The translations under genes were made by a program, and so were the position numbers. The notes below the pieces were generated by a model. That model searched no databases. It worked only from the letters and a program-made list of their open reading frames with translations, and was not told where the DNA came from. Shown here one piece after another: positions 1 to 64,000 of a stretch of DNA of 64,000 nt. Origin of the DNA: Bacteroidia bacterium (lineage in GTDB: Bacteria > Bacteroidota > Bacteroidia > 2-12-FULL-35-15); contig JBJMLR010000011.1 of the NCBI GenBank assembly GCA_045805205.1, forward strand, positions 467,803 through 531,802, read 5' to 3'. How positions within the stretch are numbered: position 1 is the stretch's first letter; every line of letters starts with the position of its first letter.

Positions 1-287
1 TTCCTGAAAACGTCACTTCATTTTATAAGCCTGTAATTGAATGGCTTGATCAGTTTTCGGGGTCGCCTACAAAAAAGCTCACATTTGAAGTGAAGCTGGA
101 ATATTTTAACACTGCGTCGTCGAAAATTATCCTGGATATCCTGATGAAGCTCGAAGAGATCCACCAGGTTGGACTTAGCGCAGTGGGCGTAAGCTGGTTC
201 TACGATAAGCGGGACGATGACATGCTTGAAGCCGGCGAAGAATATAAAGATCTCGTTGAATTGCCATTTGAATTAATCGGATTTTAA
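1..287 (+). CDS. DUF1987 (SiaC-like) domain protein, 3' fragment; the reading frame is open to the window edge
   Basis: The frame from nt 3 has no stop and reads ...KLTFEVKLEYFNTASSKIILDILMKLEEIHQVGLSAVGVSWFYDKRDDDMLEAGEEYKDLVELPFELIGF. This parallels the C-terminus of the next gene (ITVNIRLDYFNTTSSKCILDLLF...DLEEAGVNYSEIVKLPFSLIAYS). Confidence 0.55.
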   Translation, partial: PENVTSFYKPVIEWLDQFSGSPTKKLTFEVKLEYFNTASSKIILDILMKLEEIHQVGLSAVGVSWFYDKRDDDMLEAGEEYKDLVELPFELIGF

Positions 288-291
288 AAAT

Positions 292-1389
292 ATGAAATCG
301 AACCTACTATATGAATTGTCAACCGTTTATTCCTATTTCCTGAGGATAAATGAGATCGAATCTGTCGACCTGAGATACCTTGGGTTCTTTTACAAAGATT
401 ATGAAAAGCAGGGGAAGCTCGGAAAGCTGCTGAACTTCAGACGGCCGGGTTCGCAAGAAGCCAATGCGGAGCTGATGGTATCGGAGTGGAGGAATGTATC
501 AAAAGAAGAGTTCAGCTTTTGTCTTTCGCGTCTTTCGAAATATCTGAGCCATAAAGAAAAGGTCAGCTTTTTTCTCGTGCTGTTTGATTCATGTCACTAC
601 AACAGCTGGGTTGTAAAAGAACGGCTGGAATTTGTTCAGCAGATCGCCGAGAAATTATCGATCGACCTGGCATGGTTGCCACGGATCAAAAAACTGTCGA
701 CGCTTCAAAAGGACGTGCCGGATGCAGATGTAACAGATGGCAAGATCCTGTTCGTAAAGGAAAGTGAATTCTACCCCTGGAGAGATGAGCGGAACTCAAA
801 TGAAAAGGAAGCTACACAGACGCTGTTCACTTATATCTATTTCCAGGAGTCGATGCTTGCGTTTGTAAAGCCGCTTAACACGGCAAAAATGAATGGCTTC
901 GTTATCGAACCGGGAAAGCTTTATCCAATGACGGAGGGCGACGTGCTCTCCTGCAATGATAAGGTCATCTCATTCAATGGTGTTTTCAGGCACTACTTCA
1001 GTTCGGAGCAATTCCGGCCTTTGGTTATCGAAGCTACTGAAACAACTCCTTTTGTTCAATTCGACGGTTCGGAGAATAAGCTCGAGATCAGCGGCTGCTG
1101 TGTTCCGGAAAATGGAATGGAATTTTACGCGCGTCTCTACAAGTGGCTCGACAGCTATCTTATAACCAGGCCGAGGAAGATCACGGTGAACATTCGTCTC
1201 GACTATTTCAACACGACTTCCTCAAAGTGCATTCTGGATCTTCTTTTCCGGTTGCAACGATATAAAACTGACGAAGTGGACCTCCGGATCAACTGGTTTT
1301 TCCAGGATGGTGACGGCGACCTCGAAGAAGCGGGAGTTAATTACTCTGAAATTGTAAAGCTGCCTTTTTCACTGATCGCATATAGCTGA
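292..1389 (+). CDS. Protein with an N-terminal domain of unknown function and a C-terminal DUF1987 (SiaC-like partner-switch) domain
   Basis: 365-aa ORF starting 4 bp after the upstream paralog. Residues about 230-365 carry the DUF1987-like LDYFNTTSS...DLEEAG...LPF pattern, from reading the translation. Confidence 0.6.
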   Translation: MKSNLLYELSTVYSYFLRINEIESVDLRYLGFFYKDYEKQGKLGKLLNFRRPGSQEANAELMVSEWRNVSKEEFSFCLSRLSKYLSHKEKVSFFLVLFDSCHYNSWVVKERLEFVQQIAEKLSIDLAWLPRIKKLSTLQKDVPDADVTDGKILFVKESEFYPWRDERNSNEKEATQTLFTYIYFQESMLAFVKPLNTAKMNGFVIEPGKLYPMTEGDVLSCNDKVISFNGVFRHYFSSEQFRPLVIEATETTPFVQFDGSENKLEISGCCVPENGMEFYARLYKWLDSYLITRPRKITVNIRLDYFNTTSSKCILDLLFRLQRYKTDEVDLRINWFFQDGDGDLEEAGVNYSEIVKLPFSLIAYS

Positions 1390-1418
1390 ATAAACAACCC
1401 CTATAACTTACAAACGCT

Positions 1419-4400
1419 ATGAGTGAGGAAATTTTGAAAGCTTTAATGCAGCTGTTTGCGATCATCGCAAAACAGAATGACGGAAGTTCAGCCGGACAAA
1501 GGGAATTTATTGACCTTTTTTTACGGGCTCAGCTGAACGCTGCGAAGTGCGAAGAATATTTGAACCTGTATGATCAATTCCTGCATGGAAGCGATCAGGC
1601 AAGTCCGGAAAAAGAATCCGAGCGGAAGCTTACTTCGATGAAAGATTCCGTGAGAACGCTTTCGATCTGTAAAAAGATAAACAAAACCCTTACCCAAAAG
1701 CAAAAGGTCGTTGTACTGATCAGGCTATACGAATTTATTTGTGTCGCGTCTGGTCATTCGGAGCAGGGCTTCCAGATCATTTCGACAGTGTCTGAGGTAT
1801 TCCGGATCGAACCGGGAGACCGAGCGCTTATTGAATATCTTATTTTCGATAAGCACAGCGCGGAAGCGGATCTCGCCGAAAGCATGCTTATTGCGGAGAA
1901 GGAAGATCAGGACCGATCCGGCAAATTTATCCAGGCCGACGGTCTGGACGGTCGTATTTCGATCATTCGTATCGGTGCAGTGGGCCTTTATTTTTTCAAA
2001 TACAACGGCAATTCGGATATTTTCCTCAACGGATTCAGCGCGAGGAACAATATAATTTATTTGCTGCCACAGGGAGCGACATTGCGCTTGCCAAGAGGAG
2101 CGGTCTATTATGCTGATATTGTTTCCCGTTTCATGGACGAGGGGGTTAAGGAGAAATTTCATTTTACTGCCAGCGACGTTTCTTTTCGTTTTAAAACAGG
2201 TGACCCGGCGCTGAGAAACATCTCTATCGAAGAAGAAGGAGGTAAGCTGATCGGGATCATGGGTGGAAGCGGTGCAGGGAAAACAACCTTGCTGAATGTG
2301 CTGTCGGGAATAGAAACTCCTTCCGGTGGGACCGTTCGTGTCAATGGTATGGATCTTCATGCTAACCGGGCGCAGATGGATGGAGCGATAGGATATATTT
2401 CACAGGACGATCTGCTCTTTGAAGATCTTACTGTTTATCAAAATCTTTTTTATAACGCTGAACTATGTCACGGCGATCAGAAAAGCAGGATCATCGTTAA
2501 CAAAACGCTGTCCACGTTGGCAGGACTTGGTCTCCAGGAAGCAAAGGATATTAAAGTAGGCTCGCCGCTTAATAAGATGATCAGCGGCGGACAACGAAAG
2601 CGGCTCAATATTTCTCTGGAGCTGATCCGGGAACCGCCTATTCTTTTTGTGGATGAGCCGACCTCCGGGTTATCATCCAGGGATTCTGAGAATGTAATGG
2701 ACCTGCTGAAGGAATTATCACTCCGGGGGAAACTGATATTTGTTGTGATCCACCAGCCCTCATCCGACATTTATAAAATGTTCGACAAGGTCATCATCCT
2801 CGATAAAGGAGGATACCAGATCTATTATGGTAACCCGATCGAGGCGGTTATGTATTTCAAGGAAATGACAAACCAGCTGAACAGTGATATCGGCGAATGT
2901 GAGTCATGCGGAAATGTGAACCCCGAAACTATTTTTAATATTATCGAATCGAAAGAAGTAGATGAATACGGTAATTCGACCGCAAACAGAAAAATATCAC
3001 CTGAACAATGGTCAGGATACTATCAGAAAAGGCTGCCTGAAAATCATACAGCGAATGTAAAAACGACTGAAAAAAGCAAATCGTCTTTTTCCCGTCCTGC
3101 AAAGTTTCGCCAATTTAAGATCTTTTTAAAGCGCGATCTCGTTTCCAAGATCAGCAATCTGCAATATATCGCTATCAATCTATTGGAAGCTCCTTTGCTG
3201 GCGATGATCCTTGCCGGATTCATACGTTATTACAGCGGGAGCGAATCTGAATACGTTTTCCGCGAAAACGAAAATATTCCCGCTTATATATTTATCAGCG
3301 TGATCGTCATGCTGTTTTTTGGATTAACGGTTAGTGCGGAAGAGATCTTCAAAGATCAAAAGATCCTGAAGCGGGAGCAATTTCTGAATCTCAGCAAATT
3401 CAGTTACCTGTGCTCTAAGATCTTTTTGTTATTCAGCATTTCAGCCATCCAGTCGCTGTTATTTGCACTTGTCGGAAACTGGATAATCGGGATCCACGGA
3501 ATGTTCCTGGATTATTTCCTTGTATTGTTTTCTGTTTCAGCTTTTGCAAACGTGATCGGTCTGAATATTTCCTCGGCGTTTAATTCAGCCGTTACAATTT
3601 ATATTCTTATTCCATTGTTGATCATCCCGCAGATGATCCTCGGAGGAGCGATGATCAGTTATGATAAGATCAACAGATACCTCGGAGGCGGGGAAAAAGT
3701 GCCGGTTCTTGCAGAGTTTATGATCTCCAGATGGGGCTATGAAGCGCTGATGGTGGACCAGTTCGTATATAACAAATATGAAAAGGAATTCTATCCGATC
3801 GATAAAAAGATCAGCGAGGCGAATTACATTCTTGCATATTATATCCCTGAGCTTCGAAAGATCATCTCCGAAAGCAAATCCGCATTGGAGGAAAATAAGG
3901 CTGGCAAGTCATCCGCAGTTTCTGAAAACCTGGAGACACTCAACGCAGAGTTGAAGAAATTTCCGGGAGAATGTTCGGCGGTGGGATTAAATTTATCCGG
4001 AACACTTTTGAAAAATCCTGACTACCTCGTGAAAGCGGGGAAAGCGCTGGATCTATTGAACGATGAGCAAAGCGATGTTTTTAACTATTGGGACCGGAAG
4101 AACGAGGAGCTGCTTAAGAATTTTAACCGTGCAAACGGACAGGAGAAAGTTACCCGCATCAGGGATGATTATTCAAATGATTACCTGAAGGATATATTGT
4201 GCCGGACATTTGCAAAGAAGAAAGTACTTCGTGACAATGGAGTATTGGTGCAAGTCATCGATCCGATATTCAGATCTGTTGACGGGTCTGCCTTTATATC
4301 GGTCCATGAACCGCTTTTTATACCTGAAAAGAAGCTTTTCGGAAAAACGATCGGTGTTCTTGCTTTTAATGTGCTTGTGATCTGGGTATTCTCGCTGGTT

Positions 4401-4487
4401 GGCTTTGTGGCACTGTATTTCGGCTGGTTAAAAAAGATGCTGAGCTTCAATCCGGGAAAGCTGTTCCGTAGAAAAGCTCAGTTATAA
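1419..4487 (+). CDS. ABC transporter, fused ATPase-permease (ABC-2/ABCG-like), with an N-terminal TerB-like helical domain and an extra middle domain
   Basis: Walker A GGSGAGKTTLLNVLSG, ABC signature LSGGQRKRLNISLEL and Walker B ILFVDEPTSGLSS are present. The C-terminal about 480 aa is hydrophobic with multiple TM helices. The N-terminal 130 aa are helical with two D/E-G repeats reminiscent of TerB/DjlA-N. Confidence 0.8.
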   Translation: MSEEILKALMQLFAIIAKQNDGSSAGQREFIDLFLRAQLNAAKCEEYLNLYDQFLHGSDQASPEKESERKLTSMKDSVRTLSICKKINKTLTQKQKVVVLIRLYEFICVASGHSEQGFQIISTVSEVFRIEPGDRALIEYLIFDKHSAEADLAESMLIAEKEDQDRSGKFIQADGLDGRISIIRIGAVGLYFFKYNGNSDIFLNGFSARNNIIYLLPQGATLRLPRGAVYYADIVSRFMDEGVKEKFHFTASDVSFRFKTGDPALRNISIEEEGGKLIGIMGGSGAGKTTLLNVLSGIETPSGGTVRVNGMDLHANRAQMDGAIGYISQDDLLFEDLTVYQNLFYNAELCHGDQKSRIIVNKTLSTLAGLGLQEAKDIKVGSPLNKMISGGQRKRLNISLELIREPPILFVDEPTSGLSSRDSENVMDLLKELSLRGKLIFVVIHQPSSDIYKMFDKVIILDKGGYQIYYGNPIEAVMYFKEMTNQLNSDIGECESCGNVNPETIFNIIESKEVDEYGNSTANRKISPEQWSGYYQKRLPENHTANVKTTEKSKSSFSRPAKFRQFKIFLKRDLVSKISNLQYIAINLLEAPLLAMILAGFIRYYSGSESEYVFRENENIPAYIFISVIVMLFFGLTVSAEEIFKDQKILKREQFLNLSKFSYLCSKIFLLFSISAIQSLLFALVGNWIIGIHGMFLDYFLVLFSVSAFANVIGLNISSAFNSAVTIYILIPLLIIPQMILGGAMISYDKINRYLGGGEKVPVLAEFMISRWGYEALMVDQFVYNKYEKEFYPIDKKISEANYILAYYIPELRKIISESKSALEENKAGKSSAVSENLETLNAELKKFPGECSAVGLNLSGTLLKNPDYLVKAGKALDLLNDEQSDVFNYWDRKNEELLKNFNRANGQEKVTRIRDDYSNDYLKDILCRTFAKKKVLRDNGVLVQVIDPIFRSVDGSAFISVHEPLFIPEKKLFGKTIGVLAFNVLVIWVFSLVGFVALYFGWLKKMLSFNPGKLFRRKAQL

Positions 4488-4782
4488 TACGTAAGTAAAC
4501 CAGTTTTTTATCCGATTGTATCCGGGGTGTAACGAAGGTACTTTTGTATCGCAAACAAATAGGGAGAATTAGTTTGTTTAGTTAGTGTTAGAGTTAGAGT
4601 AGCGGGGGCTCCGGTGCATATTGCCGGGGCTCTCGCTTTTTCCGGAAATACAGCGTCAGCACATTTATAGGCCTGTCCGGAAAAACTCAGCGATACTACG
4701 TATTTAAACACGAGTTTCTCTGTATTGCCGAGCCCTCTGGCCGGGTTATACATTTGTTTCGTTAAATAAAGGACCATCAGAC

Positions 4783-7700
4783 ATGAACACTTTTTTATAT
4801 ATCATTCATAAGTTAACGCAGCAGCGGCGAGCGGGATCGCTTTTCATAAGAATCTTTTTCCTCGCGTTTCTGCTTGTTCAGCACGGAGAATCTAAGGCAC
4901 AGTGTACAGCCGAAATTGGAAATTATTCTCCACTCATCGGATGCGAAATACTTACGGTTCAGTTTCATGATTCCACGTCCGGCCCGGAGCTTTCAAGAAC
5001 CTGGGATTTTGGTGACGGATCAGCTACTTCCAGCTCTTCAGGTCCGCTGCATAATTTCTCGGCGGGATTTCTCGGCGATACGTCATATGTCATAACGCTT
5101 AGTACTGTTTGTATCAGCGGCCCTGCCAGCACCGCTTATGACACAGTGAAAGTGTATAAAAAACCAAAGGTCAATTTTGCTTCGAATAAATTCACTCTTT
5201 GTGCGCTTACGGATTCTGCATGTTTTACCAATCTTTCAACGTCCGGTCCGGGTTACACTTATCTGTGGAACTTCGGGGATTTCACAACGAGCAGCGCGTA
5301 TCAGCCATGTCACATCTATAGCACCGGTGGTGTTTACCCGGTTCAGCTCACCGTCACAAATTCTCACGGCTGCGCCAATTCCGTGACTTATTCAAGTTAT
5401 ATTACGGTGATCCCGGCACCAACCCTTGATTTCAATCTTAGCTCATTTTTGGGTTGCTCGCCAATGGGGGTCAGCTTTTCGAATATTACAGATACAGTCG
5501 CCACGTCGTTCACTTCATGGCAATGGAACTTCGGCGACGGATCTCCGGTTATCAATGCATTTAATCCTCCGTCCCACACATTCCTGCTGCCGGGAACTTA
5601 TTTTATCACGATGAGTGCTACTAATTCACTGGGCTGCTCGAACAGTACAACAAAAGCAATTGTTGTCCGGACCACGCCTACTTCAACGTTCACTGCAATT
5701 TCGCCGGTTTGCGCCGGAAGCAATTCTTTACTGACCTATACGGGAAATGCGGGTGCTGGCGCTTTATATGCCTGGAACTTTGCAGGAGGGGTTGCAAGTC
5801 CGGGCTCGGGTGCCGGACCGCATAACGTATCGTGGAACAGCGCAGGAACAATGAATGTGCAGCTGACCGTTACCGATAGTGGCTGCACATCCAGCTTTTC
5901 GCTGCCGGTAACCGTAAATCCGCTGCCGGTAGTTACGCTGAATGTTTTTCCGAATGATACCATTTGCCAGGGACAAACAGTAACGTTCACAGCGAGTCCG
6001 TCAACTCTGGTGAACTATCAATTTTATGTGAATTCGGTGATGGTGCAGGATTCTTCCAGCAGCTCATTCACTTCGTCGTCACTTTCTGACGGAGATTCAA
6101 TATATGTTACGGGTTCAAATGCTTTCAATTGTGCAAGCTTAGGAAGCAATGCCGTTGTGATGAAAGTAAATCCGCTGCCGTCGGTTTCGCTTAGCAGCAG
6201 CGGTCTTTCGGCTTGCGCCGGTGACAGTCTTGTGTTTACCGCATCGCCTTCCGGCTACGATAGTTATTCTTTTTTCCAGGGATTTTTAGTGCTTCAGAAT
6301 TCAGCATCGTCTGTTTATTCTACTACTGGATGGGTGAACGGCAATTCGATCTACGTTACTGCAACCGAGAATGGCTGCACCGGACCGCCAAGCAATATTC
6401 TGACTCCGCTGGTTACCCAGCCGCTGCCGACTCCCCAGGTAAATTGTGGAACCTCAACCGATTCTACTATCCAGTTTACATGGCTGCCGGTCTCCGGCGC
6501 CAGTGGCTACCTTGTGAGTGTTAACGGCGGACCGTATGTGTCGCCGAGTTCGGGTGTTCTCGGAACAACTCAGTTTGTCGGTGGCCTCACTACAGGCATG
6601 AGCGCAACGATACAGGTGATCGCGCTGGGTCCCGCACCTTGCGGAAACAGCGACACTTCAGCTGTTCACACCTGCTTTGCGATGAACTGTACCGGCATTT
6701 CTTTTTCCATCAATCCATATCAAACCATTTGTAATGGGGATGCTGTCACACTCGATCTTTCGGGCTTTAGCATAGCAAGTCCATTCGCTTCCTGGAATGG
6801 AGGCGCTTCAACTCCTTATAGCGATTTTACTTTTACGCCGCTGTCGGATGTTACCATTCCTGTAGTCGTGAGCAATCCGGCGCAACCGGGATGTCCGTCT
6901 GCAAGCAACTATTTCGTGATCACCGTTAATCCGCTTCCGGCCGTCGGTATTACCGTAAGTCCTGCAGCGGATAGTATTTGTCAGGGGACGCCGGTAACGT
7001 TCACTGCTTCACCGGCAGGCTATACCGACTATTCATTTTATAATGGGGCCACTCTTATGCAAAGCTCAAATAATCCGAATTTTACTGTACCGGATGTTGC
7101 GGGGAACTATTATATAAGTGTGCAGTCGACCTACCTCGGATGCCAGTATTCAACACCGGCGCTTCCCCTGACAATCCTTCCTGCACCTTTGGTAGCGTTG
7201 ACCTCAGCGCCCGGCGGCGGAACTGTTTGTTACGGTGATACCGTTTTATTCACAGCATTTCCTCCCGGTTATACAACGTACTCTTTTTATAACGGGTCCA
7301 CGCTGCTGCAGAGCTCGGCTTCGAATGTGATGAGCTACGGCGGAATGTTCGTTGGAAGCGGTAATAATATTTCCGTGATCGCTGTCAATTCCGATGGCTG
7401 TAACAGCACATCCAGCAACGTGATCAATTTCACTATTACGCCGCCGCCATCTATTTCGCTTGCCTGTTCTGACCTGGATCTCCAGATCTGTGAAGGTGAT
7501 CCGGTAACATTTACCGCTTCTCCTTCGGGAATGCTTTTATATGAATTTTTTAACGGTACAACGTTACTTCAGAGCTCGGCTTCGCCTTCCTTTGTGACAA
7601 GTTCTCTTCTTGCAGGCAATACAATTACGGTAGTCGGCACAAATGCAACGGGTTGCAAAACCATGATGAGCAATGCATTCTCACTGATGGTGAAGCCAAG

Positions 7701-8442
7701 ACCGGTAGCATATATATCCGCTTCGGACACGACATTATGTGCCGGAACCGTTGCTACGCTTACCGCAAATCAATCGCCGGTTGTTGCCGGTACAACTTAT
7801 ATCTGGAGCACCGGCGCTACTTCTTTAACGACAACAGTCGTTCCGCCGGTGAATACCAGTTATGTGCTTTATTCCAGTCTGAACGGATGCCAGGGAATTC
7901 CCGACACGCTTACAGTATTGGTGGACAATGCTCCGCTGCCGGTGACTACAGCAAGCGGAAGTACAACGCTTTGCATCGGCGACAGCGCCATGCTTTCAGG
8001 GTCCGGCGGATTTACCATGATCTGGACGCCATCGTCTGGATTGAATGATCCTACGATTCCGGATCCGAAAGCGGCACCAACCGTTAGCACAACTTATACG
8101 CTTACCACCAGCAACCTCTATTGCACTTCTTCCGCATCGGTAACTGTTAATGTGGATCTGTGTCTTTCGGATATTACCGGGCCAATCCCAACGGGGATCA
8201 CTCCGAATGGAGATGGGACCAATGACTTTTTTGTGATCCCGGATGTCGGCTACTTCAAAAAGAATTCACTGACAATATATAACCGGTGGGGAAGCGTAAT
8301 TTTTAAAGCTGCACCTTATGCTAATGACTGGAATGGCAGATCCTTAAACGGACAGGATCTTCCGGACGCGATCTACTATTATGTGCTTGATCTGGGAAAT
8401 GACACCGATCCGCATGCAGGTTATGTTGTAATTCAAAGATAA
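4783..8442 (+). CDS. Large PKD/Ig-repeat surface protein with a T9SS type B C-terminal sorting domain (gliding-motility-associated C-terminal domain)
   Basis: The C-terminus ITPNGDGTNDFFVIPDVGYF...LTIYNRWGSVIFKA...DWNGRSLNGQDLPDAIYYYVLDL matches the CHU_C / type B CTD consensus. The body has repeated about 85-aa PKD-like units (VTFTASPSGY..SFYNG). A signal peptide is present. Confidence 0.8.
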   Translation: MNTFLYIIHKLTQQRRAGSLFIRIFFLAFLLVQHGESKAQCTAEIGNYSPLIGCEILTVQFHDSTSGPELSRTWDFGDGSATSSSSGPLHNFSAGFLGDTSYVITLSTVCISGPASTAYDTVKVYKKPKVNFASNKFTLCALTDSACFTNLSTSGPGYTYLWNFGDFTTSSAYQPCHIYSTGGVYPVQLTVTNSHGCANSVTYSSYITVIPAPTLDFNLSSFLGCSPMGVSFSNITDTVATSFTSWQWNFGDGSPVINAFNPPSHTFLLPGTYFITMSATNSLGCSNSTTKAIVVRTTPTSTFTAISPVCAGSNSLLTYTGNAGAGALYAWNFAGGVASPGSGAGPHNVSWNSAGTMNVQLTVTDSGCTSSFSLPVTVNPLPVVTLNVFPNDTICQGQTVTFTASPSTLVNYQFYVNSVMVQDSSSSSFTSSSLSDGDSIYVTGSNAFNCASLGSNAVVMKVNPLPSVSLSSSGLSACAGDSLVFTASPSGYDSYSFFQGFLVLQNSASSVYSTTGWVNGNSIYVTATENGCTGPPSNILTPLVTQPLPTPQVNCGTSTDSTIQFTWLPVSGASGYLVSVNGGPYVSPSSGVLGTTQFVGGLTTGMSATIQVIALGPAPCGNSDTSAVHTCFAMNCTGISFSINPYQTICNGDAVTLDLSGFSIASPFASWNGGASTPYSDFTFTPLSDVTIPVVVSNPAQPGCPSASNYFVITVNPLPAVGITVSPAADSICQGTPVTFTASPAGYTDYSFYNGATLMQSSNNPNFTVPDVAGNYYISVQSTYLGCQYSTPALPLTILPAPLVALTSAPGGGTVCYGDTVLFTAFPPGYTTYSFYNGSTLLQSSASNVMSYGGMFVGSGNNISVIAVNSDGCNSTSSNVINFTITPPPSISLACSDLDLQICEGDPVTFTASPSGMLLYEFFNGTTLLQSSASPSFVTSSLLAGNTITVVGTNATGCKTMMSNAFSLMVKPRPVAYISASDTTLCAGTVATLTANQSPVVAGTTYIWSTGATSLTTTVVPPVNTSYVLYSSLNGCQGIPDTLTVLVDNAPLPVTTASGSTTLCIGDSAMLSGSGGFTMIWTPSSGLNDPTIPDPKAAPTVSTTYTLTTSNLYCTSSASVTVNVDLCLSDITGPIPTGITPNGDGTNDFFVIPDVGYFKKNSLTIYNRWGSVIFKAAPYANDWNGRSLNGQDLPDAIYYYVLDLGNDTDPHAGYVVIQR

Positions 8443-8450
8443 AAACACAG

Positions 8451-9386
8451 ATGAAAATCACGAAGATAATTACCGTACTTGGTTTGCTGCTCTTTCCGGC
8501 AGTCAGGATCTCCGCTCAGCAGGATCCGATGTATACCATGTATATGTTTGATAAGATGCTGATCAACCCGGGTTATACCGGCAGCTCCAACTGGGCGGTC
8601 GGCACATTGAAATACCGCGAGCAATTTGTCGGATTCGACGGTCGCCCTGTGACAGGCACTTTTAATTTCCATGCTCCTGTCCCGAAAAAGCATATCGGGC
8701 TCGGCTTTAAAGTGATCTCCGATAAAGCTGCTGTGATGAGCAATTTAAACGCGTCATTTTATTATGCCTATCATTTGAATTTCGCCGGCGGTAAGCTATC
8801 GCTGGGGCTGGAAGCGGGAGTTTATGACCGACGCATGGATTTTGCAAAATTGATCCTCTCTACTCCGGGGGATCATTCTGTTCCGATCGAAGCTGTCAGC
8901 TCTACGGTTCCCGATGCATCGCTCGGTTTGTATTATCAGAAAAAGCAATTTTATCTGGGCCTTTCGGATTGTCATCTGCTGAAGAGAAATTTCAACTATC
9001 ATACGTTGAATGAATCCGAATCGCACTTATACAACCACTATTATCTCCTTGGAGGAACTGTTTTAGATCTTTCCGATAAGATTGCATTCGAACCCAGCTT
9101 CCTTGTGAAGTATCAGCCTGCCGCACCGGTTCAGCTGGATGTGAACGGACTCCTGAGCTTTTATGACCGCATAGCCGTGGGTGTTCATTATCGCACCGGA
9201 GATGCGGCTGCCGCCATGATCAAGATCAACATCCTTGAAAATTTAAGGGTGGCATACAGCTATGATATGACCATTTCCGGCTTGTCCGGGTATTCACACG
9301 GTGCGCATGAGATCATCATCTCCTACGGCATCCGGATCCCGCCGCCACCGGCCGAAAAGGAAGTTCACCCAAGATATTATTACTAA
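8451..9386 (+). CDS. PorP/SprF family type IX secretion system membrane protein
   Basis: After the signal peptide comes QQDPMYTMYMFDKMLINPGYTGS, the hallmark N-terminal motif of PorP/SprF. It starts 8 bp after the type B CTD gene, which is the canonical pairing. Confidence 0.85.
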   Translation: MKITKIITVLGLLLFPAVRISAQQDPMYTMYMFDKMLINPGYTGSSNWAVGTLKYREQFVGFDGRPVTGTFNFHAPVPKKHIGLGFKVISDKAAVMSNLNASFYYAYHLNFAGGKLSLGLEAGVYDRRMDFAKLILSTPGDHSVPIEAVSSTVPDASLGLYYQKKQFYLGLSDCHLLKRNFNYHTLNESESHLYNHYYLLGGTVLDLSDKIAFEPSFLVKYQPAAPVQLDVNGLLSFYDRIAVGVHYRTGDAAAAMIKINILENLRVAYSYDMTISGLSGYSHGAHEIIISYGIRIPPPPAEKEVHPRYYY

Positions 9387-9407
9387 ACTTTTTTATGACC
9401 GCTACTC

Positions 9408-12086
9408 ATGAAATTTTTTTTCACCAAAAGAACCACGATTTTTTTTCTCATCGGCTTTTTCACAAGCACCACCACATCGGCGCAGAAAAACCTCGAAAAG
9501 GGAGATAAGCTTTTTGATATGAACCAGTTCACGGAAGCGATCCGCTACTATGATCTGGAGGTAAAAGCGAGGAACAGCAAAACGCTGGATCAGGCAATGC
9601 TCAAGCTCGCAAACTGTTACCGGATCACCGGTGAGTTCGAAAAGGCAGAAGCAACGTACAAAACATTGCTGAAAAAGAAAAAGAAAGATCCCAAAGCGAT
9701 CTTGAATTATGCGATCTCGCTGAAAAGCAGCGCAAAATACGCTGAGGCTGCCGCACAATTCAAGGAGTATCTTAAGGCAAATCCCCTGGATCCGATGGGT
9801 GAGATGTATTTGCAGTCATGCGATCTCGCACAGGTATGGCTGGATGAAACCATCGGTAAGGAAGTAAGAAATGTTGAGAAGCTGAACAGTGAGCTGGGAG
9901 ATTTTGCACCTGTACTCACCTCGCAGGGGCAGCTGGTTTATACTTCATCAAAACCCGGAGGCACACAGGCACTGATCAGCTTTGACGGGGGAAATGAGAT
10001 CCATCGTCTAGACCTATACAGCCTGGATGTAAATGATATTGACGAGAAGCCGAAAACCGACATCCGGAACATGAAGGAGTTTAACTCTCCGCTTCATGAA
10101 GGGCCTGCAACGTTTTCAAAAGATGGAACGGAACTGTATTTCACGCGTACGATCAATGGGAAAAAAGACAAGCATACAAACAAGGTGTTGAATACGCTCC
10201 AGGTATTTTATTGTAAAAAGGACTCCACGGGACATTGGTCAAAACCGCAGAGCGCATTTTCCTTCAATAGTAAAGACTATTCGGTAGGGCAGCCCAGCTT
10301 GTCACCCGATGGAAAAACAATTTACTATATGAGTGATATGCCTGGTGGAAAAGGCGGAACCGATATTTATTACAGCACCCGGGAAAAAGATAAATCCTGG
10401 TCAGCGCCAAAGAAGATCGAAGGAGATGTGAATACGTTCGGACATGAATTGTTTCCGTACATATCCGATGACGGAGTATTGTATTTTTCATCAGATGCGC
10501 ATCCCGGAATGGGGCAGCTCGATATTTTTTCCTCTGAATATGATAACGGGAAGTGGGTCAATGTAACTAACCTGAAGCCTCCGATCAATTCGATCGCAAA
10601 TGATTTTGGCCTGGCACTGGACGGAAAAAACAAAAGAGGTTTTTTCAGCTCCGACCGTTTCAACGGAAAAGGTGCGGAAGATATTTACAGCTTCTCTGAT
10701 CCAATTCCTCTTAAGCTATCGATCGACTCCGATACCATCCGGTTCGCTGATAAAAGTATTTATGATGGGATCAAATACAAGCTGGTGAATGAAGCAGACA
10801 AAAGCGAACAGGTGCTCGAGCCGTTCAATGGCGTGTATTCGGTAAAGCTCGCTGAACTGCAGAAATACACTTTAGTCGCAAAGAAAAACGGTTTTCCATA
10901 CAATAAGATCTCATTGAGCTTATCGAGAGATACACTAGGAAATTATCTTGAGGCAAGAGTTAAGCCGGGTCTTCATTCCATCCAGGTAGATGGCCATTTG
11001 CGCTCTTCGCTTATTCCGGATAGTCTCCGCATAAAATACGGTGAAATGCCCGTACAGGATGTCGCTGTGTCGCTGATCGATTCTTCAACCACCGTTGAAA
11101 AAGAGCTGGCAGCAAAGAGAACGGGCGCTTTTGGATTTGAAGAAGTGTTGAATGCAAACGAGTCATACACGGTGATCGCGAAAATAGAAGTACCGAAAGA
11201 TCCGCCGGATCCGATTGTTAAATGTAAAGGAATCGTGATGTATAACGGTGCGCCGCTTGCAAATGCTTCCGTACAGCTCCTTGAAGATGGAAAGTTAACT
11301 GAGCGTTTTCAAACGGGTGAAAAAGGGAATTTTGATTTTGAACTCGATTTGAATAAGAACTATACGATCGCCGGAAATAAGCTTGGCTTCGATACTGCAT
11401 CGGTGTCATTCATTACGGATGCGAATGATGCAAAGAACGGAATGTTCCGGACGATCCGGCTGGACTCATTGGGAAGCATCCGGCTGAACGGAACTGTACG
11501 TAATGCGATTGCAGGATTGGGAAATGTTCAGCTGACGATCCGGGAAGGCAGTAAGGTCGTAGCGGAGCTAAGGTCGGCTTCCGATGGGAAGTTCAACGGT
11601 TCCCTGCTTCCAGGGCATGAGTATACAATTACAGCAACAGCAGGTGGTTATTTTCAGAAAGAAGTTGCGCTTTCAACAAAAACCCTGAATAAAGGTGAAA
11701 CACTAACGACAGATATTCTTCTCGATTCAATTAAAGTGAATGCCGTGGTTGAGCTCCGGAACCTGTATTACGACTATGACAAACCCGATGTTCAGTTCAA
11801 ATCACTGCCTGCATTGGATAAGCTTGTGGAGTTTATGAGGACCAATCCGACCGTGAAGATCGAGTTGGCAGCAAATACTGATTCCCGCGGAAACCCGGAT
11901 TATAACCTCCGGCTGTCGCAAGCCCGCGCGCAATATGCAAAGGATTATCTGACACTTGAAGACATTTCGCCGGATCGGGTAGTACCGGTAGGTTATGGTA
12001 AAACAAAACCGCTCATTGCAAATGCAAAAAGCGAGCAGGAGCATCAGATCAACCGGCGCACTGAAATTCGAATCCTTCAAAACTAA
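9408..12086 (+). CDS. OmpA-family protein with N-terminal TPR repeats and a TolB-like beta-propeller region
   Basis: The C-terminal OmpA_C motif NTDSRGNPDYNLRLSQARA...VGYGKTKP...NRRTEIRIL is present. The middle part has PD40-like SLSPDGKTIYYMSD. The N-terminus has a signal peptide and TPR-like helices. Confidence 0.8.
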   Translation: MKFFFTKRTTIFFLIGFFTSTTTSAQKNLEKGDKLFDMNQFTEAIRYYDLEVKARNSKTLDQAMLKLANCYRITGEFEKAEATYKTLLKKKKKDPKAILNYAISLKSSAKYAEAAAQFKEYLKANPLDPMGEMYLQSCDLAQVWLDETIGKEVRNVEKLNSELGDFAPVLTSQGQLVYTSSKPGGTQALISFDGGNEIHRLDLYSLDVNDIDEKPKTDIRNMKEFNSPLHEGPATFSKDGTELYFTRTINGKKDKHTNKVLNTLQVFYCKKDSTGHWSKPQSAFSFNSKDYSVGQPSLSPDGKTIYYMSDMPGGKGGTDIYYSTREKDKSWSAPKKIEGDVNTFGHELFPYISDDGVLYFSSDAHPGMGQLDIFSSEYDNGKWVNVTNLKPPINSIANDFGLALDGKNKRGFFSSDRFNGKGAEDIYSFSDPIPLKLSIDSDTIRFADKSIYDGIKYKLVNEADKSEQVLEPFNGVYSVKLAELQKYTLVAKKNGFPYNKISLSLSRDTLGNYLEARVKPGLHSIQVDGHLRSSLIPDSLRIKYGEMPVQDVAVSLIDSSTTVEKELAAKRTGAFGFEEVLNANESYTVIAKIEVPKDPPDPIVKCKGIVMYNGAPLANASVQLLEDGKLTERFQTGEKGNFDFELDLNKNYTIAGNKLGFDTASVSFITDANDAKNGMFRTIRLDSLGSIRLNGTVRNAIAGLGNVQLTIREGSKVVAELRSASDGKFNGSLLPGHEYTITATAGGYFQKEVALSTKTLNKGETLTTDILLDSIKVNAVVELRNLYYDYDKPDVQFKSLPALDKLVEFMRTNPTVKIELAANTDSRGNPDYNLRLSQARAQYAKDYLTLEDISPDRVVPVGYGKTKPLIANAKSEQEHQINRRTEIRILQN

Positions 12087-12097
12087 AAATCAAAAAC

Positions 12098-12538
12098 ATG
12101 GTTAAAATGAAAATTATACGCGGCCTGGTTGGCCTTATGACTGTCGGGATCCTTTTCGGTTTCGTTGCAGGTGTTCCAGAATGCGGATCAGATGAATATC
12201 TCGAAAAATTTGCTCCTGCACTGGCGGATTATACCTTTATCAAATCATTCAATGTGCAGCTCAGCAAGCAGGATGACAAAAGCGAATTCTCCTACGTGTT
12301 CAGCAAAGGCTCTACTTACCGGATCGTGATCGGCGATATGAATCCGGAAGGGAATCGAATGATCGTAAGTCTTTATGACCGTAACAGGAAACTGATCGCT
12401 TCAAATTATGTCAAGAGCAGCAGGAAATTTTTTCCGAGCATCAATTATGCATGTTCCGCTACCGGCGTTTATTATGTAGAAGCAGCTTTTGAGAATGGCA
12501 AGACCGGCTGCGGGATCAACATCCTGGGGTTCAAATAA
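12098..12538 (+). CDS. Hypothetical small secreted protein
   Basis: 146-aa ORF with a signal peptide, starting 11 bp after the OmpA-family gene. No recognisable motif. Confidence 0.4.
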   Translation: MVKMKIIRGLVGLMTVGILFGFVAGVPECGSDEYLEKFAPALADYTFIKSFNVQLSKQDDKSEFSYVFSKGSTYRIVIGDMNPEGNRMIVSLYDRNRKLIASNYVKSSRKFFPSINYACSATGVYYVEAAFENGKTGCGINILGFK

Positions 12539-12658
12539 AGCACTGTGATTTTCATATTGCCGCGGACATCTTTACTGTTTTTGAAGGCCCGGGGCGCAAG
12601 TATCAATTATATATGATAAATTTGGCTTTCGCCGAAGCAGAAGCTCCGGAAACACAGA

Positions 12659-13660
12659 ATGTCCCGGTACGACAATAAACAGAAAGACTCCCAGAAAACC
12701 TGGCTCTTCCTCGGAGGAGCATTGCTGCTGCTATTGTCGCTTGCGATCATTAAGCTCCTCATGTCCGACGATGAGGAAAAGCCGCTGATGTCTGCTGTAC
12801 AAGCCACCACTCCTGCCAAAACCACCAACCTGAATGATGCTTCCGGCGCAATGGAATACATCTACAATGCTCCCGAGTCGGAAAATGATATCCGCTATGG
12901 TTATCAATGGGAAATTTTAAGAACGGCACTCGAGCGGACCATTCCTTCTTATGGTCCTTACAGCATGAAGAAATCGGCATTTATGCCGGAGAAGCGCCAG
13001 CTTTTCGAGTTGGAAAATAATACACAGGCACTCACCGTCATGTATCTCAGCACCACGCGTGATATGGAAAAAAAGCTGCTGCCGGTGCGGATCCCCGTCG
13101 ACAAAAACCTGGGTGGCTATTGCATCATGCTGATCCGGAAAGAGGACCAGGATCGGTTTTCGAAGATCCGGACACTGGAACAGCTGGAAAAAACCCCGAT
13201 CGGGTTGGGAAACGGCTGGATCGATGTCGATATCCTTCGTTTCAATCATTTCAATATTGTTACCGGTTCCGATTATGAAGGCTTATTCAGGATGCTCGCG
13301 AATAAACGCTTCGATGCTTTTTCGAGATCCGCCGTCGAGATCCTTGATGAATACTCGAGCAGGCAAAAACAGCTCCCGGATCTGAAGATCGAAGACAGCT
13401 TATTATTGTATTATCCGCTCCCGATGTATTTTTGGTTCGCTAAAACGGAACAGGGGAAAAGGCTCGCGGAAAGAGCACGGGAAGGCATGGAAGGAATGCT
13501 GCGAGACGGAACCTATGACAGCATTTTCAACTATTACCAGGGTTACAAAACCGAAAAGCTTCATCTGAAAAAGCGAAGGCTGCTGAAGGTGGAAAATCCA
13601 TTTCTTAGTGAAGAAACGCCATTTGACGATAAACGCCTTTGGTATGATCCGATCAATTAA
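12659..13660 (+). CDS. Membrane-anchored periplasmic solute-binding-like (PBPb-like) protein
   Basis: N-terminal TM anchor. The rest resembles family-3 substrate-binding folds (GLGNGWIDVDIL...NKRFDAFSRSAVEI). The call rests on weak similarity by eye. Confidence 0.45.
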   Translation: MSRYDNKQKDSQKTWLFLGGALLLLLSLAIIKLLMSDDEEKPLMSAVQATTPAKTTNLNDASGAMEYIYNAPESENDIRYGYQWEILRTALERTIPSYGPYSMKKSAFMPEKRQLFELENNTQALTVMYLSTTRDMEKKLLPVRIPVDKNLGGYCIMLIRKEDQDRFSKIRTLEQLEKTPIGLGNGWIDVDILRFNHFNIVTGSDYEGLFRMLANKRFDAFSRSAVEILDEYSSRQKQLPDLKIEDSLLLYYPLPMYFWFAKTEQGKRLAERAREGMEGMLRDGTYDSIFNYYQGYKTEKLHLKKRRLLKVENPFLSEETPFDDKRLWYDPIN

Positions 13661-13669
13661 TTCCGCTGT

Positions 13670-15463
13670 ATGAAAAGAGTAAACACATCGATCAGTACCA
13701 TCACCATTATTTCATCGCTTGCGTTGACATCGTTAGTGTTTTGCTTTTTCGGATGGATGTATTACGGCCGGCAAAAGACACAGCATTTTACGGAGCTTAA
13801 TTCCAGCCTGGACCGGACAAGCCATCAGCTTTCGAAAGGACTCTCGATAGCGGTGTGGAATTTCAACGAAAACCAGGTGGAAGGAATTCTTGAAAGCGGA
13901 ATGCTCGACAAGGACATCGATGGGATCTCAATTGAATATAATGATCAGGACAAAACGATCATCTCGATACTCCGGGATGGCGGTGCGCAAACGAAAACCG
14001 TAAATAAGAAAATTTCTCCCCTCAAAGATGCGCTCGTTATTCAAAATGACATCAGGTACGACGACGATATAGTTGGAAAGCTTACGATCTATGGCACAAC
14101 CCGGTTTGTATACCGTAAGCTTGAAAAAGAACTTACGCTGATCGCACTATTTATTTTGCTGCTGATCGGGATCATGATGCTTGGGATTTACTGGATACTT
14201 TATCTTATTGTTATCAAGCCCGCCCAGGCGCTCGAAAAATTTTCACTCTCGATCACCGCCGAAAATCTAACCCATGCAGAGATCGATAGCAGTAAATATT
14301 ATCGTGAATTTGAGAACCTCGGCAATTCGCTTCAAAAAATGATCTCGTCGCTGAACCTGAGCTACAAAAATCTGGAGGAAAGTGAAAAGCGGTTTAAAGA
14401 TATTGCCAACCTGCTTCCGATGAGTGTCTTTGAACTTAATCTCGAAGGGCATTTCACATTTATGAATGACACCGGGTTCAGGCAATTTGATCTTACCCGG
14501 GAAGAGGTAGAAGGCGGGAAGCGTTTTTCAAGTACCATCCATCATGATTATCTGAAAACCGCTTTCGAAGCGAGGAATCTTCTTGCAGCTGACGCTAAGC
14601 GTACGTCGGTAGAATACAAGATCCTGCAAAAGAACGGAACCTACCTCACCATGCTTTTCAATGCCGCACCTCTTTTTAAAAATGGAGTATTGGCTGGTTT
14701 TATCGGCGCAGGTCTGGATGTAACCGAGCAGCGCGCAACCGAAGCAGCGATCAATGAATTGCTTCGTCTTGATTTTAAAAAGGAGCAGGAAGCGGAAAAG
14801 CAAAAAGCGCTTGCGCTGATCGAAGGACAGGAAAAGGAGAGATTGAGGATCTCCCGCGAAGTTCACGATGGAGTGGGACAAATGATGACGGCAATTAAAT
14901 TAGCCAGTGAAAGCATCGATCCTTCATCGATCCAGTCAAAACAAAACGCGGAAAAATTCGAATACACGAAAAAGCTTATTACAGAGGTCATTACCGAGTT
15001 GCGGCAGATTTCGAGGGACCTTTCTCCGACATTCTTATACGATTATGGTCTTTTTTCAGCGGTAAACCAGCTTGTAAATAACCTGTCGAGTTTCAGCGAT
15101 GTAACGATCAGGCTGAATTCGAATATTCAAAAAGAACGATTTACCCTGCAAGTGGAGATCACGTTATACCGGATCGTCCAGGAGGTATTGAACAATGCGA
15201 TGAAATATTCAGAGGCAAAGAATATCAAGATCAATCTTCTTCTTGATGCGGAGTTCCTGGAGCTGACGGTTGATGATGACGGCATGGGCTGTGATCTCCA
15301 GATCCTCCGGCAGTTGAGCCCTCCAAAGGGAAACGGCTTGAAAAATATAATTTCACGTGCTAATCTCATTGGCGCAAATGCTACAATCGATTCTGCACCG
15401 TTCCGGGGATTTCATATCAGTGTACAGGTGCCATTGGATCGGGAAGAAGAGCCGGAATTATAG
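13670..15463 (+). CDS. Sensor histidine kinase (HisKA_3 / NarL-partner type) with a PAS domain
   Basis: Two TM segments flank a periplasmic domain. A PAS-like region is present. The H-box EKERLRISREVHDGVGQMMTAIKL is HisKA_3 type. A C-terminal HATPase_c is present (NAMKYS...LELTVDDDGMG). Confidence 0.8.
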   Translation: MKRVNTSISTITIISSLALTSLVFCFFGWMYYGRQKTQHFTELNSSLDRTSHQLSKGLSIAVWNFNENQVEGILESGMLDKDIDGISIEYNDQDKTIISILRDGGAQTKTVNKKISPLKDALVIQNDIRYDDDIVGKLTIYGTTRFVYRKLEKELTLIALFILLLIGIMMLGIYWILYLIVIKPAQALEKFSLSITAENLTHAEIDSSKYYREFENLGNSLQKMISSLNLSYKNLEESEKRFKDIANLLPMSVFELNLEGHFTFMNDTGFRQFDLTREEVEGGKRFSSTIHHDYLKTAFEARNLLAADAKRTSVEYKILQKNGTYLTMLFNAAPLFKNGVLAGFIGAGLDVTEQRATEAAINELLRLDFKKEQEAEKQKALALIEGQEKERLRISREVHDGVGQMMTAIKLASESIDPSSIQSKQNAEKFEYTKKLITEVITELRQISRDLSPTFLYDYGLFSAVNQLVNNLSSFSDVTIRLNSNIQKERFTLQVEITLYRIVQEVLNNAMKYSEAKNIKINLLLDAEFLELTVDDDGMGCDLQILRQLSPPKGNGLKNIISRANLIGANATIDSAPFRGFHISVQVPLDREEEPEL

Positions 15464-15494
15464 TTCACACGCCAAGACTTGGTCTAAAGCTTTT

Positions 15495-15532
15495 TATTTC
15501 CCCGAAATCTTCACAAGAACTTCGGGGAAATA
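15495..15532 (+). repeat. Hairpin element copy 1: 12-bp perfect stem tatttccccgaa / ttcggggaaata
   Basis: Seen directly. The partner copy is at 18373-18421. Confidence 0.7.
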
Positions 15533-15542
15533 TAATCAGATA

Positions 15543-15567
15543 GTGTCAATTAATTGACACTTTTTAA
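15543..15567 (+). terminator. Perfect 20-bp palindrome agtgtcaattaattgacact followed by TTTTT, at a convergent gene junction
   Basis: Seen directly. It overlaps the last codons and stop of the minus-strand barrel gene, about 80 bp after the kinase stop. Confidence 0.6.
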
Positions 15568-18000
15568 CCTTCCGCTTTCCTCGGCATTACTTCTCTTCAC
15601 AGTTGGATTAATTTTCATTTTACCGAACTTCCATATTATGTAGATACGAAATCTTCGGGTATCATTTCTTTCAACATAATAAGAATATTGCCCGCCTACC
15701 TGATTGGTGTTTGGCTCGTAATCAGTTCTAAATACATCAAATAAACTTAACGATATATCCAATTTTTTATCGATTATAGTTTTAGAAACAGTAATACTTG
15801 CATCACCAACCGGATAATAATATTGCACACCCTCTTTAAAACCGGAGCTATAAAAACCCTGCAGTTGTAGTTTAAATTTTTTCGGGAGAGCAAATTCAAA
15901 CGTAAAATTGGTCATGAACTGAAAAGTTTCTGAGTTAGCCGTGGTTCCATTTACACTTCCTTTAAAATTTCGATACATGCCAACGTTATACAAATTAAAG
16001 CTGAACCATTTAATTTGTTTTTGTAAAAAAAGACTTAATGATGCATTGTTGCGTTGCGGATAATTAAATACAGTGTCTATCGTTACATTTGTTCTCGGAT
16101 TTCCATAAGAATAATAATATATCATATTATTTGTTTGCTGGTAAGCTGCGCTCACTGTAATAAAATTGTCAAAAGTATAATCTAAGTTCAGGTAGTGGCT
16201 GTATTGTGGCTTTAGGATTGGATTTCCTGTGCCTTTGCTAAAAGGATCATTAAACACAGTTGCCGGATTCATCTGATCGTAACTAGGTCTGTCAATCCGA
16301 TAGCTGTAATTTGCCAGAAGGCTGTTTTTTTTATTCAGTTCATAATTGATAGAACCGCTGGGAAAAAAATTTATGTAATCCCGATGTAACCTATAAGGTT
16401 TCGGCAGATTATTTGCATCAATTAGCGTATACTCGGATCGCAGGCCGGCTTTTGCTTCCCAACTTTTAATTTTTTTTCCTAATGTAAAATATCCTGCTAA
16501 TATCCGCTCATGATAGCGATAGTGATTAGAATAACTGGTATCCGAATAAAGCTGTCCGCTGGAAGGATCAGTAAGCTGAACATTTGCATTGCTTCCATTG
16601 TCTACGAAACTTGATTTTAAACCTGCGTCTAAGTTTGAAGATTTTTTGAACTCTTTTGTGAAATCAAGATTTTGAGTGTAAATATTAAAGTTGTTATTTA
16701 TAGTTGAACCAAACCGATTGATGGGCAACACCTCAAGGTTTGTATTATTGTAATAGTGGTTTGTGGTAAATCGTGAAAATTGCTCATTATAGTTAGTATA
16801 ATCAGTCGAGAATTGAACTTGTGTGAGAGAGTCGAGTTTATGTGTGGCACTTAAAATTACTGAGGGATTAAAAATAGTTTGCTGGGTACCAATATTGAAC
16901 TTAATGTAATTATATGCATACGGATTTCCGCCTATAATATCTTCCTGCGCGTTTTCCTGATTTGTTATCGTACCTGAACTGCCATTTACATTGAGCTCTA
17001 TACTCGTTTTTTCGTTTACATCATATTCTATGCCTCCATTCAAAAATAAATTATTATGCAAGGGTGTTTGTTTCCCCTGAGACAATAACTGGAAAGTACT
17101 TGTTGAATCTTTTATACTTCTTAAAAAGTAATTTTTTGTTTCAAAATGCAAATAAGAATAGGTAAGATTTGCAAATACGGTTAGCTTGTTTGATTTATAG
17201 TTAAGCGAAACAAAAGTCCCGGCCCGGGCATAATCCCCTTGGCTTGCACTTTGTGCAAGGCTTCCGCTAAATCCTTTTAATTTTGCTTTTTTCAGCACAA
17301 TATTTATTAATCCTCCGGATCCGCTTGCATCGTATTTTGCAGGTGGATTTTTTATTAATTCAATATAAGAAACCGATTCGGCAGACATACCCATAAGCAG
17401 ATTTATCATTTGACTGGTTGGTATTTGTTGCAACTTTCCGTTCAGCAAAAAGCGTACACCACCGCGACCATTTACAGTGATATTGTTTTGTGCATCAATA
17501 CTAACACCAGGTACCCGCTTTAATATTTCGAAAACTGTATTGCCACCGGAAAGAATATTGTTTTCAATATTCATGATGACACTACCATTTTTTAATTCTA
17601 TGATGGGCTTCATGGTCGATACAGATATTTCCCGAAGATTTACTCCTTCTGCTTTTAAATTATAAGGATTTAAGGATATTTGTGACAGGGAATCAACGGT
17701 AATAATTTGAGACCATCCTGTTTTAAAACCTGCAGTATTGAATTTGATCAAGTAATTTCCTGGTAAAATCTTTTCTTAGATAAACTGTCCGCTATCGTCA
17801 GTAATATTTCCTTTTACAAGACTACTGTCTTTTGCATTCAGAAGCCCCATTGCGCAATAAGGTATCGGTACACTTGCCGAATCAATAACACTTCCTTTAA
17901 TAAAATTTTGAGCAGGAGAGTATAAAAAAGTGCAAAGAATCAGCGCTAGGACTAAATTTTTTTTCATAATAACGAATGTAGCGCTTTTACCGATAGACAA
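15550..18000 (-). pseudogene. SusC/TonB-dependent-receptor-like outer-membrane beta-barrel protein (CarbopepD_reg-like N-terminus plus plug plus barrel) interrupted by an in-frame TAA
   Basis: The 74-aa ORF 17776..18000 (signal peptide, ...ITDDSGQFI) and the 733-aa ORF 15550..17751 share one frame (18000-17751=249). Reading through the TAA at 17776-17778 gives ...GQFI*EKILPGNYLIKFNTAGFKTGW, a continuous CarbopepD_reg-like motif. The plug region is ILKRVPGVSIDAQNNITVNGRGG. GC content is clearly lower than the flanks. Confidence 0.7.
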
Positions 18001-18054
18001 GTAGATTATTAGTCACAGCAAAACCGGAGAGTTGGATTCATTAGGTCTAAGAAT

Positions 18055-18157
18055 GTGGACCTTGTCCACCGAAGCCCGAACGGATGACTCTTGAAAATAA
18101 AAAGCCCTTCTTCGCTCTGTTCACCTTTCAGGTGTTCAGAGCTTCGAAGGGCGAAGG
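18055..18157 (+). repeat. Structured repeat copy A: gtggaccttgtccac hairpin plus gcccttc...gaagggc stem, ending gggcgaagg
   Basis: Seen directly. It is a tandem partner of copy B at 18191-18291. Confidence 0.65.
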
Positions 18158-18190
18158 AAAATTCAGTGACAAAATTTCGAACTCAAAAAA

Positions 18191-18291
18191 GTGGACCTTG
18201 TCCACCGAAGCCTGAACGAATGACTGTTAAAGAGAAAGCCCTCCGTCGCATTTCTAACCTTGTCAGGTTCGAAAAGCTATGGAGGGCGAAG
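18191..18291 (+). repeat. Structured repeat copy B: the same hairpin plus gccctcc...ggagggc stem with a compensatory t>c / a>g change, ending gggcgaagg
   Basis: Seen directly. Confidence 0.65.
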
Positions 18292-18308
18292 GTGGAGAAT
18301 ACCGGATT
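18292..18308 (-). repeat. 17-nt exact duplicate of the tRNA-Ala 3' end (gtggagaataccggatt), an att-like footprint
   Basis: Identical to 18464-18480, which is the 3' acceptor/T-arm part of tRNA-Ala, and in the same orientation. Confidence 0.7.
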
Positions 18309-18372
18309 ATTTCATGATCCGGTAATTCCAGATCTGAAAATAGAGTATCCCAAGGCAAAGCCTTGGGCTTTT

Positions 18373-18421
18373 TATTTCCAGGAAATCTTCACAAACAAGC
18401 TTGCAAGACTTCCTGGAAATA
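18373..18421 (+). repeat. Hairpin element copy 2: 12-bp perfect stem tatttccaggaa / ttcctggaaata with a 25-nt loop
   Basis: Same flanks as copy 1 (gctttttatttcc...atcttcacaa). The stem differs from copy 1 by compensatory double substitutions: cc>ag paired with gg>ct. Confidence 0.7.
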
Positions 18422-18448
18422 AAAATAGCCCACGTAAAAACGTGGGCT
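18421..18448 (-). terminator. Intrinsic terminator downstream of tRNA-Ala (agcccacg-ttttta-cgtgggct plus T-run on the minus strand)
   Basis: Hairpin plus U-tract read on the minus strand. Confidence 0.6.
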
Positions 18449-18464
18449 ATACTCTGAGTTAACG

Positions 18465-18538
18465 TGGAGAATACCGGATTCGAACCGGTCGCCTCTTCAC
18501 TGCCAGCGAAGCGCTCTAGCCAAATGAGCTAATTCCCC
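18465..18538 (-). tRNA. tRNA-Ala (anticodon GGC)
   Basis: Manual cloverleaf of GGGGAAT-TA-GCTC-ATTTGGCTA-GAGC-G-CTTCG-CTGGCAG-TGAAG-AGGCG-ACCGG-TTCGAAT-CCGGT-ATTCTCC-A. The G3:U70 Ala identity pair is present, T-loop is TTCGAAT, 74 nt, and CCA is not encoded. Confidence 0.9.
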
Positions 18539-18620
18539 TTTTCAACCGCCGAAGCTATGCAAAGGCGGTGAGGACTGCAAAAGTAAGAGAATTTTCGGAA
18601 TGCTGTACAGGCCTTAATAT

Positions 18621-19901
18621 TTAATCCTCATCACTGTTCTTCCCGAAATGAACAACAAAACCGATATAAGGAATTCCTACGAAATATTCATGCTCCCAAA
18701 GTGCAGGAGTATTAATGAAGCCGATATCGAAGCTGCCTTTTTCATTCAGGATCCTGGCACCATAGGAAATGAATGTTTCATAATGATATTCATCCCGGAA
18801 GCCGCGGCTGAACGGATCGCCTTTCACCGATACCATCCAGTTCTCAGAAACCAGCGCAAGCTTTTTTGAAACGCGGATCTGTCCGCTCAATTGAACCAGG
18901 GGCTGTGTGATCCAATCGGTTTGATGATTGCTGTTTTCAACTCCATAACAAACAGAAGCGGTCAGGTTCCGGTCGATGTTCCCAACCGTAAAAGAGCAGA
19001 ACCCAAGCCCGATCCCGAAGTTTGAACCGTTCACCAGCGGGAACAACGAGTTTCCGACCATCAATCCTCCGGCTACATATGCATAATTATTCACTGAAGT
19101 CGATACTTTCGGCCTCAGGTAAACTCCGAAAGGTCCGGCCAGGCCGCCGCCGATCGAAAAATGATCCGTGATGCCGTAATCAAATTCATTGCCCAGACCA
19201 TAATAATTATGGTAATATCCTTCTCCTTTTTTAACGGACATTGCACTCGGACTGAGCAGGTATAAAGTAGAAACCGGGTTGCGGAACCATACCTTTCCTA
19301 CCTTGTCAACCGTACCATCCAGCGGTTTGGTAGATTTCACTTTTCCATTGTCGATCTTCAGCACGCCGAGGTTCTGCGTCTGAACAATAAATCCATTTTC
19401 ATCTTTGCTCAGGATCTTGCCGGAGATGATCGTTCCGTCGCGCAGCGTGATCACCCAGTTTTCCGAGCCATATTCTTTTTCAAGCGTGGCGATGTTCTTA
19501 CGATCGATCGTTCGTTCCCCGATATTATCGTCGAGGAATATGACCTCCCGCGGACTTTCCTTTACAACAACTCCTTTCAGCTTTGTCCCGTCGGTGAGCG
19601 TCATCACATATCTTGTTTTGACCTCTTTACTCACGGTGGCTGCAGCTTTTATGCTTTCCGGTGTGTTCTGGAAATTTTCGGTCATGCCGTTGGAATACTT
19701 CACAGACTTGATCTCGCTTCGCTTTTCGGTATAAACAGGTCCGTCCGCCAGATCGGCTCGCTTGTATTTGATCTCATTCTGAGAGATCTCGATCACGCGT
19801 CCAACAATAACCGAATTGTCTTTACGGAAAATGCTGTCCTGGGCGAGAGAAGGTACTATTCCTGCAAACAGGAACAGCAAGGGAAGGAGTCTTTTCATCA
19901 T
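18621..19901 (-). CDS. Hypothetical secreted / outer-membrane-associated protein
   Basis: 426-aa ORF with a signal peptide (MMKRLLPLLFLFAGIVPSLAQ) and a Gly/aromatic-rich C-terminal half. Confidence 0.5.
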   Translation of the reverse strand: MMKRLLPLLFLFAGIVPSLAQDSIFRKDNSVIVGRVIEISQNEIKYKRADLADGPVYTEKRSEIKSVKYSNGMTENFQNTPESIKAAATVSKEVKTRYVMTLTDGTKLKGVVVKESPREVIFLDDNIGERTIDRKNIATLEKEYGSENWVITLRDGTIISGKILSKDENGFIVQTQNLGVLKIDNGKVKSTKPLDGTVDKVGKVWFRNPVSTLYLLSPSAMSVKKGEGYYHNYYGLGNEFDYGITDHFSIGGGLAGPFGVYLRPKVSTSVNNYAYVAGGLMVGNSLFPLVNGSNFGIGLGFCSFTVGNIDRNLTASVCYGVENSNHQTDWITQPLVQLSGQIRVSKKLALVSENWMVSVKGDPFSRGFRDEYHYETFISYGARILNEKGSFDIGFINTPALWEHEYFVGIPYIGFVVHFGKNSDED

Positions 19902-20055
19902 TGCTGAAAGCGCTTGATATAAACAAATATAACAAAATTCAGCTTGAATTCGCTGCTTTGCTTATCTGCGCTGAGAATCTTATATTTGCTGTCCTTTTGG
20001 AGGCAGGCTTATCACCTGTCTGAATAAAAAGCAGGACGCTTAAGGCGCTAAAATT

Positions 20056-20472
20056 ATGGCAGAAGACAGGATCAATTCAAGCAAAGCACCCGAGCCGGTC
20101 GGAGCATATCCGCATGCACGCCGTGTGGGGAATCTCCTGTTTCTTTCGGGAGTAGGGCCACGTGAGCGCGGCACTAAAAAGATCCCGGGCGTGGAGCTCG
20201 ATGAAAAAGGAAATATTGTTTCCTATGATATTGAAACGCAATGTAAAAGTGTGTTCCAGAATATCAAATGGATCCTGGAAGATGCCGGCAGCAGCTGGGA
20301 TAAGATTGTGGATGTGCAGGTGTTCCTCACAAATATGAAAGATGATTTTGCGACCTATAACCGAGTGTATGCGGAATGGTTCAAAGACAATCAGCCATGC
20401 CGTACAACCATTGAGATCAACTGTCTCCCGACGCCGATCGCGATCGAGCTGAAAGTGATCGCAACGATTTAA
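20056..20472 (+). CDS. ridA: RidA family (YjgF/TdcF) reactive-intermediate deaminase
   Basis: 138 aa with APEPVGAYPHARRVGNLLFLSG...VQVFLTNM...R, typical of YjgF/RidA. Confidence 0.8.
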   Translation: MAEDRINSSKAPEPVGAYPHARRVGNLLFLSGVGPRERGTKKIPGVELDEKGNIVSYDIETQCKSVFQNIKWILEDAGSSWDKIVDVQVFLTNMKDDFATYNRVYAEWFKDNQPCRTTIEINCLPTPIAIELKVIATI

Positions 20473-20503
20473 TTTTTTCAGATCCCCGATTTCAAATTCA
20501 ATA

Positions 20504-23500
20504 ATGAAGCATTATAAGACATATAACAACCTTGATCTTTCACAAGCTGCGAAAGACGTACAGAAGAAGTGGGAAGCAGAGAATACATTCGAGCAATCGA
20601 TTAAATTGCGCGAAGGCAGCAATCCTTTTGTGTTTTATGAAGGTCCGCCAAGCGCGAACGGCTTGCCCGGCATTCACCATGTGATGGCCCGTTCCATCAA
20701 AGATATTTTCTGCCGCTATAAAACGCAGAAGGGCTTCCAGGTAAAGCGGAAAGCGGGTTGGGATACGCATGGACTTCCGATCGAGCTGAGCGTTGAGAAA
20801 GCACTTGGAATTACAAAAGAAGATATCGGTCACAAAATTTCGGTGGAGCAATACAATGTGGAATGCCGGAAGGATGTAATGAAATATACCGATGTATGGG
20901 CGGATGTAACTGCAAAAATGGGTTACTGGGTGGACATGGATCATCCGTACATCACGTATGATAACAAGTATATCGAGAGCGTTTGGTGGCTGCTGAATAA
21001 TTTGTACCGCAAGCAGATGTTGTACAAAGGATTTACCATCCAGCCTTATTCACCGGCTGCCGGAACGGGTTTATCTTCCCACGAGCTGAATCAGCCGGGA
21101 TGTTACAGAGATGTGAAGGACAGGACCGCTGTGGCACAATTCAGGATCATCGAAGATTCAAATTTTAAAATGGAGAATGTGGAAGGGGATGTATTTTTCC
21201 TCGCCTGGACAACCACGCCATGGACATTACCTTCGAATACTGCACTAGCAGTCGGAAAAAATATTGATTACATTTTGGTAAAAACCTTCAATCCGTTTAC
21301 GCATAAGCCGCAGCATGTTATTCTTGCAAAAGAGCTTGCCGGAAAGTATTTCAGCGAAAAGAACAAGGATTTGAAATTCGAAGATTACAAGCCCGGTGAT
21401 AAAGCAATTCCTTTCCAGATCGATGCTGAGTTCAAAGGTTCGGATCTGGCCGGTGTTCGTTATGAGCAGCTTCTTCCATTCACACAGCCAACCGACGGTG
21501 AAGCCTTCCGCGTGATCCTCGGCGATTTCGTTACCACTGAAGACGGAACCGGGATCGTTCACATTGCGCCGAGCTTCGGTGCGGACGATTTTCGTGTTGC
21601 AAAACAAAACGGGATCGGTTCGCTGACATTGGTCGATAAACGCGGAAAGTTCCTCGAAGTAGTGAAGGATGGAATTTTCCTTTACGGAGAAGAGTATGTG
21701 AAAGAAGCTTATCTCAGCGAGGAAGAAAAAGCGCATGAGTACCAGTTCCAGAAAAAGATCCTGGAGGATAACGGAAAGATCAAGGACCTGAAAGCTTACC
21801 TCAGCGTGGACGAACGCATCGTTCTTAAGCTGCAGGAAGAAGGAAAGCTCTTCAAAAAAGAAACGTATGAGCATAGTTATCCTCATTGCTGGAGGACAGA
21901 TAAGCCGGTGCTTTATTATCCGCTGGACTCCTGGTTCATCAAAACAACCGCTTACAAAGATCGCCTGATCGAGCTCAATAAAACCATCAACTGGAAGCCG
22001 GAATCGACCGGAACAGGAAGATTCGGGAACTGGCTGGAGAACCTGAACGATTGGAACCTTTCGCGCTCCCGCTTCTGGGGAATTCCGATTCCGATCTGGA
22101 CGAGCGAAGATAAAACCGAGCAGATCTGCATTCAGTCGGTAGAGCAGCTGAAAAAGGAAATTGAAAATGCCCTTGCAAAAGGTGCAATGAAAGAAAATCC
22201 CCTGGCGAAATTCCATGCCGGTGATATGAGTGATGCGAATTACAACACGTTCGATCTTCACAAGCCTTACGCAGATAATATAATTCTTGAAAAGAACGGA
22301 AAGAAGCTCTTCCGTGAACCTGATCTTATCGACGTTTGGTTCGATTCGGGAGCAATGCCTTATGCACAATTGCATTACCCGTTTGAGAACAAAGAGCTGA
22401 TCGATCAGAAAAAATACTATCCTGCGGATTTTATTGCGGAAGGTGTTGATCAGACACGCGGCTGGTTCTTTACGCTGCACGCGATCGCAACCATGTGCTT
22501 TGATTCGGTTGCATTTAAAAACGTTGTCTCCAACGGACTTGTGCTGGATAAGAACGGTCAGAAAATGAGCAAGCGCCTGGGGAACGCAGTGGATCCTTTT
22601 GCAACAATCGAGAAATACGGTCCGGATGCTACCCGCTGGTACATGATCACCAATGCAGCACCCTGGGACAATTTGAAATTCGATATTGACGGAATTGCGG
22701 AGGTACAGAGAAAATTCTTTGGAACGCTTCACAATACCTATTCATTTTTTGCGCTGTACGCGAATGTGGATGGATTCAGCTATAAAGAGGAAAATATTCC
22801 GGTGAATGAACGTCCGGAGATCGACCGCTGGATCCTGTCCGAATTGAATACGCTTATAAAAAATGTGAACGAAGCCTATGCTGAATATGAACCGCATCGC
22901 GCGGGTCGCTTCATTGAAACATTCCTGGATGAGCACCTGAGTAACTGGTATGTCCGTCTTTGCAGAAGGCGTTTCTGGAAAGGAGAATATACTGCAGATA
23001 AGATGGCAGCGTATCAAACACTGTATACCTGTCTCGAAACAATTGCAATGATCGCGGCGCCGATTGCTCCGTTCTATATGGATCGTCTGTTCAATGACCT
23101 CAATGCAATCACCAAACGCGTGAATGCGGCTTCTGTTCACCTGAGTAATTTCCCGGAGGCGGATAATTCGCTTATCGATAAATCACTTGAAGAAAGAATG
23201 GAGCTTGCGCAGAAGATCTCCTCTATGGTCCTTTCGATCCGTAAAAAGGAAAATATCCGTGTACGTCAGCCCCTCAATAAGATTCAGATCCCGGTTTTGG
23301 ACGCCTCTTACCGGAATAAGATCGAAGCAGTGAAGGACCTGATCCTTTCTGAAGTGAATGTGAAGCAGCTGGAGCTGGTGGATGAGTCCCAAACCCAGAT
23401 CGTGAAGAATATGAAGCTGAATTTCAAGACTTTAGGAAAGAAATGCGGCAAGCACATGAAAGCGGTTCAGGCTTTTGCTGCTGAAAACGCCCAGGCGATC

Positions 23501-23938
23501 ATTTCGGGAATCGAGAAAGAAGGAAAATTCGAAATGAAATTTGATGGGGACAGCATTATTCTGGATCCGGAAGATGTTGAAATTATCCCGGTCGATATTC
23601 CGGGCTGGAAAGTGACCAACTCAGGACAACTGACTGTAGCACTGGATGTTACGATAACGGGAGTGCTCCGGGAAGAAGGCCTCGCACGGGAGCTGGTGAA
23701 CCGGATCCAAAACCTCAGAAAAGACAGCAACCTCGACGTTACAGACCGCATAGATGTTAAGATCCAGCGAAATAATGCGATAAATTCCGCTATCAACAAT
23801 AATTTAGACTATATTTGCGCGGAAATTTTGGCCTCATCTCTCGAATTGGTTGATAATGTGGAAGCTACAAAAGGCTCTGAAATAGAATTGGACGAAGAGA
23901 TCAGAACCAGGATTACGATTACAAAACTACTTAACTAA
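20504..23938 (+). CDS. ileS: Isoleucine--tRNA ligase (type 2, long form)
   Basis: HIGH-type motif PPSANGLPGIHHVMARS, KMSKS motif KMSKRLGN, 1144 aa. Confidence 0.95.
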   Translation: MKHYKTYNNLDLSQAAKDVQKKWEAENTFEQSIKLREGSNPFVFYEGPPSANGLPGIHHVMARSIKDIFCRYKTQKGFQVKRKAGWDTHGLPIELSVEKALGITKEDIGHKISVEQYNVECRKDVMKYTDVWADVTAKMGYWVDMDHPYITYDNKYIESVWWLLNNLYRKQMLYKGFTIQPYSPAAGTGLSSHELNQPGCYRDVKDRTAVAQFRIIEDSNFKMENVEGDVFFLAWTTTPWTLPSNTALAVGKNIDYILVKTFNPFTHKPQHVILAKELAGKYFSEKNKDLKFEDYKPGDKAIPFQIDAEFKGSDLAGVRYEQLLPFTQPTDGEAFRVILGDFVTTEDGTGIVHIAPSFGADDFRVAKQNGIGSLTLVDKRGKFLEVVKDGIFLYGEEYVKEAYLSEEEKAHEYQFQKKILEDNGKIKDLKAYLSVDERIVLKLQEEGKLFKKETYEHSYPHCWRTDKPVLYYPLDSWFIKTTAYKDRLIELNKTINWKPESTGTGRFGNWLENLNDWNLSRSRFWGIPIPIWTSEDKTEQICIQSVEQLKKEIENALAKGAMKENPLAKFHAGDMSDANYNTFDLHKPYADNIILEKNGKKLFREPDLIDVWFDSGAMPYAQLHYPFENKELIDQKKYYPADFIAEGVDQTRGWFFTLHAIATMCFDSVAFKNVVSNGLVLDKNGQKMSKRLGNAVDPFATIEKYGPDATRWYMITNAAPWDNLKFDIDGIAEVQRKFFGTLHNTYSFFALYANVDGFSYKEENIPVNERPEIDRWILSELNTLIKNVNEAYAEYEPHRAGRFIETFLDEHLSNWYVRLCRRRFWKGEYTADKMAAYQTLYTCLETIAMIAAPIAPFYMDRLFNDLNAITKRVNAASVHLSNFPEADNSLIDKSLEERMELAQKISSMVLSIRKKENIRVRQPLNKIQIPVLDASYRNKIEAVKDLILSEVNVKQLELVDESQTQIVKNMKLNFKTLGKKCGKHMKAVQAFAAENAQAIISGIEKEGKFEMKFDGDSIILDPEDVEIIPVDIPGWKVTNSGQLTVALDVTITGVLREEGLARELVNRIQNLRKDSNLDVTDRIDVKIQRNNAINSAINNNLDYICAEILASSLELVDNVEATKGSEIELDEEIRTRITITKLLN

Positions 23939-23950
23939 TACCTCGATCAC

Positions 23951-24883
23951 ATGGCTAAAAAAGCGCAAAAAGGTAAGGCAGCGAAAAAACCGGCAGCAAA
24001 GAAAACTGTAAAAAAGGCAGCACCTAAAAAGGCATCTAAGCCTGCTAAAAAAGCCGCACCTAAAAAAGCAGCAAAGAAAGCAGCTCCTAAAAAGGCTTCA
24101 AAACCAACGAAGAAAGTGGTAAAGAAGGCTGCAAAACCTGTAAAAAAAGCAGTAGCGAAAAAGCCGTTAAAAAAAGCCGCTCCTAAAAAAGCCGCTAAAA
24201 AGGTGGTTGCAAAAAAGGCAGCTAAGCCGGTAAAAAAGCCGGTTGCTAAAAAGGCGATAAAGCCAGCTCCGGCTGTGAAGCCAGCTGCTAAAAAGCCTGA
24301 AGCGAAGGCTCCTGCAAAACCGATCGCAGCCGTTGCAAAACCGGCGCCGGTTGCAAAAAAGGCCGAGCCAGTCGCAAAAAAGAAGAAATACGATTCTCTG
24401 ATGGATGACGAGTATAGCTCGGATGAAGCGCCGATGGTAGTGGAATACAAAACACCATCGATCCGCAAGCCAATGGGCCCTGCTCCTAAACCGCATATCA
24501 ATACCGATACACGCACCCGTTACTCGGATTCTGAGTTAAAGGAATTCAAAGAGCTTATCCTGAAGAAGCTTGCAGAAGCGCAGAAAGATTATGAGCTGCT
24601 GAAAAGTACTTTATCGCACAAGGATGACCACGGTACCGATGATACTTCTCCTACTTTCAAATTGCTGGAAGATGGATCCGATGTATTGTCAAAAGAAGAA
24701 ACAGCTCATCTTGCAAGCCGCCAGGAGAAGTTCATTCAGAACCTCCAGAATGCACTGATCCGTATTGAGAATAAAACTTATGGCATCTGTCGTGCAACCG
24801 GTAAGCTGATCTCCAAGGAACGTTTAAGAAGTGTTCCCCACGCAACACTCGCTATCGAAGCGAAGCTTGAGCAGAATACATAG
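23951..24883 (+). CDS. DksA/TraR-family regulator with a histone-H1-like Lys/Ala/Pro-rich N-terminal extension
   Basis: The C-terminal about 130 aa (...ENKTYGICRATGKLISKERLRSVPHATLAIEAKLEQN) resembles DksA/TraR proteins. The N-terminal about 150 aa consist of KKAAPKK/AKKPV repeats. It sits between ileS and lspA. Confidence 0.7.
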   Translation: MAKKAQKGKAAKKPAAKKTVKKAAPKKASKPAKKAAPKKAAKKAAPKKASKPTKKVVKKAAKPVKKAVAKKPLKKAAPKKAAKKVVAKKAAKPVKKPVAKKAIKPAPAVKPAAKKPEAKAPAKPIAAVAKPAPVAKKAEPVAKKKKYDSLMDDEYSSDEAPMVVEYKTPSIRKPMGPAPKPHINTDTRTRYSDSELKEFKELILKKLAEAQKDYELLKSTLSHKDDHGTDDTSPTFKLLEDGSDVLSKEETAHLASRQEKFIQNLQNALIRIENKTYGICRATGKLISKERLRSVPHATLAIEAKLEQNT

Positions 24884-24912
24884 TTTATAAAATACCTGAT
24901 TTTCAGAAGAAA

Positions 24913-24940
24913 GCTGTTCCCTGTTGGAACGGCTTTTTTT
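24913..24940 (+). terminator. Intrinsic terminator after the DksA-like gene
   Basis: gctgttcc-ctgtt-ggaacggc followed by TTTTTTT. Confidence 0.6.
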
Positions 24941-25059
24941 ATAGTCAGACTTATCCCGGCCGGAGGGAAGGGATCTTATTTCAGGCAGCAGTTTTTTGAT
25001 GACTTGGCGAAGTTTGGTCACACTAAAAAACTTACCTTTGTAACCCAAATTATTCGTTT

Positions 25060-25761
25060 GTGAAGAAGCCCTTACTCATTGTTTTCCTCGTTCTGCTGAT
25101 CGATCAGTTCATCAAGATCTACATCAAAACGCACTTTTTTCTTGGAGAAGAGATCCACATGGCCGGCGATTGGGCAATTATCCATTTTACCGAGAATAAC
25201 GGAATGGCCTACGGAATGGAGTTCGGTGGTAATTTCGGAAAGCTCTTTTTGAGTGTCTTCCGCATCGTTGCCGTGGGTGGGATCGGTTATTACCTGTGGA
25301 CGCTTACCAGAAAGAAGGAAGACGGACTTTATATTTTCTGTATTGCATTGATCTTCGCCGGCGCGATCGGAAATATCCTTGACAGTGCGTTCTATGGAAT
25401 GATGTTCAGCGACAGCAATTATGAGGTGGCCCGCTTTATGCCTGAAGAAGGCGGATACGCTTCTTTCCTGCATGGGAAGGTCGTCGATATGTTCTATTTT
25501 CCGGTGATCACCGGTCATTACCCTTCCTGGTTTCCGGCTTTATCCAATACCAGTTTACCCGACTGGTTCCCGCGGTCCGGAGAGGATTTTGTTTTCTTCC
25601 GTCCCGTTTTCAACTTCGCCGATTTTTCCATCAGCGTTGGTGTCGCCATGATCATTCTTTACCAGCGTCGCTTTTTTGGAAAAAAGAAGACAACCGCTCA
25701 GGTTGAAGAAACGGAGAACAGTGAACCAACTCCGCCCCCTGCGGATACGGTCACCGGGTAG
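25060..25761 (+). CDS. lspA: Lipoprotein signal peptidase (signal peptidase II)
   Basis: Multiple TM helices and the conserved FNFADFSISVG segment, at the canonical position after ileS and the DksA-like gene. Confidence 0.9.
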   Translation: MKKPLLIVFLVLLIDQFIKIYIKTHFFLGEEIHMAGDWAIIHFTENNGMAYGMEFGGNFGKLFLSVFRIVAVGGIGYYLWTLTRKKEDGLYIFCIALIFAGAIGNILDSAFYGMMFSDSNYEVARFMPEEGGYASFLHGKVVDMFYFPVITGHYPSWFPALSNTSLPDWFPRSGEDFVFFRPVFNFADFSISVGVAMIILYQRRFFGKKKTTAQVEETENSEPTPPPADTVTG

Positions 25762-25770
25762 ATCCTCATC

Positions 25771-25808
25771 CTGCATCGCTGTCACCCGATGGAGCGAAGT
25801 CGAAATGC
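25771..25808 (+). repeat. Dispersed hairpin-repeat family copy (gtcaccc...gagcgaagtcgaa)
   Basis: Seen directly; see findings. Confidence 0.6.
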
Positions 25809-25834
25809 ACGATAATTTTCCACAAAGAAAGCTG

Positions 25835-25903
25835 GTTAGAACGTCACCCTGCATCGCCGTCGGTAAGCCTTTGGCGGCTAATGGACCGGAGTCGAGACAT
25901 TGT
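25835..25903 (+). repeat. Dispersed repeat copy (ggttagaacgtcaccctgcatcgcc...ggagtcgag)
   Basis: Seen directly. Confidence 0.6.
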
Positions 25904-25928
25904 GATAATCATTGCAAAAAGAAAACCC

Positions 25929-25964
25929 GGTTAGAACGTCACCCTGAGCGAAGTCGAAGGGTAG
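25929..25964 (+). repeat. Dispersed repeat copy (ggttagaacgtcaccctgagcgaagtcgaagggtag) abutting the GIY-YIG stop codon
   Basis: Seen directly. Confidence 0.65.
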
Positions 25965-25965
25965 A

Positions 25966-26285
25966 TCATTTGAGGTCGTGATGTGTCTCGTTTTTGCAGA
26001 TTGATAACTCTTTAATTCGTGACCAATTCGCTTCGATCAAAGCCTGCTTTTTTGCTCTGCTCCATTCTTTTACCTTCTTTTCAAATGCAATTGCTGAGGT
26101 GGGATCAGGAAACGTTTCATAATACATCAGCTCCACCGGCCTCCGTTCGTAAGTGTACGATCTTTATGGTATCCGCAATGATGTTGTGTCAGCCGGACTT
26201 CAAGATTACTCGTAACGCCCGTGTAATATGATTTATCGGAACAAAGTAAAATATAAACAAACATGTTTGAAATTTTTCTTTTCAT
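25966..26285 (-). pseudogene. GIY-YIG nuclease family protein (YhbQ/UPF0213-like, about 105 aa) with an apparent -1 frameshift
   Basis: Minus-strand frame 1: MKRKISNMFVYILLCSDKSYYTGVTSNLEVRLTQHHCGYHKDRTLTNGGRWS*, which carries the GIY-YIG hallmark. The C-terminal half continues in another frame (RPVELMYYETFPDPTSAIAFEKKVKEWSRAKKQALIEANW...DLK*). The shift is near 26135-26145. It is absent from the ORF track because both pieces are under 60 aa. Confidence 0.6.
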
Positions 26286-26291
26286 TTTTTT

Positions 26292-26355
26292 AACCGGCCG
26301 CCCTTCGACTCCGCTCCTCCGCTCGCTGAAGCTCAGCGAAGGCGATGCAGGGTGA
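26292..26355 (-). repeat. Dispersed repeat copy in inverse orientation (aaccggccgcccttcgactccgc...cagggtgac) directly upstream of the GIY-YIG start
   Basis: Reverse complement reads gtcaccctgcatcgcc...ggagtcgaagggcggccggtt, then aaaaaa, then ATG. Confidence 0.65.
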
Positions 26356-26406
26356 CTTATAATTGTAATGTGAGTTGTAAAAACAACCTCTTAATTTCTT
26401 AGTGTG

Positions 26407-26435
26407 CTGAGTGCCTTAGTGGTGAAATAAGTCAT
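26407..26435 (+). repeat. 29-bp cttagtg...cttagtggtgaa element in the asd 3' UTR
   Basis: Near-identical to 33347-33375 (3 mismatches). A related inverted copy is at 33187-33225. Confidence 0.55.
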
Positions 26436-26440
26436 GAAGA

Positions 26441-27427
26441 TTAAATCATCTTCTTTCCCATCAAATACTCCGCAATCTGGATCGCATTGGTAGCGGCACC
26501 TTTTCGCAAATTATCCGATACAACCCACATGTTCAGCGTTTTTTCCTGTGTCTCATCACGGCGAAGTCTTCCCACAAACACCTCATCCTTATCGTGTGCA
26601 TCCATTGGCATCGGATATTTCAGGTTCTTCACATCATCTACCAAAATAACACCCGGCGCGTGATGCAGCAATGAACGAACTTCATTCATATCGAATTCCT
26701 TTTCAAACTCAACGTTCATGCTTTCGCTGTGTCCGCCCATCACCGGAATGCGAACGGTTGTTGCAGTTACCCGGATATTCTTATCGAGGATCTTCTTCGT
26801 TTCATTCACCATTTTCATCTCCTCTTTTGTATAATCGTTTTCGGTAAAAACATCGATATGAGGAATCACATTCAGATCGATCGGATAAGCATAAGCCATG
26901 TTCCCCTTCACACCTTTTCGTTCATTCATCAGCTGCTCAACCGCTTTCACCCCTGTTCCGGTTACCGATTGGTAAGTAGAAACAACAACACGCAGTACAT
27001 TGTATTTTTTGTGAAGCGGTGCAAGTGCCACAACCATTTGTATAGTGGAACAGTTTGGATTTGCGATGATCTTATCTGCTGCTGTAAGTTCATCTGCATT
27101 GATCTCCGGTACAACCAGCTTTTTCGCGGGGTCCATTCTCCAGGCAGAAGAGTTATCGATCACCGTGATCCCCGCTTCCGCGAATTTCGGTGCCCATTCC
27201 AGCGAAGTGCTTCCGCCCGCCGAGAACAATGCCACATTCGGTTTCATGTCGATAGCCGTCTGCATCCCCACCACCTTGAACTTTTTACCCTTATAGGAAA
27301 CTTCCTTCCCGATCGATTTTTCAGATGCGACAGGAATTAACTCCGTTACGGGGAAATTACGTTCTTCCAGTACCTGGATCATTTTGGTGCCTACCAGCCC
27401 GGTGGCTCCGACTACTGCTACTTTCAT
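26441..27427 (-). CDS. asd: Aspartate-semialdehyde dehydrogenase
   Basis: MKVAVVGATGLVG... NAD-binding N-terminus; 328 aa overall; the active-site region (..SGAG..C..) has the Asd pattern. Confidence 0.9.
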   Translation of the reverse strand: MKVAVVGATGLVGTKMIQVLEERNFPVTELIPVASEKSIGKEVSYKGKKFKVVGMQTAIDMKPNVALFSAGGSTSLEWAPKFAEAGITVIDNSSAWRMDPAKKLVVPEINADELTAADKIIANPNCSTIQMVVALAPLHKKYNVLRVVVSTYQSVTGTGVKAVEQLMNERKGVKGNMAYAYPIDLNVIPHIDVFTENDYTKEEMKMVNETKKILDKNIRVTATTVRIPVMGGHSESMNVEFEKEFDMNEVRSLLHHAPGVILVDDVKNLKYPMPMDAHDKDEVFVGRLRRDETQEKTLNMWVVSDNLRKGAATNAIQIAEYLMGKKMI

Positions 27428-27521
27428 GTTGTGTTGTTGTTTATGTTAAATTATCGCTGTTGTCTATATAAATCCTCATATTTCATTTTTGGATAAGCGG
27501 AACGATCACGTTCCCTGCTAA

Positions 27522-27550
27522 ATAAAAAAGGCCTCTCCATCCGGAAAGGC
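27522..27550 (-). terminator. Intrinsic terminator (9-bp stem ggcctttcc/ggagaggcc plus T6) in the asd leader, 95 bp upstream of the asd start
   Basis: Hairpin plus U-tract read on the minus strand. Confidence 0.6.
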
Positions 27551-27582
27551 CCTTGTGCTATACAATATCATATAAAACACTA

Positions 27583-27633
27583 CTGAACCTTTCCATTATG
27601 GAAACGTTTCTTGCCGTGCTTTTTATTTTTCAT
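27583..27633 (-). promoter_or_regulatory. Lys-rich 17-codon mini-ORF (MKNKKHGKKRFHNGKVQ) in the asd leader; candidate leader peptide
   Basis: An ATG with TAGATTTG (a TAnnTTTG -7-like box) about 20 nt upstream; 6 Lys codons; its 3' end contains ggaaagg, which is complementary to the terminator 5' arm. Confidence 0.35.
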
Positions 27634-27753
27634 AGTTAAATTCACTGCTGCAAATCTATAACGTTTTTCCCAATTGCCAACCATCGGTCGATAAATATTT
27701 AAACGTTTCTTAACTCCTGCCTGTCGGGTTTTTGCTATTTTTACGGGAGATAG

Positions 27754-30700
27754 ATGAAACGCATTCTCACCATACTTTTTTCCTTCTTTTCGCTGCTGGC
27801 GGGAGCCCAGGTCACTGATAATTTCAGCGACGGCGACTTTACCGCTTCGCCAGCCTGGAGCGGGGACGGGACGGAATTCATCATTAATGCCTCCCAGCAG
27901 CTGCAGCTCAATAATTCCGTTGCCGGAGCCAGCTACCTTTCTACAGCCAGCCCGGGCTCCTCGATCGATAACTTTCAGTGGAGCTTTTATATCAAGCAGA
28001 GCTTTGCGCCTTCCGGAAGCAACTACGGCAGGGTTTATCTTGTATCCGATCAGGCGAACCTGGAAGGATCGCTCAACGGTTATTACCTGCAATTCGGTGA
28101 AGCCGGAAGCCTGGATGCTGTTGAGCTCTTTCGCCAAACCGGCCTGGCCAGCACTTCGGTCTGCAGAGGCACGAACGGTGAAATTGCCGCTTCATTTGCT
28201 CTCGGAGTGAAAGTGACCCGCGACGCATCCGGGAACTGGAGCCTCTATGTGGATCCTGCCGGGGGAACAACGTATTCACTGGAAGCATCGGGAACTGATC
28301 TGACCTATTCCGCCAGCAGCTTTTTCGGTGTGGCATGTGTGTATACCGTCAGTTCTGCGACAAAATTCTATTTCGATGATTTTTATAACGGAGCCATCAT
28401 TGTAGACACAACTCCTCCGTCAATTACTTCCTCAACCGTAATTTCTGTCACCCAGCTTGATGTTTTGTTCAGCGAGAATGTGGACCTAACCACCTCGCAG
28501 GTACTCACAAATTACAGCGCGGATAATGGTCTTGGAAATCCGACAGCCGCTGCACGCGACGCATCAAACCTCAGTCTCGTTCATCTCACCTGGGGAACAG
28601 CATTTACCGGAAGCCTGCTGAACACGCTTACCGTTACAAATGTGCAGGACCTTAGCGGAAATGCGATCACTTCCGCAACTACAACGTTCACCTACATCGC
28701 GCCTGTAACACCCGCATACAAAGACATTATCCTCAATGAGATCTTTGCAGATCCGAGCCCGGTGATCGGACTTCCGGGCTTTGAATTTGTGGAGCTTTAT
28801 AACCGCAGCCCGAACACATACGACGTTAACGGATGGAAATTCTCCGACGGAACTACGACATCGACGATCGGGAGCTTCATCCTGGCTCCCGGCCAATACC
28901 TGATCCTGTGTCCGATCGCGGACACTGCCTCTTTCACACCTTATGGAAATACGAAAGGACTCAGCAGCTTTCCTTCGCTTAACAATACCGGCGATAACCT
29001 GAAGCTGCTGGATAATACGCTTGCCGCGATCGACTCCGTGGATTATTCAGACACCTGGTACCAGGATGCAGTCAAGAAAAATGGAGGCTGGACGCTCGAA
29101 TTGATCAACCCGAATCTTTCCGCGTCCTGTCCTGCTGTCAGCAACTGGATCGCCTCCGTTGATCCATCGGGCGGAACCCCCGGAACTGTGAACAGCGTTT
29201 TTTCTTCAACACCCGATGTCACCTCTCCAACGATCGCAAGCGTTACCGTTGTGGATTCCACGCACCTCACCGTATGTTTCAGCGAAGCGCTCAATCCTTC
29301 CCAGATAGGGATCGCAGCAAATTATTCCATCAGCGCAGGGATCGGAATGCCGGTATCAGCAACTGCGAATGCGGCACTTACCTGCGTGGATCTTGTATTG
29401 TCCACCGCACTGAGCACATCCGCAACGTATACGCTATCGATCACTTCCACGGGCGATTGCTCCGGAAATCCGCTGACACCGGCAAGTACGAGCTTCTCAT
29501 TCTATAATGTCCAGCCGTACGACATTGTGATCAATGAAATTATGGCCGATCCGGATCCGGTAGTAACAATATTGCCCGACTATGAATATGTCGAACTATA
29601 TAACCGAACTGCATTTCCCGTCAACCTTAATAACTGGACCTTCGCTGCTGGTACAAATGTCAAGGTATTGCCTTCGCTGATCGTTCCGGCGGATAGCTTT
29701 ATCGTGCTCACTTCTTTGTCCGGCCTTGCAGGAATGCCCTCAGGCATCAACGCTTATGCGCTGGCAAGCTTTCCTGCGCTGACCAATACCGGCCAGATAC
29801 TTACATTGAGAAGTCCGCAGGGAAATGTGATCTCAACCGTTTCCTATACGGATGACTGGTACCAGGATGCCGCGAAAAAAGATGGTGGCTGGAGTCTTGA
29901 GCAGATCGATCCCGCCAATCCCTGTGCAGGAATGAGTAATTGGCATGCATCAAACAGTTCCAACGGAGGGACGCCGGGTTTCCGGAACTCTGTTTATGCA
30001 GCGAATCCTGATCACACTCCGCCGCAAGTAGTGCGTGTCAGCGTAGTTGCCAATGACACGATCCAGGTGTATTTTAATGAACCGCTCGATAGTGCTTCAA
30101 TGCTAGCCGCAGCAATTTATACCATCGATAATGGAATTGGGAATCCCACGTTTGTCAACGTGATCGGGCCGGATTTTAAAAGTGTGAGACTGGCACTGGG
30201 AAGCAGTCTTGCGGTCGGAACGATTTATACGATCACTGTAAATAATGCAATTACAGATTGTGTTGGAAATGCTTTGGGGACGGATAATTCTGCAAAGTTC
30301 GCAATTCCTGAACAGGCGATGCCCGGCGACATTGTGATCAATGAGATCCTTTTTGATCCCAGAACACCGGGTGTTGATTTTGTGGAGATCTATAATCGCT
30401 CCGGCAAAGTGATCGATCTTAAAACGATGACGCTTTCACAATACGATACGGTCACAAATACGATCATTAGTCCCGAAACGATCTCAGCCGATGGATATCT
30501 CATTTTTCCCGGCGACTACATCGTGTTAAGCGAGAACGGAGCTGTTGTCAGAAGCCAGTACAGCACACCAAATCCAGAAGGTTTTATTGACATGGACAAT
30601 CTGCCGTCGATGAATATCGATAAAGGAACGGTATGTCTTTCTACTTCGACTGATATCATTGACAATTTCAAATATTACGCAGATATGCAATTCGGATTAT

Positions 30701-31164
30701 TGACCGACACAAAAGGCATTTCGCTTGAACGGATCGATTTTGATCGTCCGACGCAGGATCGCACGAACTGGCATTCTGCTGCGGAAGCGGTTGGTTTTGC
30801 GACGCCGGCGTATAAGAATTCGCAGTACAACGATGCAGGCGAAACCGAAAGCGCAATTGAAATAACCCCCGAGGTTTTTTCGCCGGATGAAGATGGGATG
30901 AATGATGTGGTGAACATTAATTATCATTTTGATACACCCGGCTTCACCGGAAACCTCACCATCTATGACAGCAAAGGGCGTGTTGTGAAGCTGCTTGTCA
31001 GGAATGAATTGCTGGGTATTAAAGGAACATTCTCCTGGGACGGGATCGATGATAACCGGGAAAAGGCCCGCATCGGTATTTACGTTATCTACTTCGAAGT
31101 ATTTGATCTCAATGGAAATGTAAAGCGCTACAAAAAAACCTGTGTGCTTGGCGGAAAGCTTTAA
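27754..31164 (+). CDS. Secreted protein with three lamin-tail (LTD) domains and a T9SS type B C-terminal sorting domain
   Basis: Repeated ILNEIFADPSP...EFVELYNRS...VNGWKFSDG motifs (LTD) and a C-terminus ...FSPDEDGMNDVVNINYHFDTPGFTGNLTIYDSKGRVVKLL...GIYVIYFEV (CHU_C-like). Confidence 0.75.
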   Translation: MKRILTILFSFFSLLAGAQVTDNFSDGDFTASPAWSGDGTEFIINASQQLQLNNSVAGASYLSTASPGSSIDNFQWSFYIKQSFAPSGSNYGRVYLVSDQANLEGSLNGYYLQFGEAGSLDAVELFRQTGLASTSVCRGTNGEIAASFALGVKVTRDASGNWSLYVDPAGGTTYSLEASGTDLTYSASSFFGVACVYTVSSATKFYFDDFYNGAIIVDTTPPSITSSTVISVTQLDVLFSENVDLTTSQVLTNYSADNGLGNPTAAARDASNLSLVHLTWGTAFTGSLLNTLTVTNVQDLSGNAITSATTTFTYIAPVTPAYKDIILNEIFADPSPVIGLPGFEFVELYNRSPNTYDVNGWKFSDGTTTSTIGSFILAPGQYLILCPIADTASFTPYGNTKGLSSFPSLNNTGDNLKLLDNTLAAIDSVDYSDTWYQDAVKKNGGWTLELINPNLSASCPAVSNWIASVDPSGGTPGTVNSVFSSTPDVTSPTIASVTVVDSTHLTVCFSEALNPSQIGIAANYSISAGIGMPVSATANAALTCVDLVLSTALSTSATYTLSITSTGDCSGNPLTPASTSFSFYNVQPYDIVINEIMADPDPVVTILPDYEYVELYNRTAFPVNLNNWTFAAGTNVKVLPSLIVPADSFIVLTSLSGLAGMPSGINAYALASFPALTNTGQILTLRSPQGNVISTVSYTDDWYQDAAKKDGGWSLEQIDPANPCAGMSNWHASNSSNGGTPGFRNSVYAANPDHTPPQVVRVSVVANDTIQVYFNEPLDSASMLAAAIYTIDNGIGNPTFVNVIGPDFKSVRLALGSSLAVGTIYTITVNNAITDCVGNALGTDNSAKFAIPEQAMPGDIVINEILFDPRTPGVDFVEIYNRSGKVIDLKTMTLSQYDTVTNTIISPETISADGYLIFPGDYIVLSENGAVVRSQYSTPNPEGFIDMDNLPSMNIDKGTVCLSTSTDIIDNFKYYADMQFGLLTDTKGISLERIDFDRPTQDRTNWHSAAEAVGFATPAYKNSQYNDAGETESAIEITPEVFSPDEDGMNDVVNINYHFDTPGFTGNLTIYDSKGRVVKLLVRNELLGIKGTFSWDGIDDNREKARIGIYVIYFEVFDLNGNVKRYKKTCVLGGKL

Positions 31165-31703
31165 TCCATGAAGGTTAGCGCATCCACCCGCTGATCCGGG
31201 TTTTCTTTCAGTAATTCCTTCTCCATTCTGTAATCTGCCGGTAGCTTCCAGGCAAGGAAAAACGCGATCCCGGCTGCAGTGATCGTAATGAAAAGAAAGC
31301 CAATAAAAACAGCTTTTGAATCCGGATTAAAGTAAAAGATATTCCTTACGAATGATATCGCCATAAATCCGCCGGTGATCAAATGTCCGTCCGGCCGGTA
31401 TTTCAAGCAGAGATAGACGAGAAAGACACAGAGAGGAACTGCGGTAATTGGAAAAATTTCAAAGCCTGCGCCGATAAGGCTTCCGGCGTTGATAGAAAAG
31501 GTGCAGACGAGCAGAAATAGCAATAGGTAATTCAGCAAGCTGTATTTCTTTCGTTTCGCCGGTGTAACAATCTTACGGATATGATCTGCTATCTGATGGA
31601 TCGGATGCTCGGTATGATAAGCGATCTCATTATATATTTCCTGGTGTGTTCTTCCCTTCAGGATTTCTTCTTCCGCCTTCTGTACTATATTTTTTGCCAT
31701 CAC
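31161..31703 (-). CDS. Hypothetical integral membrane protein
   Basis: 180 aa with 4 predicted TM helices. Its end overlaps the converging lamin-tail gene end by 4 bp. Confidence 0.5.
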   Translation of the reverse strand: MMAKNIVQKAEEEILKGRTHQEIYNEIAYHTEHPIHQIADHIRKIVTPAKRKKYSLLNYLLLFLLVCTFSINAGSLIGAGFEIFPITAVPLCVFLVYLCLKYRPDGHLITGGFMAISFVRNIFYFNPDSKAVFIGFLFITITAAGIAFFLAWKLPADYRMEKELLKENPDQRVDALTFMD

Positions 31704-31718
31704 CCGAGCACTTTAACA

Positions 31719-33164
31719 CTATTTCAATTTAATACAAACGTTCTTCGGTTCCGTGAAAAAATCAAGCGCTTCAAATCCGCCTTCACGGCCCACACCCGAG
31801 CTCTTCACACCTCCGAAAGGTGTTCTCAGATCGCGAAGCAGCCAGCAATTGATCCAAACAATTCCAGCATGTAAATTACTTGCAACACGATGCGCTTTTG
31901 TGAGATGCTCCGTCCACACGATGGAAGCAAGTCCGTATTGGGTTGCATTTGCATAACCAAGCACTTCTTCTTCGGTATCAAAAGGCATGATCGTTACTAC
32001 CGGTCCGAAGATCTCTTCCATATTTGTCCTGCAATTATGCGGCAGCCCTTCGATGATCGTTGGGGCGATATAATATCCGCCGGCTAGTTCTCCATCCAAT
32101 TTTACCTGGTGACCACCGGCAATCACTTTTCCGCCTTCCTGTTGTGCAAGCTCAATATACGAAAGCACTTTTTCCATGTGTGGCTTTGAAACAACGGCTC
32201 CCAGCTTAGTATCTTCTGCCGTCGGATCTCCGACCTTCAGTTTTTTAACTCGTTCCACGAACTCATTTTTGAATTTCTCATAAATCGGCCGTTCAATGAA
32301 AATGCGGGAACCGCAAAGACAGATCTGTCCCTGGTTTGCAAATGAGGATTGCAGAGTCATCCGGACTGCTTTTTCAAAATCGCAATCTGCGAAAATGATA
32401 TTCGGGTTTTTTCCACCGAGTTCTAACGACAGTTTTTTGAACATCGGAGCAGCGACTTTGGCAATTTCGGCGCCTGTTTTTGTCCCGCCGGTAAAGGAGA
32501 TCAGCGGGATCTTTGGGTGAGCGGTGATCGCGGCACCTACTTTATGTCCATATCCGTGAACGATATTCAAAACCCCTTTCGGTAATCCGGCTTCAATACA
32601 TAATTCAGAAAGCAGGTAAGCGGTCATTGGAGTGATCTCCGAAGGCTTTGCCACCACACAATTTCCCGAAGCAATAGCCGGAGCGATCTTCCATGTAAAT
32701 AAATAGAGCGGGAGGTTCCAGGGAGAAATGCAGCCCGCAACGCCAACAGGAGTGCGGAGTGTGTAGTTGATCGCCGTATCTTCCATTGCATGGCTTGCAG
32801 CTGCATAATGAAGAATGCCGGTTGCATAAAAATGAAAATTCGCGGCTGCACGGGGAATGTCGACTGCTTTTGCAAGAGAAACCGGCTTGCCGTTATCAGT
32901 TGATTCAGCAATGGAGAGACGGTCCAGGTTCTTTTCGATCAATGCTGAGATCTTCAACATGATGCGGGAGCGTTCGTCTTTTGGAGTATTGCTCCAACCC
33001 GGGAATGCCGCAGCAGCGGCTTTTACCGCAAGCTCAACATCCTCTGCGCCGGAATCCGGGATCAGCGAGTATACTTTCCCTGTTGCAGGGTTGTAGTTAT
33101 CGATGTATTGTTTTCCAACCGGTTCGATGAGCTCACCGTTGATGTAGTTTTTTATCTTTTGCAT
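31719..33164 (-). CDS. NAD(P)-dependent aldehyde dehydrogenase family protein
   Basis: 481 aa with GGKNPNIIFADCD, the catalytic Cys region (QGQICLCGSR) and ELGGK, the ALDH hallmarks. Confidence 0.9.
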   Translation of the reverse strand: MQKIKNYINGELIEPVGKQYIDNYNPATGKVYSLIPDSGAEDVELAVKAAAAAFPGWSNTPKDERSRIMLKISALIEKNLDRLSIAESTDNGKPVSLAKAVDIPRAAANFHFYATGILHYAAASHAMEDTAINYTLRTPVGVAGCISPWNLPLYLFTWKIAPAIASGNCVVAKPSEITPMTAYLLSELCIEAGLPKGVLNIVHGYGHKVGAAITAHPKIPLISFTGGTKTGAEIAKVAAPMFKKLSLELGGKNPNIIFADCDFEKAVRMTLQSSFANQGQICLCGSRIFIERPIYEKFKNEFVERVKKLKVGDPTAEDTKLGAVVSKPHMEKVLSYIELAQQEGGKVIAGGHQVKLDGELAGGYYIAPTIIEGLPHNCRTNMEEIFGPVVTIMPFDTEEEVLGYANATQYGLASIVWTEHLTKAHRVASNLHAGIVWINCWLLRDLRTPFGGVKSSGVGREGGFEALDFFTEPKNVCIKLK

Positions 33165-33186
33165 GTTTCTTTACCACTAAGACACT

Positions 33187-33225
33187 GAGTCCACTTAGGT
33201 TCACTAAGTCCGGTGTTTTTTATAT
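33187..33225 (-). repeat. Inverted copy of the cttagtg...cttagtggtaa element
   Basis: Reverse complement is cttagtgaacctaagtggactcagtgtcttagtggtaa. Confidence 0.5.
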
Positions 33226-33261
33226 TCCACTGCTCTCGTGTTCTATTTCGATCAAATTTAC

Positions 33262-33298
33262 AGAAAATAAAATAAAAAGAGGCCCTCCCGAGCCTCTT
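33262..33298 (-). terminator. Intrinsic terminator for the minus-strand T9SS-CTD gene (agaggc-tcgggagg-gcctct plus TTTTATTTTATTTT)
   Basis: Hairpin plus U-tract on the minus strand. Confidence 0.55.
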
Positions 33299-33346
33299 TC
33301 AGATACTTCTTAACCACGACAACGCTATGTCCACCGTTAGCCACGG

Positions 33347-33375
33347 CTTAGTGTTCTTAGTGCCTTAGTGGTGAA
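33347..33375 (+). repeat. 29-bp cttagtgttcttagtgccttagtggtgaa element in the 3' UTR
   Basis: Matches 26407-26435. Confidence 0.55.
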
Positions 33376-33407
33376 TTTTTTCTTCGGATATACGATCTGC
33401 ATTTTAG

Positions 33408-34130
33408 TTAATCAACCACGATCTTCTCACTCGTCGATTTTTTATCCTGGATCAGGTTCAGGAAATAAGTTCCTTTCTTACCCAGTGGGATCTCCTTGCT
33501 GTATTTGCTTCCATCTTTTTGAGTATCATAGAAGACCTGCTTACCGTTTTCATCAAGAACACTGATGTTCAGCGGCGATTTGCTGCCGGTTTCAATTTCA
33601 ATTTTGGCAGTCGTATTCTTCACGTTGATATTGAGGTTCATGTGTTCCTTCTCTTCTTTCCCGTCAGTAACCCGGATCGTTTTTGTGATCACCTTCTTCT
33701 CTCCCTTATCCCCTTTATCACCCTTTTCCCCCTTATCCCTTTTATCACCCTTGTCATCCTTTTTTTTGATGATGATCTTTGTTTCACCTCCATGCTCATC
33801 GGTATTCACCTCGATATCCTGATCATCACCATCCCCGGTACTATAAGCATACGCCATTGCTTTTGCATCATCTGCATTTTCTCCCCTGATAACGATCTTC
33901 TTTACGATCTTTTTTGTTGAATCTCCGTCTGCGCTGATCGTAACATTGATGTCTTTCATCATTTTGTTGATCTCTTTTCCGTCCGGGCCATCACTTTCAC
34001 TGATGGTGGTATCACCGTTAATGATCGTGATAGTTTTAGTTTTCATTTTCGAATCCTGTGCGCAGGAAACAATGCTGAGACTGAGCAACGCAGCCATTCC
34101 CAGGAAACCGGTAATGTAGTTTGTTTTCAT
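33408..34130 (-). CDS. Lipoprotein with a Lys/Asp/Gly-rich repeat region and a T9SS type A C-terminal sorting domain
   Basis: Lipobox ...SIVSC after the signal peptide (start assumed at MKTNY). A KGDKGEKGDKGDKGEK stretch. The C-terminus ...SPLNISVLDENGKQVFYDTQ...GTYFLNLIQDK... is Por_Secre_tail-like. Confidence 0.6.
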   Translation of the reverse strand: MKTNYITGFLGMAALLSLSIVSCAQDSKMKTKTITIINGDTTISESDGPDGKEINKMMKDINVTISADGDSTKKIVKKIVIRGENADDAKAMAYAYSTGDGDDQDIEVNTDEHGGETKIIIKKKDDKGDKRDKGEKGDKGDKGEKKVITKTIRVTDGKEEKEHMNLNINVKNTTAKIEIETGSKSPLNISVLDENGKQVFYDTQKDGSKYSKEIPLGKKGTYFLNLIQDKKSTSEKIVVD

Positions 34131-34321
34131 TTCTTTTTGTTTTTTCCACTGAAGCTTAAGCATCGGCGGGTTAGGTGAATACTATTGAGATGATCGTCGG
34201 AGCATTTGTGTGACAAACATATGCCAGGCGGCAGCAACCCCGTGTTAAAGCCCTGTTAATCGCTGTTAAATAATGTTAAGGTACGGTCCGAAGGCTGCCG
34301 ATCCCTTATTTTTGCTGGTAT

Positions 34322-35932
34322 ATGAACCAGAGGAATGTCCGCAGCATCACCATTATCGCCAGTCTGGCAATGATCGGATTGATCATCAGCCAGGTATACT
34401 GGGTGAAGAATGCTGTGGCATTAAGTGAAGAACGTTTCGAGCAGAGCGTTAATGAAGCGCTGAATAATGTGGTGAAGCGCATGGAAAAACATCAGGCTGC
34501 TGTTAAGGTCACCCGGAAGTTCAATTTCCGGAAACAGGGAATGCGGTTCTTCGGACCATCAAAAACAACAGCCAGCCTCATCAAGGATACGATCTGTGAC
34601 GATAAGCAATGCTACAACCTTAAGAAGAATAATGTCAACGTTAAGATCATCGAGGATTTTGCTTCCGATTCAAACGGTGTGATCACCCGGCGTACCCGGC
34701 AGAAAGATTATTCCAGCGATACGATGTCGACCGCATTGGAGCAAAAGATCGGACACGACGGGCCGACATTCTTTCAGCAGCTGGAAAACGGGCAGGACTG
34801 GCTTTCCAACAAAAGTGACATGATGAATGATATTTTCGATGAGCTGGTAAGCATTAATGTCTACAATGGATACGATGGTAGCGTTGATACTGTTCTGCTG
34901 GACTCGATTTTGAATGCAGAGCTGCTTGAGAAAGGCGTTTCGACACGATATATATTTGGTGTCACGAGGTCAAAATATGTGCCCGTGGATTCTGTAAATG
35001 TATCAGAGCGGGGAAAGGATATTTATAATTCTCCTTACAAGATCAACCTTTCACCGGATAACATTTTTATTAAGCCTCAGTATCTTTCCGTGTATTTCCC
35101 TAACCAGAGACGTTATCTGCTCAGCTCCATGTGGGGACAGCTGGTGATCTCGCTGGTCTTTTTACTGGCCCTGATCTTTTCTTTCTATTATACGATCTCT
35201 ACCATCTTCAGGCAAAAAAAATTATCGGAGATTAAGAATGATTTTATCAGCAACATGACGCACGAATTTAAAACTCCGATATCGACGATCTCGCTGGCTG
35301 TCGAAGTCTTAAACGACAAATCGGTGGAAAAGTCTCCCGATCGTGTTACCAACTATGTAAAAATGATCGGTGACGAGAACAAGCGCCTCAGCTTGCTGGT
35401 GGAGAATATTCTTCAGACGGCAATCCTCGATAAGGGCCAGTTCAAGCTGAAGATCCAAAGTATCGATATTCACAACCTGCTGGAACAAACGTTTACAAAT
35501 ATCAAATTGCAGGTGGAGAACAAAGAAGGTCAGATCACCGCAGAACTCAATGCCGAGCAGCCCGTTGTTAATGCGGATCGGGTACATGTGACCAATATCT
35601 TGTTCAACCTGATCGACAATGCGCTGAAATACTCCAACGAAAGACCGGAGATAAAAGTGACAACGGAGAATGATGAAAAAGGAGTTTATATTTCTGTTCA
35701 GGATAACGGGATCGGGATCAGCAAGGAGAATCAAAAGCGTATTTTTGATACGATGTATCGTGTGCCTACTGGCAACATCCATAACGTAAAAGGATTTGGA
35801 TTGGGATTGAGTTATGTGAAGGCCGTAGTGGAGAAACACGGAGGATCGGTAAAAGTAGAAAGCGAGCCGGGAAAAGGAAGTATGTTTACGATCTTCTTAC
35901 CTTTTGAACCAATAGTTGAAAATAAAAAATAA
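34322..35932 (+). CDS. Two-component sensor histidine kinase (HisKA plus HATPase_c)
   Basis: The H-box FISNMTHEFKTPISTI is present. The G-box GFGLGLSYVKAVVEKHGG is present. The N-terminus has TM helices. Confidence 0.85.
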   Translation: MNQRNVRSITIIASLAMIGLIISQVYWVKNAVALSEERFEQSVNEALNNVVKRMEKHQAAVKVTRKFNFRKQGMRFFGPSKTTASLIKDTICDDKQCYNLKKNNVNVKIIEDFASDSNGVITRRTRQKDYSSDTMSTALEQKIGHDGPTFFQQLENGQDWLSNKSDMMNDIFDELVSINVYNGYDGSVDTVLLDSILNAELLEKGVSTRYIFGVTRSKYVPVDSVNVSERGKDIYNSPYKINLSPDNIFIKPQYLSVYFPNQRRYLLSSMWGQLVISLVFLLALIFSFYYTISTIFRQKKLSEIKNDFISNMTHEFKTPISTISLAVEVLNDKSVEKSPDRVTNYVKMIGDENKRLSLLVENILQTAILDKGQFKLKIQSIDIHNLLEQTFTNIKLQVENKEGQITAELNAEQPVVNADRVHVTNILFNLIDNALKYSNERPEIKVTTENDEKGVYISVQDNGIGISKENQKRIFDTMYRVPTGNIHNVKGFGLGLSYVKAVVEKHGGSVKVESEPGKGSMFTIFLPFEPIVENKK

Positions 35933-35950
35933 AATCATTATTTTGGTAAT

Positions 35951-36646
35951 ATGGAAAAGACAAAAATCCTGCTGGTAGAAGATGATCCCAACCTGGGAAG
36001 CCTTCTGAGAGAGTACCTCGAAGCGAAAGGGTATTCGACCGTTCTTGCAACGAACGGAAAAGAAGGCTATGATGCGTATTCGAAAGACAAGTACGCGCTT
36101 TGCATTCTTGATGTGATGATGCCGGTGAAGGACGGTTTTACACTTGCAAAAGAGATCCGTGCGATCGATGCCGCCATCCCGATCGTTTTCCTCACCGCGA
36201 AATCAATGAAGGAAGACGCCATCGAGGGCTTTTCAGCAGGTGCCGACGATTATATTACAAAACCCTTCAGCATGGAAGAGCTGCTGCTGCGGATCAAAGC
36301 TATTTTGAGAAGAACGGAAAACAAAGGAGTAAAGAATTCGGATCAGACGGAATTCAAGGTCGGCAAATACAAATTTGATTATACGCATCAGATCCTCGAT
36401 CTTAAAGGAGTGCAGCATAAGCTTACGACCAAGGAAGCGGAATTGCTGAAGCTGTTGTGTTTGCATGCGAATGAAGTGCTCGACCGCAATTTTGCGCTGA
36501 AATCGATCTGGAACGATGATAACTATTTCAACGGTCGAAGCATGGATGTTTACATCGCGAAGCTGAGGAAATATTTAAAGGAAGATCCCGGTGTTGAGCT
36601 GATCAACGTTCACGGGAAGGGGTTTAAATTGCTGACAGGCAAATGA
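35951..36646 (+). CDS. OmpR-family DNA-binding response regulator
   Basis: Receiver domain (LLVEDDPNLG...D54 region ILDVMMP) and a winged-helix C-terminus (ELLKLL...VYIAKLRKYL). Confidence 0.9.
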   Translation: MEKTKILLVEDDPNLGSLLREYLEAKGYSTVLATNGKEGYDAYSKDKYALCILDVMMPVKDGFTLAKEIRAIDAAIPIVFLTAKSMKEDAIEGFSAGADDYITKPFSMEELLLRIKAILRRTENKGVKNSDQTEFKVGKYKFDYTHQILDLKGVQHKLTTKEAELLKLLCLHANEVLDRNFALKSIWNDDNYFNGRSMDVYIAKLRKYLKEDPGVELINVHGKGFKLLTGK

Positions 36647-36673
36647 CCAGGATGTAATATTTGGTATCTGATA

Positions 36674-36703
36674 GGTAATATTCCGGAGCATCTGAATATT
36701 ACC
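36674..36703 (+). terminator. Hairpin (10-bp stem ggtaatattc/gaatattacc) between convergent genes
   Basis: Seen directly. Confidence 0.45.
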
Positions 36704-36712
36704 TGTTAAATA

Positions 36713-37225
36713 TTACTTAAAATACGTATCCTCCAGCTTCTTATCGCTCACCACAATCACCATGTTGTCTTTCAGCTTGTAAACGTAATAGTAGCTATTG
36801 TCTTTGCTGAATTTCGTCACCTCTGTTTCCTTGTTATCGAACTTTTTGGTTTTAAAAGAAGTCTGATTATTGAAAAAGGACACCATCTGGTTGTATACTT
36901 CTGTGAAATTTTTCGACCAGTCGTTTTTCGGACCGTTGATAAAGTACACTTCCATTATTTTTTGCTTATCGGTGATCAGCGATAAAACCTTGATCTCCCC
37001 GTTGGCCGTATTCTGTTCATTGGAATAAGAGCTGGCACCTTTCAACAGGGCATTTTGCGGATTTTCTACTGAATTCTCCACTTTAAAAAAGTGCTTTTTG
37101 AAAAGCTCGTTTTCAAATGCCGTCCGGTTGTAGCTCATGGAATTTTTAATGAATCCCAGCGACATGAGCTGTGCTGAAGCAGAGATTGAAATAATGCTGA
37201 AGGCGATGAACAAGATCTTTTTCAT
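36713..37225 (-). CDS. Hypothetical secreted protein
   Basis: 170 aa with a signal peptide. Confidence 0.5.
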   Translation of the reverse strand: MKKILFIAFSIISISASAQLMSLGFIKNSMSYNRTAFENELFKKHFFKVENSVENPQNALLKGASSYSNEQNTANGEIKVLSLITDKQKIMEVYFINGPKNDWSKNFTEVYNQMVSFFNNQTSFKTKKFDNKETEVTKFSKDNSYYYVYKLKDNMVIVVSDKKLEDTYFK

Positions 37226-37258
37226 ACTATTTATTTTGTAGTTAAGGGGTTCATTAAT

Positions 37259-38377
37259 TTATTGTACTATTAATTTTCCCTGCTGTATTTTATTATTATT
37301 ATCTATAATACTGTAAAAATAAATTCCTTTGGCTTTTCCGGAAATGTCAACCGTGCAGGAGTTGTTTTGTGTTCTCGTTGTGCTGATCACTCTGCCTGTG
37401 ATATCCATGATCTCGATACTGCAATCATTTTGAATATTGCTGAAAACAAAATGTCCGTTACCCGGATTTGGAGAAACGCTGATCTTTTCCGGCTGTGAGT
37501 AATTATCAATTCCTGTTGCGCTCACATAAAAATTCCAGGGCAATGAATATCCGCTGATATGTCCGCCGTTATTTGTATTGACGCGCCAGAAATATTTTCC
37601 GGGCGTCATCGCATTTACGGTATACTGGTTGGTCCCCACGTCCACCGACCGGTAGGTCGTTGCAAAAGTAGAATCCTGGCTCACCTGCACATGATAGATG
37701 ATTCCATCGGGTACGGCGTTCCATTTCAGAACACGTGCAGTTGCAGCGCTTACCGACCCTGTCGCAGGAAGTGTATGTACAGGAGCATTCGGAATGGAGT
37801 CGTTGGATCCGATGTAAGTGATGAACATTTCGATCTTATCGAAAGGATCATCTGCGGTGTCACGCGGAGCGCTCACGATCGTATCCACGTAATTCATTCC
37901 TGCAACCACTCTTCCATAAATGGAATAATTTCCATCCAGCCAGGGCGCAGCAGCAACACAAATAAAAAATTGTGAATTAGCACTGTTGGGGTCTGTATCA
38001 CGTGCCGCCGACAAAATTCCCCGCTTGTGTTTGGCTGCGGTGAACTCCGCTGGTACGGTCGGCTGTGAGGGATCGCCATACCCCCAGGTGGAACGCGGAC
38101 CGTGCCGGGAATTAGGATCTCCGCCCTGGATCATAAATCCGGGGATCACGCGGTGAAAAGCAGTGGTATCATAAAAGGAGTAGCTTACCAGGCTGTCAAA
38201 ATTACTGGTTGCCAACGGCGCGATGGCCGGAAAAAGCTCTACATTGATAATACCTAACGTATCACCCAGTCGTTTGGTCAGGATCTGGTATTGCGGTTTG
38301 CCGGTGAAAGCCCGGGACTGGGAGAACGCCGCGGAGGAAAATGCAAATAATAATAAGATGAGGAAATGTCTTTTCAT
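37259..38377 (-). CDS. Cyclophilin-type peptidyl-prolyl cis-trans isomerase with a T9SS type A C-terminal sorting domain
   Basis: FHRVIPGFMIQGGDP is the cyclophilin core. The C-terminus ...GIYFYSIIDNNNKIQQGKLIVQ is Por_Secre_tail-like. Confidence 0.85.
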   Translation of the reverse strand: MKRHFLILLLFAFSSAAFSQSRAFTGKPQYQILTKRLGDTLGIINVELFPAIAPLATSNFDSLVSYSFYDTTAFHRVIPGFMIQGGDPNSRHGPRSTWGYGDPSQPTVPAEFTAAKHKRGILSAARDTDPNSANSQFFICVAAAPWLDGNYSIYGRVVAGMNYVDTIVSAPRDTADDPFDKIEMFITYIGSNDSIPNAPVHTLPATGSVSAATARVLKWNAVPDGIIYHVQVSQDSTFATTYRSVDVGTNQYTVNAMTPGKYFWRVNTNNGGHISGYSLPWNFYVSATGIDNYSQPEKISVSPNPGNGHFVFSNIQNDCSIEIMDITGRVISTTRTQNNSCTVDISGKAKGIYFYSIIDNNNKIQQGKLIVQ

Positions 38378-38570
38378 TTAGTAAATATAATTAAAGTGGC
38401 AGATTTATACAAGCGTCTCGCAGAGTAGAGACGGATTGTCTTAAAAGATCGGATTGCATGATGTTGTCGGTTCGGGTAAAATGAAGAGGCGTTTTTTGAT
38501 CTTTTTCACGAAAAATATCTTCCTGGTCTTCAAAATGGACTAAATTAGCCCCGGAAAAAAACAAAAACTC

Positions 38571-39623
38571 ATGAAAAAAAATCTACTTTTTACATTCGCT
38601 GCAATCTGCCTCAGTCTTTGCGTGAAAGCACAGGTCCCTACGCTTAATCTCGAGGCGGAATACCGCTTTTCAACGAATGCAGATGACACAGGGCCAAACA
38701 ACTACGATGGAATGAATGTGGGAGCAACGCTCACGGCGGACCGGTTCGGAAATATGAACGCTGCTTACGATTTTTCTTCTGCGGGCTATATCGACTGTAA
38801 TGATGTGCTTGACGGCGTGCTGGCCGGATCCGGGAAGAAATTCACGATCTCCTTCTGGGTCAAGCCTGCCGGAACAAATGCAAATAATTTTGTGCTGTCA
38901 AAGCATGCGGATGCCGGTTGCGGGTTAAATGAAAGACAGTTCTTTATTCGTATCCTCAGCGATAAGGTGAATGTTGAGTATTATGGCGATAATGCCGGAA
39001 CAATGGGACGATTTATATGCGGCACCACAACACTTACGAACACCTCACACTGGTACAATGTTGTCGTGACCTATGACGGAACGATCAATACAAATAATGG
39101 TCTCGATCGGGTTCGGATCTATGTTGACAATGTCGCGGAAACAACATCCTTGTCATGCAGAACACAGTCCGGAACATTTCCTTTTGACATTCCTGTCGGG
39201 CCTGCCCGGTTTGGAATTGGGAATTATCTTACCAGCGGAGGCAGCGCATGTCTGTCGTCCACCAGATACAACGGTATTATCGACGACATCAGAATTTACA
39301 GCCGCTTGCTGACCTCGTCTGAAATAACGCAATTATATGGTGAAACAACAGCCGGGATCGGCGATCATCCATCCGGTCTCATGCTTGATGTTTTTCCGAA
39401 TCCTGCTTCGACCCAATTCACCGTGACCCTGAAGCCGCTGCATGAAAGTTCAGTGTTAGCGATAACGAATGTTCTGGGAGAAGAAATAGCCAGATATAAA
39501 CTGAACCCGGATCAGAAGAGCGCTATCGTCGAGACGGATGATCTTAAAGACGGAGTTTATTTTGTATGCATTCTGTCTGACGGCAGAAAGCTCGCTTCAA
39601 AAAAAGTGATTGTTGTGAAATAA
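38571..39623 (+). CDS. LamG/concanavalin-A-like lectin domain protein with a T9SS type A C-terminal sorting domain
   Basis: A signal peptide, then a LamG-like body (...VRIYVDNVAE...DDIRIYSRLLTSSEI), then a C-terminus LDVFPNPAS...GVYFVCILSDG...KKVIVVK. Confidence 0.7.
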   Translation: MKKNLLFTFAAICLSLCVKAQVPTLNLEAEYRFSTNADDTGPNNYDGMNVGATLTADRFGNMNAAYDFSSAGYIDCNDVLDGVLAGSGKKFTISFWVKPAGTNANNFVLSKHADAGCGLNERQFFIRILSDKVNVEYYGDNAGTMGRFICGTTTLTNTSHWYNVVVTYDGTINTNNGLDRVRIYVDNVAETTSLSCRTQSGTFPFDIPVGPARFGIGNYLTSGGSACLSSTRYNGIIDDIRIYSRLLTSSEITQLYGETTAGIGDHPSGLMLDVFPNPASTQFTVTLKPLHESSVLAITNVLGEEIARYKLNPDQKSAIVETDDLKDGVYFVCILSDGRKLASKKVIVVK

Positions 39624-39640
39624 GAATCAAACAGAAAAAT

Positions 39641-39667
39641 GAAAAGCCCCGGTAAGGGGCTTTTTTA
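39641..39667 (+). terminator. Intrinsic terminator (gcccc-ggtaa-ggggc plus T6)
   Basis: Seen directly. Confidence 0.7.
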
Positions 39668-39845
39668 TTGCCACATCTTTTCCGGAAAGCTGGGGAATCC
39701 GGTTCCGCTCCGATTACGTTAATTTGTTTTTGCAATCTCAATGCTTTTTGTAAATTTGATTTCCTCCCATTGAATTTTATTGGTTTTATTGCGCTGCGCA
39801 TGAAAGTTCTGCCCCAAGCTCATGCCATGTACTTAATTGTAAAAA

Positions 39846-40502
39846 ATGAGTATGAAGACAATCAAGCTTATGCTGGCAGACGATCATTGCTTGTTCCGCA
39901 AGGGACTCCGCTTGCTGATCGAAGATTTTAAGAATGTCGAGATCATCGGCGAAGCACCGAACGGAAAAGTTCTCATCGAGCAGGTCGCTCAAAAAAAGCC
40001 GGACATCGTTTTGATGGACCTGAGCATGCCGGTAATGGATGGGGTAGCGGCAACCAGGTACCTGAAATCGCATTATCCTGATATCCGGATCATCGTGCTT
40101 ACCATATACGAGGAAGAAAGAATGATCCTCGACCTTATCGGGCTGGGAGTAAATTCTTATCTTTTTAAGAACGCAGACCCCGACGAGCTGGAAAAGGCGA
40201 TCGGCAGTGTAATGGAGACGGGGCTCTTCTTCAACGAATATGTTGCAAAAGTGCTCCACAAGGAGATCTCGTCAAAACATTCGAACCCAAAGGAAGTAAG
40301 CGCTCATTCCGGATTCTCCGAGCAGGAGTTGTATGTGCTGAAGCTGATCTGTGAAGAGCTGACGGTCCAGCAGATCTCTGAAAAAGTATTTCTGAGTCCG
40401 CGAACGGTCGAAGGATATCGCCGTCGGCTCCTTAAAAAAACGAATGCAAGGAATACAGCAGGCATCGTAAAATTTGCTATGAGAAACGGGCTCATCCATT
40501 GA
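39846..40502 (+). CDS. NarL/FixJ-family response regulator (LuxR-type HTH)
   Basis: Receiver domain (LADDHCLFRKGL...VLMDLSMP) and a C-terminal LuxR HTH (LSEQELYVLKLICEELTVQQISEKVFLSPRTVEGYRRRLLKKT). Confidence 0.85.
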   Translation: MSMKTIKLMLADDHCLFRKGLRLLIEDFKNVEIIGEAPNGKVLIEQVAQKKPDIVLMDLSMPVMDGVAATRYLKSHYPDIRIIVLTIYEEERMILDLIGLGVNSYLFKNADPDELEKAIGSVMETGLFFNEYVAKVLHKEISSKHSNPKEVSAHSGFSEQELYVLKLICEELTVQQISEKVFLSPRTVEGYRRRLLKKTNARNTAGIVKFAMRNGLIH

Positions 40503-40641
40503 TCCGTAGAACTACGGTTCCGATTGCGTACAACTACGCAAAATCAACAGTAAGGTTGGTTCGAAGACAAGTTGAATTACTTTTACATCTCACACCCAGG
40601 TATTTTAATTCAATTTAATTATTAATTAAAAACCAAAAATC

Positions 40642-40977
40642 ATGAAAAAATTATTGAGAAGTTTTGCTGTCGTGGTAGCAGTTATCGCGTCAGCAGCAGC
40701 ATCGTATGCGCAGCCAACGAATCCAAAAGCATTGGAAGGCAGGGCGCGCGGTGCGGCAGAAGAATGTCTTCAGCCTTACCGCGGAAGCTTGTACGAGATC
40801 AGTGCAAGCACCGATGTGACAGGGATCTGTTTTGTTGAAGGCTTTACTTACCGTGTTTCTTTTTACGCCGGACCGAACTGTAATGGACCTGGACCATGTC
40901 CGGCTTTCCCAACCGTTCTGGTTGCCACAGTCGATTTCGGCTGCGAAGGCGAAATACTGAATGTAACTTGCCATTAA
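40642..40977 (+). CDS. Small secreted Cys-rich protein (paralog 1)
   Basis: A signal peptide and 6 Cys. The C-terminal motif CPAFPTVLVATVDFGCEGEIL is shared with the next ORF. Confidence 0.5.
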   Translation: MKKLLRSFAVVVAVIASAAASYAQPTNPKALEGRARGAAEECLQPYRGSLYEISASTDVTGICFVEGFTYRVSFYAGPNCNGPGPCPAFPTVLVATVDFGCEGEILNVTCH

Positions 40978-41021
40978 AGAATTTCAAACTATTAAGTCTA
41001 ACTACAAAAAACTAAAAAGCT

Positions 41022-41360
41022 ATGAAAACAGTAAAAGCACTTTTCTTATCGGGAGTATTTGCATTGTTGTTAACAACAGGAGCAAGAGCTGCGGAGCCAA
41101 CCAGTGACGGACATTATGTGGGACAGGCGACAGCACAGCTGCATGATTGTCTCTCGGCTGCTCATTCATCCGGAGTGGATGTTCAGTCTTCCGTGAGCCA
41201 TGATGCAGCATCCTGCACAACTACGGTTACATTTACCGGAACGCCTCATTGTCCCGGAAACCAGCCTTGTCCGTTCTTTGCGATCCTGATCGGGTCGGTA
41301 ACATTTGATTGCGATGGGAACATCATCGCGTCTTCCTGTGCATCAGGTGGAACGATGTAA
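41022..41360 (+). CDS. Small secreted Cys-rich protein (paralog 2)
   Basis: A signal peptide and CPFFAILIGSVTFDCDGNII, paralogous to the preceding ORF. Confidence 0.5.
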   Translation: MKTVKALFLSGVFALLLTTGARAAEPTSDGHYVGQATAQLHDCLSAAHSSGVDVQSSVSHDAASCTTTVTFTGTPHCPGNQPCPFFAILIGSVTFDCDGNIIASSCASGGTM

Positions 41361-41380
41361 GCCTTGTGTAAAAAACAGTA

Positions 41381-41410
41381 AAAGGGAAGGAGCAATTCTT
41401 CCCTTTTTTT
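41381..41410 (+). terminator. Intrinsic terminator (gggaag...cttccc plus T7)
   Basis: Seen directly. Confidence 0.65.
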
Positions 41411-41448
41411 GTTTGATTTTTGACGGAAGAGTTGTATTGAAAATAAAA

Positions 41449-41485
41449 AGCCCTTAAAAGCATTGTGTTTTAAGGGGCTTTTGTT
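41449..41485 (+). terminator. Second hairpin plus T-run (agcccttaaaa...ttttaaggggct ttt)
   Basis: Seen directly. Confidence 0.5.
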
Positions 41486-41530
41486 GTCCGACCCGAACTC
41501 CCTTCGACTTCTTTCAGGACAAGCTTCCCG
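41483..41530 (-). repeat. 11-nt duplicate of the tRNA-Gln 3' end (gttgtccgacc) fused to a dispersed-repeat copy (cccttcgacttc...)
   Basis: gttgtccgacc at 41483-41493 equals 41583-41593. It is followed by cgaac and the reverse-oriented gagtcgaaggg motif. Confidence 0.55.
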
Positions 41531-41544
41531 CGAAAGTATTCAAA

Positions 41545-41578
41545 TAAAAAAGCCTCTGATTTTCAGAGGCTTTTTTTC
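41545..41578 (-). terminator. Bidirectional hairpin terminator (gcctctga-tttt-tcagaggc) flanked by an A-run and a T-run, directly downstream of tRNA-Gln
   Basis: Seen directly. Confidence 0.7.
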
Positions 41579-41583
41579 TTAAG

Positions 41584-41656
41584 TTGTCCGACCAGGGCTC
41601 GAACCTGGACTCTTCTGAACCAAAATCAGACGTGTTGCCAGTTACACCATCGGACA
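41584..41656 (-). tRNA. tRNA-Gln (anticodon UUG)
   Basis: Manual cloverleaf of TGTCCGA-TG-GTGT-AACTGGCA-ACAC-G-TCTGA-TTTTGGT-TCAGA-AGAGT-CCAGG-TTCGAGC-CCTGG-TCGGACA-A. The U1:A72 pair is typical of bacterial tRNA-Gln; 73 nt. Confidence 0.9.
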
Positions 41657-41699
41657 GTGTACGCCGTAGCTTTAGCGAAGGCGTGCTGTAATTTACCGG

Positions 41700-41743
41700 C
41701 TCCCGGGTCACCTCCGCGGAGGCTTCGGCGACCGAAGGGCTGC
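41700..41743 (+). repeat. Dispersed repeat copy (gtcacctccgcggaggcttcggcgaccgaagggctgc) upstream of tRNA-Gln
   Basis: Seen directly. Confidence 0.55.
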
Positions 41744-41889
41744 AAAAATAATAAATATATTCTGAAACCTGCAAATTAATGTAAAAATCGGGCCACCATG
41801 CCGGTAGATACCTTAACATTTTTTGGGTTGCAAAAGGCCCCGGCCTTCAGATTATTAATTATCTTCGCAAGCGTTTCAATTCAAAAAAT

Positions 41890-44800
41890 ATGAATAATAC
41901 CTCTAATTATCAGCGTCTTAATAATATCATCGGCTGGCTCGTTTTCCTTGTCGCCGCTTTTACATACTTAAGCACGATCGAATCCACCGCCTCCTTCTGG
42001 GATTGCGGGGAATACATCGCCTGTGCCTATAAATTAGAGGTCGGACACCCTCCCGGTGCTCCATTGTTCCTTCTCATCGGACGCTTTTTCAGCCTTTTTG
42101 CATTCGGCGACACGTCAAAAGTAGGCGCCATGATCAACTCCATGTCCGCACTTTGCAGCGCCTTCACCATTCTTTTCCTTTTCTGGACCATTACCGCATT
42201 TGCAAGAAAGATCATCGATCGCGGACAGGAACTCAGCACCGGTGGCATGTATGCGATCTTCGGAGCAGGAGCTGTCGGTGCGCTTGCCTATACATTCAGT
42301 GATTCGTTCTGGTTCTCCGCTGTAGAAGGCGAAGTGTATGCGATGTCTTCTTTCTTCACTGCCATCGTATTCTGGGCCATCCTGAAATGGGAGCGGGAAG
42401 TAGATGATAATCCGCATGCTGACCGCTGGATCATTTTCATTGCATACATGGTTGGGCTTTCCATTGGTGTTCACCTCTTGAACTTACTTACGATCCCCGC
42501 CATCGTATTCATCTATTATTTCAAAAGAAACCAGAAAGTTACCCGGAACGGACTGATCCTTACCGGGATCATCGCTATCGTGATCCTCGGCGGGATCCAG
42601 GGAGGTGTAATTCCCCTTATCGTAAAGCTGGCTGCCAAATTTGAGCTGATCGCCGTGAATAACCTCGGAATGCCGTTCAATAGCGGCACTATCATCTACG
42701 GAATCCTTGTGGTTGCTGCCATTGTCTGGGGACTTCGCTTTACCGCAAAACGTGTAAAGCCGGTTATGAATACCATTATTCTTTGCTTCACAGTACTCCT
42801 GATCGGGTATTCCACCTTTATTATTCTCGTGATCCGCTCCCAGGCTAATCCGCCGATGGATGAAAATAATCCTGAAAATGCCGTTAATTTATTGTCGTAC
42901 CTCAACCGCGAGCAGTACGGAACCTGGCCGATCCTTTACGGACAGTATTTCTCCGCTCCGGTGATCAGCTATGAAGATGGTAACCCCGTTTACATTCAGG
43001 ACAGCAAAACGGGAAAATACATCGTCAGCGACCCGAGAAAAGATGCGATCCGTGTATATGATCCTGATTTCTGCACAGTGTTCCCGCGTATGTGGAGCGA
43101 TCAGTCGCAGCACATAGCCGGTTACCACAAGTGGACAAATCCGCGGAACTACCGGCATAAGAATATCAGGGATCCTCAGACCAGGGAAACCGTCTCCGCC
43201 GAGATTCCGACATTCGGCGAGAACCTGAAGTTCTTTTTCGTTTACCAGATCGGGCAGATGTACTCCCGCTATTTCCTCTGGAATTTTGTCGGAAGGCAAA
43301 ACGACATCCAGGGTCATGGAAATGCTACTGATGGCAACTGGATGAGCGGTATCGGTCTGCCGCTGCTTGATAATCCACGCATCGGGAAACAAGAGCATAT
43401 GCCGGATATGGGCGATAATAACAAAGCAAGGAACACGCTTTACGGACTGCCTCTGTTGCTTGGCCTCATCGGATTGTATTATCATATCCGGAAAAGTAAG
43501 CGGGATGCCGCAGTTGTCGGTTTGTTATTCTTCTTCACCGGCGTTGCAATCGTGATCTACCTGAACCAGAAACCATTTGAGCCCCGCGAACGTGATTATG
43601 CTTATGCCGCTTCTTTTTATGCATTTGCGATCTGGATCGGACTGGGAGTGCTTTCAATTTATGAAGGCATTATCAAATACATGAATCAAACCACTGCTTC
43701 CATTGCTGCTACGGTTGCGTGTCTGCTAGCAGTGCCAACCATCATGGCAAAAGAAGAATGGGATGATCATGATCGTTCGGATCGTTACATTGCCCGCGAT
43801 TTTGCAGCGAACTACCTGAACTCCTGTGCCCCGAATGCGATCCTCTTTACCAACGGTGATAATGATACTTTCCCGCTCTGGTATGCTCAGGAAGTGGAAG
43901 GCATCCGTACCGACGTTCGTGTCATCTGCCTCGAGCTCCTGAATACGGATTGGTATATTGACCAGATGGTACACAAAGCCTACGATTCGGATCCGGTTCC
44001 GTTCTCATTCACACAGTGGCAATACCGCCAGGGAACACGCGAAGCCGTGCTGTTCAGTAACTATAAGAACAAAAAAGTAGACGGATATATCGATGTGAAA
44101 GAGCTGATCGACTTTGTGAAGCACGACGATCTTGATCATAAAGTGCAGGTTTCGGAAAGCACCTGGTATAATTTCTTCCCGACAAAGAACATGCGTGTTA
44201 CTGTCGACAGCGCAACGGTTGTGAATAATGGAACTGTTCCGAAGGAGCTTGCAGGGCGCGTTCTTAAGAACATCGACTGGTCGCCAACCGGTCAGTATAT
44301 TCAGAAGAATGACCTGATGGTGATCGACCTGCTGGCACAGAACAACTGGAAGCGCCCGATCTATTTTGCTGCCACAGCGCCGCCGGAATCCTATCTCAAC
44401 CTCGCACCGTACATGCAGCTGGAAGGATTTGCATACCGTCTCGTTCCTATCGAGCAGAACGAAAAGGAGGCAGCACAAGGCGAAACCCGTGTTGCAACCG
44501 ACATCATGTACGATAATTTCATGAACAAGTTCAAGTTCGGTAACATGGACAAGCCTGGAATCTACCTGGATGATGTGTTCCTGAGGTCTTGTGCACTGAA
44601 CGTCCGTCAGCGTGCCGGACAGCTTGCATCTGCTTTGGCTGATGAAGGTAAGAAAGATAAGGCGATCAAAGTGCTCGACAAAGCAATGGCTGTGACGCCG
44701 TTTGAAAATGTTCCGATCGATGCATCGCTTTATTCCATTGTGCTTGGCTACTACCAAGCCGGAGCTAACGACAAGGCAATTGCATTGTCAAAAAAGCTGT

Positions 44801-45018
44801 TCGATAACTTCGAAGGAAATGTGAACTACTATTATTCACTCGATCGTTCGGATCTTGCATCATACGGACCGGAAATGAAACAGGCGCAAAGCATCATGGA
44901 ACAGCTGATCTCATTTGCGAATTATTTCAAGCAGCCGGCATTGAGCAAAGAGTTCGAGACAAGATATACGACCTTGTTGACTAAATATCATTTAAAACCT
45001 CGCAGAGGAGGAGAATAA
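41890..45018 (+). CDS. DUF2723-like (PMT/GT39-like) large membrane protein with a C-terminal TPR-like region
   Basis: N-terminus ...STASFWDCGEYIACAYKLEVGHPPGAPLF, about 11 TM helices, and a long soluble C-terminus. Family assignment is from memory of the DUF2723 N-terminal motif. Confidence 0.7.
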   Translation: MNNTSNYQRLNNIIGWLVFLVAAFTYLSTIESTASFWDCGEYIACAYKLEVGHPPGAPLFLLIGRFFSLFAFGDTSKVGAMINSMSALCSAFTILFLFWTITAFARKIIDRGQELSTGGMYAIFGAGAVGALAYTFSDSFWFSAVEGEVYAMSSFFTAIVFWAILKWEREVDDNPHADRWIIFIAYMVGLSIGVHLLNLLTIPAIVFIYYFKRNQKVTRNGLILTGIIAIVILGGIQGGVIPLIVKLAAKFELIAVNNLGMPFNSGTIIYGILVVAAIVWGLRFTAKRVKPVMNTIILCFTVLLIGYSTFIILVIRSQANPPMDENNPENAVNLLSYLNREQYGTWPILYGQYFSAPVISYEDGNPVYIQDSKTGKYIVSDPRKDAIRVYDPDFCTVFPRMWSDQSQHIAGYHKWTNPRNYRHKNIRDPQTRETVSAEIPTFGENLKFFFVYQIGQMYSRYFLWNFVGRQNDIQGHGNATDGNWMSGIGLPLLDNPRIGKQEHMPDMGDNNKARNTLYGLPLLLGLIGLYYHIRKSKRDAAVVGLLFFFTGVAIVIYLNQKPFEPRERDYAYAASFYAFAIWIGLGVLSIYEGIIKYMNQTTASIAATVACLLAVPTIMAKEEWDDHDRSDRYIARDFAANYLNSCAPNAILFTNGDNDTFPLWYAQEVEGIRTDVRVICLELLNTDWYIDQMVHKAYDSDPVPFSFTQWQYRQGTREAVLFSNYKNKKVDGYIDVKELIDFVKHDDLDHKVQVSESTWYNFFPTKNMRVTVDSATVVNNGTVPKELAGRVLKNIDWSPTGQYIQKNDLMVIDLLAQNNWKRPIYFAATAPPESYLNLAPYMQLEGFAYRLVPIEQNEKEAAQGETRVATDIMYDNFMNKFKFGNMDKPGIYLDDVFLRSCALNVRQRAGQLASALADEGKKDKAIKVLDKAMAVTPFENVPIDASLYSIVLGYYQAGANDKAIALSKKLFDNFEGNVNYYYSLDRSDLASYGPEMKQAQSIMEQLISFANYFKQPALSKEFETRYTTLLTKYHLKPRRGGE

Positions 45019-45024
45019 TTCAAA

Positions 45025-45056
45025 AGCCCCGTATCAATCATGCGGGGCTTTTTTAT
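45025..45056 (+). terminator. Intrinsic terminator (agccccg...cggggct plus T6)
   Basis: Seen directly. Confidence 0.7.
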
Positions 45057-45066
45057 GACCTGAGCC

Positions 45067-45678
45067 TTGTATATTGTTCGTCCGACATATCTTCTGAGAC
45101 AGATCTATCCCGGTGCATTGTGGCGCATGCCCGCCGGTGAAAAAAAGATCTACCTGACGTTCGATGATGGCCCCGTTCCGGAGATCACTCCCGGTGTCCT
45201 GGATGTTCTGAAAGCCGAAAATGTAAAAGCGACTTTTTTCTGCGTTGGCGAAAATGTAGAAAAACATACAGAGATCTATCATCGCCTTATTTCTGAAGGA
45301 CATGCTGTTGGAAATCATACCTACAACCACCTGAACGGGTGGAAAACCCACGGGCACCAGTACGTACGCAACGTGTTGAAATGCGCCGGGCTGGTTGATT
45401 CAAAGTTGTTCCGCCCGCCCTACGGAAGAGCTAAAAAATCGCAGATGGCGGTGCTTTCTTCTCAGTACAAGATCGTGATGTGGGATGTGCTCACCTACGA
45501 TTATGACAAAAATACCACGCCGGAGCAATGTCTGAAAAATGCGAATGAGCATGTGCGCAACGGCTCCGTGATTGTTTTTCACGACAGCCTGAAAGCCCGT
45601 CGGAACATGGAGTACGCGCTGCCGCGATTTATTTCTTTCGCCAGGGAGAAAGGATTTGAATTCGGGCTGCTGGAATAA
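45067..45678 (+). CDS. Polysaccharide deacetylase (NodB homology domain) family protein
   Basis: YLTFDDGP, HAVGNHTYNH, LFRPPYG are NodB motifs. Confidence 0.85.
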   Translation: MYIVRPTYLLRQIYPGALWRMPAGEKKIYLTFDDGPVPEITPGVLDVLKAENVKATFFCVGENVEKHTEIYHRLISEGHAVGNHTYNHLNGWKTHGHQYVRNVLKCAGLVDSKLFRPPYGRAKKSQMAVLSSQYKIVMWDVLTYDYDKNTTPEQCLKNANEHVRNGSVIVFHDSLKARRNMEYALPRFISFAREKGFEFGLLE

Positions 45679-45693
45679 AAAATTGTTGAGCAG

Positions 45694-46482
45694 TTAAAAG
45701 TCGGCTGAAGAATTTTTTTCAATGTATCGGATAGCTTCTTCCTGCGTTTTCACCGCAAAATCCCTGTACCGGTCATGCACATCGATGATCTCTTCCAGTG
45801 CATCTTTTACCAGCTCCCGGTTCTTCCACGTTCTCAGCTCTTTTACAACGGTTTCCAAACATCCTTTTTTGTAGGCGATCTGTCCGAGAACATGAATGAG
45901 TGTACTCCGGACCCGTTCTGTTTTGTCATCCTGGAGCTCTTTCAGCAAGGGTAAAATATCCTCCGGATGTGTCCGTCCGCGAAGCTCTATCCCATGACAT
46001 ATTTCACGGCGGATCTCTTTATCTTCATGATGAAGAAAGCGTTTCGCGAAAGCGAGCACCGGCTTTGGATTCTTTTCTCCCATTTTTTTGATCGATCCGA
46101 TCACGGCATTACGAACAGAATGATGTTCATCAAAAAGTCCGGCCTCCATAAGCGGCTCAATAATATCGAAACAGTATTTTCCAATCTCTCCCCCGGCGTT
46201 GACAGCCGTTTGCCTTACCTTTTCATCCCCGTGAATGGAAAGCTTTCGCAGAACAGCAAGCAGCTCCTTTTCTGATTCCGGGTTCGAAATGTATATTTTG
46301 CCGATCGCGAGGTACGCATTCTTTCGGATGTACGTGTCCTCATCTGAAAAGTAAAGTAAAAGCGATGTTGTATTTCCGGAACGGATCCCGCTCAGGATCT
46401 CCCGGTGGATTCGCAATGCCAGTGCGGTTCTTTCTTCCTTTGGTAAATCATAAAATGCCATTATCTTCGTATGAGTATTCAA
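45694..46482 (-). CDS. HEAT/ARM-repeat protein, DNA-alkylation-repair (AlkD-like) family candidate
   Basis: 262 aa, all-helical, with repeats and a basic surface. The family call is tentative. Confidence 0.5.
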   Translation of the reverse strand: MNTHTKIMAFYDLPKEERTALALRIHREILSGIRSGNTTSLLLYFSDEDTYIRKNAYLAIGKIYISNPESEKELLAVLRKLSIHGDEKVRQTAVNAGGEIGKYCFDIIEPLMEAGLFDEHHSVRNAVIGSIKKMGEKNPKPVLAFAKRFLHHEDKEIRREICHGIELRGRTHPEDILPLLKELQDDKTERVRSTLIHVLGQIAYKKGCLETVVKELRTWKNRELVKDALEEIIDVHDRYRDFAVKTQEEAIRYIEKNSSADF

Positions 46483-46493
46483 AGATAGAGATT

Positions 46494-49325
46494 ATGCAAA
46501 GAAGAATTGTTGTATTCGGCCTGTTGCTGATGACGGTGAATGGGTTCTGTCAGATTGATCTGAAAGGATCGTTGAACCGTGTGAAACAGGATGCGCTGCA
46601 AAAAGCAAAGGAGGCCGGTGAGAACAAAATGGATGAATCCCGCAAGGAATTTGACGAATCCAATTTCAACTACGCAATTTCTTTTAGTGATAATGCCGGA
46701 CTGTTTGAAACGAAGGAGAAATCGGACCGCCTGAAGAACACCATGATCGAAGGATACAAGATCGGCTCGAATAAGGAGGAATCGGATCTGACCGTCGATC
46801 GGGCAAAGAATTTCAATAACTCCGGTGAGGTAGCCTTTGCGGCGAATAAGTTTCGGTCCGCAGAGTTTTCTTTTAAGCAGGCCCTGTTCATCTACGAAAA
46901 GAACGGAGAACAGGCCTCTGCGGATTATGCGCTCGCGGAAAGCAACCTGGCTTTGCTTTATCAGACGACCGGCCGCTATACAAAAGCCGAAAAGTACACC
47001 GATCTGGCAACCGAATTGCGGAGAAGCATTGATGAGCGATCAGCTGCATTTGCGGCCTCTGAAAATAACAAAGCGGTGCTGCTCAAAGACGAAGGCAGAT
47101 ACAATGAAGCGGAGGAGCTGATCAATAAAGCAATTGACGACAATGTTGCAGCGCTTGGAAAAAGTTCGGTGCCCTATGCAATTGCGCTGAATAATAAAGC
47201 AATGCTTTTGCAATTGCTTGGCAGAAACGCGGATGCTGAACAGCTGATGAATGAAGCGCTTGCGGTCACGAAAGAGAAGTTGAAAGAGAGCTCCGGCAAC
47301 TATATCCGTTTAACGATCAATCTCGCTTTGCTTTACCAGGACATGGGAAAGTTCAGCGAAGCAGAAGCGATCTACCTGAATGCACTGAAGCTGAAAGAAA
47401 AGAAGCTGGGAAAGAATCATCCGGATTACGCCTATCTCAAGCGCGGACTTGCCTCACTCTACCTGCAAATGGGAAAGAACACCGAGGTAGAAGCCTTGCT
47501 GAAAGAAGCGGCGGAGATCTATCGCAAGAAACTGGGTGAAAAGCATCCTGCCACAGTCGCAGCAAATGCGGATCTCGGGAATTTCTACCGGATTAACGGC
47601 AGGCTTGCAGAAGCAGAACCATTATTGACCAACGCCGAAAAAATGCGCCTGGAGCTTCTCGGCGATTCGCATCCCGATTATATCCGCTCGCTTGAAGACC
47701 TGGCTCTGTTGCAGTGGCAGCAAGGGAAGATAAATGATGCCAGCCTCAATTATACGAAAGTAATGGACCAGACAATGAAGTATATCGACACGTACTTCGC
47801 GCCAATGAGTGAAAGTGAAAAGGCAAAATTCTGGGATAAGCTTTTTCCCCGTCTTCAGCGGTTTAACTCCTTTGCAGCGGAAGCATCTGCTTCCCGGCCG
47901 GAGCTGGTAAAACAGATGTTCGATTACCAGCTGAAGACAAAAGCACTGCTCCTCAATGCAACGAACAAAGTGAAAAATGCGATCCTGAGCGGAAGCAATG
48001 AAGAGCTGAAAGCACGCTACAGCCAGTGGCTGGATCAGAAGGATCAGCTCGCGCGATTGTACACGCTTTCAAAAGACGAGCTGGCCGAAGAAAAGATCAA
48101 CCTGGATTCGCTGGAAAGAGAAACAAATAACCTCGAAAAAGAACTGTCGTCCCTTTCCAACGCCTTTGCGGAAGAATACTCGAATTCTCCGGTCACCATT
48201 GATGCGATTGCGAAATCGCTCACAAATGACGAAGCCATTGTCGACATCATTCAGTTCAGCAAATTCAGCACGGTTTTTACGAAAGAGATTTACTATGCAT
48301 CGATCCTGCTCACCAATTCAGGACAACCGGTTCTGCTGTTGAACAAGAACGGGGCAGCGCTGGAGTCGGACGATATAAAATATTACCGGGCAACTATCAA
48401 GAACCTGAAAAGTGATGAGCTGTCTTACGGAAAATTCTGGGCGGATATCGATAAAGCGCTCGGCACGAAGAAGACAGTTTACGTGTCATTGGACGGAGCA
48501 TACAACCAGGTTAATCTCAACACGCTTAAGGATCCGTCCGGAAAATATGGCATCGACACCAGGAACATTGTCCCGGTGATGAATTCCCGCGATGTGATCG
48601 TATTGAAAAAGACAGCCGGGACAGCACAGCTGAAAACGGCAACACTTGTCGGATTTCCCAACTATGGCTCCGAAGATATCATTCCACCGCTGCCGGGGAC
48701 AAAAAAGGAGATCGGCAACATCGATCCCATTTTGAAAAGCAACGGTTATAAAACAACCGTCTATGAAGGAAACGAGGCGACCGAAACAAATGTAAAAAAG
48801 GTACAAACGGGTGTGCTTCACATTGCGACGCACGGATTCTTCCTTGCAAACGCCAATGCAATTGAAGATGATAAAGTACTGGGGATCGAGATCTCAAAAG
48901 CGAAGAATAACCCGCTGCACCGCTCAGGAATACTGCTTGCGAATTGCGAGAAAGTATTTGACGGGACCAGCGATCTTACTGATAAAGACAATGGGATCCT
49001 GACCGCTTATGAAACAATGAATATGTCGCTCGACAACACACAGCTTGTTGTGCTCAGCGCCTGTGAAACCGGCCTGGGCGATATAAAAGCAGGAGAAGGT
49101 GTTTATGGATTGCAGCGTGCATTCCAGGTCGCAGGAGCAAAAGCCATCATCATGAGCTTATGGCAGGTGAGTGATGATGCAACCATGGAGCTGATGACAA
49201 GCTTCTACAAAAATTACATGGTTTCCGGGAATAAGCAGGATGCATTCGTTAAAGCGCAGAAACAGATCAAGCTCAAATACAAAGAGCCATTCTATTGGGG
49301 CGCATTTGTGCTGATCGGGAATTAA
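46494..49325 (+). CDS. Secreted TPR-repeat plus CHAT-domain (caspase-like) protein
   Basis: Signal peptide MQRRIVVFGLLLMTVNGFCQ. Multiple TPRs (...NLALLYQ..G.Y..AE..). C-terminal CHAT motifs VLHIATHGFF and LVVLSACETG. The start is taken at the ATG at 46494, because the upstream part of the ORF overlaps the convergent gene. Confidence 0.8.
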   Translation: MQRRIVVFGLLLMTVNGFCQIDLKGSLNRVKQDALQKAKEAGENKMDESRKEFDESNFNYAISFSDNAGLFETKEKSDRLKNTMIEGYKIGSNKEESDLTVDRAKNFNNSGEVAFAANKFRSAEFSFKQALFIYEKNGEQASADYALAESNLALLYQTTGRYTKAEKYTDLATELRRSIDERSAAFAASENNKAVLLKDEGRYNEAEELINKAIDDNVAALGKSSVPYAIALNNKAMLLQLLGRNADAEQLMNEALAVTKEKLKESSGNYIRLTINLALLYQDMGKFSEAEAIYLNALKLKEKKLGKNHPDYAYLKRGLASLYLQMGKNTEVEALLKEAAEIYRKKLGEKHPATVAANADLGNFYRINGRLAEAEPLLTNAEKMRLELLGDSHPDYIRSLEDLALLQWQQGKINDASLNYTKVMDQTMKYIDTYFAPMSESEKAKFWDKLFPRLQRFNSFAAEASASRPELVKQMFDYQLKTKALLLNATNKVKNAILSGSNEELKARYSQWLDQKDQLARLYTLSKDELAEEKINLDSLERETNNLEKELSSLSNAFAEEYSNSPVTIDAIAKSLTNDEAIVDIIQFSKFSTVFTKEIYYASILLTNSGQPVLLLNKNGAALESDDIKYYRATIKNLKSDELSYGKFWADIDKALGTKKTVYVSLDGAYNQVNLNTLKDPSGKYGIDTRNIVPVMNSRDVIVLKKTAGTAQLKTATLVGFPNYGSEDIIPPLPGTKKEIGNIDPILKSNGYKTTVYEGNEATETNVKKVQTGVLHIATHGFFLANANAIEDDKVLGIEISKAKNNPLHRSGILLANCEKVFDGTSDLTDKDNGILTAYETMNMSLDNTQLVVLSACETGLGDIKAGEGVYGLQRAFQVAGAKAIIMSLWQVSDDATMELMTSFYKNYMVSGNKQDAFVKAQKQIKLKYKEPFYWGAFVLIGN

Positions 49326-49894
49326 TTCCTTCGCAGCGGGATGTAAGTCTTCCCGTTCTCGATCACAATATGCCCTTGCTCTTCCAGGCTTTTCACGATC
49401 TCATGAAAAAGTTCGTTGATCAGGGTGCTGTCTTTTTTCCAGAAATGAACCGTACAAGCCTTGATCGAATCGTCGATCCTTTCGATCTTGTGGAAGGCCA
49501 TCCTGCCAAGGTAAAACACAACCAGCTCCGATTTAAGCTGCAGCCTTTCCGCATCAATTGAGGACCGCTGTTCTTTTTTGGCATCTTCCTTTTTCAGGCC
49601 GTCCACCCGCCGTACGGCCCATCCGGTTCCGCCCGTAATGGCGCCGCAGCTAAAGCGCATTCCGTGCTTTTTCTCGATGTAACGGACCAATGTGCTGGGA
49701 CTTGCTTTTCGGTTCCAGTCCTTTTGCTCGATCAGCAGTGCTTCGCCTACTTTAAGATTGACGATTGAATTGAAAACATGCGAACTGCGTCCTTTTCCAC
49801 GGATCGGGAGCTGTTCATATTCATCTGAACTTAGTTTTTTCATGGGGGAGCCACTTTTCTGTTGAAAACCAATTAAAAGTACTTTTTTTGTCAA
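49322..49894 (-). CDS. Hypothetical protein
   Basis: 190-aa ORF, basic, with no motif recognised. It overlaps the CHAT gene end by 4 bp. Confidence 0.45.
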   Translation of the reverse strand: MTKKVLLIGFQQKSGSPMKKLSSDEYEQLPIRGKGRSSHVFNSIVNLKVGEALLIEQKDWNRKASPSTLVRYIEKKHGMRFSCGAITGGTGWAVRRVDGLKKEDAKKEQRSSIDAERLQLKSELVVFYLGRMAFHKIERIDDSIKACTVHFWKKDSTLINELFHEIVKSLEEQGHIVIENGKTYIPLRRN

Positions 49895-50080
49895 AAATGT
49901 TCAATCATCCGGATTTAAACTTATAAACACTTCGTTTTTAATAAGATATCAAGGCTATTAAATCGTCTTTAAATATTGTTTAACATAGCAATACAGCCTG
50001 AAATCGTTAAAATTATGCGATTTCTGAGAAGATGAACCATTTTTAAGGGAAGCCCGCCGAAAGGATCTCCGGGGCTGTTT

Positions 50081-50500
50081 TCAGGAATGCTTTTTTTGAA
50101 AAAGCATCGCTACATAGGTTTCGGGCACCGCAAGCGACGAACGGCAATAGGTCAGCTTATCCTGAATGGAAAGGGGAAAATCCTGCACGACTTTAAAGTC
50201 AAAAGGAAGAAAAAATTCGGGGATCACACATACCAGGTGAACATCACCAGGAGCCCGCCGGATCAGCTCCTGCACGATCGCCCGTCCGATCCCTTGGCGG
50301 CGGTGCGGTGTAACAACACCGAGTGAACAAAGCTCAACACAATCGGAATGGTTCCGTAAACGGCCAAAGCCGATCAGCTCATTTTGGCGGAAGGCAGCGC
50401 TGAACTCCTCTTTTTTCAATAAACGGTCATCCAGTTCAAAATCCCGGATATAATTCCCGATCTGCTGGAACTCATGATCATTTGGAGCCCGTAGTTCCAT
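50081..50500 (-). CDS. GNAT-family N-acetyltransferase
   Basis: RRQGIGRAIVQELIRRA is an acetyl-CoA binding motif A-like segment; 139 aa. Confidence 0.75.
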   Translation of the reverse strand: MELRAPNDHEFQQIGNYIRDFELDDRLLKKEEFSAAFRQNELIGFGRLRNHSDCVELCSLGVVTPHRRQGIGRAIVQELIRRAPGDVHLVCVIPEFFLPFDFKVVQDFPLSIQDKLTYCRSSLAVPETYVAMLFQKKHS

Positions 50501-50557
50501 GAAAGCAGTAAGCAGCTTAACAATTATTCAATTGAAAAGCTGCCTGCTGCAAATTAT

Positions 50558-51064
50558 TTAGTGGTGATGTCCGTGTTCACCGTGAACGTGACCATGGGAG
50601 ATTTCTTCAGCGGTCGCTTTGCGCACATCCAGAATCTCGCCCTTGAAATGAAGATCCGTTCCCGCAAGCGGATGATTGAAATCCATTTTTACATGTTCTG
50701 CAGTGATCTCCATCACTTTTCCATATAAACGGTTCCCGTCATTGTCAACCATTGGTAATGTTACTCCTGCTTTCACGTTCTCAGAATCAAATTTACCGTC
50801 TTCACCCTGGAAAGCTTCGCTTGGGATCATCACAACATGCTGTTCGTCACGTACACCGTATCCTCGTGAATGTTCGATAAAAAAATCAAATGAGTCACCC
50901 GCTTTTTTCCCGCGGAGATTAGATTCGAAATCTTCCAGCAGTCCTCCCGCACCAAAAAGGAATACAAATGGATGTTCTTTGCTGGTTTTTTCGATCTGTT
51001 CGCCCGTTTCTTTTGCTGTAAGATCATAATCCACAGAAACAACGGTGTTATTTTCAATTGTCAT
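50558..51064 (-). CDS. slyD: FKBP-type peptidyl-prolyl isomerase SlyD-like, with a His-rich tail
   Basis: FKBP fold motifs plus an IF-domain insertion. The C-terminus is HGHVHGEHGHHH. Confidence 0.8.
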   Translation of the reverse strand: MTIENNTVVSVDYDLTAKETGEQIEKTSKEHPFVFLFGAGGLLEDFESNLRGKKAGDSFDFFIEHSRGYGVRDEQHVVMIPSEAFQGEDGKFDSENVKAGVTLPMVDNDGNRLYGKVMEITAEHVKMDFNHPLAGTDLHFKGEILDVRKATAEEISHGHVHGEHGHHH

Positions 51065-51188
51065 GTAAATGGTTTTTAAAATTTAGGCCGCAAAGATATA
51101 CTTTTATAGCAATAAAACATTTTGCCAGCTGCTAAATAAGCCTAAAAATGAAGCGATTGCCATGTCCGGGGAACTTTTTAACTTTAGC

Positions 51189-51322
51189 ACACTTAGTCAC
51201 CTAATCACTTAGTCACCCAGTCACCTAATCACTTAGTCACCCAGTCACATAATCACTTAGTCACCCAGTCACCTAATCACTTAGTCACCCAGTCACCTAA
51301 CCACCCAGTCACCTAATCACTC
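51189..51322 (+). repeat. Tandem array of about 5.5 copies of a 24-bp unit (cacttagtcacccagtcacctaat) ending 3 nt before the start codon of the next gene
   Basis: Seen directly. Confidence 0.85.
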
Positions 51323-51325
51323 CAA

Positions 51326-52480
51326 ATGAACTACCCGAACCTGATCAACAGCAAGCTCCCCAATGCAGGGACCACCATTTTTACGGTTATGAGCAAGCTC
51401 GCGGCGGATCATAATGCGATCAATCTTTCACAGGGCTTCCCTGATTTCAGCTGCAGCGAGGAAATGATCTCGCTTGTAAATAAATACATGAAGACCGGAC
51501 ATAACCAGTATGCTCCTATGGCCGGAATATTTGCGCTTCGTGAAATGCTGGCTCAGAAAACCGAAGACCTTTACGGCGCTAAATACGATCCCGAAACAGA
51601 AATTACTATTACAGCCGGCGCTACACAGGCCATTTATACAGCTATCTCGGCGATCATCCGGGAAGATGATGAAGTGATCATCTTTGAACCGGCATATGAT
51701 TGTTACCAGCCGGCAATTGAAATGAACGGCGGCAAAACGATCTATATGCAGCTCCAGTCACCTGCTTATTCCATCGACTGGGAGAAGGTGAAAAAGATGA
51801 TCAATCACCGTACAAAAATGATCATTATCAATACCCCGCATAATCCAACCGGGAGCGTAATGTCCGCCGGCGATATGAGCAGCCTGGAGAAGCTGGTGAA
51901 AGGAACGGATATTGTGATCATCAGTGATGAAGTATATGAGCACATTATTTTTGACGGACAAAAGCATCAGAGTGTTGCCCGTTTTCCGGGTCTCGCGGAA
52001 CGAAGTTTTATTATTTCCTCCTTTGGGAAAACCTATCATACTACCGGCTGGAAGCTGGGCTATTGCGTGGCACCGAAAAACCTGATGGCGGAATTCCGGA
52101 AAGTACATCAGTTCCTGGTTTTTTCCTGCAATACACCCATTCAGATGGCCCTTTCGGAATTCCTGAAGCAAAAGGAAAATTACCTTGAGCTGGGAAATTT
52201 TTATCAGAAGAAACGCGATCATTTCATCAGCCTGATCAGGAATTCGAAATTTGAGTTTGTCAAATCGCCCGGGACCTATTTTCAGCTGCTGAGTTATAAA
52301 AATGTCAGTAAAGAAAAGGATACCGATTATGCGGTCCGCCTGACAAAAGAATCCGGACTGGCGTCTGTGCCCATTTCCGTATTCTATCATGAGCAGGAAG
52401 ACAATCACATGCTGCGCTTCTGCTTCGCGAAGAAGGATGAAACACTTGAAAAAGCAGCGGAAATATTAAATAAGATCTGA
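51326..52480 (+). CDS. ybdL: PLP-dependent aminotransferase, YbdL-like methionine/glutamine transaminase
   Basis: SKLPNAGTTIFTVMSKLAADHNAINLSQGFPDF matches the YbdL N-terminus; class I aminotransferase length. Confidence 0.8.
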   Translation: MNYPNLINSKLPNAGTTIFTVMSKLAADHNAINLSQGFPDFSCSEEMISLVNKYMKTGHNQYAPMAGIFALREMLAQKTEDLYGAKYDPETEITITAGATQAIYTAISAIIREDDEVIIFEPAYDCYQPAIEMNGGKTIYMQLQSPAYSIDWEKVKKMINHRTKMIIINTPHNPTGSVMSAGDMSSLEKLVKGTDIVIISDEVYEHIIFDGQKHQSVARFPGLAERSFIISSFGKTYHTTGWKLGYCVAPKNLMAEFRKVHQFLVFSCNTPIQMALSEFLKQKENYLELGNFYQKKRDHFISLIRNSKFEFVKSPGTYFQLLSYKNVSKEKDTDYAVRLTKESGLASVPISVFYHEQEDNHMLRFCFAKKDETLEKAAEILNKI

Positions 52481-52488
52481 TTTCAGCG

Positions 52489-52570
52489 CGTCATTGAGAC
52501 TGCGCGTCGCCATAGCTTTAGCGGTGGCACAGTGAGATATGAACGAAGCAGTCTTAATATGCAGATTGCC
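52489..52570 (+). repeat. Hairpin repeat element (gcgtcattgagactgcgc...gcagtcttaat) flanked by duplicated gene 3' ends
   Basis: 11-bp imperfect stem attgagactgc/gcagtcttaat. It shares gcc(a/g)tagctttagcg with 41663-41686. Confidence 0.5.
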
Positions 52571-52572
52571 AC

Positions 52573-52618
52573 GCTTCGCAAAAAGGATGAAAACTTGAAG
52601 AAGCAGCGGAAATTTAAA
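52573..52618 (+). repeat. About 46-bp imperfect duplicate (about 88%) of the ybdL 3' coding end (52423-52469)
   Basis: cttcgcaaaaaggatgaaaacttgaagaagcagcggaaatttaaat versus cttcgcgaagaaggatgaaacacttgaaaaagcagcggaaatattaaat. Confidence 0.7.
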
Positions 52619-52642
52619 TCGGATATAATATCAGCTTATTTT

Positions 52643-52678
52643 GGCGTCACCCCGCGCGGAGTCAAAGGGTGGCCGGTC
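52643..52678 (+). repeat. Dispersed repeat copy (ggcgtcaccccgcgcggagtcaaagggtggccggtc)
   Basis: Seen directly. Confidence 0.6.
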
Positions 52679-52694
52679 TTGAACTAATTCAACA

Positions 52695-53480
52695 ATGCAA
52701 AACCTCACCATCACCCTCATCCAGACCGATCTTCACTGGGAAGATAAAGTAAAGAACCTCGAAATGTTCGCGGCAAAGATCGCTTCCATCGCCGGTCATA
52801 CCGATCTCATTGTGCTTCCTGAAATGTTCACCACGGGGTTCAGCATGCGCCCCGGGCTGTTTGCAGAAAAAATGGACGGCGCAACAGTCAGCTGGATGCG
52901 TTATCGCGCGCGAGAGAAGAGCTGCGTCATCACCGGGAGCTTCATTTGTGAAGAGAACGGGAATTATTTTAATCGCCTTGTCTGGATGCGCGCCGATGGC
53001 TCATATGAGACCTATGATAAACGCCATCTTTTCAGAATGGGAGAGGAAGATAAACATTATGGCGCGGGACAAAAGCGGCTGATCGTTGAGCTGAACGGCT
53101 GGAAAGTTTGTCCGCTGGTTTGTTACGACCTTCGTTTCCCGGTATGGAGCCGGAATCAAAAGCAAGATCCATATGACCTGCTCATATACATAGCGAACTG
53201 GCCGGAGCGTCGTGCGCATCCATGGAAATCATTGCTTGTGGCCAGAGCGATCGAAAACCAATGTTTTGTGGCGGGTTTGAACCGGATCGGAAACGACGGC
53301 AATTCAATTTATCACGCCGGAGATTCCGCCGTTCTTAATTTCAAAGGCGAATCCATCAGCGCAATAGAAACCGGAAAGGAATGTGCAGATACGTATATAC
53401 TGAAGTATGATGAATTGATGGAATTCAGAAAAATATTTCCGGTAATGCTGGACGCAGATGATTTTGACGTCAAACTCTAG
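52695..53480 (+). CDS. yafV: Carbon-nitrogen hydrolase (nitrilase superfamily), YafV-like omega-amidase
   Basis: E-K-C triad context (VLPEMF, ...RKIHL/KRHLF, CYDLRFP); 261 aa. Adjacent to the ybdL-like gene. Confidence 0.8.
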   Translation: MQNLTITLIQTDLHWEDKVKNLEMFAAKIASIAGHTDLIVLPEMFTTGFSMRPGLFAEKMDGATVSWMRYRAREKSCVITGSFICEENGNYFNRLVWMRADGSYETYDKRHLFRMGEEDKHYGAGQKRLIVELNGWKVCPLVCYDLRFPVWSRNQKQDPYDLLIYIANWPERRAHPWKSLLVARAIENQCFVAGLNRIGNDGNSIYHAGDSAVLNFKGESISAIETGKECADTYILKYDELMEFRKIFPVMLDADDFDVKL

Positions 53481-53483
53481 TGG

Positions 53484-53530
53484 CGTCATTGCGAGAAAGG
53501 CTTTGCCTGACGCGGCAATCTCGAAAACGG
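53484..53530 (+). repeat. Hairpin repeat (ggcgtcattgcgagaaaggctttgcctgacgcggcaatctcg)
   Basis: Stem gcgtca/tgacgc plus attgc/gcaat. It shares the ggcgtcatt start with 52489. Confidence 0.5.
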
Positions 53531-53534
53531 AATA

Positions 53535-55268
53535 CTAGTCTGCCACTTTCCACTCCAGCTCCGCGTCCCAGTTTGAGCGAATGTTGATCGTCTCTGCATC
53601 AAAAACAACTTTTTCCGGCTGGATCTTCTGTAAATAATTTCCGCTGTCCCACTTCCCGTTATTGTTTCCGTCGTAAATGATCTTTAAGCGGTATTTTCCC
53701 GGAGGCAGATAATCATATTCAACCGCACCCGGTGCCCTTTCAATGCTTTCCCTGATCACTTTGCCGCTTTCATTCACGAGCTGTATGATATGTCTGAAAT
53801 CATCAGTGAGATTTGGCAGCGACACTTTTACCGTTCCGTAGTATTTTTCTTCGCGTGTTTTAAAATTGACCTTGATCGAATCATTTGTCAACCCGAAGAA
53901 ATCTTCAAATGTCCCCGGAGGAATAAAAAAATGATAATTTGTATTCTCTTTCCAATCGGTAAAAAGCATCGCGGTAGGCGCTTTTACATATTCGCCGGGA
54001 TGCTCCGGATCTTCAGCAAGCATGGTTGTATCGATCGTACATAATTTCAACTCATCACCCGGCACGAACCAGGAAACAAATTCAGGTTCACCTGCCGCTG
54101 TTTTTACCGGTACAGTATCTGCTTTTAGTCCGGCGTGGATCCATTTATCCAGCCGAACAGGATGGTTGAACCGCAAGCCAAGCGTGCTTCCCAGGTCAAA
54201 GCTTTGGTTGCCGTCCGGGCTGCTGATCGCTTTTAATTTAAATGGATTCTTTTTTGATTTCTTCGCTTCATCGAGCGTAACGAGTTTGATACGCAGCGTA
54301 TCCATTACTTTAGTGCCGTTTCTCAGTTCCAGGATCAGCGAATCTTTCTGGAAATTTTTAAACCAGTAAATGACGCTGTCTTTGTCTTTAGAATACTCAA
54401 CGTACTCCTGAACCCCTTTGTCGGTATTGTTCAGCGGATTCAAATGCAAGCTGTCCGATCCCTGGTTCAGATAAAGTGAAACCTTCCCATACGTATCATG
54501 CACATATTTTTTCAGGAATGTTTTTTTCGCCGGCTCCCGGAACAGGTCTACCATGATCTCTTTTTTCTCTGTAACATCTACCGGCGCATTTAAGAAGCCG
54601 ATCATCTCGCTTTCACCGTCATATTTATAATTCGAGTTCACATCTTTCACTGCAACCAGTCTGTACCTTCCGGCACGGAGATTTCTCAGGTTAAAAGAGC
54701 CGTCACTCAGTGTTTTTGCAAAATAATCGGGTTGTCCGGTGAACACAGTGCTATCGCTCATATCGCTGTACAGCATTACCACAACACCTTCCATGCTGCT
54801 GAGATCAAAGGCGTTTTCAACTCGTCCTTTCAGGCTCAGTGAATCGATGAAATTTCCCGTAGAAAAAATATAGCGGAAATCTTTCAGCGGGTTATTTTCA
54901 TTCAGATCCTGGATCGCATTCCCGAAGTTGATACTGTATGTGGTGTTCGGTTTTAGCTCTTCGCTTTTATCCAGTGAAATGCTGAGTGTTTTGTTCTTTA
55001 CGGAGATCTCGGGTGATTTTTTTAGCGGAGGAGAGATGATCAGCTGTGTATTCAGATCTTTCAGCTGGATGAATTCATTAAAGTCGATCAGGATGTTCTT
55101 TGAGTTGAAATTAAGCTGCGCACTGTCAGGATTGTACTTCAGCGGCTTCGGCGCGAACGTGTCTTTGGGACCGCCGCCCGGTGCTACGACTTGCGCGCAC
55201 GCTGTGAGCAGGAGCGTCAGAATCGGCAAACAGGTATATGTGACAGTGAGTGTTCTAATGGTGCGCAT
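53535..55268 (-). CDS. Hypothetical lipoprotein with Ig-like / beta-sandwich domains
   Basis: Lipobox LLLTAC after the signal peptide. 577 aa, beta-rich, no catalytic motif. Confidence 0.45.
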   Translation of the reverse strand: MRTIRTLTVTYTCLPILTLLLTACAQVVAPGGGPKDTFAPKPLKYNPDSAQLNFNSKNILIDFNEFIQLKDLNTQLIISPPLKKSPEISVKNKTLSISLDKSEELKPNTTYSINFGNAIQDLNENNPLKDFRYIFSTGNFIDSLSLKGRVENAFDLSSMEGVVVMLYSDMSDSTVFTGQPDYFAKTLSDGSFNLRNLRAGRYRLVAVKDVNSNYKYDGESEMIGFLNAPVDVTEKKEIMVDLFREPAKKTFLKKYVHDTYGKVSLYLNQGSDSLHLNPLNNTDKGVQEYVEYSKDKDSVIYWFKNFQKDSLILELRNGTKVMDTLRIKLVTLDEAKKSKKNPFKLKAISSPDGNQSFDLGSTLGLRFNHPVRLDKWIHAGLKADTVPVKTAAGEPEFVSWFVPGDELKLCTIDTTMLAEDPEHPGEYVKAPTAMLFTDWKENTNYHFFIPPGTFEDFFGLTNDSIKVNFKTREEKYYGTVKVSLPNLTDDFRHIIQLVNESGKVIRESIERAPGAVEYDYLPPGKYRLKIIYDGNNNGKWDSGNYLQKIQPEKVVFDAETINIRSNWDAELEWKVAD

Positions 55269-55293
55269 TTTCCTTTGATCGTATCTGCATCCC

Positions 55294-55330
55294 GAACGTC
55301 ACCCGGCGGAGTCAGGGGCGGCCGGTTGAC
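55294..55330 (+). repeat. Dispersed repeat copy (gaacgtcacccggcggagtcaggggcggccggttgac)
   Basis: Seen directly. Confidence 0.6.
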
Positions 55331-55338
55331 GGACAGAA

Positions 55339-55824
55339 TTAAGTATATATTTTTTCAATAATTTGCATCAGCTGCTCCAGGTATATCTTGTCGGTTTCAT
55401 CAAATGCCCCCAGCTGATCGCTGTCTGCATCCAGCACAAGCATCACTTCACCGCGTTCATCAAACGCAGGAAGTACAATCTCTGAGCGTGATGCACTGCT
55501 GCAGGCGATGTGCCCCGGAAACTGATCCACGTCTTCAACAATAACGGTTTTTTTCTCTTTCCAGGCTGTTCCGCAAACCCCTTTCCCCAGGGCAATCCGG
55601 GTACAGGCAACGGGTCCCTGGAAAGGTCCGAGCACTAACTGCCCTTCTTTTACAAAATAAACACCCACCCAAAAAAAGTCCATCCCGAATTTCAATGCCG
55701 ACATGATATTGGAAAGGTTTGCGATCCGGTCGTTTTCGCCTGCAATCAATGCCCTGATCTGCGGGAGAAGAGACTCATACTTTTCTTTTTTACTGGTTCC
55801 GGTTACGGAAAGCGATTCAGCCAT
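55339..55824 (-). CDS. GAF-domain free methionine-(R)-sulfoxide reductase-like protein
   Basis: 161 aa with ...GPVACTRIALGKGVCGTAW...HIACSSASRSEIV, the fRMsr (YebR-like) Cys pattern. Confidence 0.75.
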   Translation of the reverse strand: MAESLSVTGTSKKEKYESLLPQIRALIAGENDRIANLSNIMSALKFGMDFFWVGVYFVKEGQLVLGPFQGPVACTRIALGKGVCGTAWKEKKTVIVEDVDQFPGHIACSSASRSEIVLPAFDERGEVMLVLDADSDQLGAFDETDKIYLEQLMQIIEKIYT

Positions 55825-55899
55825 GAATGCAAAGATAACGAATAGATGTGCTATTGTGCCAATGTATTCAGGTACTGATTTTTCCGCCTGTTATACGGA

Positions 55900-56583
55900 T
55901 CAGTTTGCAGCGTATGCAATGGTGGCAATGCTGATCTTAACATCCGGGATCTTCTGCAGCGTTTGCGCGCAGGCTTCCAGTGTGGCGCCGGTAGTGATCA
56001 CATCGTCCACCAGGAGTATGTGCTTGCCCGAGTGGCTTTCTCTGTTCGCCAGCTCAAATATGCTTTCGACATTCTGCCAGCGGTGGAACCTGGATTTTTT
56101 AGTTTGGGTTGCGGATTCCCGGATCCGGTAAAGCGTTTTGAAATCAGGCTCAGCAGCCATGCTTTCCGCCAGTCCGCTGGCAAAAGCTTCACTTTGATTA
56201 TAACCCCGTTTTTTAACTTTTTTCGGGTGAAGCGGAACAGGAATAACTGTTTGGATCGTACAGAAGTCGCTGGATTTTTTAAGCTCCGGTCCATAAAGCT
56301 TTCCCAACACGTGCCCGATCTCTTTTTTTCCTTTGTACTTGAGCTGGTGGACAAGATGCTGGACCTTTCCGCCTTTATTGAAGCCATAGTAAGCACCGGC
56401 GGAATAAATATTTACCCTTCCCCAGAAAATTTTCGCTACAGGATTGTCGTTATACAAATGAAAATTTGTTTTTGGAAGGTGATAAACACACCAGGTGCAG
56501 ATCGTGTCCTCGCGTTTGTAGAGACTGTTCCCGCAGGAAGCACATACTTCCGGAAATATCAGTGAAATAAAGTCGTTCAGCAT
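55900..56583 (-). CDS. ComF-family protein (zinc ribbon plus phosphoribosyltransferase domain)
   Basis: N-terminal CxxC...CxxC (CASCGN...CTWC) and a PRTase motif LLVDDVITTGATL. Confidence 0.8.
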   Translation of the reverse strand: MLNDFISLIFPEVCASCGNSLYKREDTICTWCVYHLPKTNFHLYNDNPVAKIFWGRVNIYSAGAYYGFNKGGKVQHLVHQLKYKGKKEIGHVLGKLYGPELKKSSDFCTIQTVIPVPLHPKKVKKRGYNQSEAFASGLAESMAAEPDFKTLYRIRESATQTKKSRFHRWQNVESIFELANRESHSGKHILLVDDVITTGATLEACAQTLQKIPDVKISIATIAYAAN

Positions 56584-56649
56584 CCTGTTTTGTTAGGAGG
56601 CGAAAGGTAAAAAGTATTATTTTTGTAAGAGTTATAATAAACGTTTAAT

Positions 56650-57567
56650 ATGGAAACCCAACAGGAAGAAAAAAAGTCGAATAAATCAATAGTGTGGATA
56701 CTGATCCTTCTGCTGCTTGGCGGAAACGGAACATTCGGGTATCTGTGGTGGAAGGAAAAGAATCGTGCGAATACTGTGGTTGTTGAGAAAGAACAGGTAG
56801 TTGTGGAGCGCGACAATATCAAGAGCGATCTCCTGGAGCTTCAGCAGGAATATAATTCGCTGGAAACAAGTGATAAGGCGGTTCAGGCCGAACTGGATGA
56901 TAAAAAAGCTCAGATCGCTGAATTGCTCGAGCAGGCGGAAAAGCATAAGGGCGATGCCTATGAGATCTCTAAATTAAGAAAGGAAACAGAAACGCTTCGT
57001 AAGATCATGAAGCATTTTGTGGTGCAGATCGATTCTTTGAATACGATGAATAAAACGCTCATCGTTGAGAAGGATAAGGTAAATGCCGACCTGAATGCTG
57101 AAAAGGATAAAACAACGCAGCTGACCAAAGACAAGGAGCAATTACAGGGAACCGTAAACCTCGGTTCTGTTCTGAAAGCTGAAAATCCAACTGCAAAAGG
57201 AGTAAAGTTCAAATCAGGCGGTAAAAAGGAAGTTGAAACTACAAAAGCTTCCCGTGTTGAGCGGATCAAGGTTTCTTTTGTTCTGGGCGAAAACAAGATC
57301 GCAAAGAAGGGCGTAAAACCGGTATATGTCCGTGTGACGACGCCTGACGGAAAAGAGCTGTGTAAATCGCAGGATGAAAGCAACATGGTAAAATTCAATG
57401 GCTCCAAAGGATATTATGCGGCAAAGGACGAGGTGAATTATAGTAATGATGATGTGGCAATGGACATCCTTTGCCCGAGCCCGAATGGATTCATTCCCGG
57501 AAAATATCTTGTAGACATTATCTGCGACGATGTGGTGGTTGGTCAGACCAGCATTACACTTAAGTAA
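56650..57567 (+). CDS. Membrane-anchored coiled-coil protein (hypothetical)
   Basis: N-terminal TM segment and a long Glu/Lys-rich heptad region. Confidence 0.5.
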   Translation: METQQEEKKSNKSIVWILILLLLGGNGTFGYLWWKEKNRANTVVVEKEQVVVERDNIKSDLLELQQEYNSLETSDKAVQAELDDKKAQIAELLEQAEKHKGDAYEISKLRKETETLRKIMKHFVVQIDSLNTMNKTLIVEKDKVNADLNAEKDKTTQLTKDKEQLQGTVNLGSVLKAENPTAKGVKFKSGGKKEVETTKASRVERIKVSFVLGENKIAKKGVKPVYVRVTTPDGKELCKSQDESNMVKFNGSKGYYAAKDEVNYSNDDVAMDILCPSPNGFIPGKYLVDIICDDVVVGQTSITLK

Positions 57568-57629
57568 TCCGGTGCTTAAGAAAAGGAAAATTTGGCGAAG
57601 AGCCGCTAAGAATATTAGTAATTCAGAAG

Positions 57630-57656
57630 AAGCCCCGGTTCAAGGGGCTTTTTTAT
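57630..57656 (+). terminator. Intrinsic terminator (gcccc-ggttcaa-ggggc plus T6)
   Basis: Seen directly. Confidence 0.7.
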
Positions 57657-57687
57657 TAACTTTGTCTGAACAGAACAAGCTACTGAA

Positions 57688-58722
57688 ATGAACCCGAATA
57701 TCAACCCGGATGCAGAGAATCTGAGCCCCTCGGAAAAGGAGTTCGAAAAAGTATTGCGTCCGGCCGAATTTTCTGATTTCACCGGCCAGAAAGAAGTAGT
57801 TGAAAATCTGAAGATCTTCGTTAAAGCTGCCAAGCAGCGAAGCGAAGCCTTGGATCATGTTCTTCTGCACGGCCCTCCGGGCTTAGGTAAAACAACATTG
57901 GCCAATATTGTTGCGGCCGAGCTGGGAGTGAATATCAAGATTACTTCAGGTCCGGTCCTGGATAAGCCCGGCGATCTGGCAGGTTTGCTGACCAATCTGG
58001 AAGAGCACGATGTATTGTTTATTGATGAGATCCACCGGCTAAGTCCGATCGTTGAAGAATACCTGTATTCAGCGATGGAAGATTATAAGATCGATATTAT
58101 GATCGACAGCGGTCCGAATGCACGCAGTGTCCAGATCAAACTGAACCCGTTTACGCTGATCGGTGCAACAACACGAAGCGGTTTGCTGACAGCACCTCTT
58201 CGTGCCCGCTTTGGGATCAATTCCCGCCTGAATTATTACGATTCCGCTTTGTTGAAAAAGATCATCACCCGTGCATCCGGTATTCTTAACGTGCCGATCA
58301 ACGAGGACGCCGCTGCTGAGATCGCCAGAAGAAGCCGCGGAACACCGCGGATCGCGAATGCACTATTGCGCCGGATCCGAGACTTTGCACAAATCAAAGG
58401 CAACGGCTCCATTGACCTTGAAATTGCACACGTTGGACTTTCTGCACTTAACGTGGATAAGAACGGACTCGATGAAATGGATATCCGCATTCTTTCCGCG
58501 CTCATTGAAAAATTCAAGGGCGGGCCGGTTGGACTTACAACGATCTCAACTGCGGTCGGCGAAGAAGCAGGAACCATAGAAGAAGTGTATGAGCCCTTTC
58601 TGATCCAGGAGGGTTATCTTGTGCGCACACCGCGCGGCCGTGAAGCTACAGAGCAGGCATATCGTCATCTTGGAAAAATTCCGGGGTCCTCGAAAGGAAG
58701 CCTGTTCGAAGGAGGATTCTAA
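57688..58722 (+). CDS. ruvB: Holliday junction branch migration ATPase RuvB
   Basis: [21 protein letters not shown] (Walker A) and [11 protein letters not shown] (Walker B / sensor). Confidence 0.95.
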
Positions 58723-58735
58723 TTTCCGTCGTTTC

Positions 58736-60217
58736 ATGAAGAAGTTCTCTTGTATAATGCTGTTTTTTTTCGGCTTGATGCTTAATCGGGTCCAGGCCCA
58801 AAGAGATGAATATACTCTCCGCGATGTCAGCATGCATACGAAAAAGCTGACAAAAAAAGTTGCAGAGCTGAATAATCTCAATGAGGGGAACGGATTCGAA
58901 TATCACATAGCAGATGCGATTACGGTTTTTTGCAGAGATGCAAAAATAAGAGAGTGCCTGGTACTCGTGAATCACCCCAATCCAACGGTTCGATACGTAT
59001 CTTTCATTAAGCTATCCATCGAAAAGTACCCTTCGCTCGACAAGATCCTTGGAGAACATTCGAAGGATTCTGCACTGATACACTACAGCGAGTTTTGCCG
59101 CGGATATAGCATTTCTGTTTTCGAAATGATGACAAGAGCATGCGATGAAAACAAGGAGCTCAGCAAAGAGGAGCTCGAATATAAATACAGGATAAAAGAG
59201 CGTCCGCGTATTACGGCAGAAGACCATTTTAATTATGCGCTGGATATTATCGACGATATCCAGCAAATGGAGGATGATATGTCGCCCCTCTATAGGAAAG
59301 CGCTGAAAAAGGCCGGGCCGGAGTTGCTGAAAGCAATTGAGCTGGACAGTACAGTATCGGATTATTATCGCACGCTGGCTTATGTGAATGGAAGCGCCGG
59401 GAATTTTGACGAGGCAATAAAATATTACAACCTTGCCCTGAAAAGGGGAGCTTTTGTCTATCGGGATATTGCCTGGCTGAAAATGGATCAGAACAGACCG
59501 GCCGAAGCACTTGCTTATCTTGACCAGGGAATCCTTTTTGATTCACTTTGTGCTGCCTGTTATTCAGATCGCGCTGATGTAAGAAAGATACTGCATGACA
59601 CAATCGGATTCTTCAGCGATTCGGTTATCGCAGATGATCTCACGCTTGGGATTGACGGGTTATTTAGCAGGGGAGCCAGCCGGGTTGACAGGGAAGTGCC
59701 GGGTGCCATTGATGATCTCAATAAAGCGATCTCAAAAAATGATACTGTAAATTGGTTGCATTATTATTACAGGGCGAAGGCAAAAAATCTGACCGGCGAC
59801 TATAGCGGCGCATTAGCGGATTGCGATACCGTATTGAAATATGAAAAGCGATTCAATAATATCCGGCGGGTGATTGCAAAAGCAGATGCCGGCTTGGGTA
59901 AATATACTGATGCAATCGCCGTTTACAGCGCGGTAAAAGTGGATTATCCCGACGATAAGCTGATGGATGCTGATATCGGCGAAGTGTATTATCTGATGAA
60001 GGATTATGAGAAAGCCCTCGAATACTATGATTCTGCGCTGGAGCAGATAAAGAAAGAAGAACCCTCAAAAGCAAGATTTAAAAAAGATGATGATTGGTCA
60101 TACATCCGTGGAGATATCTATCTTAAGCTTGGCAAGATGGAAGAGGCTTGCAGTAACTGGAATTATTCACAAAGTCCCGAAGCGAAAAAAGCACTAAAGC
60201 AATATTGTGAGAAGTGA
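58736..60217 (+). CDS. Secreted TPR-repeat protein (hypothetical)
   Basis: Signal peptide [22 protein letters not shown] and TPR-like repeats (..YY.LA..NG....A..YY..AL..). The start is taken at the ATG at 58736; the ORF-track start overlaps ruvB. Confidence 0.6.
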
Positions 60218-61143
60218 ACGCCTCATCAAAACATACAGCACTCGTAAAATCCGAAGCAAAGCGTCTTGGTTTCGATTATGTAGGTATCTCGAAAGCAGAT
60301 TTCCTGGAAGAAGAAGCTCCGCGCCTGGAGAGCTGGCTCAATAATAAAATGCACGGTCAAATGAGCTATATGGAGAACTACTTCGATAAGCGCCTTGATC
60401 CAAGACTATTGGTCCCGGGAGCGAAGTCAGTTATTTCATTGCTGCTGAATTATTTTCCGTCGGAGGCACAGAAAGATCCGGAAGCTCCAAAGATCAGCAA
60501 ATATGCCTATGGTAAAGATTATCACCTGGTCATTAAAGAAAAGCTGAATCACCTTCTCGGATATATCAAGGAGAACATCGGCGAAGTAGATGGAAGAGTA
60601 TTCGTTGATTCCGCGCCAGTTTTGGATAAGGCCTGGGCAAAAAAAAGCGGCCTCGGCTGGATCGGAAAGAACAGCAATCTTATTAATAAAAATAATGGTT
60701 CCTTTTTTTTTATCGCGGAGCTTATCGTTGATCTTGAGCTGGAATATGATGGTGCCATTAAAGATTATTGCGGGACCTGTACCAAGTGCATCGATGCCTG
60801 CCCGACAGATGCCATCGTTGCGCCCTACGTAGTTGATGGAAGCAAATGCATCTCCTATTTTACCATCGAGCTGAAGGATCAGATCCCCAATGACGTCAAA
60901 GGAAAATTTGAGAGCTGGATGTTTGGCTGCGACATCTGTCAGGATGTTTGTCCATGGAACCGTTTCTCAAAACCGCATCACGAAAAGCATTTCATCGCAA
61001 ACCAGGAGCTGCTCGGCATGAATAAAACGGATTGGGAAGAGATCACCGAAGAAACATTCCGCCGAGTATTTAAGAATTCCGCTGTCAAACGTACCAAATT
61101 CGCCGGACTGAAACGAAACCTGAATTTTATTAAACCCGTTTGA
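60214..61143 (+). CDS. queG: Epoxyqueuosine reductase (tRNA queuosine biosynthesis)
   Basis: Two 4Fe-4S ferredoxin motifs [12 protein letters not shown] and [11 protein letters not shown], and the QueG N-terminus. GTG start overlapping the upstream stop. Confidence 0.85.
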
Positions 61144-61680
61144 TCACCTTTTGGGAATTTTAAAACCTACCTTTTTCCTCGGCTTTTTCTTTTGTTCGAC
61201 TAGTTTATCCAAACGTAAGTAGAGCCATTCGATGTTCTTATTATTTCGATCCAGCTCTTTTTTAATTTTTTCCACTTCCAATCGCACATCCGCTGTATCA
61301 AGCATTGATTGGCGGATCTGCGTGAAGATCCTGACAACCTCAATATTCGTGCGGATTGCCCGTTCACTGTTTAAAATGCTGGCAAGCATTACAGCGCCGT
61401 GTTCGGTGAACACATACGGCAAACCCGCGGAAAACCTGAGGGTCTGGAGGTGGTCGCAATTTGCGACCACCTCCTCCTTCTCTTTTTCGGAAATCTGGAA
61501 CATGAAATCAGATGGAAACCGTTTCAAATTTCTTTTCACCTGTTCATTCAAACGCTTTGTGCTGACGCCGTATAACTCGGCGAGGTCACGATCGATCATT
61601 ACTTTTTTGCCTCTCAGCTGAAGGATCTTGTTAATAATGACTGCGTCATTAATCCTGGTGATCTTGTCTTTCTTTGCCAT
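61144..61680 (-). CDS. ORF6N (KilA-N/Bro-N-related) domain DNA-binding protein
   Basis: INKILQLRGKKVMIDRDLAELYGVSTKRLNEQVKRNLKRFP...LPYVFTEHGAVMLASILNSERAI is the ORF6N domain. The C-terminus is coiled-coil. Confidence 0.7.
   Translation of the reverse strand: MAKKDKITRINDAVIINKILQLRGKKVMIDRDLAELYGVSTKRLNEQVKRNLKRFPSDFMFQISEKEKEEVVANCDHLQTLRFSAGLPYVFTEHGAVMLASILNSERAIRTNIEVVRIFTQIRQSMLDTADVRLEVEKIKKELDRNNKNIEWLYLRLDKLVEQKKKPRKKVGFKIPKR
61446..61474 (+). repeat. 29-bp perfect palindrome ggaggtggtcgcaatttgcgaccacctcc inside the ORF6N CDS (encodes EVVANCDHL)
   Basis: Seen directly. Confidence 0.8.
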
Positions 61681-61698
61681 ATTTTATAAGGGTTTTAG

Positions 61699-61723
61699 AG
61701 GTGGTCGCAAATTGCGACCACCT
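61699..61723 (+). promoter_or_regulatory. 25-bp perfect palindrome aggtggtcgcaaattgcgaccacct followed by T8, 19 bp upstream of the ORF6N start; candidate operator or terminator
   Basis: Seen directly. It is the same palindrome core as 61446-61474. Confidence 0.6.
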
Positions 61724-61869
61724 TTTTTTTCCAAAAATAGACAAGCGGAAAACCAGAAGCCGGTAGATAAACGTTTATAAACGTATAAATCGCAGAAGGC
61801 AAAAGGAGGTACTACCGGTGATGTACCGGAAATTCAAAAAGAATATAACAAGGAGGTTTAAGAAAACCT

Positions 61870-62070
61870 TTAGGATTTCACAACGCTTTTAAACACTTCG
61901 TTGATCACATCCTTGTATTGATGTCCGAATGTAGCAGCACACCAGATCATCAATAAGGTTTTTTCTTCAGGCTTCAGCCACTTCACAGCTTTCATCAGCT
62001 CTTTGCGGAAAAGTGCTTTATCAAAGCTCACTTTTTGCAAAATATTCTTACTTAATTCAAACATATTCAT
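61870..62070 (-). CDS. Hypothetical small protein
   Basis: 66-aa ORF with no motif. Confidence 0.3.
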   Translation of the reverse strand: MNMFELSKNILQKVSFDKALFRKELMKAVKWLKPEEKTLLMIWCAATFGHQYKDVINEVFKSVVKS

Positions 62071-62208
62071 GTTGTATTAAGGGTTCATCAATAGGAGTAG
62101 AACGCAAAATAAAATTACCTCTTTTAAAACGAAAAGTCAAGGACAAAGTTACTTTTTTGAGGAGGTATTTGAGATGAAAAGACTGTTAAAAAATGGTAAA
62201 GATTTGGC

Positions 62209-62781
62209 TTATTTTTCGCCCCACCGAAAACTCTGCTGCTTCAGTCCCGCGAGATCGATTACCCGGTCTATCACAGTCGCTGCAAGTGATTCAAAATCGG
62301 TTGGCTTGCTGTAAAAGGAGGGGCTTGCCGGACAGATGACCCCACCGGCTTCGGTAACCGTTTTCATATTGTTTATGTGGATCAGGCTAAGTGGTGTATC
62401 CCTGGTAACAAGAATGAGTTTCCGTCGTTCTTTCAGCGCGACATCTGCGGCACGGGTGGTCAGGTCATTGGAAACCCCGCTGGCAATACGGGCAAGCGTT
62501 CCCATCGAGCAGGGACAAATGATCATTATGTCATATCTTGCTGAGCCGGAAGCAAAAGGCGCGTAGAAGTCTCCTTTGTTGTAGACAGGAAAAGGCAGGT
62601 TTTCATAATCGGAGTTTCCCAGCTCGAATTTCCAAACATCCCTTGCGTTGTCACTCATTACAATACCTACGGCCTCGATCTGCTCAGAAAGCGCCCGTAG
62701 CTTTTTCAGCAATACGTTTGCATAAATGGCCCCGCTGGCCCCGGTTATCGCTACTACGATCTTATGTTTATTGCCCGTCAT
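62209..62781 (-). CDS. ubiX: Flavin prenyltransferase UbiX
   Basis: HKIVVAITGASGAIYA...ICPCSMGTLARIASG are UbiX/Pad1 motifs. The start is taken at MTGNKHK (ATG at 62781); the longer ORF overlaps the upstream gene. Confidence 0.85.
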   Translation of the reverse strand: MTGNKHKIVVAITGASGAIYANVLLKKLRALSEQIEAVGIVMSDNARDVWKFELGNSDYENLPFPVYNKGDFYAPFASGSARYDIMIICPCSMGTLARIASGVSNDLTTRAADVALKERRKLILVTRDTPLSLIHINNMKTVTEAGGVICPASPSFYSKPTDFESLAATVIDRVIDLAGLKQQSFRWGEK

Positions 62782-63397
62782 CCAGTTTACCGAATTGATA
62801 AGTAGCAGTGAGGGCGAGTACCACGTTGATCTGTCCAGGATTGAACCAGAAACTGGCTCCGGATTGATAATCCCGGATAGGTAAAATCGAATTGCTGTAG
62901 CGCCATGTAAAACCGAGCTTTTTGAAAAGCTGATAATGCACACCTGCAATGCAGGCCAGCTCATATCTTTTGAACGGAGTGAGGCCGGGAAATTCTCCGT
63001 ACGCATTTTCTTCCTTCGCGCTGATCAGAACCCCTCCACTGAGTCCGAGCTCAAATGTGAACTTTTTTTGCTTATAATTCAGCATGAACGGAACCTCCAG
63101 GTAATTCAGAGACATCCTGTAATAATTGTAGCTGCTGCCGGCTGCGGTAGAATCAATGCTGCTGTTCTGACTTCCTTTTTGGATAAAAAGCATCTCGAAC
63201 TGTGCGTCCCATTTATCGCTGATTTTCGCAGTAAGCGTAGGGCCGAATGCCAATCCGAACTTATGGAATCCGCGGTATCCGTCACCTTCCACCTGACTGG
63301 TGCTGATGCCCAGACGCAATCCGCCTTTGAAGCGATTTTGCGCCTGCAGTGAGAATCCCAGGCAGATAATGATCAATAAGGAAAGGCATCTTTTCAT
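62768..63397 (-). CDS. Outer-membrane beta-barrel protein (porin-family, OmpW/PorT-like)
   Basis: Signal peptide MKRCLSLLIIICLGFSLQAQ, alternating amphipathic beta strands, and a C-terminal ...YQF. It overlaps the ubiX start by 14 bp. Confidence 0.6.
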   Translation of the reverse strand: MKRCLSLLIIICLGFSLQAQNRFKGGLRLGISTSQVEGDGYRGFHKFGLAFGPTLTAKISDKWDAQFEMLFIQKGSQNSSIDSTAAGSSYNYYRMSLNYLEVPFMLNYKQKKFTFELGLSGGVLISAKEENAYGEFPGLTPFKRYELACIAGVHYQLFKKLGFTWRYSNSILPIRDYQSGASFWFNPGQINVVLALTATYQFGKLDDGQ

Positions 63398-63476
63398 TCC
63401 CCCAAAGTTAAACAAAAAACACCCTTCCGAATGTTTCCGGAAGGGTGTTTAACAAATGAGTTGGAAAACTAAATTG

Positions 63477-64000
63477 TCATTTTATTTTCTGCTCCTGAAC
63501 CTGGATCACTTCCTTGGTTACATCGTTATAAATGAAAGCGATCACATAACACTGATTTTCATTGCATGCGGTAGTGCCAGAACCTGAGCCGGGATAAGCG
63601 GCAGGTAACGTGTAGCTATAAGATTTTGTCGAGATGTTCCCCGCAACGATAGATCCGGCTGTACCGACGTTCTCGCCCCAGGTGCCATTCAGGTTATCAC
63701 GCAGTACGTGCTGATGTACATAAGGATTTGTATAAACGCCAAGTACCAGCTGATCCGCAATAATGGAATCCTGCATCATCATCACGACAAGATTATAGGG
63801 CCCCTGGCTAAGCGTATCATAAAGGAACACTGATTTTACCGTACAGTTAAGCACCCGTGTGGAGCTATTATAGCTGTTGATGATCTGGATGCCTGCTGTC
63901 GGTCTCTTTGCCAGCTCAGCAGCTACTTCAGCAGCCCAGCTGCCATAAGATTTAACATGGTTTGTGGTTGTTCCGTCATAGTCCTTCCGGTTTACCATTC
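63477..64000 (-). CDS. Hypothetical protein (Omp28-like?), 5' end beyond the window
   Basis: No signal peptide at the listed Met, so the N-terminus is probably outside the window. The Omp28-like call is tentative. Confidence 0.4.
   Translation of the reverse strand, partial: MVNRKDYDGTTTNHVKSYGSWAAEVAAELAKRPTAGIQIINSYNSSTRVLNCTVKSVFLYDTLSQGPYNLVVMMMQDSIIADQLVLGVYTNPYVHQHVLRDNLNGTWGENVGTAGSIVAGNISTKSYSYTLPAAYPGSGSGTTACNENQCYVIAFIYNDVTKEVIQVQEQKIK

Follow-up and report, generated by a model that had tools for sequence, protein, structure and literature searches.

Partner switches are known mostly for sigma factors and, more recently, for c-di-GMP cyclases. In Pseudomonas aeruginosa, the SiaABCD system (PA0169-PA0172) unites in one operon the PP2C phosphatase SiaA, the kinase SiaB, SiaC, and the GGDEF cyclase SiaD as output (PMC7647112; PMC8457831). 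T68 of SiaC is the experimentally proven phospho-site (PMC7647112), and the authors of the SiaC–SiaD work proposed that DUF1987 proteins modulate adjacent proteins (PMC8457831). In the HsbR-HsbA-HsbD, BgrSTUWV, and SypE-SypA systems, a phosphorylatable STAS-like protein, switched by a kinase and a PP2C, likewise binds and regulates a non-transcriptional surface or biofilm effector (PMC8457831; PMC10120452), these effectors being diguanylate cyclases or polysaccharide-locus proteins, unlike the candidate output described here. Among ABC exporters, Rv1747 of Mycobacterium tuberculosis bears FHA domains and is regulated by Ser/Thr phosphorylation (PMC3138270). In our literature searches, we met no description of a partner switch whose adjacent output is an ABC transporter.

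The DNA analyzed here is a 64-kb stretch of a Bacteroidia genome, hereafter the window. We consider with moderate confidence that its positions 1 to 4487 form the distal (right-hand) part of an operon, conserved in Bacteroidota, that encodes a SiaABC-type Ser/Thr partner switch, and that the output of this switch is probably not a diguanylate cyclase but the ABCG-type exporter next to it. As in SiaABCD, a SiaA-related PP2C, SiaB-family kinases, and SiaC with a T68 equivalent would share an operon, in which the presumed target gene adjoins that of SiaC. In contrast to SiaABCD, the candidate output is an exporter in place of the cyclase SiaD, the PP2C of the orthologous loci is a soluble protein of ~330 aa whose match to SiaA is confined to the C-terminal half of the latter and which lacks the N-terminal membrane/HAMP half, and the switch has two kinases as well as two paralogues of SiaC, one SiaC paralogue being fused to a target-like module. 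The features of the region are as follows.

3..287, + strand: gene 1, SiaC-family phosphoprotein, C-terminal 94 aa (5' end cut by the window edge)
111-113, + strand: T68-equivalent codon of gene 1 (T37 of the fragment, YFNT motif)
292..1389, + strand: gene 2 (ORF), 365-aa fusion protein (helical region, FHA-like domain, SiaC domain)
292..711, + strand: helical region of gene 2, aa 1-140, paralogue of the TerB-like domain of the transporter (hhalign, G2N HMM)
739..1002, + strand: FHA-like beta domain of gene 2, aa ~150-237 (Foldseek)
1021..1383, + strand: SiaC domain of gene 2, aa 244-364 (PF09345, Foldseek)
1213-1215, + strand: T68-equivalent codon of gene 2 (T308)
1419..4487, + strand: ABCG-type (ABC-2, NBD-then-TMD) half-transporter, 1022 aa (Pfam ABC_tran and ABC2_membrane)
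1419..1847, + strand: TerB-like helical domain of the transporter, aa 1-143 (seven helices, AF2 pLDDT 85.8)
1875..2135, + strand: predicted divergent FHA-like beta domain of the transporter, aa 153-239 (Foldseek, profile match)
2184..2888, + strand: nucleotide-binding domain, NBD (Pfam, motifs)
2262-2285, + strand: Walker A
2580-2594, + strand: ABC signature (ISGGQ)
2640-2660, + strand: Walker B (DEP)
2751-2762, + strand: H-loop
3108..3770, + strand: TM helices 1-5 and re-entrant segment, aa 564-784 (PF01061, hydropathy peaks, ABCG2 alignment)
3771..4355, + strand: hydrophilic insert of ~195 aa where ABCG proteins have extracellular loop 3 (hydropathy, ABCG2 alignment)
4356..4484, + strand: final TM helix (TM6 equivalent, aa 980-998; hydropathy 2.5 over these residues) and K/R-rich tail

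The SiaC domains and the fusion in gene 2

Profile searches placed both the gene 1 fragment (E 2.3e-30, 105.1 bits) and residues 246-364 of gene 2 (E 9.5e-35, 119.3 bits) in PF09345, SiaC, the gathering cutoff of which is 24.5 bits. This bears out the earlier note on this DNA, which had described two consecutive DUF1987 genes, the first cut by the edge, and a 1022-aa ABC ATPase-permease 29 bp downstream; the two SiaC genes lie at 3-287 and 292-1389, and the ABC gene indeed occupies 1419-4487 and starts 29 nt past the end of gene 2. Against the P. aeruginosa SiaC chains 6K4F and 6KKO, the gene 2 sequence gives E 1.5e-12. Moreover, its AF2 model (pLDDT 77.8 and pTM 0.65 for the whole protein) contains the STAS-like SiaC fold, with Foldseek matches to SiaC structures 6KKO, 7E6G, and 6K4F at a TM score of 0.88-0.90, an rmsd of 1.6 Å, and E 7e-8. 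The two SiaC domains share 39% identity, and the 125-aa SiaC orthologues of gene 1 are 83 and 77% identical to it in two related loci (L001 and L004, respectively). With 73.6 and 69.9 bits, both domains miss the 150-bit cutoff of the SiaC equivalog NF038265, a further difference from SiaABCD; these scores indicate that they are SiaC family members and not SiaC orthologues or equivalogs.

The threonine of the FNTxSSK segment, previously pointed out as conserved, aligns with T68 of SiaC (LLYLNTSSIK); this T68 equivalent (YFNT) occurs without exception in the 26 ABC-linked SiaC sequences that were examined.

The N-terminal 245 aa of gene 2 are a paralogous copy of the TerB-like/FHA-like module of the transporter. 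Residues 71-236 of gene 2 align with residues 78-239 of the ABC protein in hhalign (probability 95.2%, E 2.5e-8), and an HMM of the gene 2 N-terminal region (G2N) matches the ABC N termini of other loci at 1e-11 to 8e-7. In the gene 2 model, helices lie at residues 3-137 and strands at 177-227, and the beta domain matches the FHA domains of PNKP, aprataxin, Bdellovibrio DgcB, MEK1, and Rad53 with Foldseek probabilities of 0.97-1.0 at E 5e-3 to 1e-1. Gene 2 homologues are rare: one search gave 12 among 5.8 billion proteins, and another gave ~5 clusters among 1.84 billion representatives. The first description of gene 2, confined to its C-terminal DUF1987 domain, had left out this fusion of SiaC to a transporter-type module.

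Upstream switch genes and synteny in Bacteroidota

No kinase, phosphatase, or cyclase gene occurs across the entire 64-kb window, as had been noted before; judging from orthologous loci, kinase and phosphatase are missing because the window edge cuts the operon. The leftward extension that had been suggested was run on orthologous loci. Relatives at 63, 51, and 40% identity show the order PP2C, two SiaB-family kinases, 125-aa SiaC, SiaC fusion, and ABC gene; the same set, with two DUF6272 genes after the PP2C gene, is found in L001, L004, L006, and the P0002 contig. The presence of SiaA-like PP2C and SiaB-family kinase genes immediately upstream in these loci therefore argues for a complete partner switch and not for an orphan SiaC pair. 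On the basis of these orthologues at 40-63% identity, a SiaA-like soluble PP2C and two SiaB-family kinases are predicted in the source genome within ~2.7 kb to the left of the window edge. The DUF6272 proteins of L001 score 120 and 138 bits against NF038262 (SiaB_fam_kinase, cutoff 85), and the PP2C, a SpoIIE/PP2C-domain protein, matches the SiaA model at E 5e-44 over positions 359-657, with a score below the SiaA equivalog cutoff. The loci contain no Pkinase-domain gene, their operon kinases being of the SiaB/DUF6272 type. Neither the window nor the gene tables of the orthologous loci include a GGDEF protein, and the output position is occupied by the ABC transporter.

Gene 1, gene 2, and the ABC gene are syntenic in every relative with enough sequence, which settles the neighborhood comparison proposed by the earlier note. 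Chance does not account for these features: the E-values of the domains lie far below what chance would give, and relatives keep the gene order. The looser pairing of SiaC with the ABC gene recurs across Bacteroidota, at about 28 loci. SiaC lies beside a ~1020-aa TerB-ABC gene in 24 loci, in four different arrangements, and a reverse search seeded with the ABC N terminus recovered the SiaC linkage in four of four loci, including cultured Fulvivirga maritima (CP089980.1). Among the L010-type loci, about half show no SiaB gene in the vicinity. In addition, a conserved lipoprotein without a match to anything known co-occurs with the transporter, a further conserved partner that the first analysis had missed.

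Might the genes be neighbors without any direct regulation, co-transcribed for a shared process, with SiaC acting on an unlinked target and the transporter module binding another ligand? TerB-like domains are found in many unrelated contexts, which would be compatible with this view, and the contact between SiaC and the transporter is one that we infer. Nevertheless, the adjacency survives four rearrangements and recurs in all of the reverse-seeded loci, and it is hard to see, without a functional contact, why SiaC should be fused to a copy of precisely the module that the transporter carries, so that co-location alone appears improbable.

We see equally little chance that the information flows in the opposite direction, the transporter acting as a sensor whose ABC transport/ATPase cycle would be reported via the N-terminal module to SiaC and the fusion, which would in turn regulate a different target, e.g., neighboring chemosensory or histidine-kinase genes. 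Flux sensing is known from BceAB-type systems. Such an arrangement would fit the Che-type genes and the 242-aa HATPase_c protein that adjoin the module in L001 and L004, the CheR/CheB genes that adjoin it in L086-L088, and the PP2C of window-type loci, which is soluble and without an obvious sensor domain. However, in most other loci, the PP2C has its own sensor domains (HAMP/GAF/PAS, dCache, or GldM-like), and therefore the switch already has an input. Moreover, a classical output enzyme follows SiaC in other lineages (a GAF-cyclase or a histidine kinase in other phyla), and no other conserved candidate target accompanies the switch as regularly as the ABC gene does.

The ABCG-type transporter and its N-terminal module

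The core of the transporter consists of ABC_tran (PF00005) at aa 265-416 (101.6 bits) and ABC2_membrane (PF01061) at aa 564-779 (79.9 bits, E 2.4e-22), and its Walker A, Q-loop, ISGGQ signature, Walker B, and H-loop are all intact. It shares core fold and domain order with ABCG2, ABCG1, and ABCG5/8, residues 277-784 aligning with residues 75-588 of ABCG2 at E 1e-39; the match to the TIGR00955 subfamily has E 2.3e-80 and, at 271 bits, is far under the 736-bit cutoff. Unlike these proteins, the bacterial transporter has a presumably regulatory N terminus of 255 aa and, where ABCG2 has a short extracellular loop 3, an insert of ~195 aa. No hydrophobic segment is present at aa 743-979, and the ABCG2 alignment stops at aa 784; from this topology, the insert of ~195-200 aa is predicted to be periplasmic. 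It is kept in 15 orthologues and has no family match in Pfam, NCBIfam, or PDB. This large insert had been overlooked before.

Ahead of the NBD, the protein carries an N-terminal extension of ~255 aa, and at least 457 homologues of this module were found. The extension had been described as a TerB-like domain followed by a second domain of ~100 aa before Walker A. The TerB-like part is supported at the family level, since 77 of 82 homologues of ABC residues 1-255 match PF05099 (best E 1.9e-11). The N terminus of the copy in the window has no match to PF05099 at E<=1, and its all-helical AF2 model of aa 1-143 is consistent with TerB. The second domain was recovered as a nine-strand beta domain at residues 155-230 (AF2, pLDDT 85.8).

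Judging from its model, this second domain is a divergent FHA-like fold, a trait that the earlier note had missed. In the Foldseek search of PDB, ranks 1-41 of the 50 matches listed are all FHA domains, with a probability of ~1.0 for compact matches of ~80 columns, an rmsd of 2.6-4 Å, and E ~1e-2; none of the FHA matches of the transporter or of the independent gene 2 model reaches E<1e-3. The sole PDB profile match is the MEK1 FHA domain (E 0.029), and none of the 82 family members matches Pfam FHA (PF00498) at E<=0.1. In a weak alignment, the canonical FHA phosphothreonine-binding residues are not conserved in the transporter domain: the Arg position (179) is variable across the family, with Arg only in the window copy, no SxxH motif is conserved, and the Asn position of SxNGT holds E199 in the window copy and Glu, Gln, or Asp across the family. 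As the underlying alignment is weak, this negative result is provisional.

These data bear on another reading, in which the FHA-like domains of the transporter and of gene 2 would recognize the phosphothreonine of SiaC, with phospho-SiaC as the form that binds and regulates the exporter. We regard it as unlikely, although the FHA-like fold occurs in both modules, the only PDB profile match is itself an FHA domain, and the prospective ligand, a phosphothreonine protein, is encoded in the same operon. Rv1747 offers a precedent, as an ABC-2/ABCG-like NBD-TMD exporter with FHA-type domains N-terminal to the NBD that undergoes Ser/Thr phosphorylation by PknF, a kinase of the same operon (PMC3138270). 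However, Rv1747 carries two canonical FHA domains, and its kinase is of the Hanks type and phosphorylates a linker within the transporter itself, whereas a single divergent FHA-like domain devoid of the canonical phosphothreonine-binding residues follows a TerB-like domain here, and the phosphorylated species would be a separate STAS-like SiaC, with a kinase of the SiaB (GHKL-like) type. Phosphorylation, moreover, abolishes SiaC–SiaD binding (PMC8457831). Binding of phosphothreonine is further disfavored by the lack of Pfam FHA matches throughout the family, by GR and SxxH motifs that are not recognizably conserved, by the alignment of the SxNGT Asn with Glu199, and by the degenerate FHA-like domain of EssC (5fwh) among the Foldseek matches of the transporter module. 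Degenerate FHA-like domains such as that of EssC are not known to bind phosphopeptides.

Proposed gating of the exporter and its implications

Gating of the exporter by SiaC is the reading that we favor, as a reasonable though not secure interpretation drawn from genome context, domain fusion, and analogy. The earlier suggestion of a partner-switch module gating an exporter is supported, having withstood both of the tests that the note had named as able to refute it, on the PF09345 assignments and on synteny, the gating itself being inferred. We propose a model in which the kinases and the phosphatase would set the phosphorylation of the T68 equivalents, namely T37 in the gene 1 fragment and T308 in gene 2. 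The unphosphorylated SiaC domain would bind its target and the phosphorylated form would be released, as in SiaC–SiaD. This target would be the cytoplasmic N-terminal module of the transporter, i.e., the TerB-like helical domain and the divergent FHA-like domain, which lies directly before the NBD and so could control NBD dimerization and ATPase activity. Gene 2 may represent a Rosetta-stone fusion marking the contact between SiaC and the module, and its product could serve either as a tethered adaptor docking on the transporter by module-module pairing or as a decoy. The transporter itself probably moves a lipid or glycoconjugate component of the envelope or acts mechanically on one.

Taken to its full extent, the model is more speculative, and we advance it only as a tentative possibility: a SiaABC-type switch may directly gate an ABCG-type envelope exporter via a TerB-like/pseudo-FHA receiver, in a previously undescribed system that would be widespread in Bacteroidota and often under chemosensory (Che) or GldM-like input, here with a target-mimic fusion (decoy or tethered adaptor). 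By joining SiaC to a copy of the receiver module, gene 2 suggests a specific contact surface that is amenable to testing, and the system is present in cultured Fulvivirga maritima, so it is open to experiment. If the model is true, a diffusible phosphoprotein would gate a bacterial ABC exporter post-translationally, which would constitute a new output class of partner switches. It would also assign a role to a large uncharacterized transporter family of Bacteroidota, to the TerB-like and pseudo-FHA domains of these transporters, and to the conserved lipoprotein that accompanies them.

The window genes and their predicted upstream partners

ORF calls reproduced, at the same positions, the layout proposed in the earlier note, in which two SiaC-like genes precede an ABC transporter gene, and Pfam bore out its DUF1987 and ABC domain assignments.

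Genes at the left edge of the window
Window edge to 287: gene 1 fragment (5' end cut), 94 aa in open frame; PF09345 (SiaC/DUF1987), E 2.3e-30 (Pfam)
292-1389: gene 2, 365 aa; PF09345 at residues 246-364, E 9.5e-35 (Pfam)
1419-4487: ABC gene, 1022 aa; ABC_tran 265-416 and ABC2_membrane 564-779 (Pfam)

Gene 2 and the ABC gene lie 29 nt apart, and the NCBI records of the window proteins, which come from a Bacteroidia MAG, are MFL5765045.1 and MFL5765046.1. The ABC protein keeps all its ATPase motifs intact and has the ABCG/White subfamily model TIGR00955 as its top NCBIfam match (E 2.3e-80). A promoter and terminator scan of positions 1-5000 gave counts not above those of shuffled sequence, and says little because the promoters of Bacteroidota lie outside its coverage; it placed no terminator-like site in either short gap among the three genes or in the stretch from the ABC stop codon to the following gene.

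The relationship of these SiaC proteins to the Pseudomonas system is solid at the level of sequence. Gene 2 matches the crystallised P. aeruginosa SiaC (6K4F, 6KKO) at E 1.5e-12, with the threonine of its FNTTSSK motif aligned opposite SiaC T68, the residue for which mass spectrometry showed phosphorylation by SiaB and removal of the phosphate by SiaA (PMC7647112). The two window SiaC domains share 39% identity, and both proteins fall outside the SiaC equivalog model.

Homologues of gene 2 are rare, only 12 being found among 5.8 billion proteins, and the contigs carrying those 63%, 51%, and 40% identical to it all have the same operon, although the short contig of the 63% relative shows just a 40-aa tail of the gene preceding the first DUF6272.

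Operon shared by the three relatives, in order
SpoIIE/PP2C phosphatase, ~331 aa
DUF6272 protein, 190 aa
DUF6272 protein, 183-185 aa
SiaC, 125 aa
SiaC fusion (gene 2), 366-370 aa
ABC transporter, 1015-1021 aa

Both DUF6272 proteins are SiaB-family kinases by NCBIfam (120 and 138 bits; cutoff 85), and the upstream PP2C matches SiaA over its catalytic half (E 5e-44). PP2C, SiaB, and lipoprotein homologues were absent from the rest of the 64-kb window; thus, the earlier remark that it holds neither kinase nor phosphatase is literally true, but the orthologous loci carry both upstream and the absence is an edge effect. By orthology with these 40-63% identical relatives, the partner switch is complete, its first genes being predicted to lie ~2.7 kb left of the window.

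The transporter N-terminal module and its copy in gene 2

Residues 1-255 of the transporter, ahead of the NBD, have 457 homologues. The TerB-like domain noted earlier holds at the level of the family, with 77 of 82 sampled homologues matching TerB PF05099 in Pfam (best E 1.9e-11), but the window copy itself has no such match. An AlphaFold2 model built from 82 sequences (pLDDT 85.8, pTM 0.81) comprises seven helices (residues 3-143) followed by a nine-strand beta domain (155-230). In a Foldseek search of the PDB, ranks 1-41 among the 50 matches listed were FHA domains throughout, including Rad53, MEK1, KIF1A, CEP170, EssC, and SAV0287; the compact matches of ~80 columns had a probability of ~1.0 and an rmsd of 2.6-4 Å, but an E value of only ~1e-2. 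The beta-domain sequence profile had a single PDB match at E<=10, the MEK1 FHA domain (E 0.029), and Pfam FHA matched none of the 82 sampled homologues. In alignment with FHA domains, the invariant N204-G205 falls at their second "NG", whereas the position of the SxNGT asparagine is occupied by E199, the "GR" arginine occurs in the window copy only, and no SxxH motif is evident in the module alignment. Since the signature residues are not kept, a canonical FHA phospho-reader was downgraded; the model argues for an FHA-like fold, with phosphopeptide binding putative at most. A less likely reading, in which this domain recognises SiaC in a phospho-dependent manner, is favored by the fold and opposed by the loss of these residues.

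Direct BLASTP between the N-termini of gene 2 and the ABC protein gave a collinear but insignificant alignment (E 0.94). Their homology is detectable with profiles only: profile-profile comparison reached 95.2% probability (E 2.5e-8, 160 columns), and an HMM of the gene 2 N-terminus matched ABC N-termini in nine other loci (E 1e-11 to 6e-4). The gene 2 model (pLDDT 77.8, pTM 0.65) has helices, then a beta domain that again retrieves FHA domains, then a SiaC domain superimposing on the SiaC crystal structures with a TM of 0.88-0.90. Gene 2 is thus, as judged from these profiles, a Rosetta-stone fusion of SiaC to a copy of the regulatory module of the neighboring transporter. Such fusions are rare, forming about five clusters in a set of 1.84 billion representatives, and this one provides the strongest sequence-level hint that SiaC contacts the module.

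Linkage to the transporter, its envelope parts, and its neighbors

A scan with the gene 2 alignment, in which each species was represented by one genome, yielded 175 SiaC-like loci, 80 of which were kept, annotated with custom HMMs, and compared by clustering of neighbor genes. In 24 loci, a count that takes in the window plus some redundant contigs, a SiaC gene adjoins a ~1015-1023-aa transporter with matching N-terminal, core, and C-terminal regions.

Arrangements of the SiaC-transporter loci
1: PP2C, two SiaB, SiaC, fusion, ABC
2: SiaC, lipoprotein, ABC, PP2C
3: PP2C divergent from SiaB-SiaC; ABC gene convergent
4: PP2C, SiaB, SiaC, (second SiaC), ABC, lipoprotein

In the reverse test, an encoded homologue of the ABC N-terminus was the sole criterion for picking four long contigs, one of them the complete genome of the cultured Fulvivirga maritima, and PP2C, SiaB, and SiaC lay immediately upstream of the ABC gene in all four. 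Co-location of SiaC and transporter without direct regulation is a less likely explanation of this linkage, against which the gene 2 fusion hints at contact.

Among the relatives' loci (handles in L), four SiaC genes stand in tandem in L039:9989-12165, and L049:6269-16893 holds two full PP2C-SiaB-SiaC triplets ~6 kb apart. The TerB-ABC gene of F. maritima (L086:7001-10082; the locus spans 3.045-3.060 Mb of CP089980.1) is called as two overlapping ORFs of 402 and 629 aa, and that of L087 and L089 is also in fragments; these calls could stem from a frameshift, from misassembly, or from a true split of the gene.

Transporter residues 277-784 align with ABCG2 75-588, and hydropathy places five helices within residues 584-742 and a last one at 980-998, with a K/R-rich tail beyond it. 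The intervening ~195-aa hydrophilic stretch (785-979), conserved among orthologues, occupies the extracellular loop 3 position given ABCG topology and is therefore predicted to be periplasmic. A lipoprotein of ~280-305 aa, with signal peptide, lipobox cysteine, and IPSPLE motif, accompanies the transporter in 20/24 loci and in 3/4 reverse-seeded loci.

Lipoprotein genes in relatives' loci
L001:6238-7149 (-)
L010:10399-11241
L086:10116-11054
17 other loci

In the window's lineage, it would be divergent and upstream of PP2C, to the left of the window. Both insert and lipoprotein gave only chance-level matches in Pfam, NCBIfam, and PDB-profile searches. Together they suggest an envelope lipid or glycoconjugate as substrate, or else a role in mechanotransmission. 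In a further, less likely reading, the transporter is the sensor and not the output. In the arrangement with the lipoprotein gene after the ABC gene, a ~143-aa ORF without Pfam match follows it (L067, L079, L086:11077-11508, L088:11059-11490).

Several neighbors deserve mention. The SiaA-like PP2C of ~717 aa in the SiaC-lipoprotein-ABC-PP2C arrangement (L010:14490-16643; also L011, L016, and L032) matches the GldM N-terminal domain PF12081 at its N-terminus (E 1e-14), and GldL_N weakly, suggestive of a T9SS/gliding-motor-related sensor. Chemosensory genes border the module in L001:1-4968, L004:1-413, L086:12-1396, L087, and L088, with CheA-CheW, CheY, and a NIT-domain MCP in divergent position in window-type loci, and CheR and CheB upstream of a HAMP/GAF/PAS-PP2C in Fulvivirga-type loci. 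Directly 3' of the ABC gene is a type IX secretion cassette (window 4783-12086).

Members of the type IX cassette
PKD/Ig_7/CHU_C cargo protein, 1219 aa
8451-9386: PorP/SprF
TPR-PD40-CarboxypepD_reg-OmpA protein, 892 aa

Synteny of the cassette extends to L001 and L006. In L003 and L004, the gene after the ABC gene likewise encodes a relative of the large cargo protein, and the remaining ABC-SiaC loci are without the cassette. Further into the window lie a PAS-HisKA_3 histidine kinase (13670-15463), an isoleucyl-tRNA-synthetase-like gene (20504-23938), and ORFs of 310-426 aa without Pfam match at E<=1e-5 (12659-13660, 18621-19901, 23951-24883).

Proposed control and related systems

In the best-supported reading, PP2C and the SiaB kinases would determine how far the two SiaC proteins are phosphorylated, and these proteins would then bind the TerB-like/FHA-like module and thereby control the adjacent NBD. 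The regulatory half would work like Pseudomonas SiaABC; in SiaABCD, the position after SiaC is taken by SiaD, and on SiaD membership the module here falls outside that system. A similar protein is Rv1747, an FHA-ABC exporter under Ser/Thr phosphorylation control (PMC3138270), from which the transporter differs in its kinase class, its separate phosphoprotein, and its degenerate FHA domain. Neither the pairing of a partner switch with an ABC transporter nor the TerB-ABC family was described in the literature that we searched.

In Leptospira (L042, L064), a GAF-class III nucleotidyl cyclase (adenylate/guanylate) directly follows SiaC, the PP2C there being of ~1780 aa, and in Blastocatellia, Opitutales, and one Bacteroidia genome, SiaC is followed by a histidine kinase (L021, L023, and L062). 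These lineage-varied genes fit an earlier proposal (PMC8457831) in which DUF1987 proteins modulate their neighbor proteins. With a cyclase or a histidine kinase after SiaC in other phyla, the outputs adjoining the SiaABC cassette appear, from gene order, to be lineage-specific.

What the first reader, a model, noticed from the sequence alone, without database searches (positions are those of the whole stretch)
15465..18540. tRNA-Ala with a 17-nt duplicate of its 3' end bordering an AT-rich 2.9-kb islet flanked by two copies of a hairpin element
The tRNA-Ala (GGC) gene at 18465-18538 is on the minus strand. Its 3'-terminal 17 nt, gtggagaataccggatt, recur exactly at 18292-18308 in the same orientation, the signature left by tRNA-targeting integrases (an att core repeat). 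Between and beyond these lie two tandem about 100-nt structured repeats (A at 18055-18157, B at 18191-18291). Further out are two copies of an about 80-nt element, at 15468-15540 and 18347-18425, that bracket a clearly AT-rich segment. That segment's only gene is a SusC/TonB-receptor-like barrel broken by an in-frame stop. Taken together this looks like the decayed remnant of an integrated element at a tRNA, with its cargo pseudogenised.
Basis: partly seen in the sequence, partly recalled or inferred. Interest (0 to 1): 0.65.

Follow-up and report, generated by a model that had tools for sequence, protein, structure and literature searches.

The report
Stacked small insertions behind tRNA-Ala gene
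The 3' flank of this alanine tRNA gene is a pile-up of small inserted DNA pieces, including two copies of a widespread but apparently undescribed hairpin element that sits behind alanine-tRNA and tmRNA genes in Bacteroidia; it is not a classical decayed genomic island.

Summary
Its island model is only partly right.

- **17-mer.** The copy at 18292-18308 is the tRNA's former 3' end. It is still fused (..TCTCCAC|CTTCGCCC..) to unit B. The same junction follows more than 40 tRNA-Ala and tmRNA genes, plus single tRNA-Val and tRNA-Arg genes, in Bacteroidota metagenomes.
- **Units A and B.** They are solo tandem members of a roughly 100-nt two-hairpin family. Elsewhere this family often sits beside a 78-aa GIY-YIG nuclease gene. 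It has no Rfam match, and five full-text literature searches found no description.
- **The repeat pair.** The two 17-mers enclose only 155 bp (called X here). X is a cargo-less nested palindrome that gives the tRNA a new 3' end and a new terminator. It contains no integrase gene. A 71%-identical X sits at the orthologous tRNA in one distant relative and is absent from five others.
- **Barrel gene.** It is foreign by composition (GC3 0.30 against 0.41-0.58) and carries one TAG stop. It lies outside the repeat pair.

The locus is best read as serial accretion of small tRNA-targeting cassettes. The mechanism is inferred, because no close relatives were available. The second tRNA in the window (Gln) shows the same anatomy.

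The parts
18464..18538 (-). tRNA-Ala(GGC), intact. Its last 17 nt (18464-18480) are the proximal copy of the repeat.
   Evidence: ARAGORN; Rfam RF00005 at 59.5 bits; 17-mer search.
18309..18463 (-). X, a 155-bp cargo-less nested palindrome lying between the two 17-mers. Read in the tRNA sense it contains: GTTAAC; a terminator hairpin (18450-18425); a palindrome with 21-nt arms and a central AAGCTTG (18425-18369); an oppositely facing terminator-like hairpin (18367-18349); and TTTTCAGATCTGGAATT followed by an arm that pairs with the old T-stem.
   Evidence: (I1). It folds as a three-way junction at -48.7 kcal/mol, z = -10.6. It is 71% identical to L004 8736-8890 at the orthologous tRNA.
18292..18308 (-). 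Displaced former 3' end of tRNA-Ala (the distal 17-mer). With 18317-18324 it forms an 8-bp hairpin, TACCGGAT-9 nt-ATCCGGTA (18300-18324). This resembles a T arm with an enlarged loop.
   Evidence: Its junction with unit B is the canonical ..CTCCAC|CTTCGCCC...
18191..18291 (-). Unit B, a solo copy of the two-hairpin element that trails tRNA-Ala and tmRNA genes. Hairpin 1 is CTTCGCCCTCC..GGAGGGC followed by a T-rich tract. Hairpin 2 is GGCTTCGGTGGAC-AAG-GTCCAC followed by TTTTTT.
   Evidence: A profile built from 37 foreign units matches at E = 3.7e-14. Fold; terminator-like site.
18158..18190 (-). 33-nt spacer between units B and A.
   Evidence: it has no match elsewhere in the held sequences.
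18055..18157 (-). Unit A, a second solo copy of the same element. It is 79% identical to B, with compensatory changes in hairpin 1 (GCCCTTC/GAAGGGC against GCCCTCC/GGAGGGC). It is not preceded by a tRNA end.
   Evidence: Profile match at E = 1e-15.
18024..18039 (-). Tentative third, decayed tRNA-Ala 3'-end-like stretch (gAATCCaacTCTCCgg in the tRNA sense), just downstream of unit A.
   Evidence: Seen by eye. Not tested statistically, so it is weak.
15550..17967 (-). Low-GC outer-membrane beta-barrel gene of TonB-receptor type, with a single in-frame TAG at 17776-17778.
   Evidence: Pfam PF14905 at 1.6e-83 and a weak Plug match. Its C-terminus ..GRLKSVN is conserved in homologues.
15468..15540 (.). 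Second, partial copy of X's palindrome plus hairpin. It lies between the convergent histidine-kinase gene (stop codon ending at 15463) and the barrel gene (stop at 15550-15552).
   Evidence: (D2, I8). Alignment score 65 against a maximum of 46 in random window segments. Fold z = -5.6.
41483..41656 (-). Parallel case in the same window. tRNA-Gln(TTG) (41583-41656) is followed by an 89-nt insert with its own terminator (41494-41582). Then comes a displaced copy of the last 11 nt, GGTCGGACAAC (41483-41493), and a second terminator.
   Evidence: Sequence similarity to X is not significant (37%).

Best explanation
The 3' flank of this tRNA-Ala gene is a stack of small insertions that accumulated at the gene's 3' end. 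There are four layers.

1. **The distal 17-mer (shown).** The copy at 18292-18308 is the tRNA's former 3' end. It is still joined to unit B at the junction ..TCCAC|CTTCGCCC.. that is typical of a widespread element.

2. **Units B and A (shown).** They are two tandem solo copies of a roughly 100-nt two-hairpin element. In Bacteroidota this element sits directly behind tRNA-Ala, tmRNA and a few other tRNA genes that end in TCCACC. It often sits beside a 78-aa GIY-YIG nuclease gene. Hairpin 1 looks like the terminator of the tRNA. Hairpin 2 (GTGGAC-NNN-GTCCAC) re-creates the TCCAC motif. I infer that this is why the units pile up in tandem.

3. **X (geometry shown, mechanism inferred).** Later, a 172-bp cassette consisting of X plus a replacement copy of the last 17 nt entered the gene between the T-loop and the 3' end. 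It regenerated the tRNA, gave it a new terminator, and pushed the old end and its units 172 bp downstream. The most likely mechanism is site-specific recombination by a recombinase encoded outside the window, as with tyrosine integrases that cross over in the T-stem region.

4. **The barrel gene (foreign composition shown, route inferred).** It was acquired horizontally and was recently inactivated by one stop codon. It lies outside the 17-mer pair. A partial second copy of X's palindrome module at its far end hints that it arrived through an earlier event of the same kind, or through recombination at that module. This last step is weakly supported.
For: **The distal 17-mer is the old tRNA end**
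- The junction ATTCTCCAC|CTTCGCCCTCC at 18292 matches the junction found in the metagenome loci. There, 42 of 75 junction instances abut an intact tRNA or tmRNA gene. By gene type, 27 units follow tRNA-Ala and 19 follow tmRNA.
- In relative L006 the tRNA runs straight into a unit, which is followed by a GIY-YIG gene.

**A and B belong to the family**
- A profile built without the window hits only A (1e-15) and B (4e-14) in the 64 kb.

**The family is structured**
- Six compensated variants of the hairpin-1 stem occur among 43 distinct hairpins, and a GAA/GAA internal loop is conserved.

**Placement follows sequence rather than alanine identity**
- Units also follow tRNA-Val (L038), tRNA-Arg (L130) and the reverse complement of a tRNA 5' end (L089).
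- Tandem arrays occur, for example L015, L008 and L074.
- 24 of 73 unit occurrences have the 78-aa GIY-YIG ORF just downstream.

**X varies in presence**
- The orthologous tRNA, next to the same 426-aa gene, has X in L004 (71% identity). X is absent from L006, L092/L093, L096 and L003.
- The window's distal 17-mer is perfect, whereas the corresponding stretch in L004 has decayed. This argues for separate or recent events.

**The same arrangement occurs elsewhere**
- In L043 and L035 the order is tmRNA, short insert, displaced end, unit.
- In L090 and L044 a GIY-YIG cassette is followed by a displaced tmRNA end. The right-hand segment in L090 closely resembles that of the L043 insert by eye.
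- tRNA-Gln in this window has the same anatomy.
- 8 of 98 distinct tRNA or tmRNA genes in the held loci carry a downstream copy of their last 10 nt in a tRNA-like context, against 0.14 expected by chance.

**This tRNA end is used as an integrase target**
- See L121 and PMC4383910.

**The barrel gene is foreign**
-. Its homologues sit in a different genomic context and have GC typical of their own genomes.
Against: - No close relative was available. The nearest are about 63% identical in protein. No recent filled-versus-empty pair and no excision product can therefore be shown.
- The window contains no recombinase. The 78-aa GIY-YIG gene is also absent. Only a different, frameshifted GIY-YIG gene lies 8 kb away.
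- Clear homologues of X number only two (window and L004). Similarity to the L043 insert is limited to motifs (53% overall), and similarity to the tRNA-Gln insert is not significant.
- Displaced-end repeats are not a general feature of unit loci. They were found in 2 of 48.
- X is more conserved (71%) than neutral DNA should be at this divergence. That would also fit a selected function, such as a terminator or an RNA.
- How the barrel gene arrived, and why the palindrome is duplicated, remain unexplained. A tidier model in which copy 1 is a complete X followed by a third displaced end was refuted in part.
Confidence: 0.5

Rival explanations
1. Classical decayed tRNA island. A tyrosine-integrase element carrying the barrel gene integrated at tRNA-Ala. 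It later lost its integrase and most of its body. The two 80-nt elements mark its ends.
For: - The displaced 3' fragment lies in the correct orientation (PMC4383910).
- The barrel gene has foreign composition.
- Two related palindrome modules loosely bracket the region.
- Integrase elements with this same tRNA end exist.
Against: - An island should lie between the regenerated tRNA and the displaced fragment. That interval here is 155 bp and contains no gene.
- The barrel gene lies beyond the displaced fragment.
- No convincing third tRNA fragment lies beyond the barrel gene. The candidate near 15445-15462 is HK coding sequence and aligns poorly.
- The apparent GGTTAA 'left end' of copy 1 is the conserved barrel C-terminus.
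- No integrase remnant was found.
Confidence: 0.15
2. Functional RNA or terminator architecture rather than mobile DNA. Units A and B, and X, would be selected 3' trailers of alanine-accepting RNAs, acting as terminators, processing signals or small RNAs. The duplications would be local tandem duplications.
For: - Hairpin 1 covaries and is followed by a T-run.
- Units are always in the sense orientation directly after the RNA gene.
- X supplies a good terminator to the tRNA and is 71% conserved at deep divergence.
- Both tRNAs in the window have such trailers.
Against: - Units also follow Val and Arg tRNAs and non-tRNA sequence that ends in TCCAC.
- Units occur as orphans with truncated tRNA ends, far from any RNA gene: L024, L026, L060-L062 and L091.
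- Units form tandem arrays together with a nuclease gene.
- Units are absent from most orthologous tRNA-Ala loci.
- Hairpin 2 lies downstream of the terminator.
- No Rfam family matches.
Confidence: 0.2
3. Replacement of the tRNA by homology-facilitated illegitimate recombination. Incoming foreign DNA carrying a tRNA-Ala gene and its own downstream sequence (X) recombined within or upstream of the tRNA. It joined illegitimately inside the old T arm and left the old 3' end behind.
For: - This gives the same end product without an integrase.
- No recombinase is present in the window.
- tRNA genes are conserved enough to serve as homology anchors.
Against: - The same junction position (T-loop through to position 74) recurs at tRNA-Ala in two lineages, at tmRNA in L043, and at tRNA-Gln.
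- The arm next to the displaced end matches the T-stem of the target gene in both the window and L043. Random illegitimate joins would not produce this.
Confidence: 0.1
4. Assembly artefact in the metagenome-assembled genome. The duplicated tRNA end would reflect a chimeric join of two strains or loci.
For: - The source is a MAG.
- Contigs carrying the GIY-YIG or unit elements often break at this kind of repeat.
Against: - The contig is 1.05 Mb long, with housekeeping genes on both sides of the locus.
- A 17-nt repeat is too short to misdirect an assembler.
- Independent assemblies show the same anatomy: L004/L005, L043 and L035.
Confidence: 0.03

Closest known systems
Genomic islands integrated at tRNA or tmRNA genes by tyrosine integrases (Islander definition, PMC4383910), including tandem accretion at one tRNA gene
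   Same: - A regenerated tRNA with a displaced 3' fragment downstream, in the same orientation.
- The block of identity starts in the T-loop and ends at the 3' end of the gene.
- Several layers are stacked at one tRNA.
   Different: - The interval between the gene and its displaced fragment is 155 bp, not kilobases.
- There is no integrase and no cargo.
- The compositionally foreign gene lies outside the repeat pair.
CIMEs, cis-mobilisable elements: att-flanked remnants of integrative elements that lack their own recombination module (from my own knowledge; described in Streptococcus thermophilus)
   Same: Flanked by attL- and attR-like repeats, with no integrase. Such elements are presumed to depend on a recombinase supplied in trans.
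   Different: - X is far smaller.
- X is a nested palindrome that carries terminators.
- No cognate integrase-bearing parent element was identified.
MITE, REP and RPE-type small palindromic repeats
   Same: Small size, strongly folding, non-coding, found in intergenic regions, and varying in presence between genomes.
   Different: - The ends of X are not terminal inverted repeats.
- A 17-nt 'target duplication' that ends exactly at the tRNA 3' end is unlike a transposase footprint.
- Only two (partial) copies occur in 64 kb.
Elements that insert next to a short specific sequence and carry subterminal hairpins (IS200/IS605 and its short derivatives), and integron cassette arrays (from my own knowledge)
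   Same: - Units abut a fixed short motif (TCCAC) without an evident target duplication.
- Units end in a hairpin that re-creates that motif.
- Units form head-to-tail arrays, sometimes as an ORF followed by a hairpin (L015).
   Different: - No HUH transposase and no IntI integrase is associated.
- The linked gene is a 78-aa GIY-YIG nuclease.
- The hairpin sequences are unrelated to those families. Mechanistic kinship is untested.
Small GIY-YIG nucleases (Pfam PF01541; the YhbQ/COG2827-like group) and GIY-YIG homing endonucleases
   Same: The gene linked to the units elsewhere has the GIY-YIG catalytic domain (3.8e-17). Homing endonucleases also target conserved genes.
   Different: - At 78 aa it has no DNA-binding domain.
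- No NCBIfam model matches.
- No copy of this gene lies next to units A and B in the window.

Membership tests
tRNA/tmRNA-gene-integrated genomic island (Islander criteria, PMC4383910) | An intact, regenerated tRNA gene | tested here: met
   ARAGORN and Rfam at 59.5 bits.
tRNA/tmRNA-gene-integrated genomic island (Islander criteria, PMC4383910) | A displaced 3' fragment of the same tRNA, downstream and in the same orientation | tested here: met
   17 of 17 nt at 18292-18308, with 0.01 matches expected by chance.
tRNA/tmRNA-gene-integrated genomic island (Islander criteria, PMC4383910) | An integrase gene inside the interval between the gene and its fragment | tested here: not met
   The interval 18309-18463 is 155 bp of hairpins. 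Recombinase domains were absent from all 28 larger ORFs scanned.
tRNA/tmRNA-gene-integrated genomic island (Islander criteria, PMC4383910) | Crossover in the T-stem region or at the anticodon loop | tested here: inconclusive
   Identity begins at the last 3 nt of the T-loop. The adjacent arm TACCGGAT mimics the T-stem. The actual crossover point cannot be determined.
Two-hairpin element trailing tRNA-Ala/tmRNA genes (unnamed; defined here) | Starts CTTCGCCC directly after ..TCCAC of a tRNA or tmRNA 3' end | tested here: met
   Unit B: ATTCTCCAC|CTTCGCCC, following the displaced end. Unit A starts CTTCGCCC but is preceded by spacer sequence rather than a tRNA end.
Two-hairpin element trailing tRNA-Ala/tmRNA genes (unnamed; defined here) | Hairpin 1 with a 7-bp covarying stem (GCCCnnC/GnnGGGC), a 3x3 internal loop and a T-rich tail | tested here: met
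   B: GCCCTCC/GGAGGGC with ATA/GAC. A: GCCCTTC/GAAGGGC with GAA/GAA.
Two-hairpin element trailing tRNA-Ala/tmRNA genes (unnamed; defined here) | 3' core GGCTTCGGTGGAC-NNN-GTCCAC, and a whole-unit profile match | tested here: met
   Exact core in both units. nhmmer gives 1e-15 and 3.7e-14 with a profile that excludes the window.
Two-hairpin element trailing tRNA-Ala/tmRNA genes (unnamed; defined here) | An adjacent 78-aa GIY-YIG gene (seen at 24 of 73 unit occurrences) | tested here: not met
   tblastn finds none near 18000. The only hit is a different, frameshifted GIY-YIG gene at 25966-26285.
MITE | Terminal inverted repeats and a short target-site duplication | tested here: not met
   The ends of X (GTTAACTC.. 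and ..CATGAAAT) are not inverted repeats. The flanking repeat is 17 nt of tRNA.
IS200/IS605-type element or its short derivative | An HUH (Y1) transposase, or demonstrated single-strand cleavage at the motif next to the subterminal hairpins | not testable with these tools
   Only the resemblance in anatomy was seen. No such transposase was seen in the 28 window ORFs scanned; unit loci were not scanned for one.
Any Rfam 15 RNA family | A covariance-model match to A, B or X | tested here: not met
   Only the two tRNAs pass the gathering threshold. In a scan of 17900-18700 at E up to 10, the matches were weak, far below gathering scores and to unrelated families, mostly over the hairpins of X.
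TonB-dependent-receptor-like outer-membrane barrel (PF14905 with an N-terminal CarboxypepD_reg domain) | Full-length domain architecture and an intact ORF | tested here: not met
   The architecture is colinear with 803-818-aa homologues, but a TAG interrupts codon 64.

The most novel reading that the evidence does not exclude
The two-hairpin units and the 78-aa GIY-YIG gene together may form an undescribed class of site-specific mobile cassette in Bacteroidia. It would insert after the TCCAC(C) 3' end of tRNA-Ala, tmRNA and similar genes. It would re-create its own target in its terminal hairpin, and so build integron-like head-to-tail arrays anchored on an RNA gene. The GIY-YIG nuclease, rather than a tyrosine integrase or a transposase, would be the mobility enzyme. 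X-type cargo-less cassettes would be relatives that share the same right-hand end. The window would then hold two solo units and one X as fossils of this system.
Probability: 0.3. Interest if true: 0.8.

Novelty: new variant of a known kind. Interest (0 to 1): 0.6.

Why it matters
- **Island finders may misread such loci.** Tools that use tRNA and tmRNA genes as landmarks require an integrase. They would miss, or misjudge, loci where short integrase-less cassettes regenerate the RNA gene. Both tRNAs in this window show this, as do 8 of 98 tRNA or tmRNA genes sampled.
- **A possible new mobile-element type.** The unit and GIY-YIG family is widespread: at least 524 protein clusters, and units behind tRNA-Ala, tmRNA, tRNA-Val and tRNA-Arg genes. 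It is highly conserved. It is absent from Rfam and NCBIfam, and five literature searches did not find it. If it is mobile, it would be a new way for a tiny nuclease gene to parasitise essential RNA genes.
- **A practical cause of fragmented assemblies.** Many contigs carrying the GIY-YIG gene start 155-184 nt upstream of it, which suggests that assemblies break at these repeats.
- **If it is ordinary.** If the pieces are only terminators plus debris, the locus still documents how tRNA 3' flanks turn over.

Tried and rejected
- **Exact look-ups of window proteins.** None is on record, so the rest of the source contig could not be read.
- **Rfam.** Nothing was found at gathering thresholds or in a permissive scan.
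- **Viral-contig scan for X's right-end motif.** All 22 hits were chance matches in coding DNA.
- **Are units generally bracketed by repeats of the RNA gene's end?** Only 2 of 48 loci are, so this is not a family trait.
- **Is hairpin copy 1 a complete second X followed by a third displaced tRNA end?** Rejected in part. Its 'GGTTAA plus hairpin' is the conserved C-terminal coding sequence and terminator of the barrel gene. Significant homology covers only the palindrome and the adjacent hairpin.
- **Is the palindrome a common dispersed repeat?** No. It was found only in the window and L004 within about 1 Mb of held sequence.
- **Homology of the tRNA-Gln insert to X.** Not significant (37%). 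The resemblance is architectural only.
- **Literature.** Five full-text searches and two papers on tmRNA genes (searched for key terms) describe neither the unit nor a GIY-YIG link to tRNA or tmRNA 3' ends.
- **NCBIfam.** No model matches the 78-aa GIY-YIG protein or the barrel protein.

Full report
**1. Checking the observation**

All the described features are present.
- tRNA-Ala(GGC) lies at 18464/5-18538 on the minus strand.
- The 17-mer GTGGAGAATACCGGATT occurs exactly twice in 64 kb, at 18292-18308 and 18464-18480. About 0.01 matches are expected by chance.
- Units A (18055-18157) and B (18191-18291) are 79% identical and fold alike.
- The roughly 80-nt hairpin element is at 15468-15540 and 18347-18425. 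Its alignment score of 65 exceeds the maximum of 46 for random window segments.
- GC falls to 0.33-0.39 between about 15545 and 18050.
- The only gene in that segment is an OMP_b-brl_3 barrel. It has a single TAG at codon 64 and otherwise aligns without gaps at 67% identity to an intact 807-aa homologue.
- The barrel gene has GC3 of 0.30. The 29 other ORFs of at least 250 aa have GC3 of 0.41-0.58.

**2. Source and relatives**

The window comes from a Bacteroidia MAG, on a 1.05-Mb contig. The nearest relatives of the flanking 426-aa gene are only about 63% identical in protein, so all comparisons here are deep.

The 426-aa gene keeps its neighbours (RidA and IleRS), and in most relatives a tRNA-Ala(GGC) gene follows it. 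What follows the tRNA differs from lineage to lineage:
- a plain terminator in L092/L093;
- the end of a convergent gene in L096;
- a terminator and then a methyltransferase gene, with the tRNA inverted, in L003;
- a unit and then a small GIY-YIG gene in L006;
- a homologue of the window's 18309-18463 in L004.

The flank of this tRNA is therefore a site of rapid turnover, and variants without the window's insertions exist.

**3. What units A and B are**

In L006 the tRNA runs straight into ..ATTCTCCAC|CTTCGCCCTC.., a hairpin, a T-run, and then GGGCTTCGGTGGACGAAGTCCAC. This is a homologue of units A and B.

A metagenome scan with the core GGCTTCGGTGGACNNNGTCCAC returned 85 stretches. In most of them the core is preceded by the same hairpin 1, which starts CTTCGCCC directly after ..TCCAC of a tRNA-Ala gene (27 units by ARAGORN, with anticodons TGC, GGC or CGC) or of a tmRNA gene (19 units). 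Many more cases are cut off by contig ends.

Hairpin 1 was not part of the search pattern. Even so, its 7-bp stem shows six compensated variants among 43 distinct hairpins, and it has a conserved GAA/GAA-type internal loop. A profile built from 37 foreign units hits only A (1e-15) and B (3.7e-14) in the window, both in the tRNA sense.

Placement follows sequence rather than alanine identity. Units also follow tRNA-Val (L038), tRNA-Arg ending GGGTCCACC (L130), and the reverse complement of a tRNA 5' end (L089). They also occur in tandem (for example L008, L018, L074 and L076) and as orphans attached to truncated tRNA or tmRNA ends far from any RNA gene (L024, L026, L060-L062, L091).

At 24 of 73 unit occurrences, a 78-aa GIY-YIG ORF starts 10-290 nt downstream. 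L015 has three head-to-tail periods of unit plus GIY-YIG. This protein family has at least 524 clusters at 68-91% identity. Every source name among the 120 listed hits is from Bacteroidia or Bacteroidota MAGs. Many of its contigs start 155-184 nt upstream of the gene, as expected where an assembly breaks at a repeat.

No Rfam family and no NCBIfam model matches. Five literature searches found no description.

**4. What the 17-mer duplicate is**

The distal 17-mer joins unit B at exactly the canonical junction. It is therefore the tRNA's former 3' end.

The 155 bp between the two copies, called X here, begins GTTAAC immediately after position 74. It then has a good terminator for the tRNA, a palindrome with 21-nt arms and a central AAGCTTG, an oppositely facing terminator-like hairpin, and finally TTTTCAGATCTGGAATT. 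The last part, TACCGGAT, pairs with ATCCGGTA of the displaced end. The displaced end therefore looks like a T arm with an enlarged loop. X folds into a three-way junction with z = -10.6.

L004 has a 71%-identical X at the orthologous tRNA, with compensatory changes in the hairpins. The stretch in L004 that corresponds to the displaced end has decayed, whereas the window's is perfect. I take this to argue against simple inheritance of one old event.

The same order (RNA gene, short insert with a terminator, displaced end, unit) occurs at tmRNA genes in L043 (173 nt, 16-nt repeat) and L035. In L043 the insert shares with X a central AGCTTG, a hairpin, TTATTTGCAGAACGGGAA, and an arm matching the T-stem of that tmRNA. 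Overall identity is only 53%.

In L090 and L044 a cassette of unit plus GIY-YIG is followed by a displaced tmRNA end. By eye, the L090 segment ahead of that end closely resembles the right-hand part of the L043 insert.

The window's second tRNA (Gln) has an 89-nt insert with its own terminator, followed by an 11-nt displaced end.

Among 98 distinct tRNA or tmRNA genes in the held loci, 8 have a downstream copy of their last 10 nt in a tRNA-like context. About 0.14 are expected by chance.

**5. Mechanism**

The geometry is that of an element integrated at a tRNA or tmRNA gene: a regenerated gene plus a displaced 3' fragment, with identity running from the T-loop to the 3' end (PMC4383910).

Integrase elements that use this same tRNA end exist. 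In viral contig L121, a tRNA-Ala 3' half that includes the 17-mer is followed directly by a 409-aa Phage_int_SAM_5 ORF.

X itself has no gene, and recombinase domains were absent from all 28 larger ORFs scanned in the window. I therefore infer that X is a cargo-less cassette moved by a recombinase supplied in trans, or the minimal remnant of such an element.

For the units I can only infer sequence-specific placement after TCCAC. Hairpin 2 re-creates that motif, which would explain the tandem arrays. The enzyme may be the GIY-YIG nuclease, but this is untested.

**6. The barrel gene and the second hairpin copy**

The barrel gene is foreign by composition. Its closest homologues (67-68% identity) lie in a different genomic context and have GC typical of their own genomes.

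The barrel gene lies beyond the displaced fragment, so it is not the cargo of the event that made the 17-nt repeat.

Copy 1 of the hairpin element shares only the palindrome and the adjacent hairpin with X. I tested whether copy 1 is a complete X followed by a third displaced end. Its apparent left end turned out to be the conserved barrel C-terminus, and the putative third fragment is unconvincing. How the gene arrived remains open. A weak candidate for a decayed tRNA end lies at 18024-18039.

**7. Verdict**

The locus is best read as serial accretion of small cassettes that target tRNA genes. In order, it holds a recent 172-bp X insertion, two solo units of a widespread family linked elsewhere to a GIY-YIG gene, and an unrelated foreign barrel gene with one stop codon.

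Confidence is moderate (0.5). No close relatives, no excision products and no enzyme could be examined. An RNA-level function for the units and for X is not excluded.

Noticed in passing
window 41483-41656 (-): tRNA-Gln(TTG) has the same anatomy as tRNA-Ala. The gene is followed by 'ttaag', a terminator and an 89-nt insert. Then come a displaced copy of its last 11 nt (GGTCGGACAAC, preceded by a T-loop-like gttcg) and a second terminator.
   Followed up: partly
window 25966-26285 (-): A frameshifted GIY-YIG gene of a different subtype, read as two ORF pieces (MFVYILLCSDKSYYTGVTSNLE.. and ..AFEKKVKEWSRAKK..). It is flanked by inverted repeats (GTCACCCTG..GAGTCGAAGGG upstream and CCCTTCGACTTCGCTCAGGGTGAC downstream). 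The upstream flank also contains a CCTTCGC..GCGAGCGGAGG hairpin reminiscent of hairpin 1 of the units.
   Followed up: partly
L004 9480-9590 and L092 7960-8070: A non-coding stretch of about 100 nt (..ccttgatgaaaaagaaacaaaaaatcaagaaagcctgat..caagctac..aggctttcag..ccttacgcg..) is well conserved between two distant relatives downstream of tRNA-Ala. It may be an RNA or a regulatory element.
   Followed up: no
L004 9020-9045 and 9215-9250: Two further tRNA-3'-end-like fragments lie downstream of the L004 tRNA-Ala: GGTATTATTCTCCAC and a T-arm-plus-acceptor fragment, gagaggttcgattcctctctctccacca. They suggest several layers of accretion there as well.
   Followed up: no
L130 1949-2740 and 4359-5237: tRNA-Arg(ACG), ending GGGTCCACC, is followed by two units with a variant core (CGGTGGATACGATCCAC) and the 78-aa GIY-YIG gene. 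About 1.6 kb further on, a large serine recombinase gene (Resolvase plus Recombinase domains) on the opposite strand overlaps a tRNA-Val gene.
   Followed up: partly
L027 100-340 (-): A tRNA-Ala gene is followed immediately by a pseudo-tRNA copy with an altered anticodon arm. The 3' end of that copy carries the unit. ARAGORN calls it tRNA-Phe with an odd anticodon position.
   Followed up: no
units in L008, L014, L026, L040, L078, L087, L090: The 3' part of the spacer is the reverse complement of the apical part of hairpin 1 and changes with it (for example GAAGCTTTAGCG against CGCTAAAACTTC, and GTAGCTTCAGCG against CGCTGAAGCTCC). This gives an alternative long-range pairing, or an internal inverted repeat. 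It is not evident in the window's units A and B.
   Followed up: partly
window 23951-24883 (+): A 310-aa ORF whose first roughly 150 residues are Lys/Ala/Pro-rich repeats (AKKAAPKK..), resembling histone H1. It has no Pfam hit at 1e-5.
   Followed up: no

Follow-up and report, generated by a model that had tools for sequence, protein, structure and literature searches.

Two related hairpins occur in the window (the whole 64-kb stretch of DNA that was analyzed), and the evidence on balance favors their being a young, lineage-specific palindrome that grew from an ordinary terminator tail, not a conserved structured RNA. A sequence-only reading had reported the pair and had taken a compensatory double substitution in a perfect 12-bp stem as evidence of selection on RNA or DNA structure. 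Both copies are present where that reading placed them and the compensation (CC/AG with GG/CT) was confirmed. The arms do change together; selection, however, does not follow from two sequences and one event.

Anatomy of the two hairpin copies

The central hairpin of copy 1 (B1) occupies positions 15488 to 15538 of the plus strand and was delimited by folding, inverted-repeat list entry I7 and a covariance model score of 70.8 bits, while that of copy 2 (B2) occupies 18366 to 18427 of the same strand, with support from inverted repeat I1 and a score of 91.5 bits. Copy 1 reads GCTTTTTATTTCC-CC-GAAATCTTCACAAGAACTTC-GG-GGAAATA (15489-15535) and copy 2 reads GCTTTTTATTTCC-AG-GAAATCTTCACAAACAAGCTTGCAAGACTTC-CT-GGAAATA (18367-18421). 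A 28-nt 5' block is common to both, with CC/AG as its sole difference (BLAST E ~6e-6 to 1.5e-5; repeat family D2), and the partners of these bases in the 3' arm are GG/CT, which yields a perfect 12-bp stem in each copy. The changed pairs are 15/49 and 16/48 of alignment A2 (C-G and C-G in copy 1, A-U and G-C in copy 2); the remaining ten pairs of the 12-bp stem are invariant, and no further stem substitution separates the copies. The element's ends read GGGCTTTTT...AAAAATAGCCC; hairpin B is followed on the plus strand by AUAUAAUC in copy 1 and by AAAAAUAG in copy 2, and on the minus strand by AAAAAGC.

B1 closes a 14-nt loop with its 12-bp perfect stem, which extends to 15 bp, G-U pairs included, when read as minus-strand RNA. 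The stem length given by the sequence-only reading holds for both copies as a common core, but the stem of copy 2 is really 21 bp (I1): its 21-nt arms (18369-18389 and 18405-18425) are 95% complementary, B2 is the longest local inverted repeat within the window, and as minus-strand RNA the stem reaches 21-25 bp. Folding compared with shuffled sequences gave z = -5.3 for the copy 1 region on either strand, and z = -10.5 (plus) and -11.2 (minus) for the copy 2 region. Folding energies are lower on the minus strand, at -35.5 versus -30.5 kcal/mol on the plus strand for copy 1 and -67.1 versus -59.3 kcal/mol for copy 2, and an A-C mismatch kept in both copies becomes a G-U pair on the minus strand only.

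The copies are non-adjacent direct repeats with the same asymmetric loop. In place of the ~80-nt element first proposed, the homologous unit measures ~70 nt, made up of a hairpin of ~50-62 nt and ~20 nt upstream of it, beyond which the flanks show no significant similarity between the copies (p ~0.18). Misassembly at the repeat is unlikely because the longest exact words common to both copies are only 13 nt.

Genomic context

Copy 1 lies in the gap between two convergent genes: a plus-strand PAS/HisKA_3 histidine-kinase gene (13670-15463), whose stop at 15463 is 25 nt ahead of the copy, and a minus-strand outer-membrane beta-barrel gene (OMP_b-brl_3; 15550-17967), which fills the interval between copies 1 and 2. 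Upstream of copy 1, folding and repeat D2 reveal a weak 5-bp plus-strand hairpin, GCCAA-GAC-UUGGU (15471-15483), which lies 7 nt ahead of the T-run and is the decayed counterpart of hairpin A at copy 2. On its other side, sequence and folding identify a plus-strand hairpin, AGTGTCAATTAATTGACACT, followed by TTTTT (15543-15567); this is likely the terminator of the histidine-kinase gene, and the stop codon of the convergent outer-membrane gene (15550-15552) falls within its loop.

The outer-membrane gene, ~2.4 kb long, is the sole compositional outlier of the window (GC 0.347 versus 0.458 in the rest) and has an in-frame TAA at 17776-17778. Its best homologs are 68% identical, whereas neighboring housekeeping genes have relatives at 89%, and the gene was probably acquired. 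Copy 1 adjoins the edge of this low-GC block, which may be no coincidence, and copy 2 lies ~320 nt past the right edge.

Copy 2 is flanked by two convergent canonical terminators, both found by the terminator scan and by folding. Hairpin A (18349-18367, plus strand) is built on the stem CCCAAGGC-aaa-GCCTTGGG, and its U-tail doubles as the 5' arm of B2; hairpin C (also T1; 18425-18450, minus strand, read from 18450 to 18425) is the terminator of tRNA-Ala, and its U-tail, ATTTTTATTTCC, is the other arm. The earlier proposal of a smaller hairpin plus T-run ahead of each copy is thus correct for copy 2, where it is hairpin A, but at copy 1 only the 5-bp remnant is left. Folding joins the three hairpins into a composite, A-B2-C (18341-18457), closed by AGAGTAT/ATACTCT, which is a weak quasi-palindrome: outside B, comparison of the left half with the reverse complement of the right half gave p ~0.065.

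The tRNA-Ala(GGC) gene occupies 18464-18538 of the minus strand and has a Bacteroidetes-type -7 box, TACTTTTG, at 18585-18578; no such box was found just upstream of copy 1 or copy 2. A plus-strand, 3' UTR-like position had been assigned to both copies. It fits copy 1, which is 3' of the histidine-kinase gene, but copy 2 is 3' of the minus-strand tRNA-Ala, and the plus-strand ORF that spans it has no family match. On the far side of copy 2 from this tRNA gene stand two 136-nt tandem units (18049-18320, minus strand; repeats D1, D4, D6, D12 and I4), each comprising a fragment that resembles a tRNA 3' end, a GC hairpin, a tail rich in U and a GTGGAC hairpin; their tails are paralogous to the B2 arms. 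A 20-nt repeat of the tRNA-Ala 3' end (18289-18308 versus 18461-18480; D6) bounds only 152 nt.

Distribution of the element

The search for more copies that had been suggested found none in the window, at the loci of relatives or in public collections. A covariance model built from copies 1 and 2 (R1), run across the 64-kb window with filters off, returned only these two copies and their reverse strands. The contig is at least 1 Mb long, and with 64 kb of it searched, further copies may exist elsewhere in the genome. Pattern scans gave one match among GTDB species genomes, inside a coding region and with no hairpin; 63 matches in metagenomes, none of which (0/63) folds like the element; and one match in IMG/VR, which fails model R1. 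The best-looking metagenome matches (L011, L044 and L056) show substitutions between contigs and, as far as their sequences tell, seem to sit within a coding region that continues past the contig end. The pattern-scan matches in the genome, metagenome and viral collections are chance matches inside genes. A BLAST search of phages and plasmids with the copy 2 region returned nothing. At the Rfam 15 gathering threshold only tRNAs passed, which rejects a curated family of that release, and relaxing E to 10 merely added sub-threshold chance matches such as miRNA models.

Orthologs of the histidine kinase are at best only 56% identical and therefore useless for comparing intergenic DNA, and at the loci of the closest homologs of the outer-membrane gene (L072-L075) there is no element and the flanks are not homologous. 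The syntenic loci reached via IleRS (L002-L007) have the tRNA-Ala gene and lack the element; three relatives besides L002 were individually seen to have tRNA-Ala without it. L002, the closest relative available (IleRS 89% identical), has tRNA-Ala, the terminator, TTTTTTTTATTTC, GCAAAGCTTGAAAGCTTGC and the mini-helix in orthologous order, and carries the 20-nt tRNA-Ala 3' repeat in degenerate form. Its site keeps the terminator, the U-tail and the loop center without the long inverted repeat, and the ~48 nt that are missing correspond to the second arm plus hairpin A. The absence of the long stem from this orthologous site indicates that the structure is young and not conserved.

Proposed terminator-tail origin of the arms

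In its outer half each arm (GGGCTTTTTATTTYCA) matches a terminator end plus tail that recurs in this genome. The word GGCTTTTTATTT occurs 7 times (0.8 expected), and behind each of four GC hairpins, all different (T1, A, T4 and the tRNA-Gln terminator), stands GGGC-TTTTTATTT(C/T)CA. Copy 2 has a CA(G/A)G state that also appears in other terminator tails, from which it follows that the CCCC of copy 1 is derived in both arms.

These observations suggest the following course of events. The U-rich terminator tail of tRNA-Ala (ATTTTTATTTCCAGGAAGTCTT, minus strand) would have been copied, at its own locus and in inverted orientation, across a small ancestral palindrome, GCAAGCTTG, giving the 21-bp inverted repeat that is copy 2, set tail-to-tail between convergent terminators. 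About 70 nt of copy 2 would later have been duplicated at a site 2.9 kb off, where the histidine-kinase and outer-membrane genes converge, to form copy 1. Copy 1 would afterwards have shed 11 bases of its loop, and the AG/CT of its two arms would have become CC/GG. We infer that arm complementarity was kept by template-switch homogenization, by selection for stem stability, or by both. Any function would presumably be generic: within a zone of bidirectional termination, the element would add a stable hairpin that blocks read-through or 3' exonucleases. Several points count against this account. Inverted duplication is deduced from a single pairwise alignment, with the fairly distant L002, and from the borderline palindrome test given above for the composite; neither strand has a U-tract behind hairpin B, which is therefore not itself a canonical terminator. 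The account also offers no mechanism for the 2.9-kb move of the 70-nt piece. At the orthologous locus of L002 one apparently sees the long stem being born from a terminator U-tail, and on this reading the element carries little biological weight, being a further example of a lineage-specific palindrome in an intergenic termination zone.

Interpretation of the compensated substitution

Joint changes in both arms are very rarely produced by independent mutation. A single template switch between palindrome arms, however, can produce multi-base 'compensatory' changes without selection, and template switching creates and repairs stems in a single event (PMC8794818). A statistical test of covariation, as had been recommended, reached the observed score in 123 of 500 shuffles, and with two sequences and one change of two adjacent pairs such a test has no power. 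With two sequences and one event, a template switch able to mimic the pattern, no more copies found in the places searched, and L002 lacking the stem, selection on structure is unsupported. Two sequences in which two adjacent pairs changed do not provide the covariation that supports a conserved structured RNA, and the searches yielded no homolog that would enlarge the alignment. For a new functional RNA, one 'compensatory' change argues only weakly. The sequence-only reading would itself have given up its claim if no more copies existed and a single recent segmental duplication explained the pair; this is largely what was found, in that the window, the loci of relatives and public collections showed no more copies, although a simple recent duplication of a long segment is not the explanation either, because only ~70 nt are common to the two places. 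As a general caution, a double substitution that is perfectly 'compensated' between two paralogous hairpins cannot be read as evidence that RNA structure is selected, since template switching and inverted duplication leave the same pattern.

Alternative explanations

Among other readings, it is unlikely, though worth weighing, that the element is a palindromic repeat of REP/REPIN or MITE type, small and either mobile or dispersed, with more copies outside the window, spread by a transposase in trans that recognizes the hairpin as a single-stranded DNA structure. Two non-adjacent copies that agree in orientation and in their asymmetric loop, and have unrelated flanks, would fit it, as would their intergenic positions adjoining terminators, where REPs are often found, and a stem kept despite sequence change. 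The unfiltered search of the 64 kb showed no third copy, however, nor did public collections or relatives; the neighboring genes scanned include none that resembles a transposase or RAYT gene, no terminal repeats with a target duplication are evident, and the center of copy 2, like one of its arms, is ancestral at the locus (L002), a misfit with insertion. Somewhat less likely again is a functional structured RNA with pairing selected in RNA, which would flank the outer-membrane transcript as a small RNA derived from a 3' UTR or as a hairpin for cis-regulation or processing (an RNase III site, for example). The very stable stem of 21-25 bp on the minus strand of copy 2, the mismatch that pairs as G-U on that strand only, the two adjacent compensated pairs and the place of copy 1 in the 3' UTR of two convergent genes speak for it; against it stand the lack of conservation beyond this genome, the absence of an Rfam match, no promoter motif found nearby, a covariation test powerless with two sequences, and arms that are terminator U-tracts, at which most transcripts should stop before the full hairpin is made.

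We regard as improbable a reading in which recombination at the hairpins bounded an acquired module. The outer-membrane gene, low in GC, would have come in, or could go out, at a structured site, with direct hairpin repeats left on either side in the manner of an attC cassette. The only compositional outlier of the window does lie between the copies, with copy 1 adjoining its edge; its best homologs are more diverged than those of the neighboring housekeeping genes (68% versus 89%), the copies are direct repeats, and the site adjoins a tRNA gene with a duplicated 3' end (D6). Yet copy 2 is ~320 nt outside the right edge of the block, and the gap holds a mini-helix that is ancestral and contiguous with copy 2 in L002, which an insertion at the hairpin would separate from it. 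Neither an integrase or recombinase gene among the neighboring genes scanned nor attC core sites (GTTRRRY / RYYYAAC) were found, and the flanks of outer-membrane homologs elsewhere have no such element. Most doubtful of all is the specific version in which the hairpin is a site recognized as a single strand, the outer-membrane gene is a cassette captured beside the tRNA gene, and the copies are scars or active sites of a hairpin-specific recombinase encoded elsewhere. If true, it would point to a new mechanism by which Bacteroidota capture genes with the help of a hairpin; the geometry of the junctions speaks against it.

Comparison with known systems

Several known classes were rejected. A MITE is contradicted by the absence of a duplication flanking 18341-18457 or copy 1, and by L002 already having the center and one arm. 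A tRNA-targeting integrative element (attL/attR) does not agree with a tRNA-Ala repeat that bounds 152 nt only, with no integrase found in the neighboring genes scanned, or with hairpin copies that contain no tRNA sequence. For IS200/IS605 ends, defining sequence features or the enzyme gene are missing, and paired changes in both half-sites between copies are not expected of a dimeric protein-binding site.

Integron attC sites are imperfect palindromes of 57-141 nt that flank a gene in direct orientation and conserve structure more than sequence. The copies resemble them as direct-orientation imperfect palindromes flanking a gene, but no IntI gene is nearby, and a 2.4-kb gene with a 500-nt leader would be atypical as a cassette. 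This identity was rejected for want of R'' RYYYAAC / R' GTTRRRY core sites and of an integrase domain in the neighboring genes scanned, and for the misfit in junction geometry (L002). With REP/REPIN elements the hairpins have in common that they are extragenic palindromes in more than one copy, adjoin gene 3' ends and preserve the stem via paired changes; REP-type palindromes can protect 3' ends, and this element could plausibly do so too. The differences are its two copies only in 64 kb and its absence from relatives and public collections. A REP/REPIN identity is made less likely by the lack of a GTAG-type head and of a transposase-like or RAYT domain among the window genes scanned.

Likeness to intrinsic (Rho-independent) terminators is seen in the intergenic position between convergent transcription units, in outer arms that combine the GGGC end of a stem with the TTTTTATTT tract that terminators of this clade typically carry, and in hairpins A and C at copy 2, which meet the consensus; a textbook bidirectional example is present in L002. 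The central hairpin, in contrast, is inside out, with a U-run before it and an A-run after it on both strands, and its AT-rich stem of 12-21 bp is much longer than usual and runs 12 bp past the U-tracts (CCAGGAAATCTT / AAGACTTCCTGG). As a terminator in its own right, hairpin B was rejected: it has no U-tract within 0-2 nt, and the scan calls A and C, not B.

Quasipalindrome or template-switch mutation differs from all these in being a mutational process and not a functional class, and it is a candidate here, with an outgroup too distant for ancestral reconstruction. The likeness lies in the simultaneous change of two neighboring bases in both arms, in a loop indel that involves the small palindrome CAAGCTTG, and in a new arm that is the reverse complement of adjacent ancestral sequence; PMC8794818 describes the mechanism.

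Two related hairpins with a compensated stem

Copy 1 (15488-15538) and copy 2 (18366-18427), both written on the plus strand, share a 5' block, GCTTTTTATTTCC-NN-GAAATCTTCACAA, and a 3' arm, ACTTC-NN-GGAAATA, where copy 1 has CC at the first NN and GG at the second, and copy 2 has AG and CT. Because the variable bases of one arm are matched by those of the other, the 12-bp stem is perfect in each copy, exactly as the sequence-only reading had described. The 28-nt match between the copies is far above chance (BLAST E about 1e-5), and their flanks are unrelated further than about 20 nt upstream (p about 0.18). The loop of copy 2 is longer by 11 bases, and its arms, lengthened by a U-run and an A-run, reach 21 nt with 95% complementarity, making it the longest local inverted repeat of the window. 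Folding of the wider regions around the copies, neighbouring hairpins included, gave z-scores of -5.3 to -11.2 relative to shuffled sequence. The central hairpin (B) does not count as a canonical terminator in its own right, since a U-run precedes it and an A-run trails it on either strand.

Copy 1 sits in an 86-nt gap between two convergent genes, a plus-strand PAS/HisKA_3 histidine-kinase gene (stop at 15463) and a minus-strand OMP_b-brl_3 outer-membrane gene (stop at 15550-15552), and is followed by a hairpin with TTTTT (15543-15567) that is likely the terminator of the kinase gene. The TonB-dependent-receptor-like outer-membrane gene (15550-17967, minus strand), adjoined by copy 1 at its 3' edge, is the only compositional outlier in the 64-kb window (GC of 0.347 versus 0.458 elsewhere); identity to its best homologues is no higher than 68%, whereas neighbouring housekeeping genes have 89% relatives. 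The gene was probably acquired horizontally and is possibly decaying; it contains an in-frame TAA (17776-17778), and the NCBI annotation covers the 733-aa part after this codon only. The 500-nt region upstream of it contains no Bacteroidetes -7 promoter box. Its closest homologues (L072 and L074, 4840-5000 in each) share a well-conserved 5' leader of about 160 nt within a 550-670-nt upstream gap; this leader has no Rfam match, and no conservation of it was detectable in the window. It may represent a leader or regulatory RNA of the receptor subfamily that has yet to be described.

The tRNA-Ala locus and its counterpart in relatives

Located 40 nt downstream of the tRNA-Ala(GGC) gene (18464-18538, minus strand), copy 2 has a canonical terminator on each side: hairpin A (18349-18367, U-tract on the plus strand) and hairpin C, or T1 (18450-18425, U-tract on the minus strand). 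The arms of the central hairpin are the U-tracts of these terminators, and a 7-bp stem closes the entire block. Downstream of the tRNA, positions 18049-18480 (minus strand) consist of three decayed tandem repeats (repeat families D1, D4, D6 and D12, inverted repeat I4), each comprising a tRNA 3' part, a GC hairpin, a U-rich tail and a second hairpin, GTGGAC-aag-GTCCAC. An exact 17-20-nt tRNA-Ala 3' end recurs at 18289-18308 and folds as an acceptor/T-arm-like mini-helix; the 386-nt region downstream of tRNA-Ala has a folding z of -6.5.

The element is absent from the loci around the isoleucyl-tRNA synthetase (IleRS) of relatives (L002-L007, protein identity 85-89%), although tRNA-Ala(GGC) is present. 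The closest relative, L002, is collinear with the window downstream of the tRNA (L002 5235-5417): a terminator of different, compensated stem is followed by its tail, TTTTTTTTATTTC, by GCAAAGCTTGAAAGCTTGC, a small palindrome corresponding to GCAAGCTTG in the copy 2 loop, and by a mini-helix holding a degenerate tRNA 3' end, the counterpart of window 18320-18286. Missing in L002 are about 48 nt, comprising the second arm of hairpin B and hairpin A, which are exactly the block common to both copies (D2). By this comparison, the centre of copy 2 and one of its arms are ancestral at the locus, and the long stem was gained recently in the lineage of the window. Some IleRS homologues from related Bacteroidota (P0024, P0025, P0092 and P0113) are 140-180 residues longer and bear an additional PF04480 (DUF559) domain, in some cases together with PF18741, which points to insertion of an endonuclease-like domain into the synthetase or its fusion to the enzyme.

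The motif GGCTTTTTATTT, a terminator stem end with an interrupted U-tract, is strongly over-represented in the window (7 sites versus 0.8 expected), and GGGC-TTTTTATTT(C/T)CA is found after four distinct GC hairpins: T1, A, T4 of the tandem units, and the terminator of tRNA-Gln. A textbook bidirectional terminator in L002 (2082-2118) also carries the GGCTTTTTATTT tail; this excess and recurrence suggest terminator modules that may be duplicated or strongly constrained in the clade. The CAGG state of copy 2 agrees with the other tails (CAAG, CAAT), so the CCCC state of copy 1 is derived, in both arms. As for tRNA-Gln (41583-41656, minus strand; region 41404-41600), an 11-nt copy of its own 3' end lies exactly 100 nt downstream (41483-41493), and the tail of one of the terminators downstream of it is identical at 19/19 positions to 18091-18109 of the tRNA-Ala repeat region.

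Search for further copies

A covariance model built on both copies (R1, filters off) found no third copy in the 64-kb window, where Rfam returned two tRNAs plus sub-threshold noise. When one genome per GTDB species was scanned for the exact pattern, there was a single match, within a gene and without a hairpin; a looser pattern gave 63 matches in the metagenome collection, none convincing against the model, and a pattern scan of IMG/VR gave one that did not fit it. BLAST searches of phages and plasmids with the copy 2 region returned nothing. The window and these public collections thus provide no evidence that the copies belong to a wider family. The three best-looking of the metagenome matches, in marine contigs (L011 1083-1117, L044 174-208, L056 1255-1289), carry a hairpin closely mimicking copy 1, GTTTCCGCGAAATCTTCACAAGCATTCGTGGAAGC; we judged these chance look-alikes, given substitutions between contigs and an apparent location inside an opposite-strand, metallopeptidase-like gene that runs off the contig.

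Origin and role of the element

The paired change between the copies is non-random, but it is one event affecting two adjacent pairs in two sequences, and shuffled controls reach the observed covariation in 123 of 500 trials. Template switching in replication, in which one palindrome arm is copied onto the other, produces multi-base compensatory changes and can build complete new stems in a single event (PMC8794818). Two features are consistent with this process: the second arm, which is apparently newly born, and the 11-nt difference between the loops, which is palindromic. The compensated substitution is confirmed as an observation, and the proposal that it reflects selection on RNA or DNA secondary structure is only partly supported; a stable stem may plausibly also be favoured by selection, but this would be generic for hairpins of termination zones.

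With confidence a little above even, we favour a young palindrome that would have been born from a terminator tail at the tRNA-Ala locus and then duplicated once, locally, with at most a generic hairpin role within bidirectional termination zones. It is unlikely that the hairpins belong to a dispersed, REP/MITE-like repeat whose other copies went unseen, none having been found in the 64-kb window or in the public collections scanned. We regard a structured RNA as rather improbable: a mismatch that the copies have in common, A-C if read on the plus strand, becomes G-U on the minus strand, which also folds better, a weak pointer to RNA, but a covariation test on two sequences has no power, and an independently transcribed small RNA is argued against by the lack of a Bacteroidetes -7 box just upstream of either copy, although one precedes tRNA-Ala, at 18585-18578. 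There is very little probability that the hairpins bound a cassette carrying the outer-membrane gene, even though this compositional outlier lies between them with copy 1 at its 3' edge: copy 2 is about 320 nt past its opposite edge, copy 2 and the ancestral mini-helix adjoin each other just as they do in L002, a scan of neighbouring genes revealed no recombinase, and loci of outer-membrane gene homologues (L072-L075) have no such element.

The tandem repeats downstream of tRNA-Ala resemble the repeats after E. coli tyrT.
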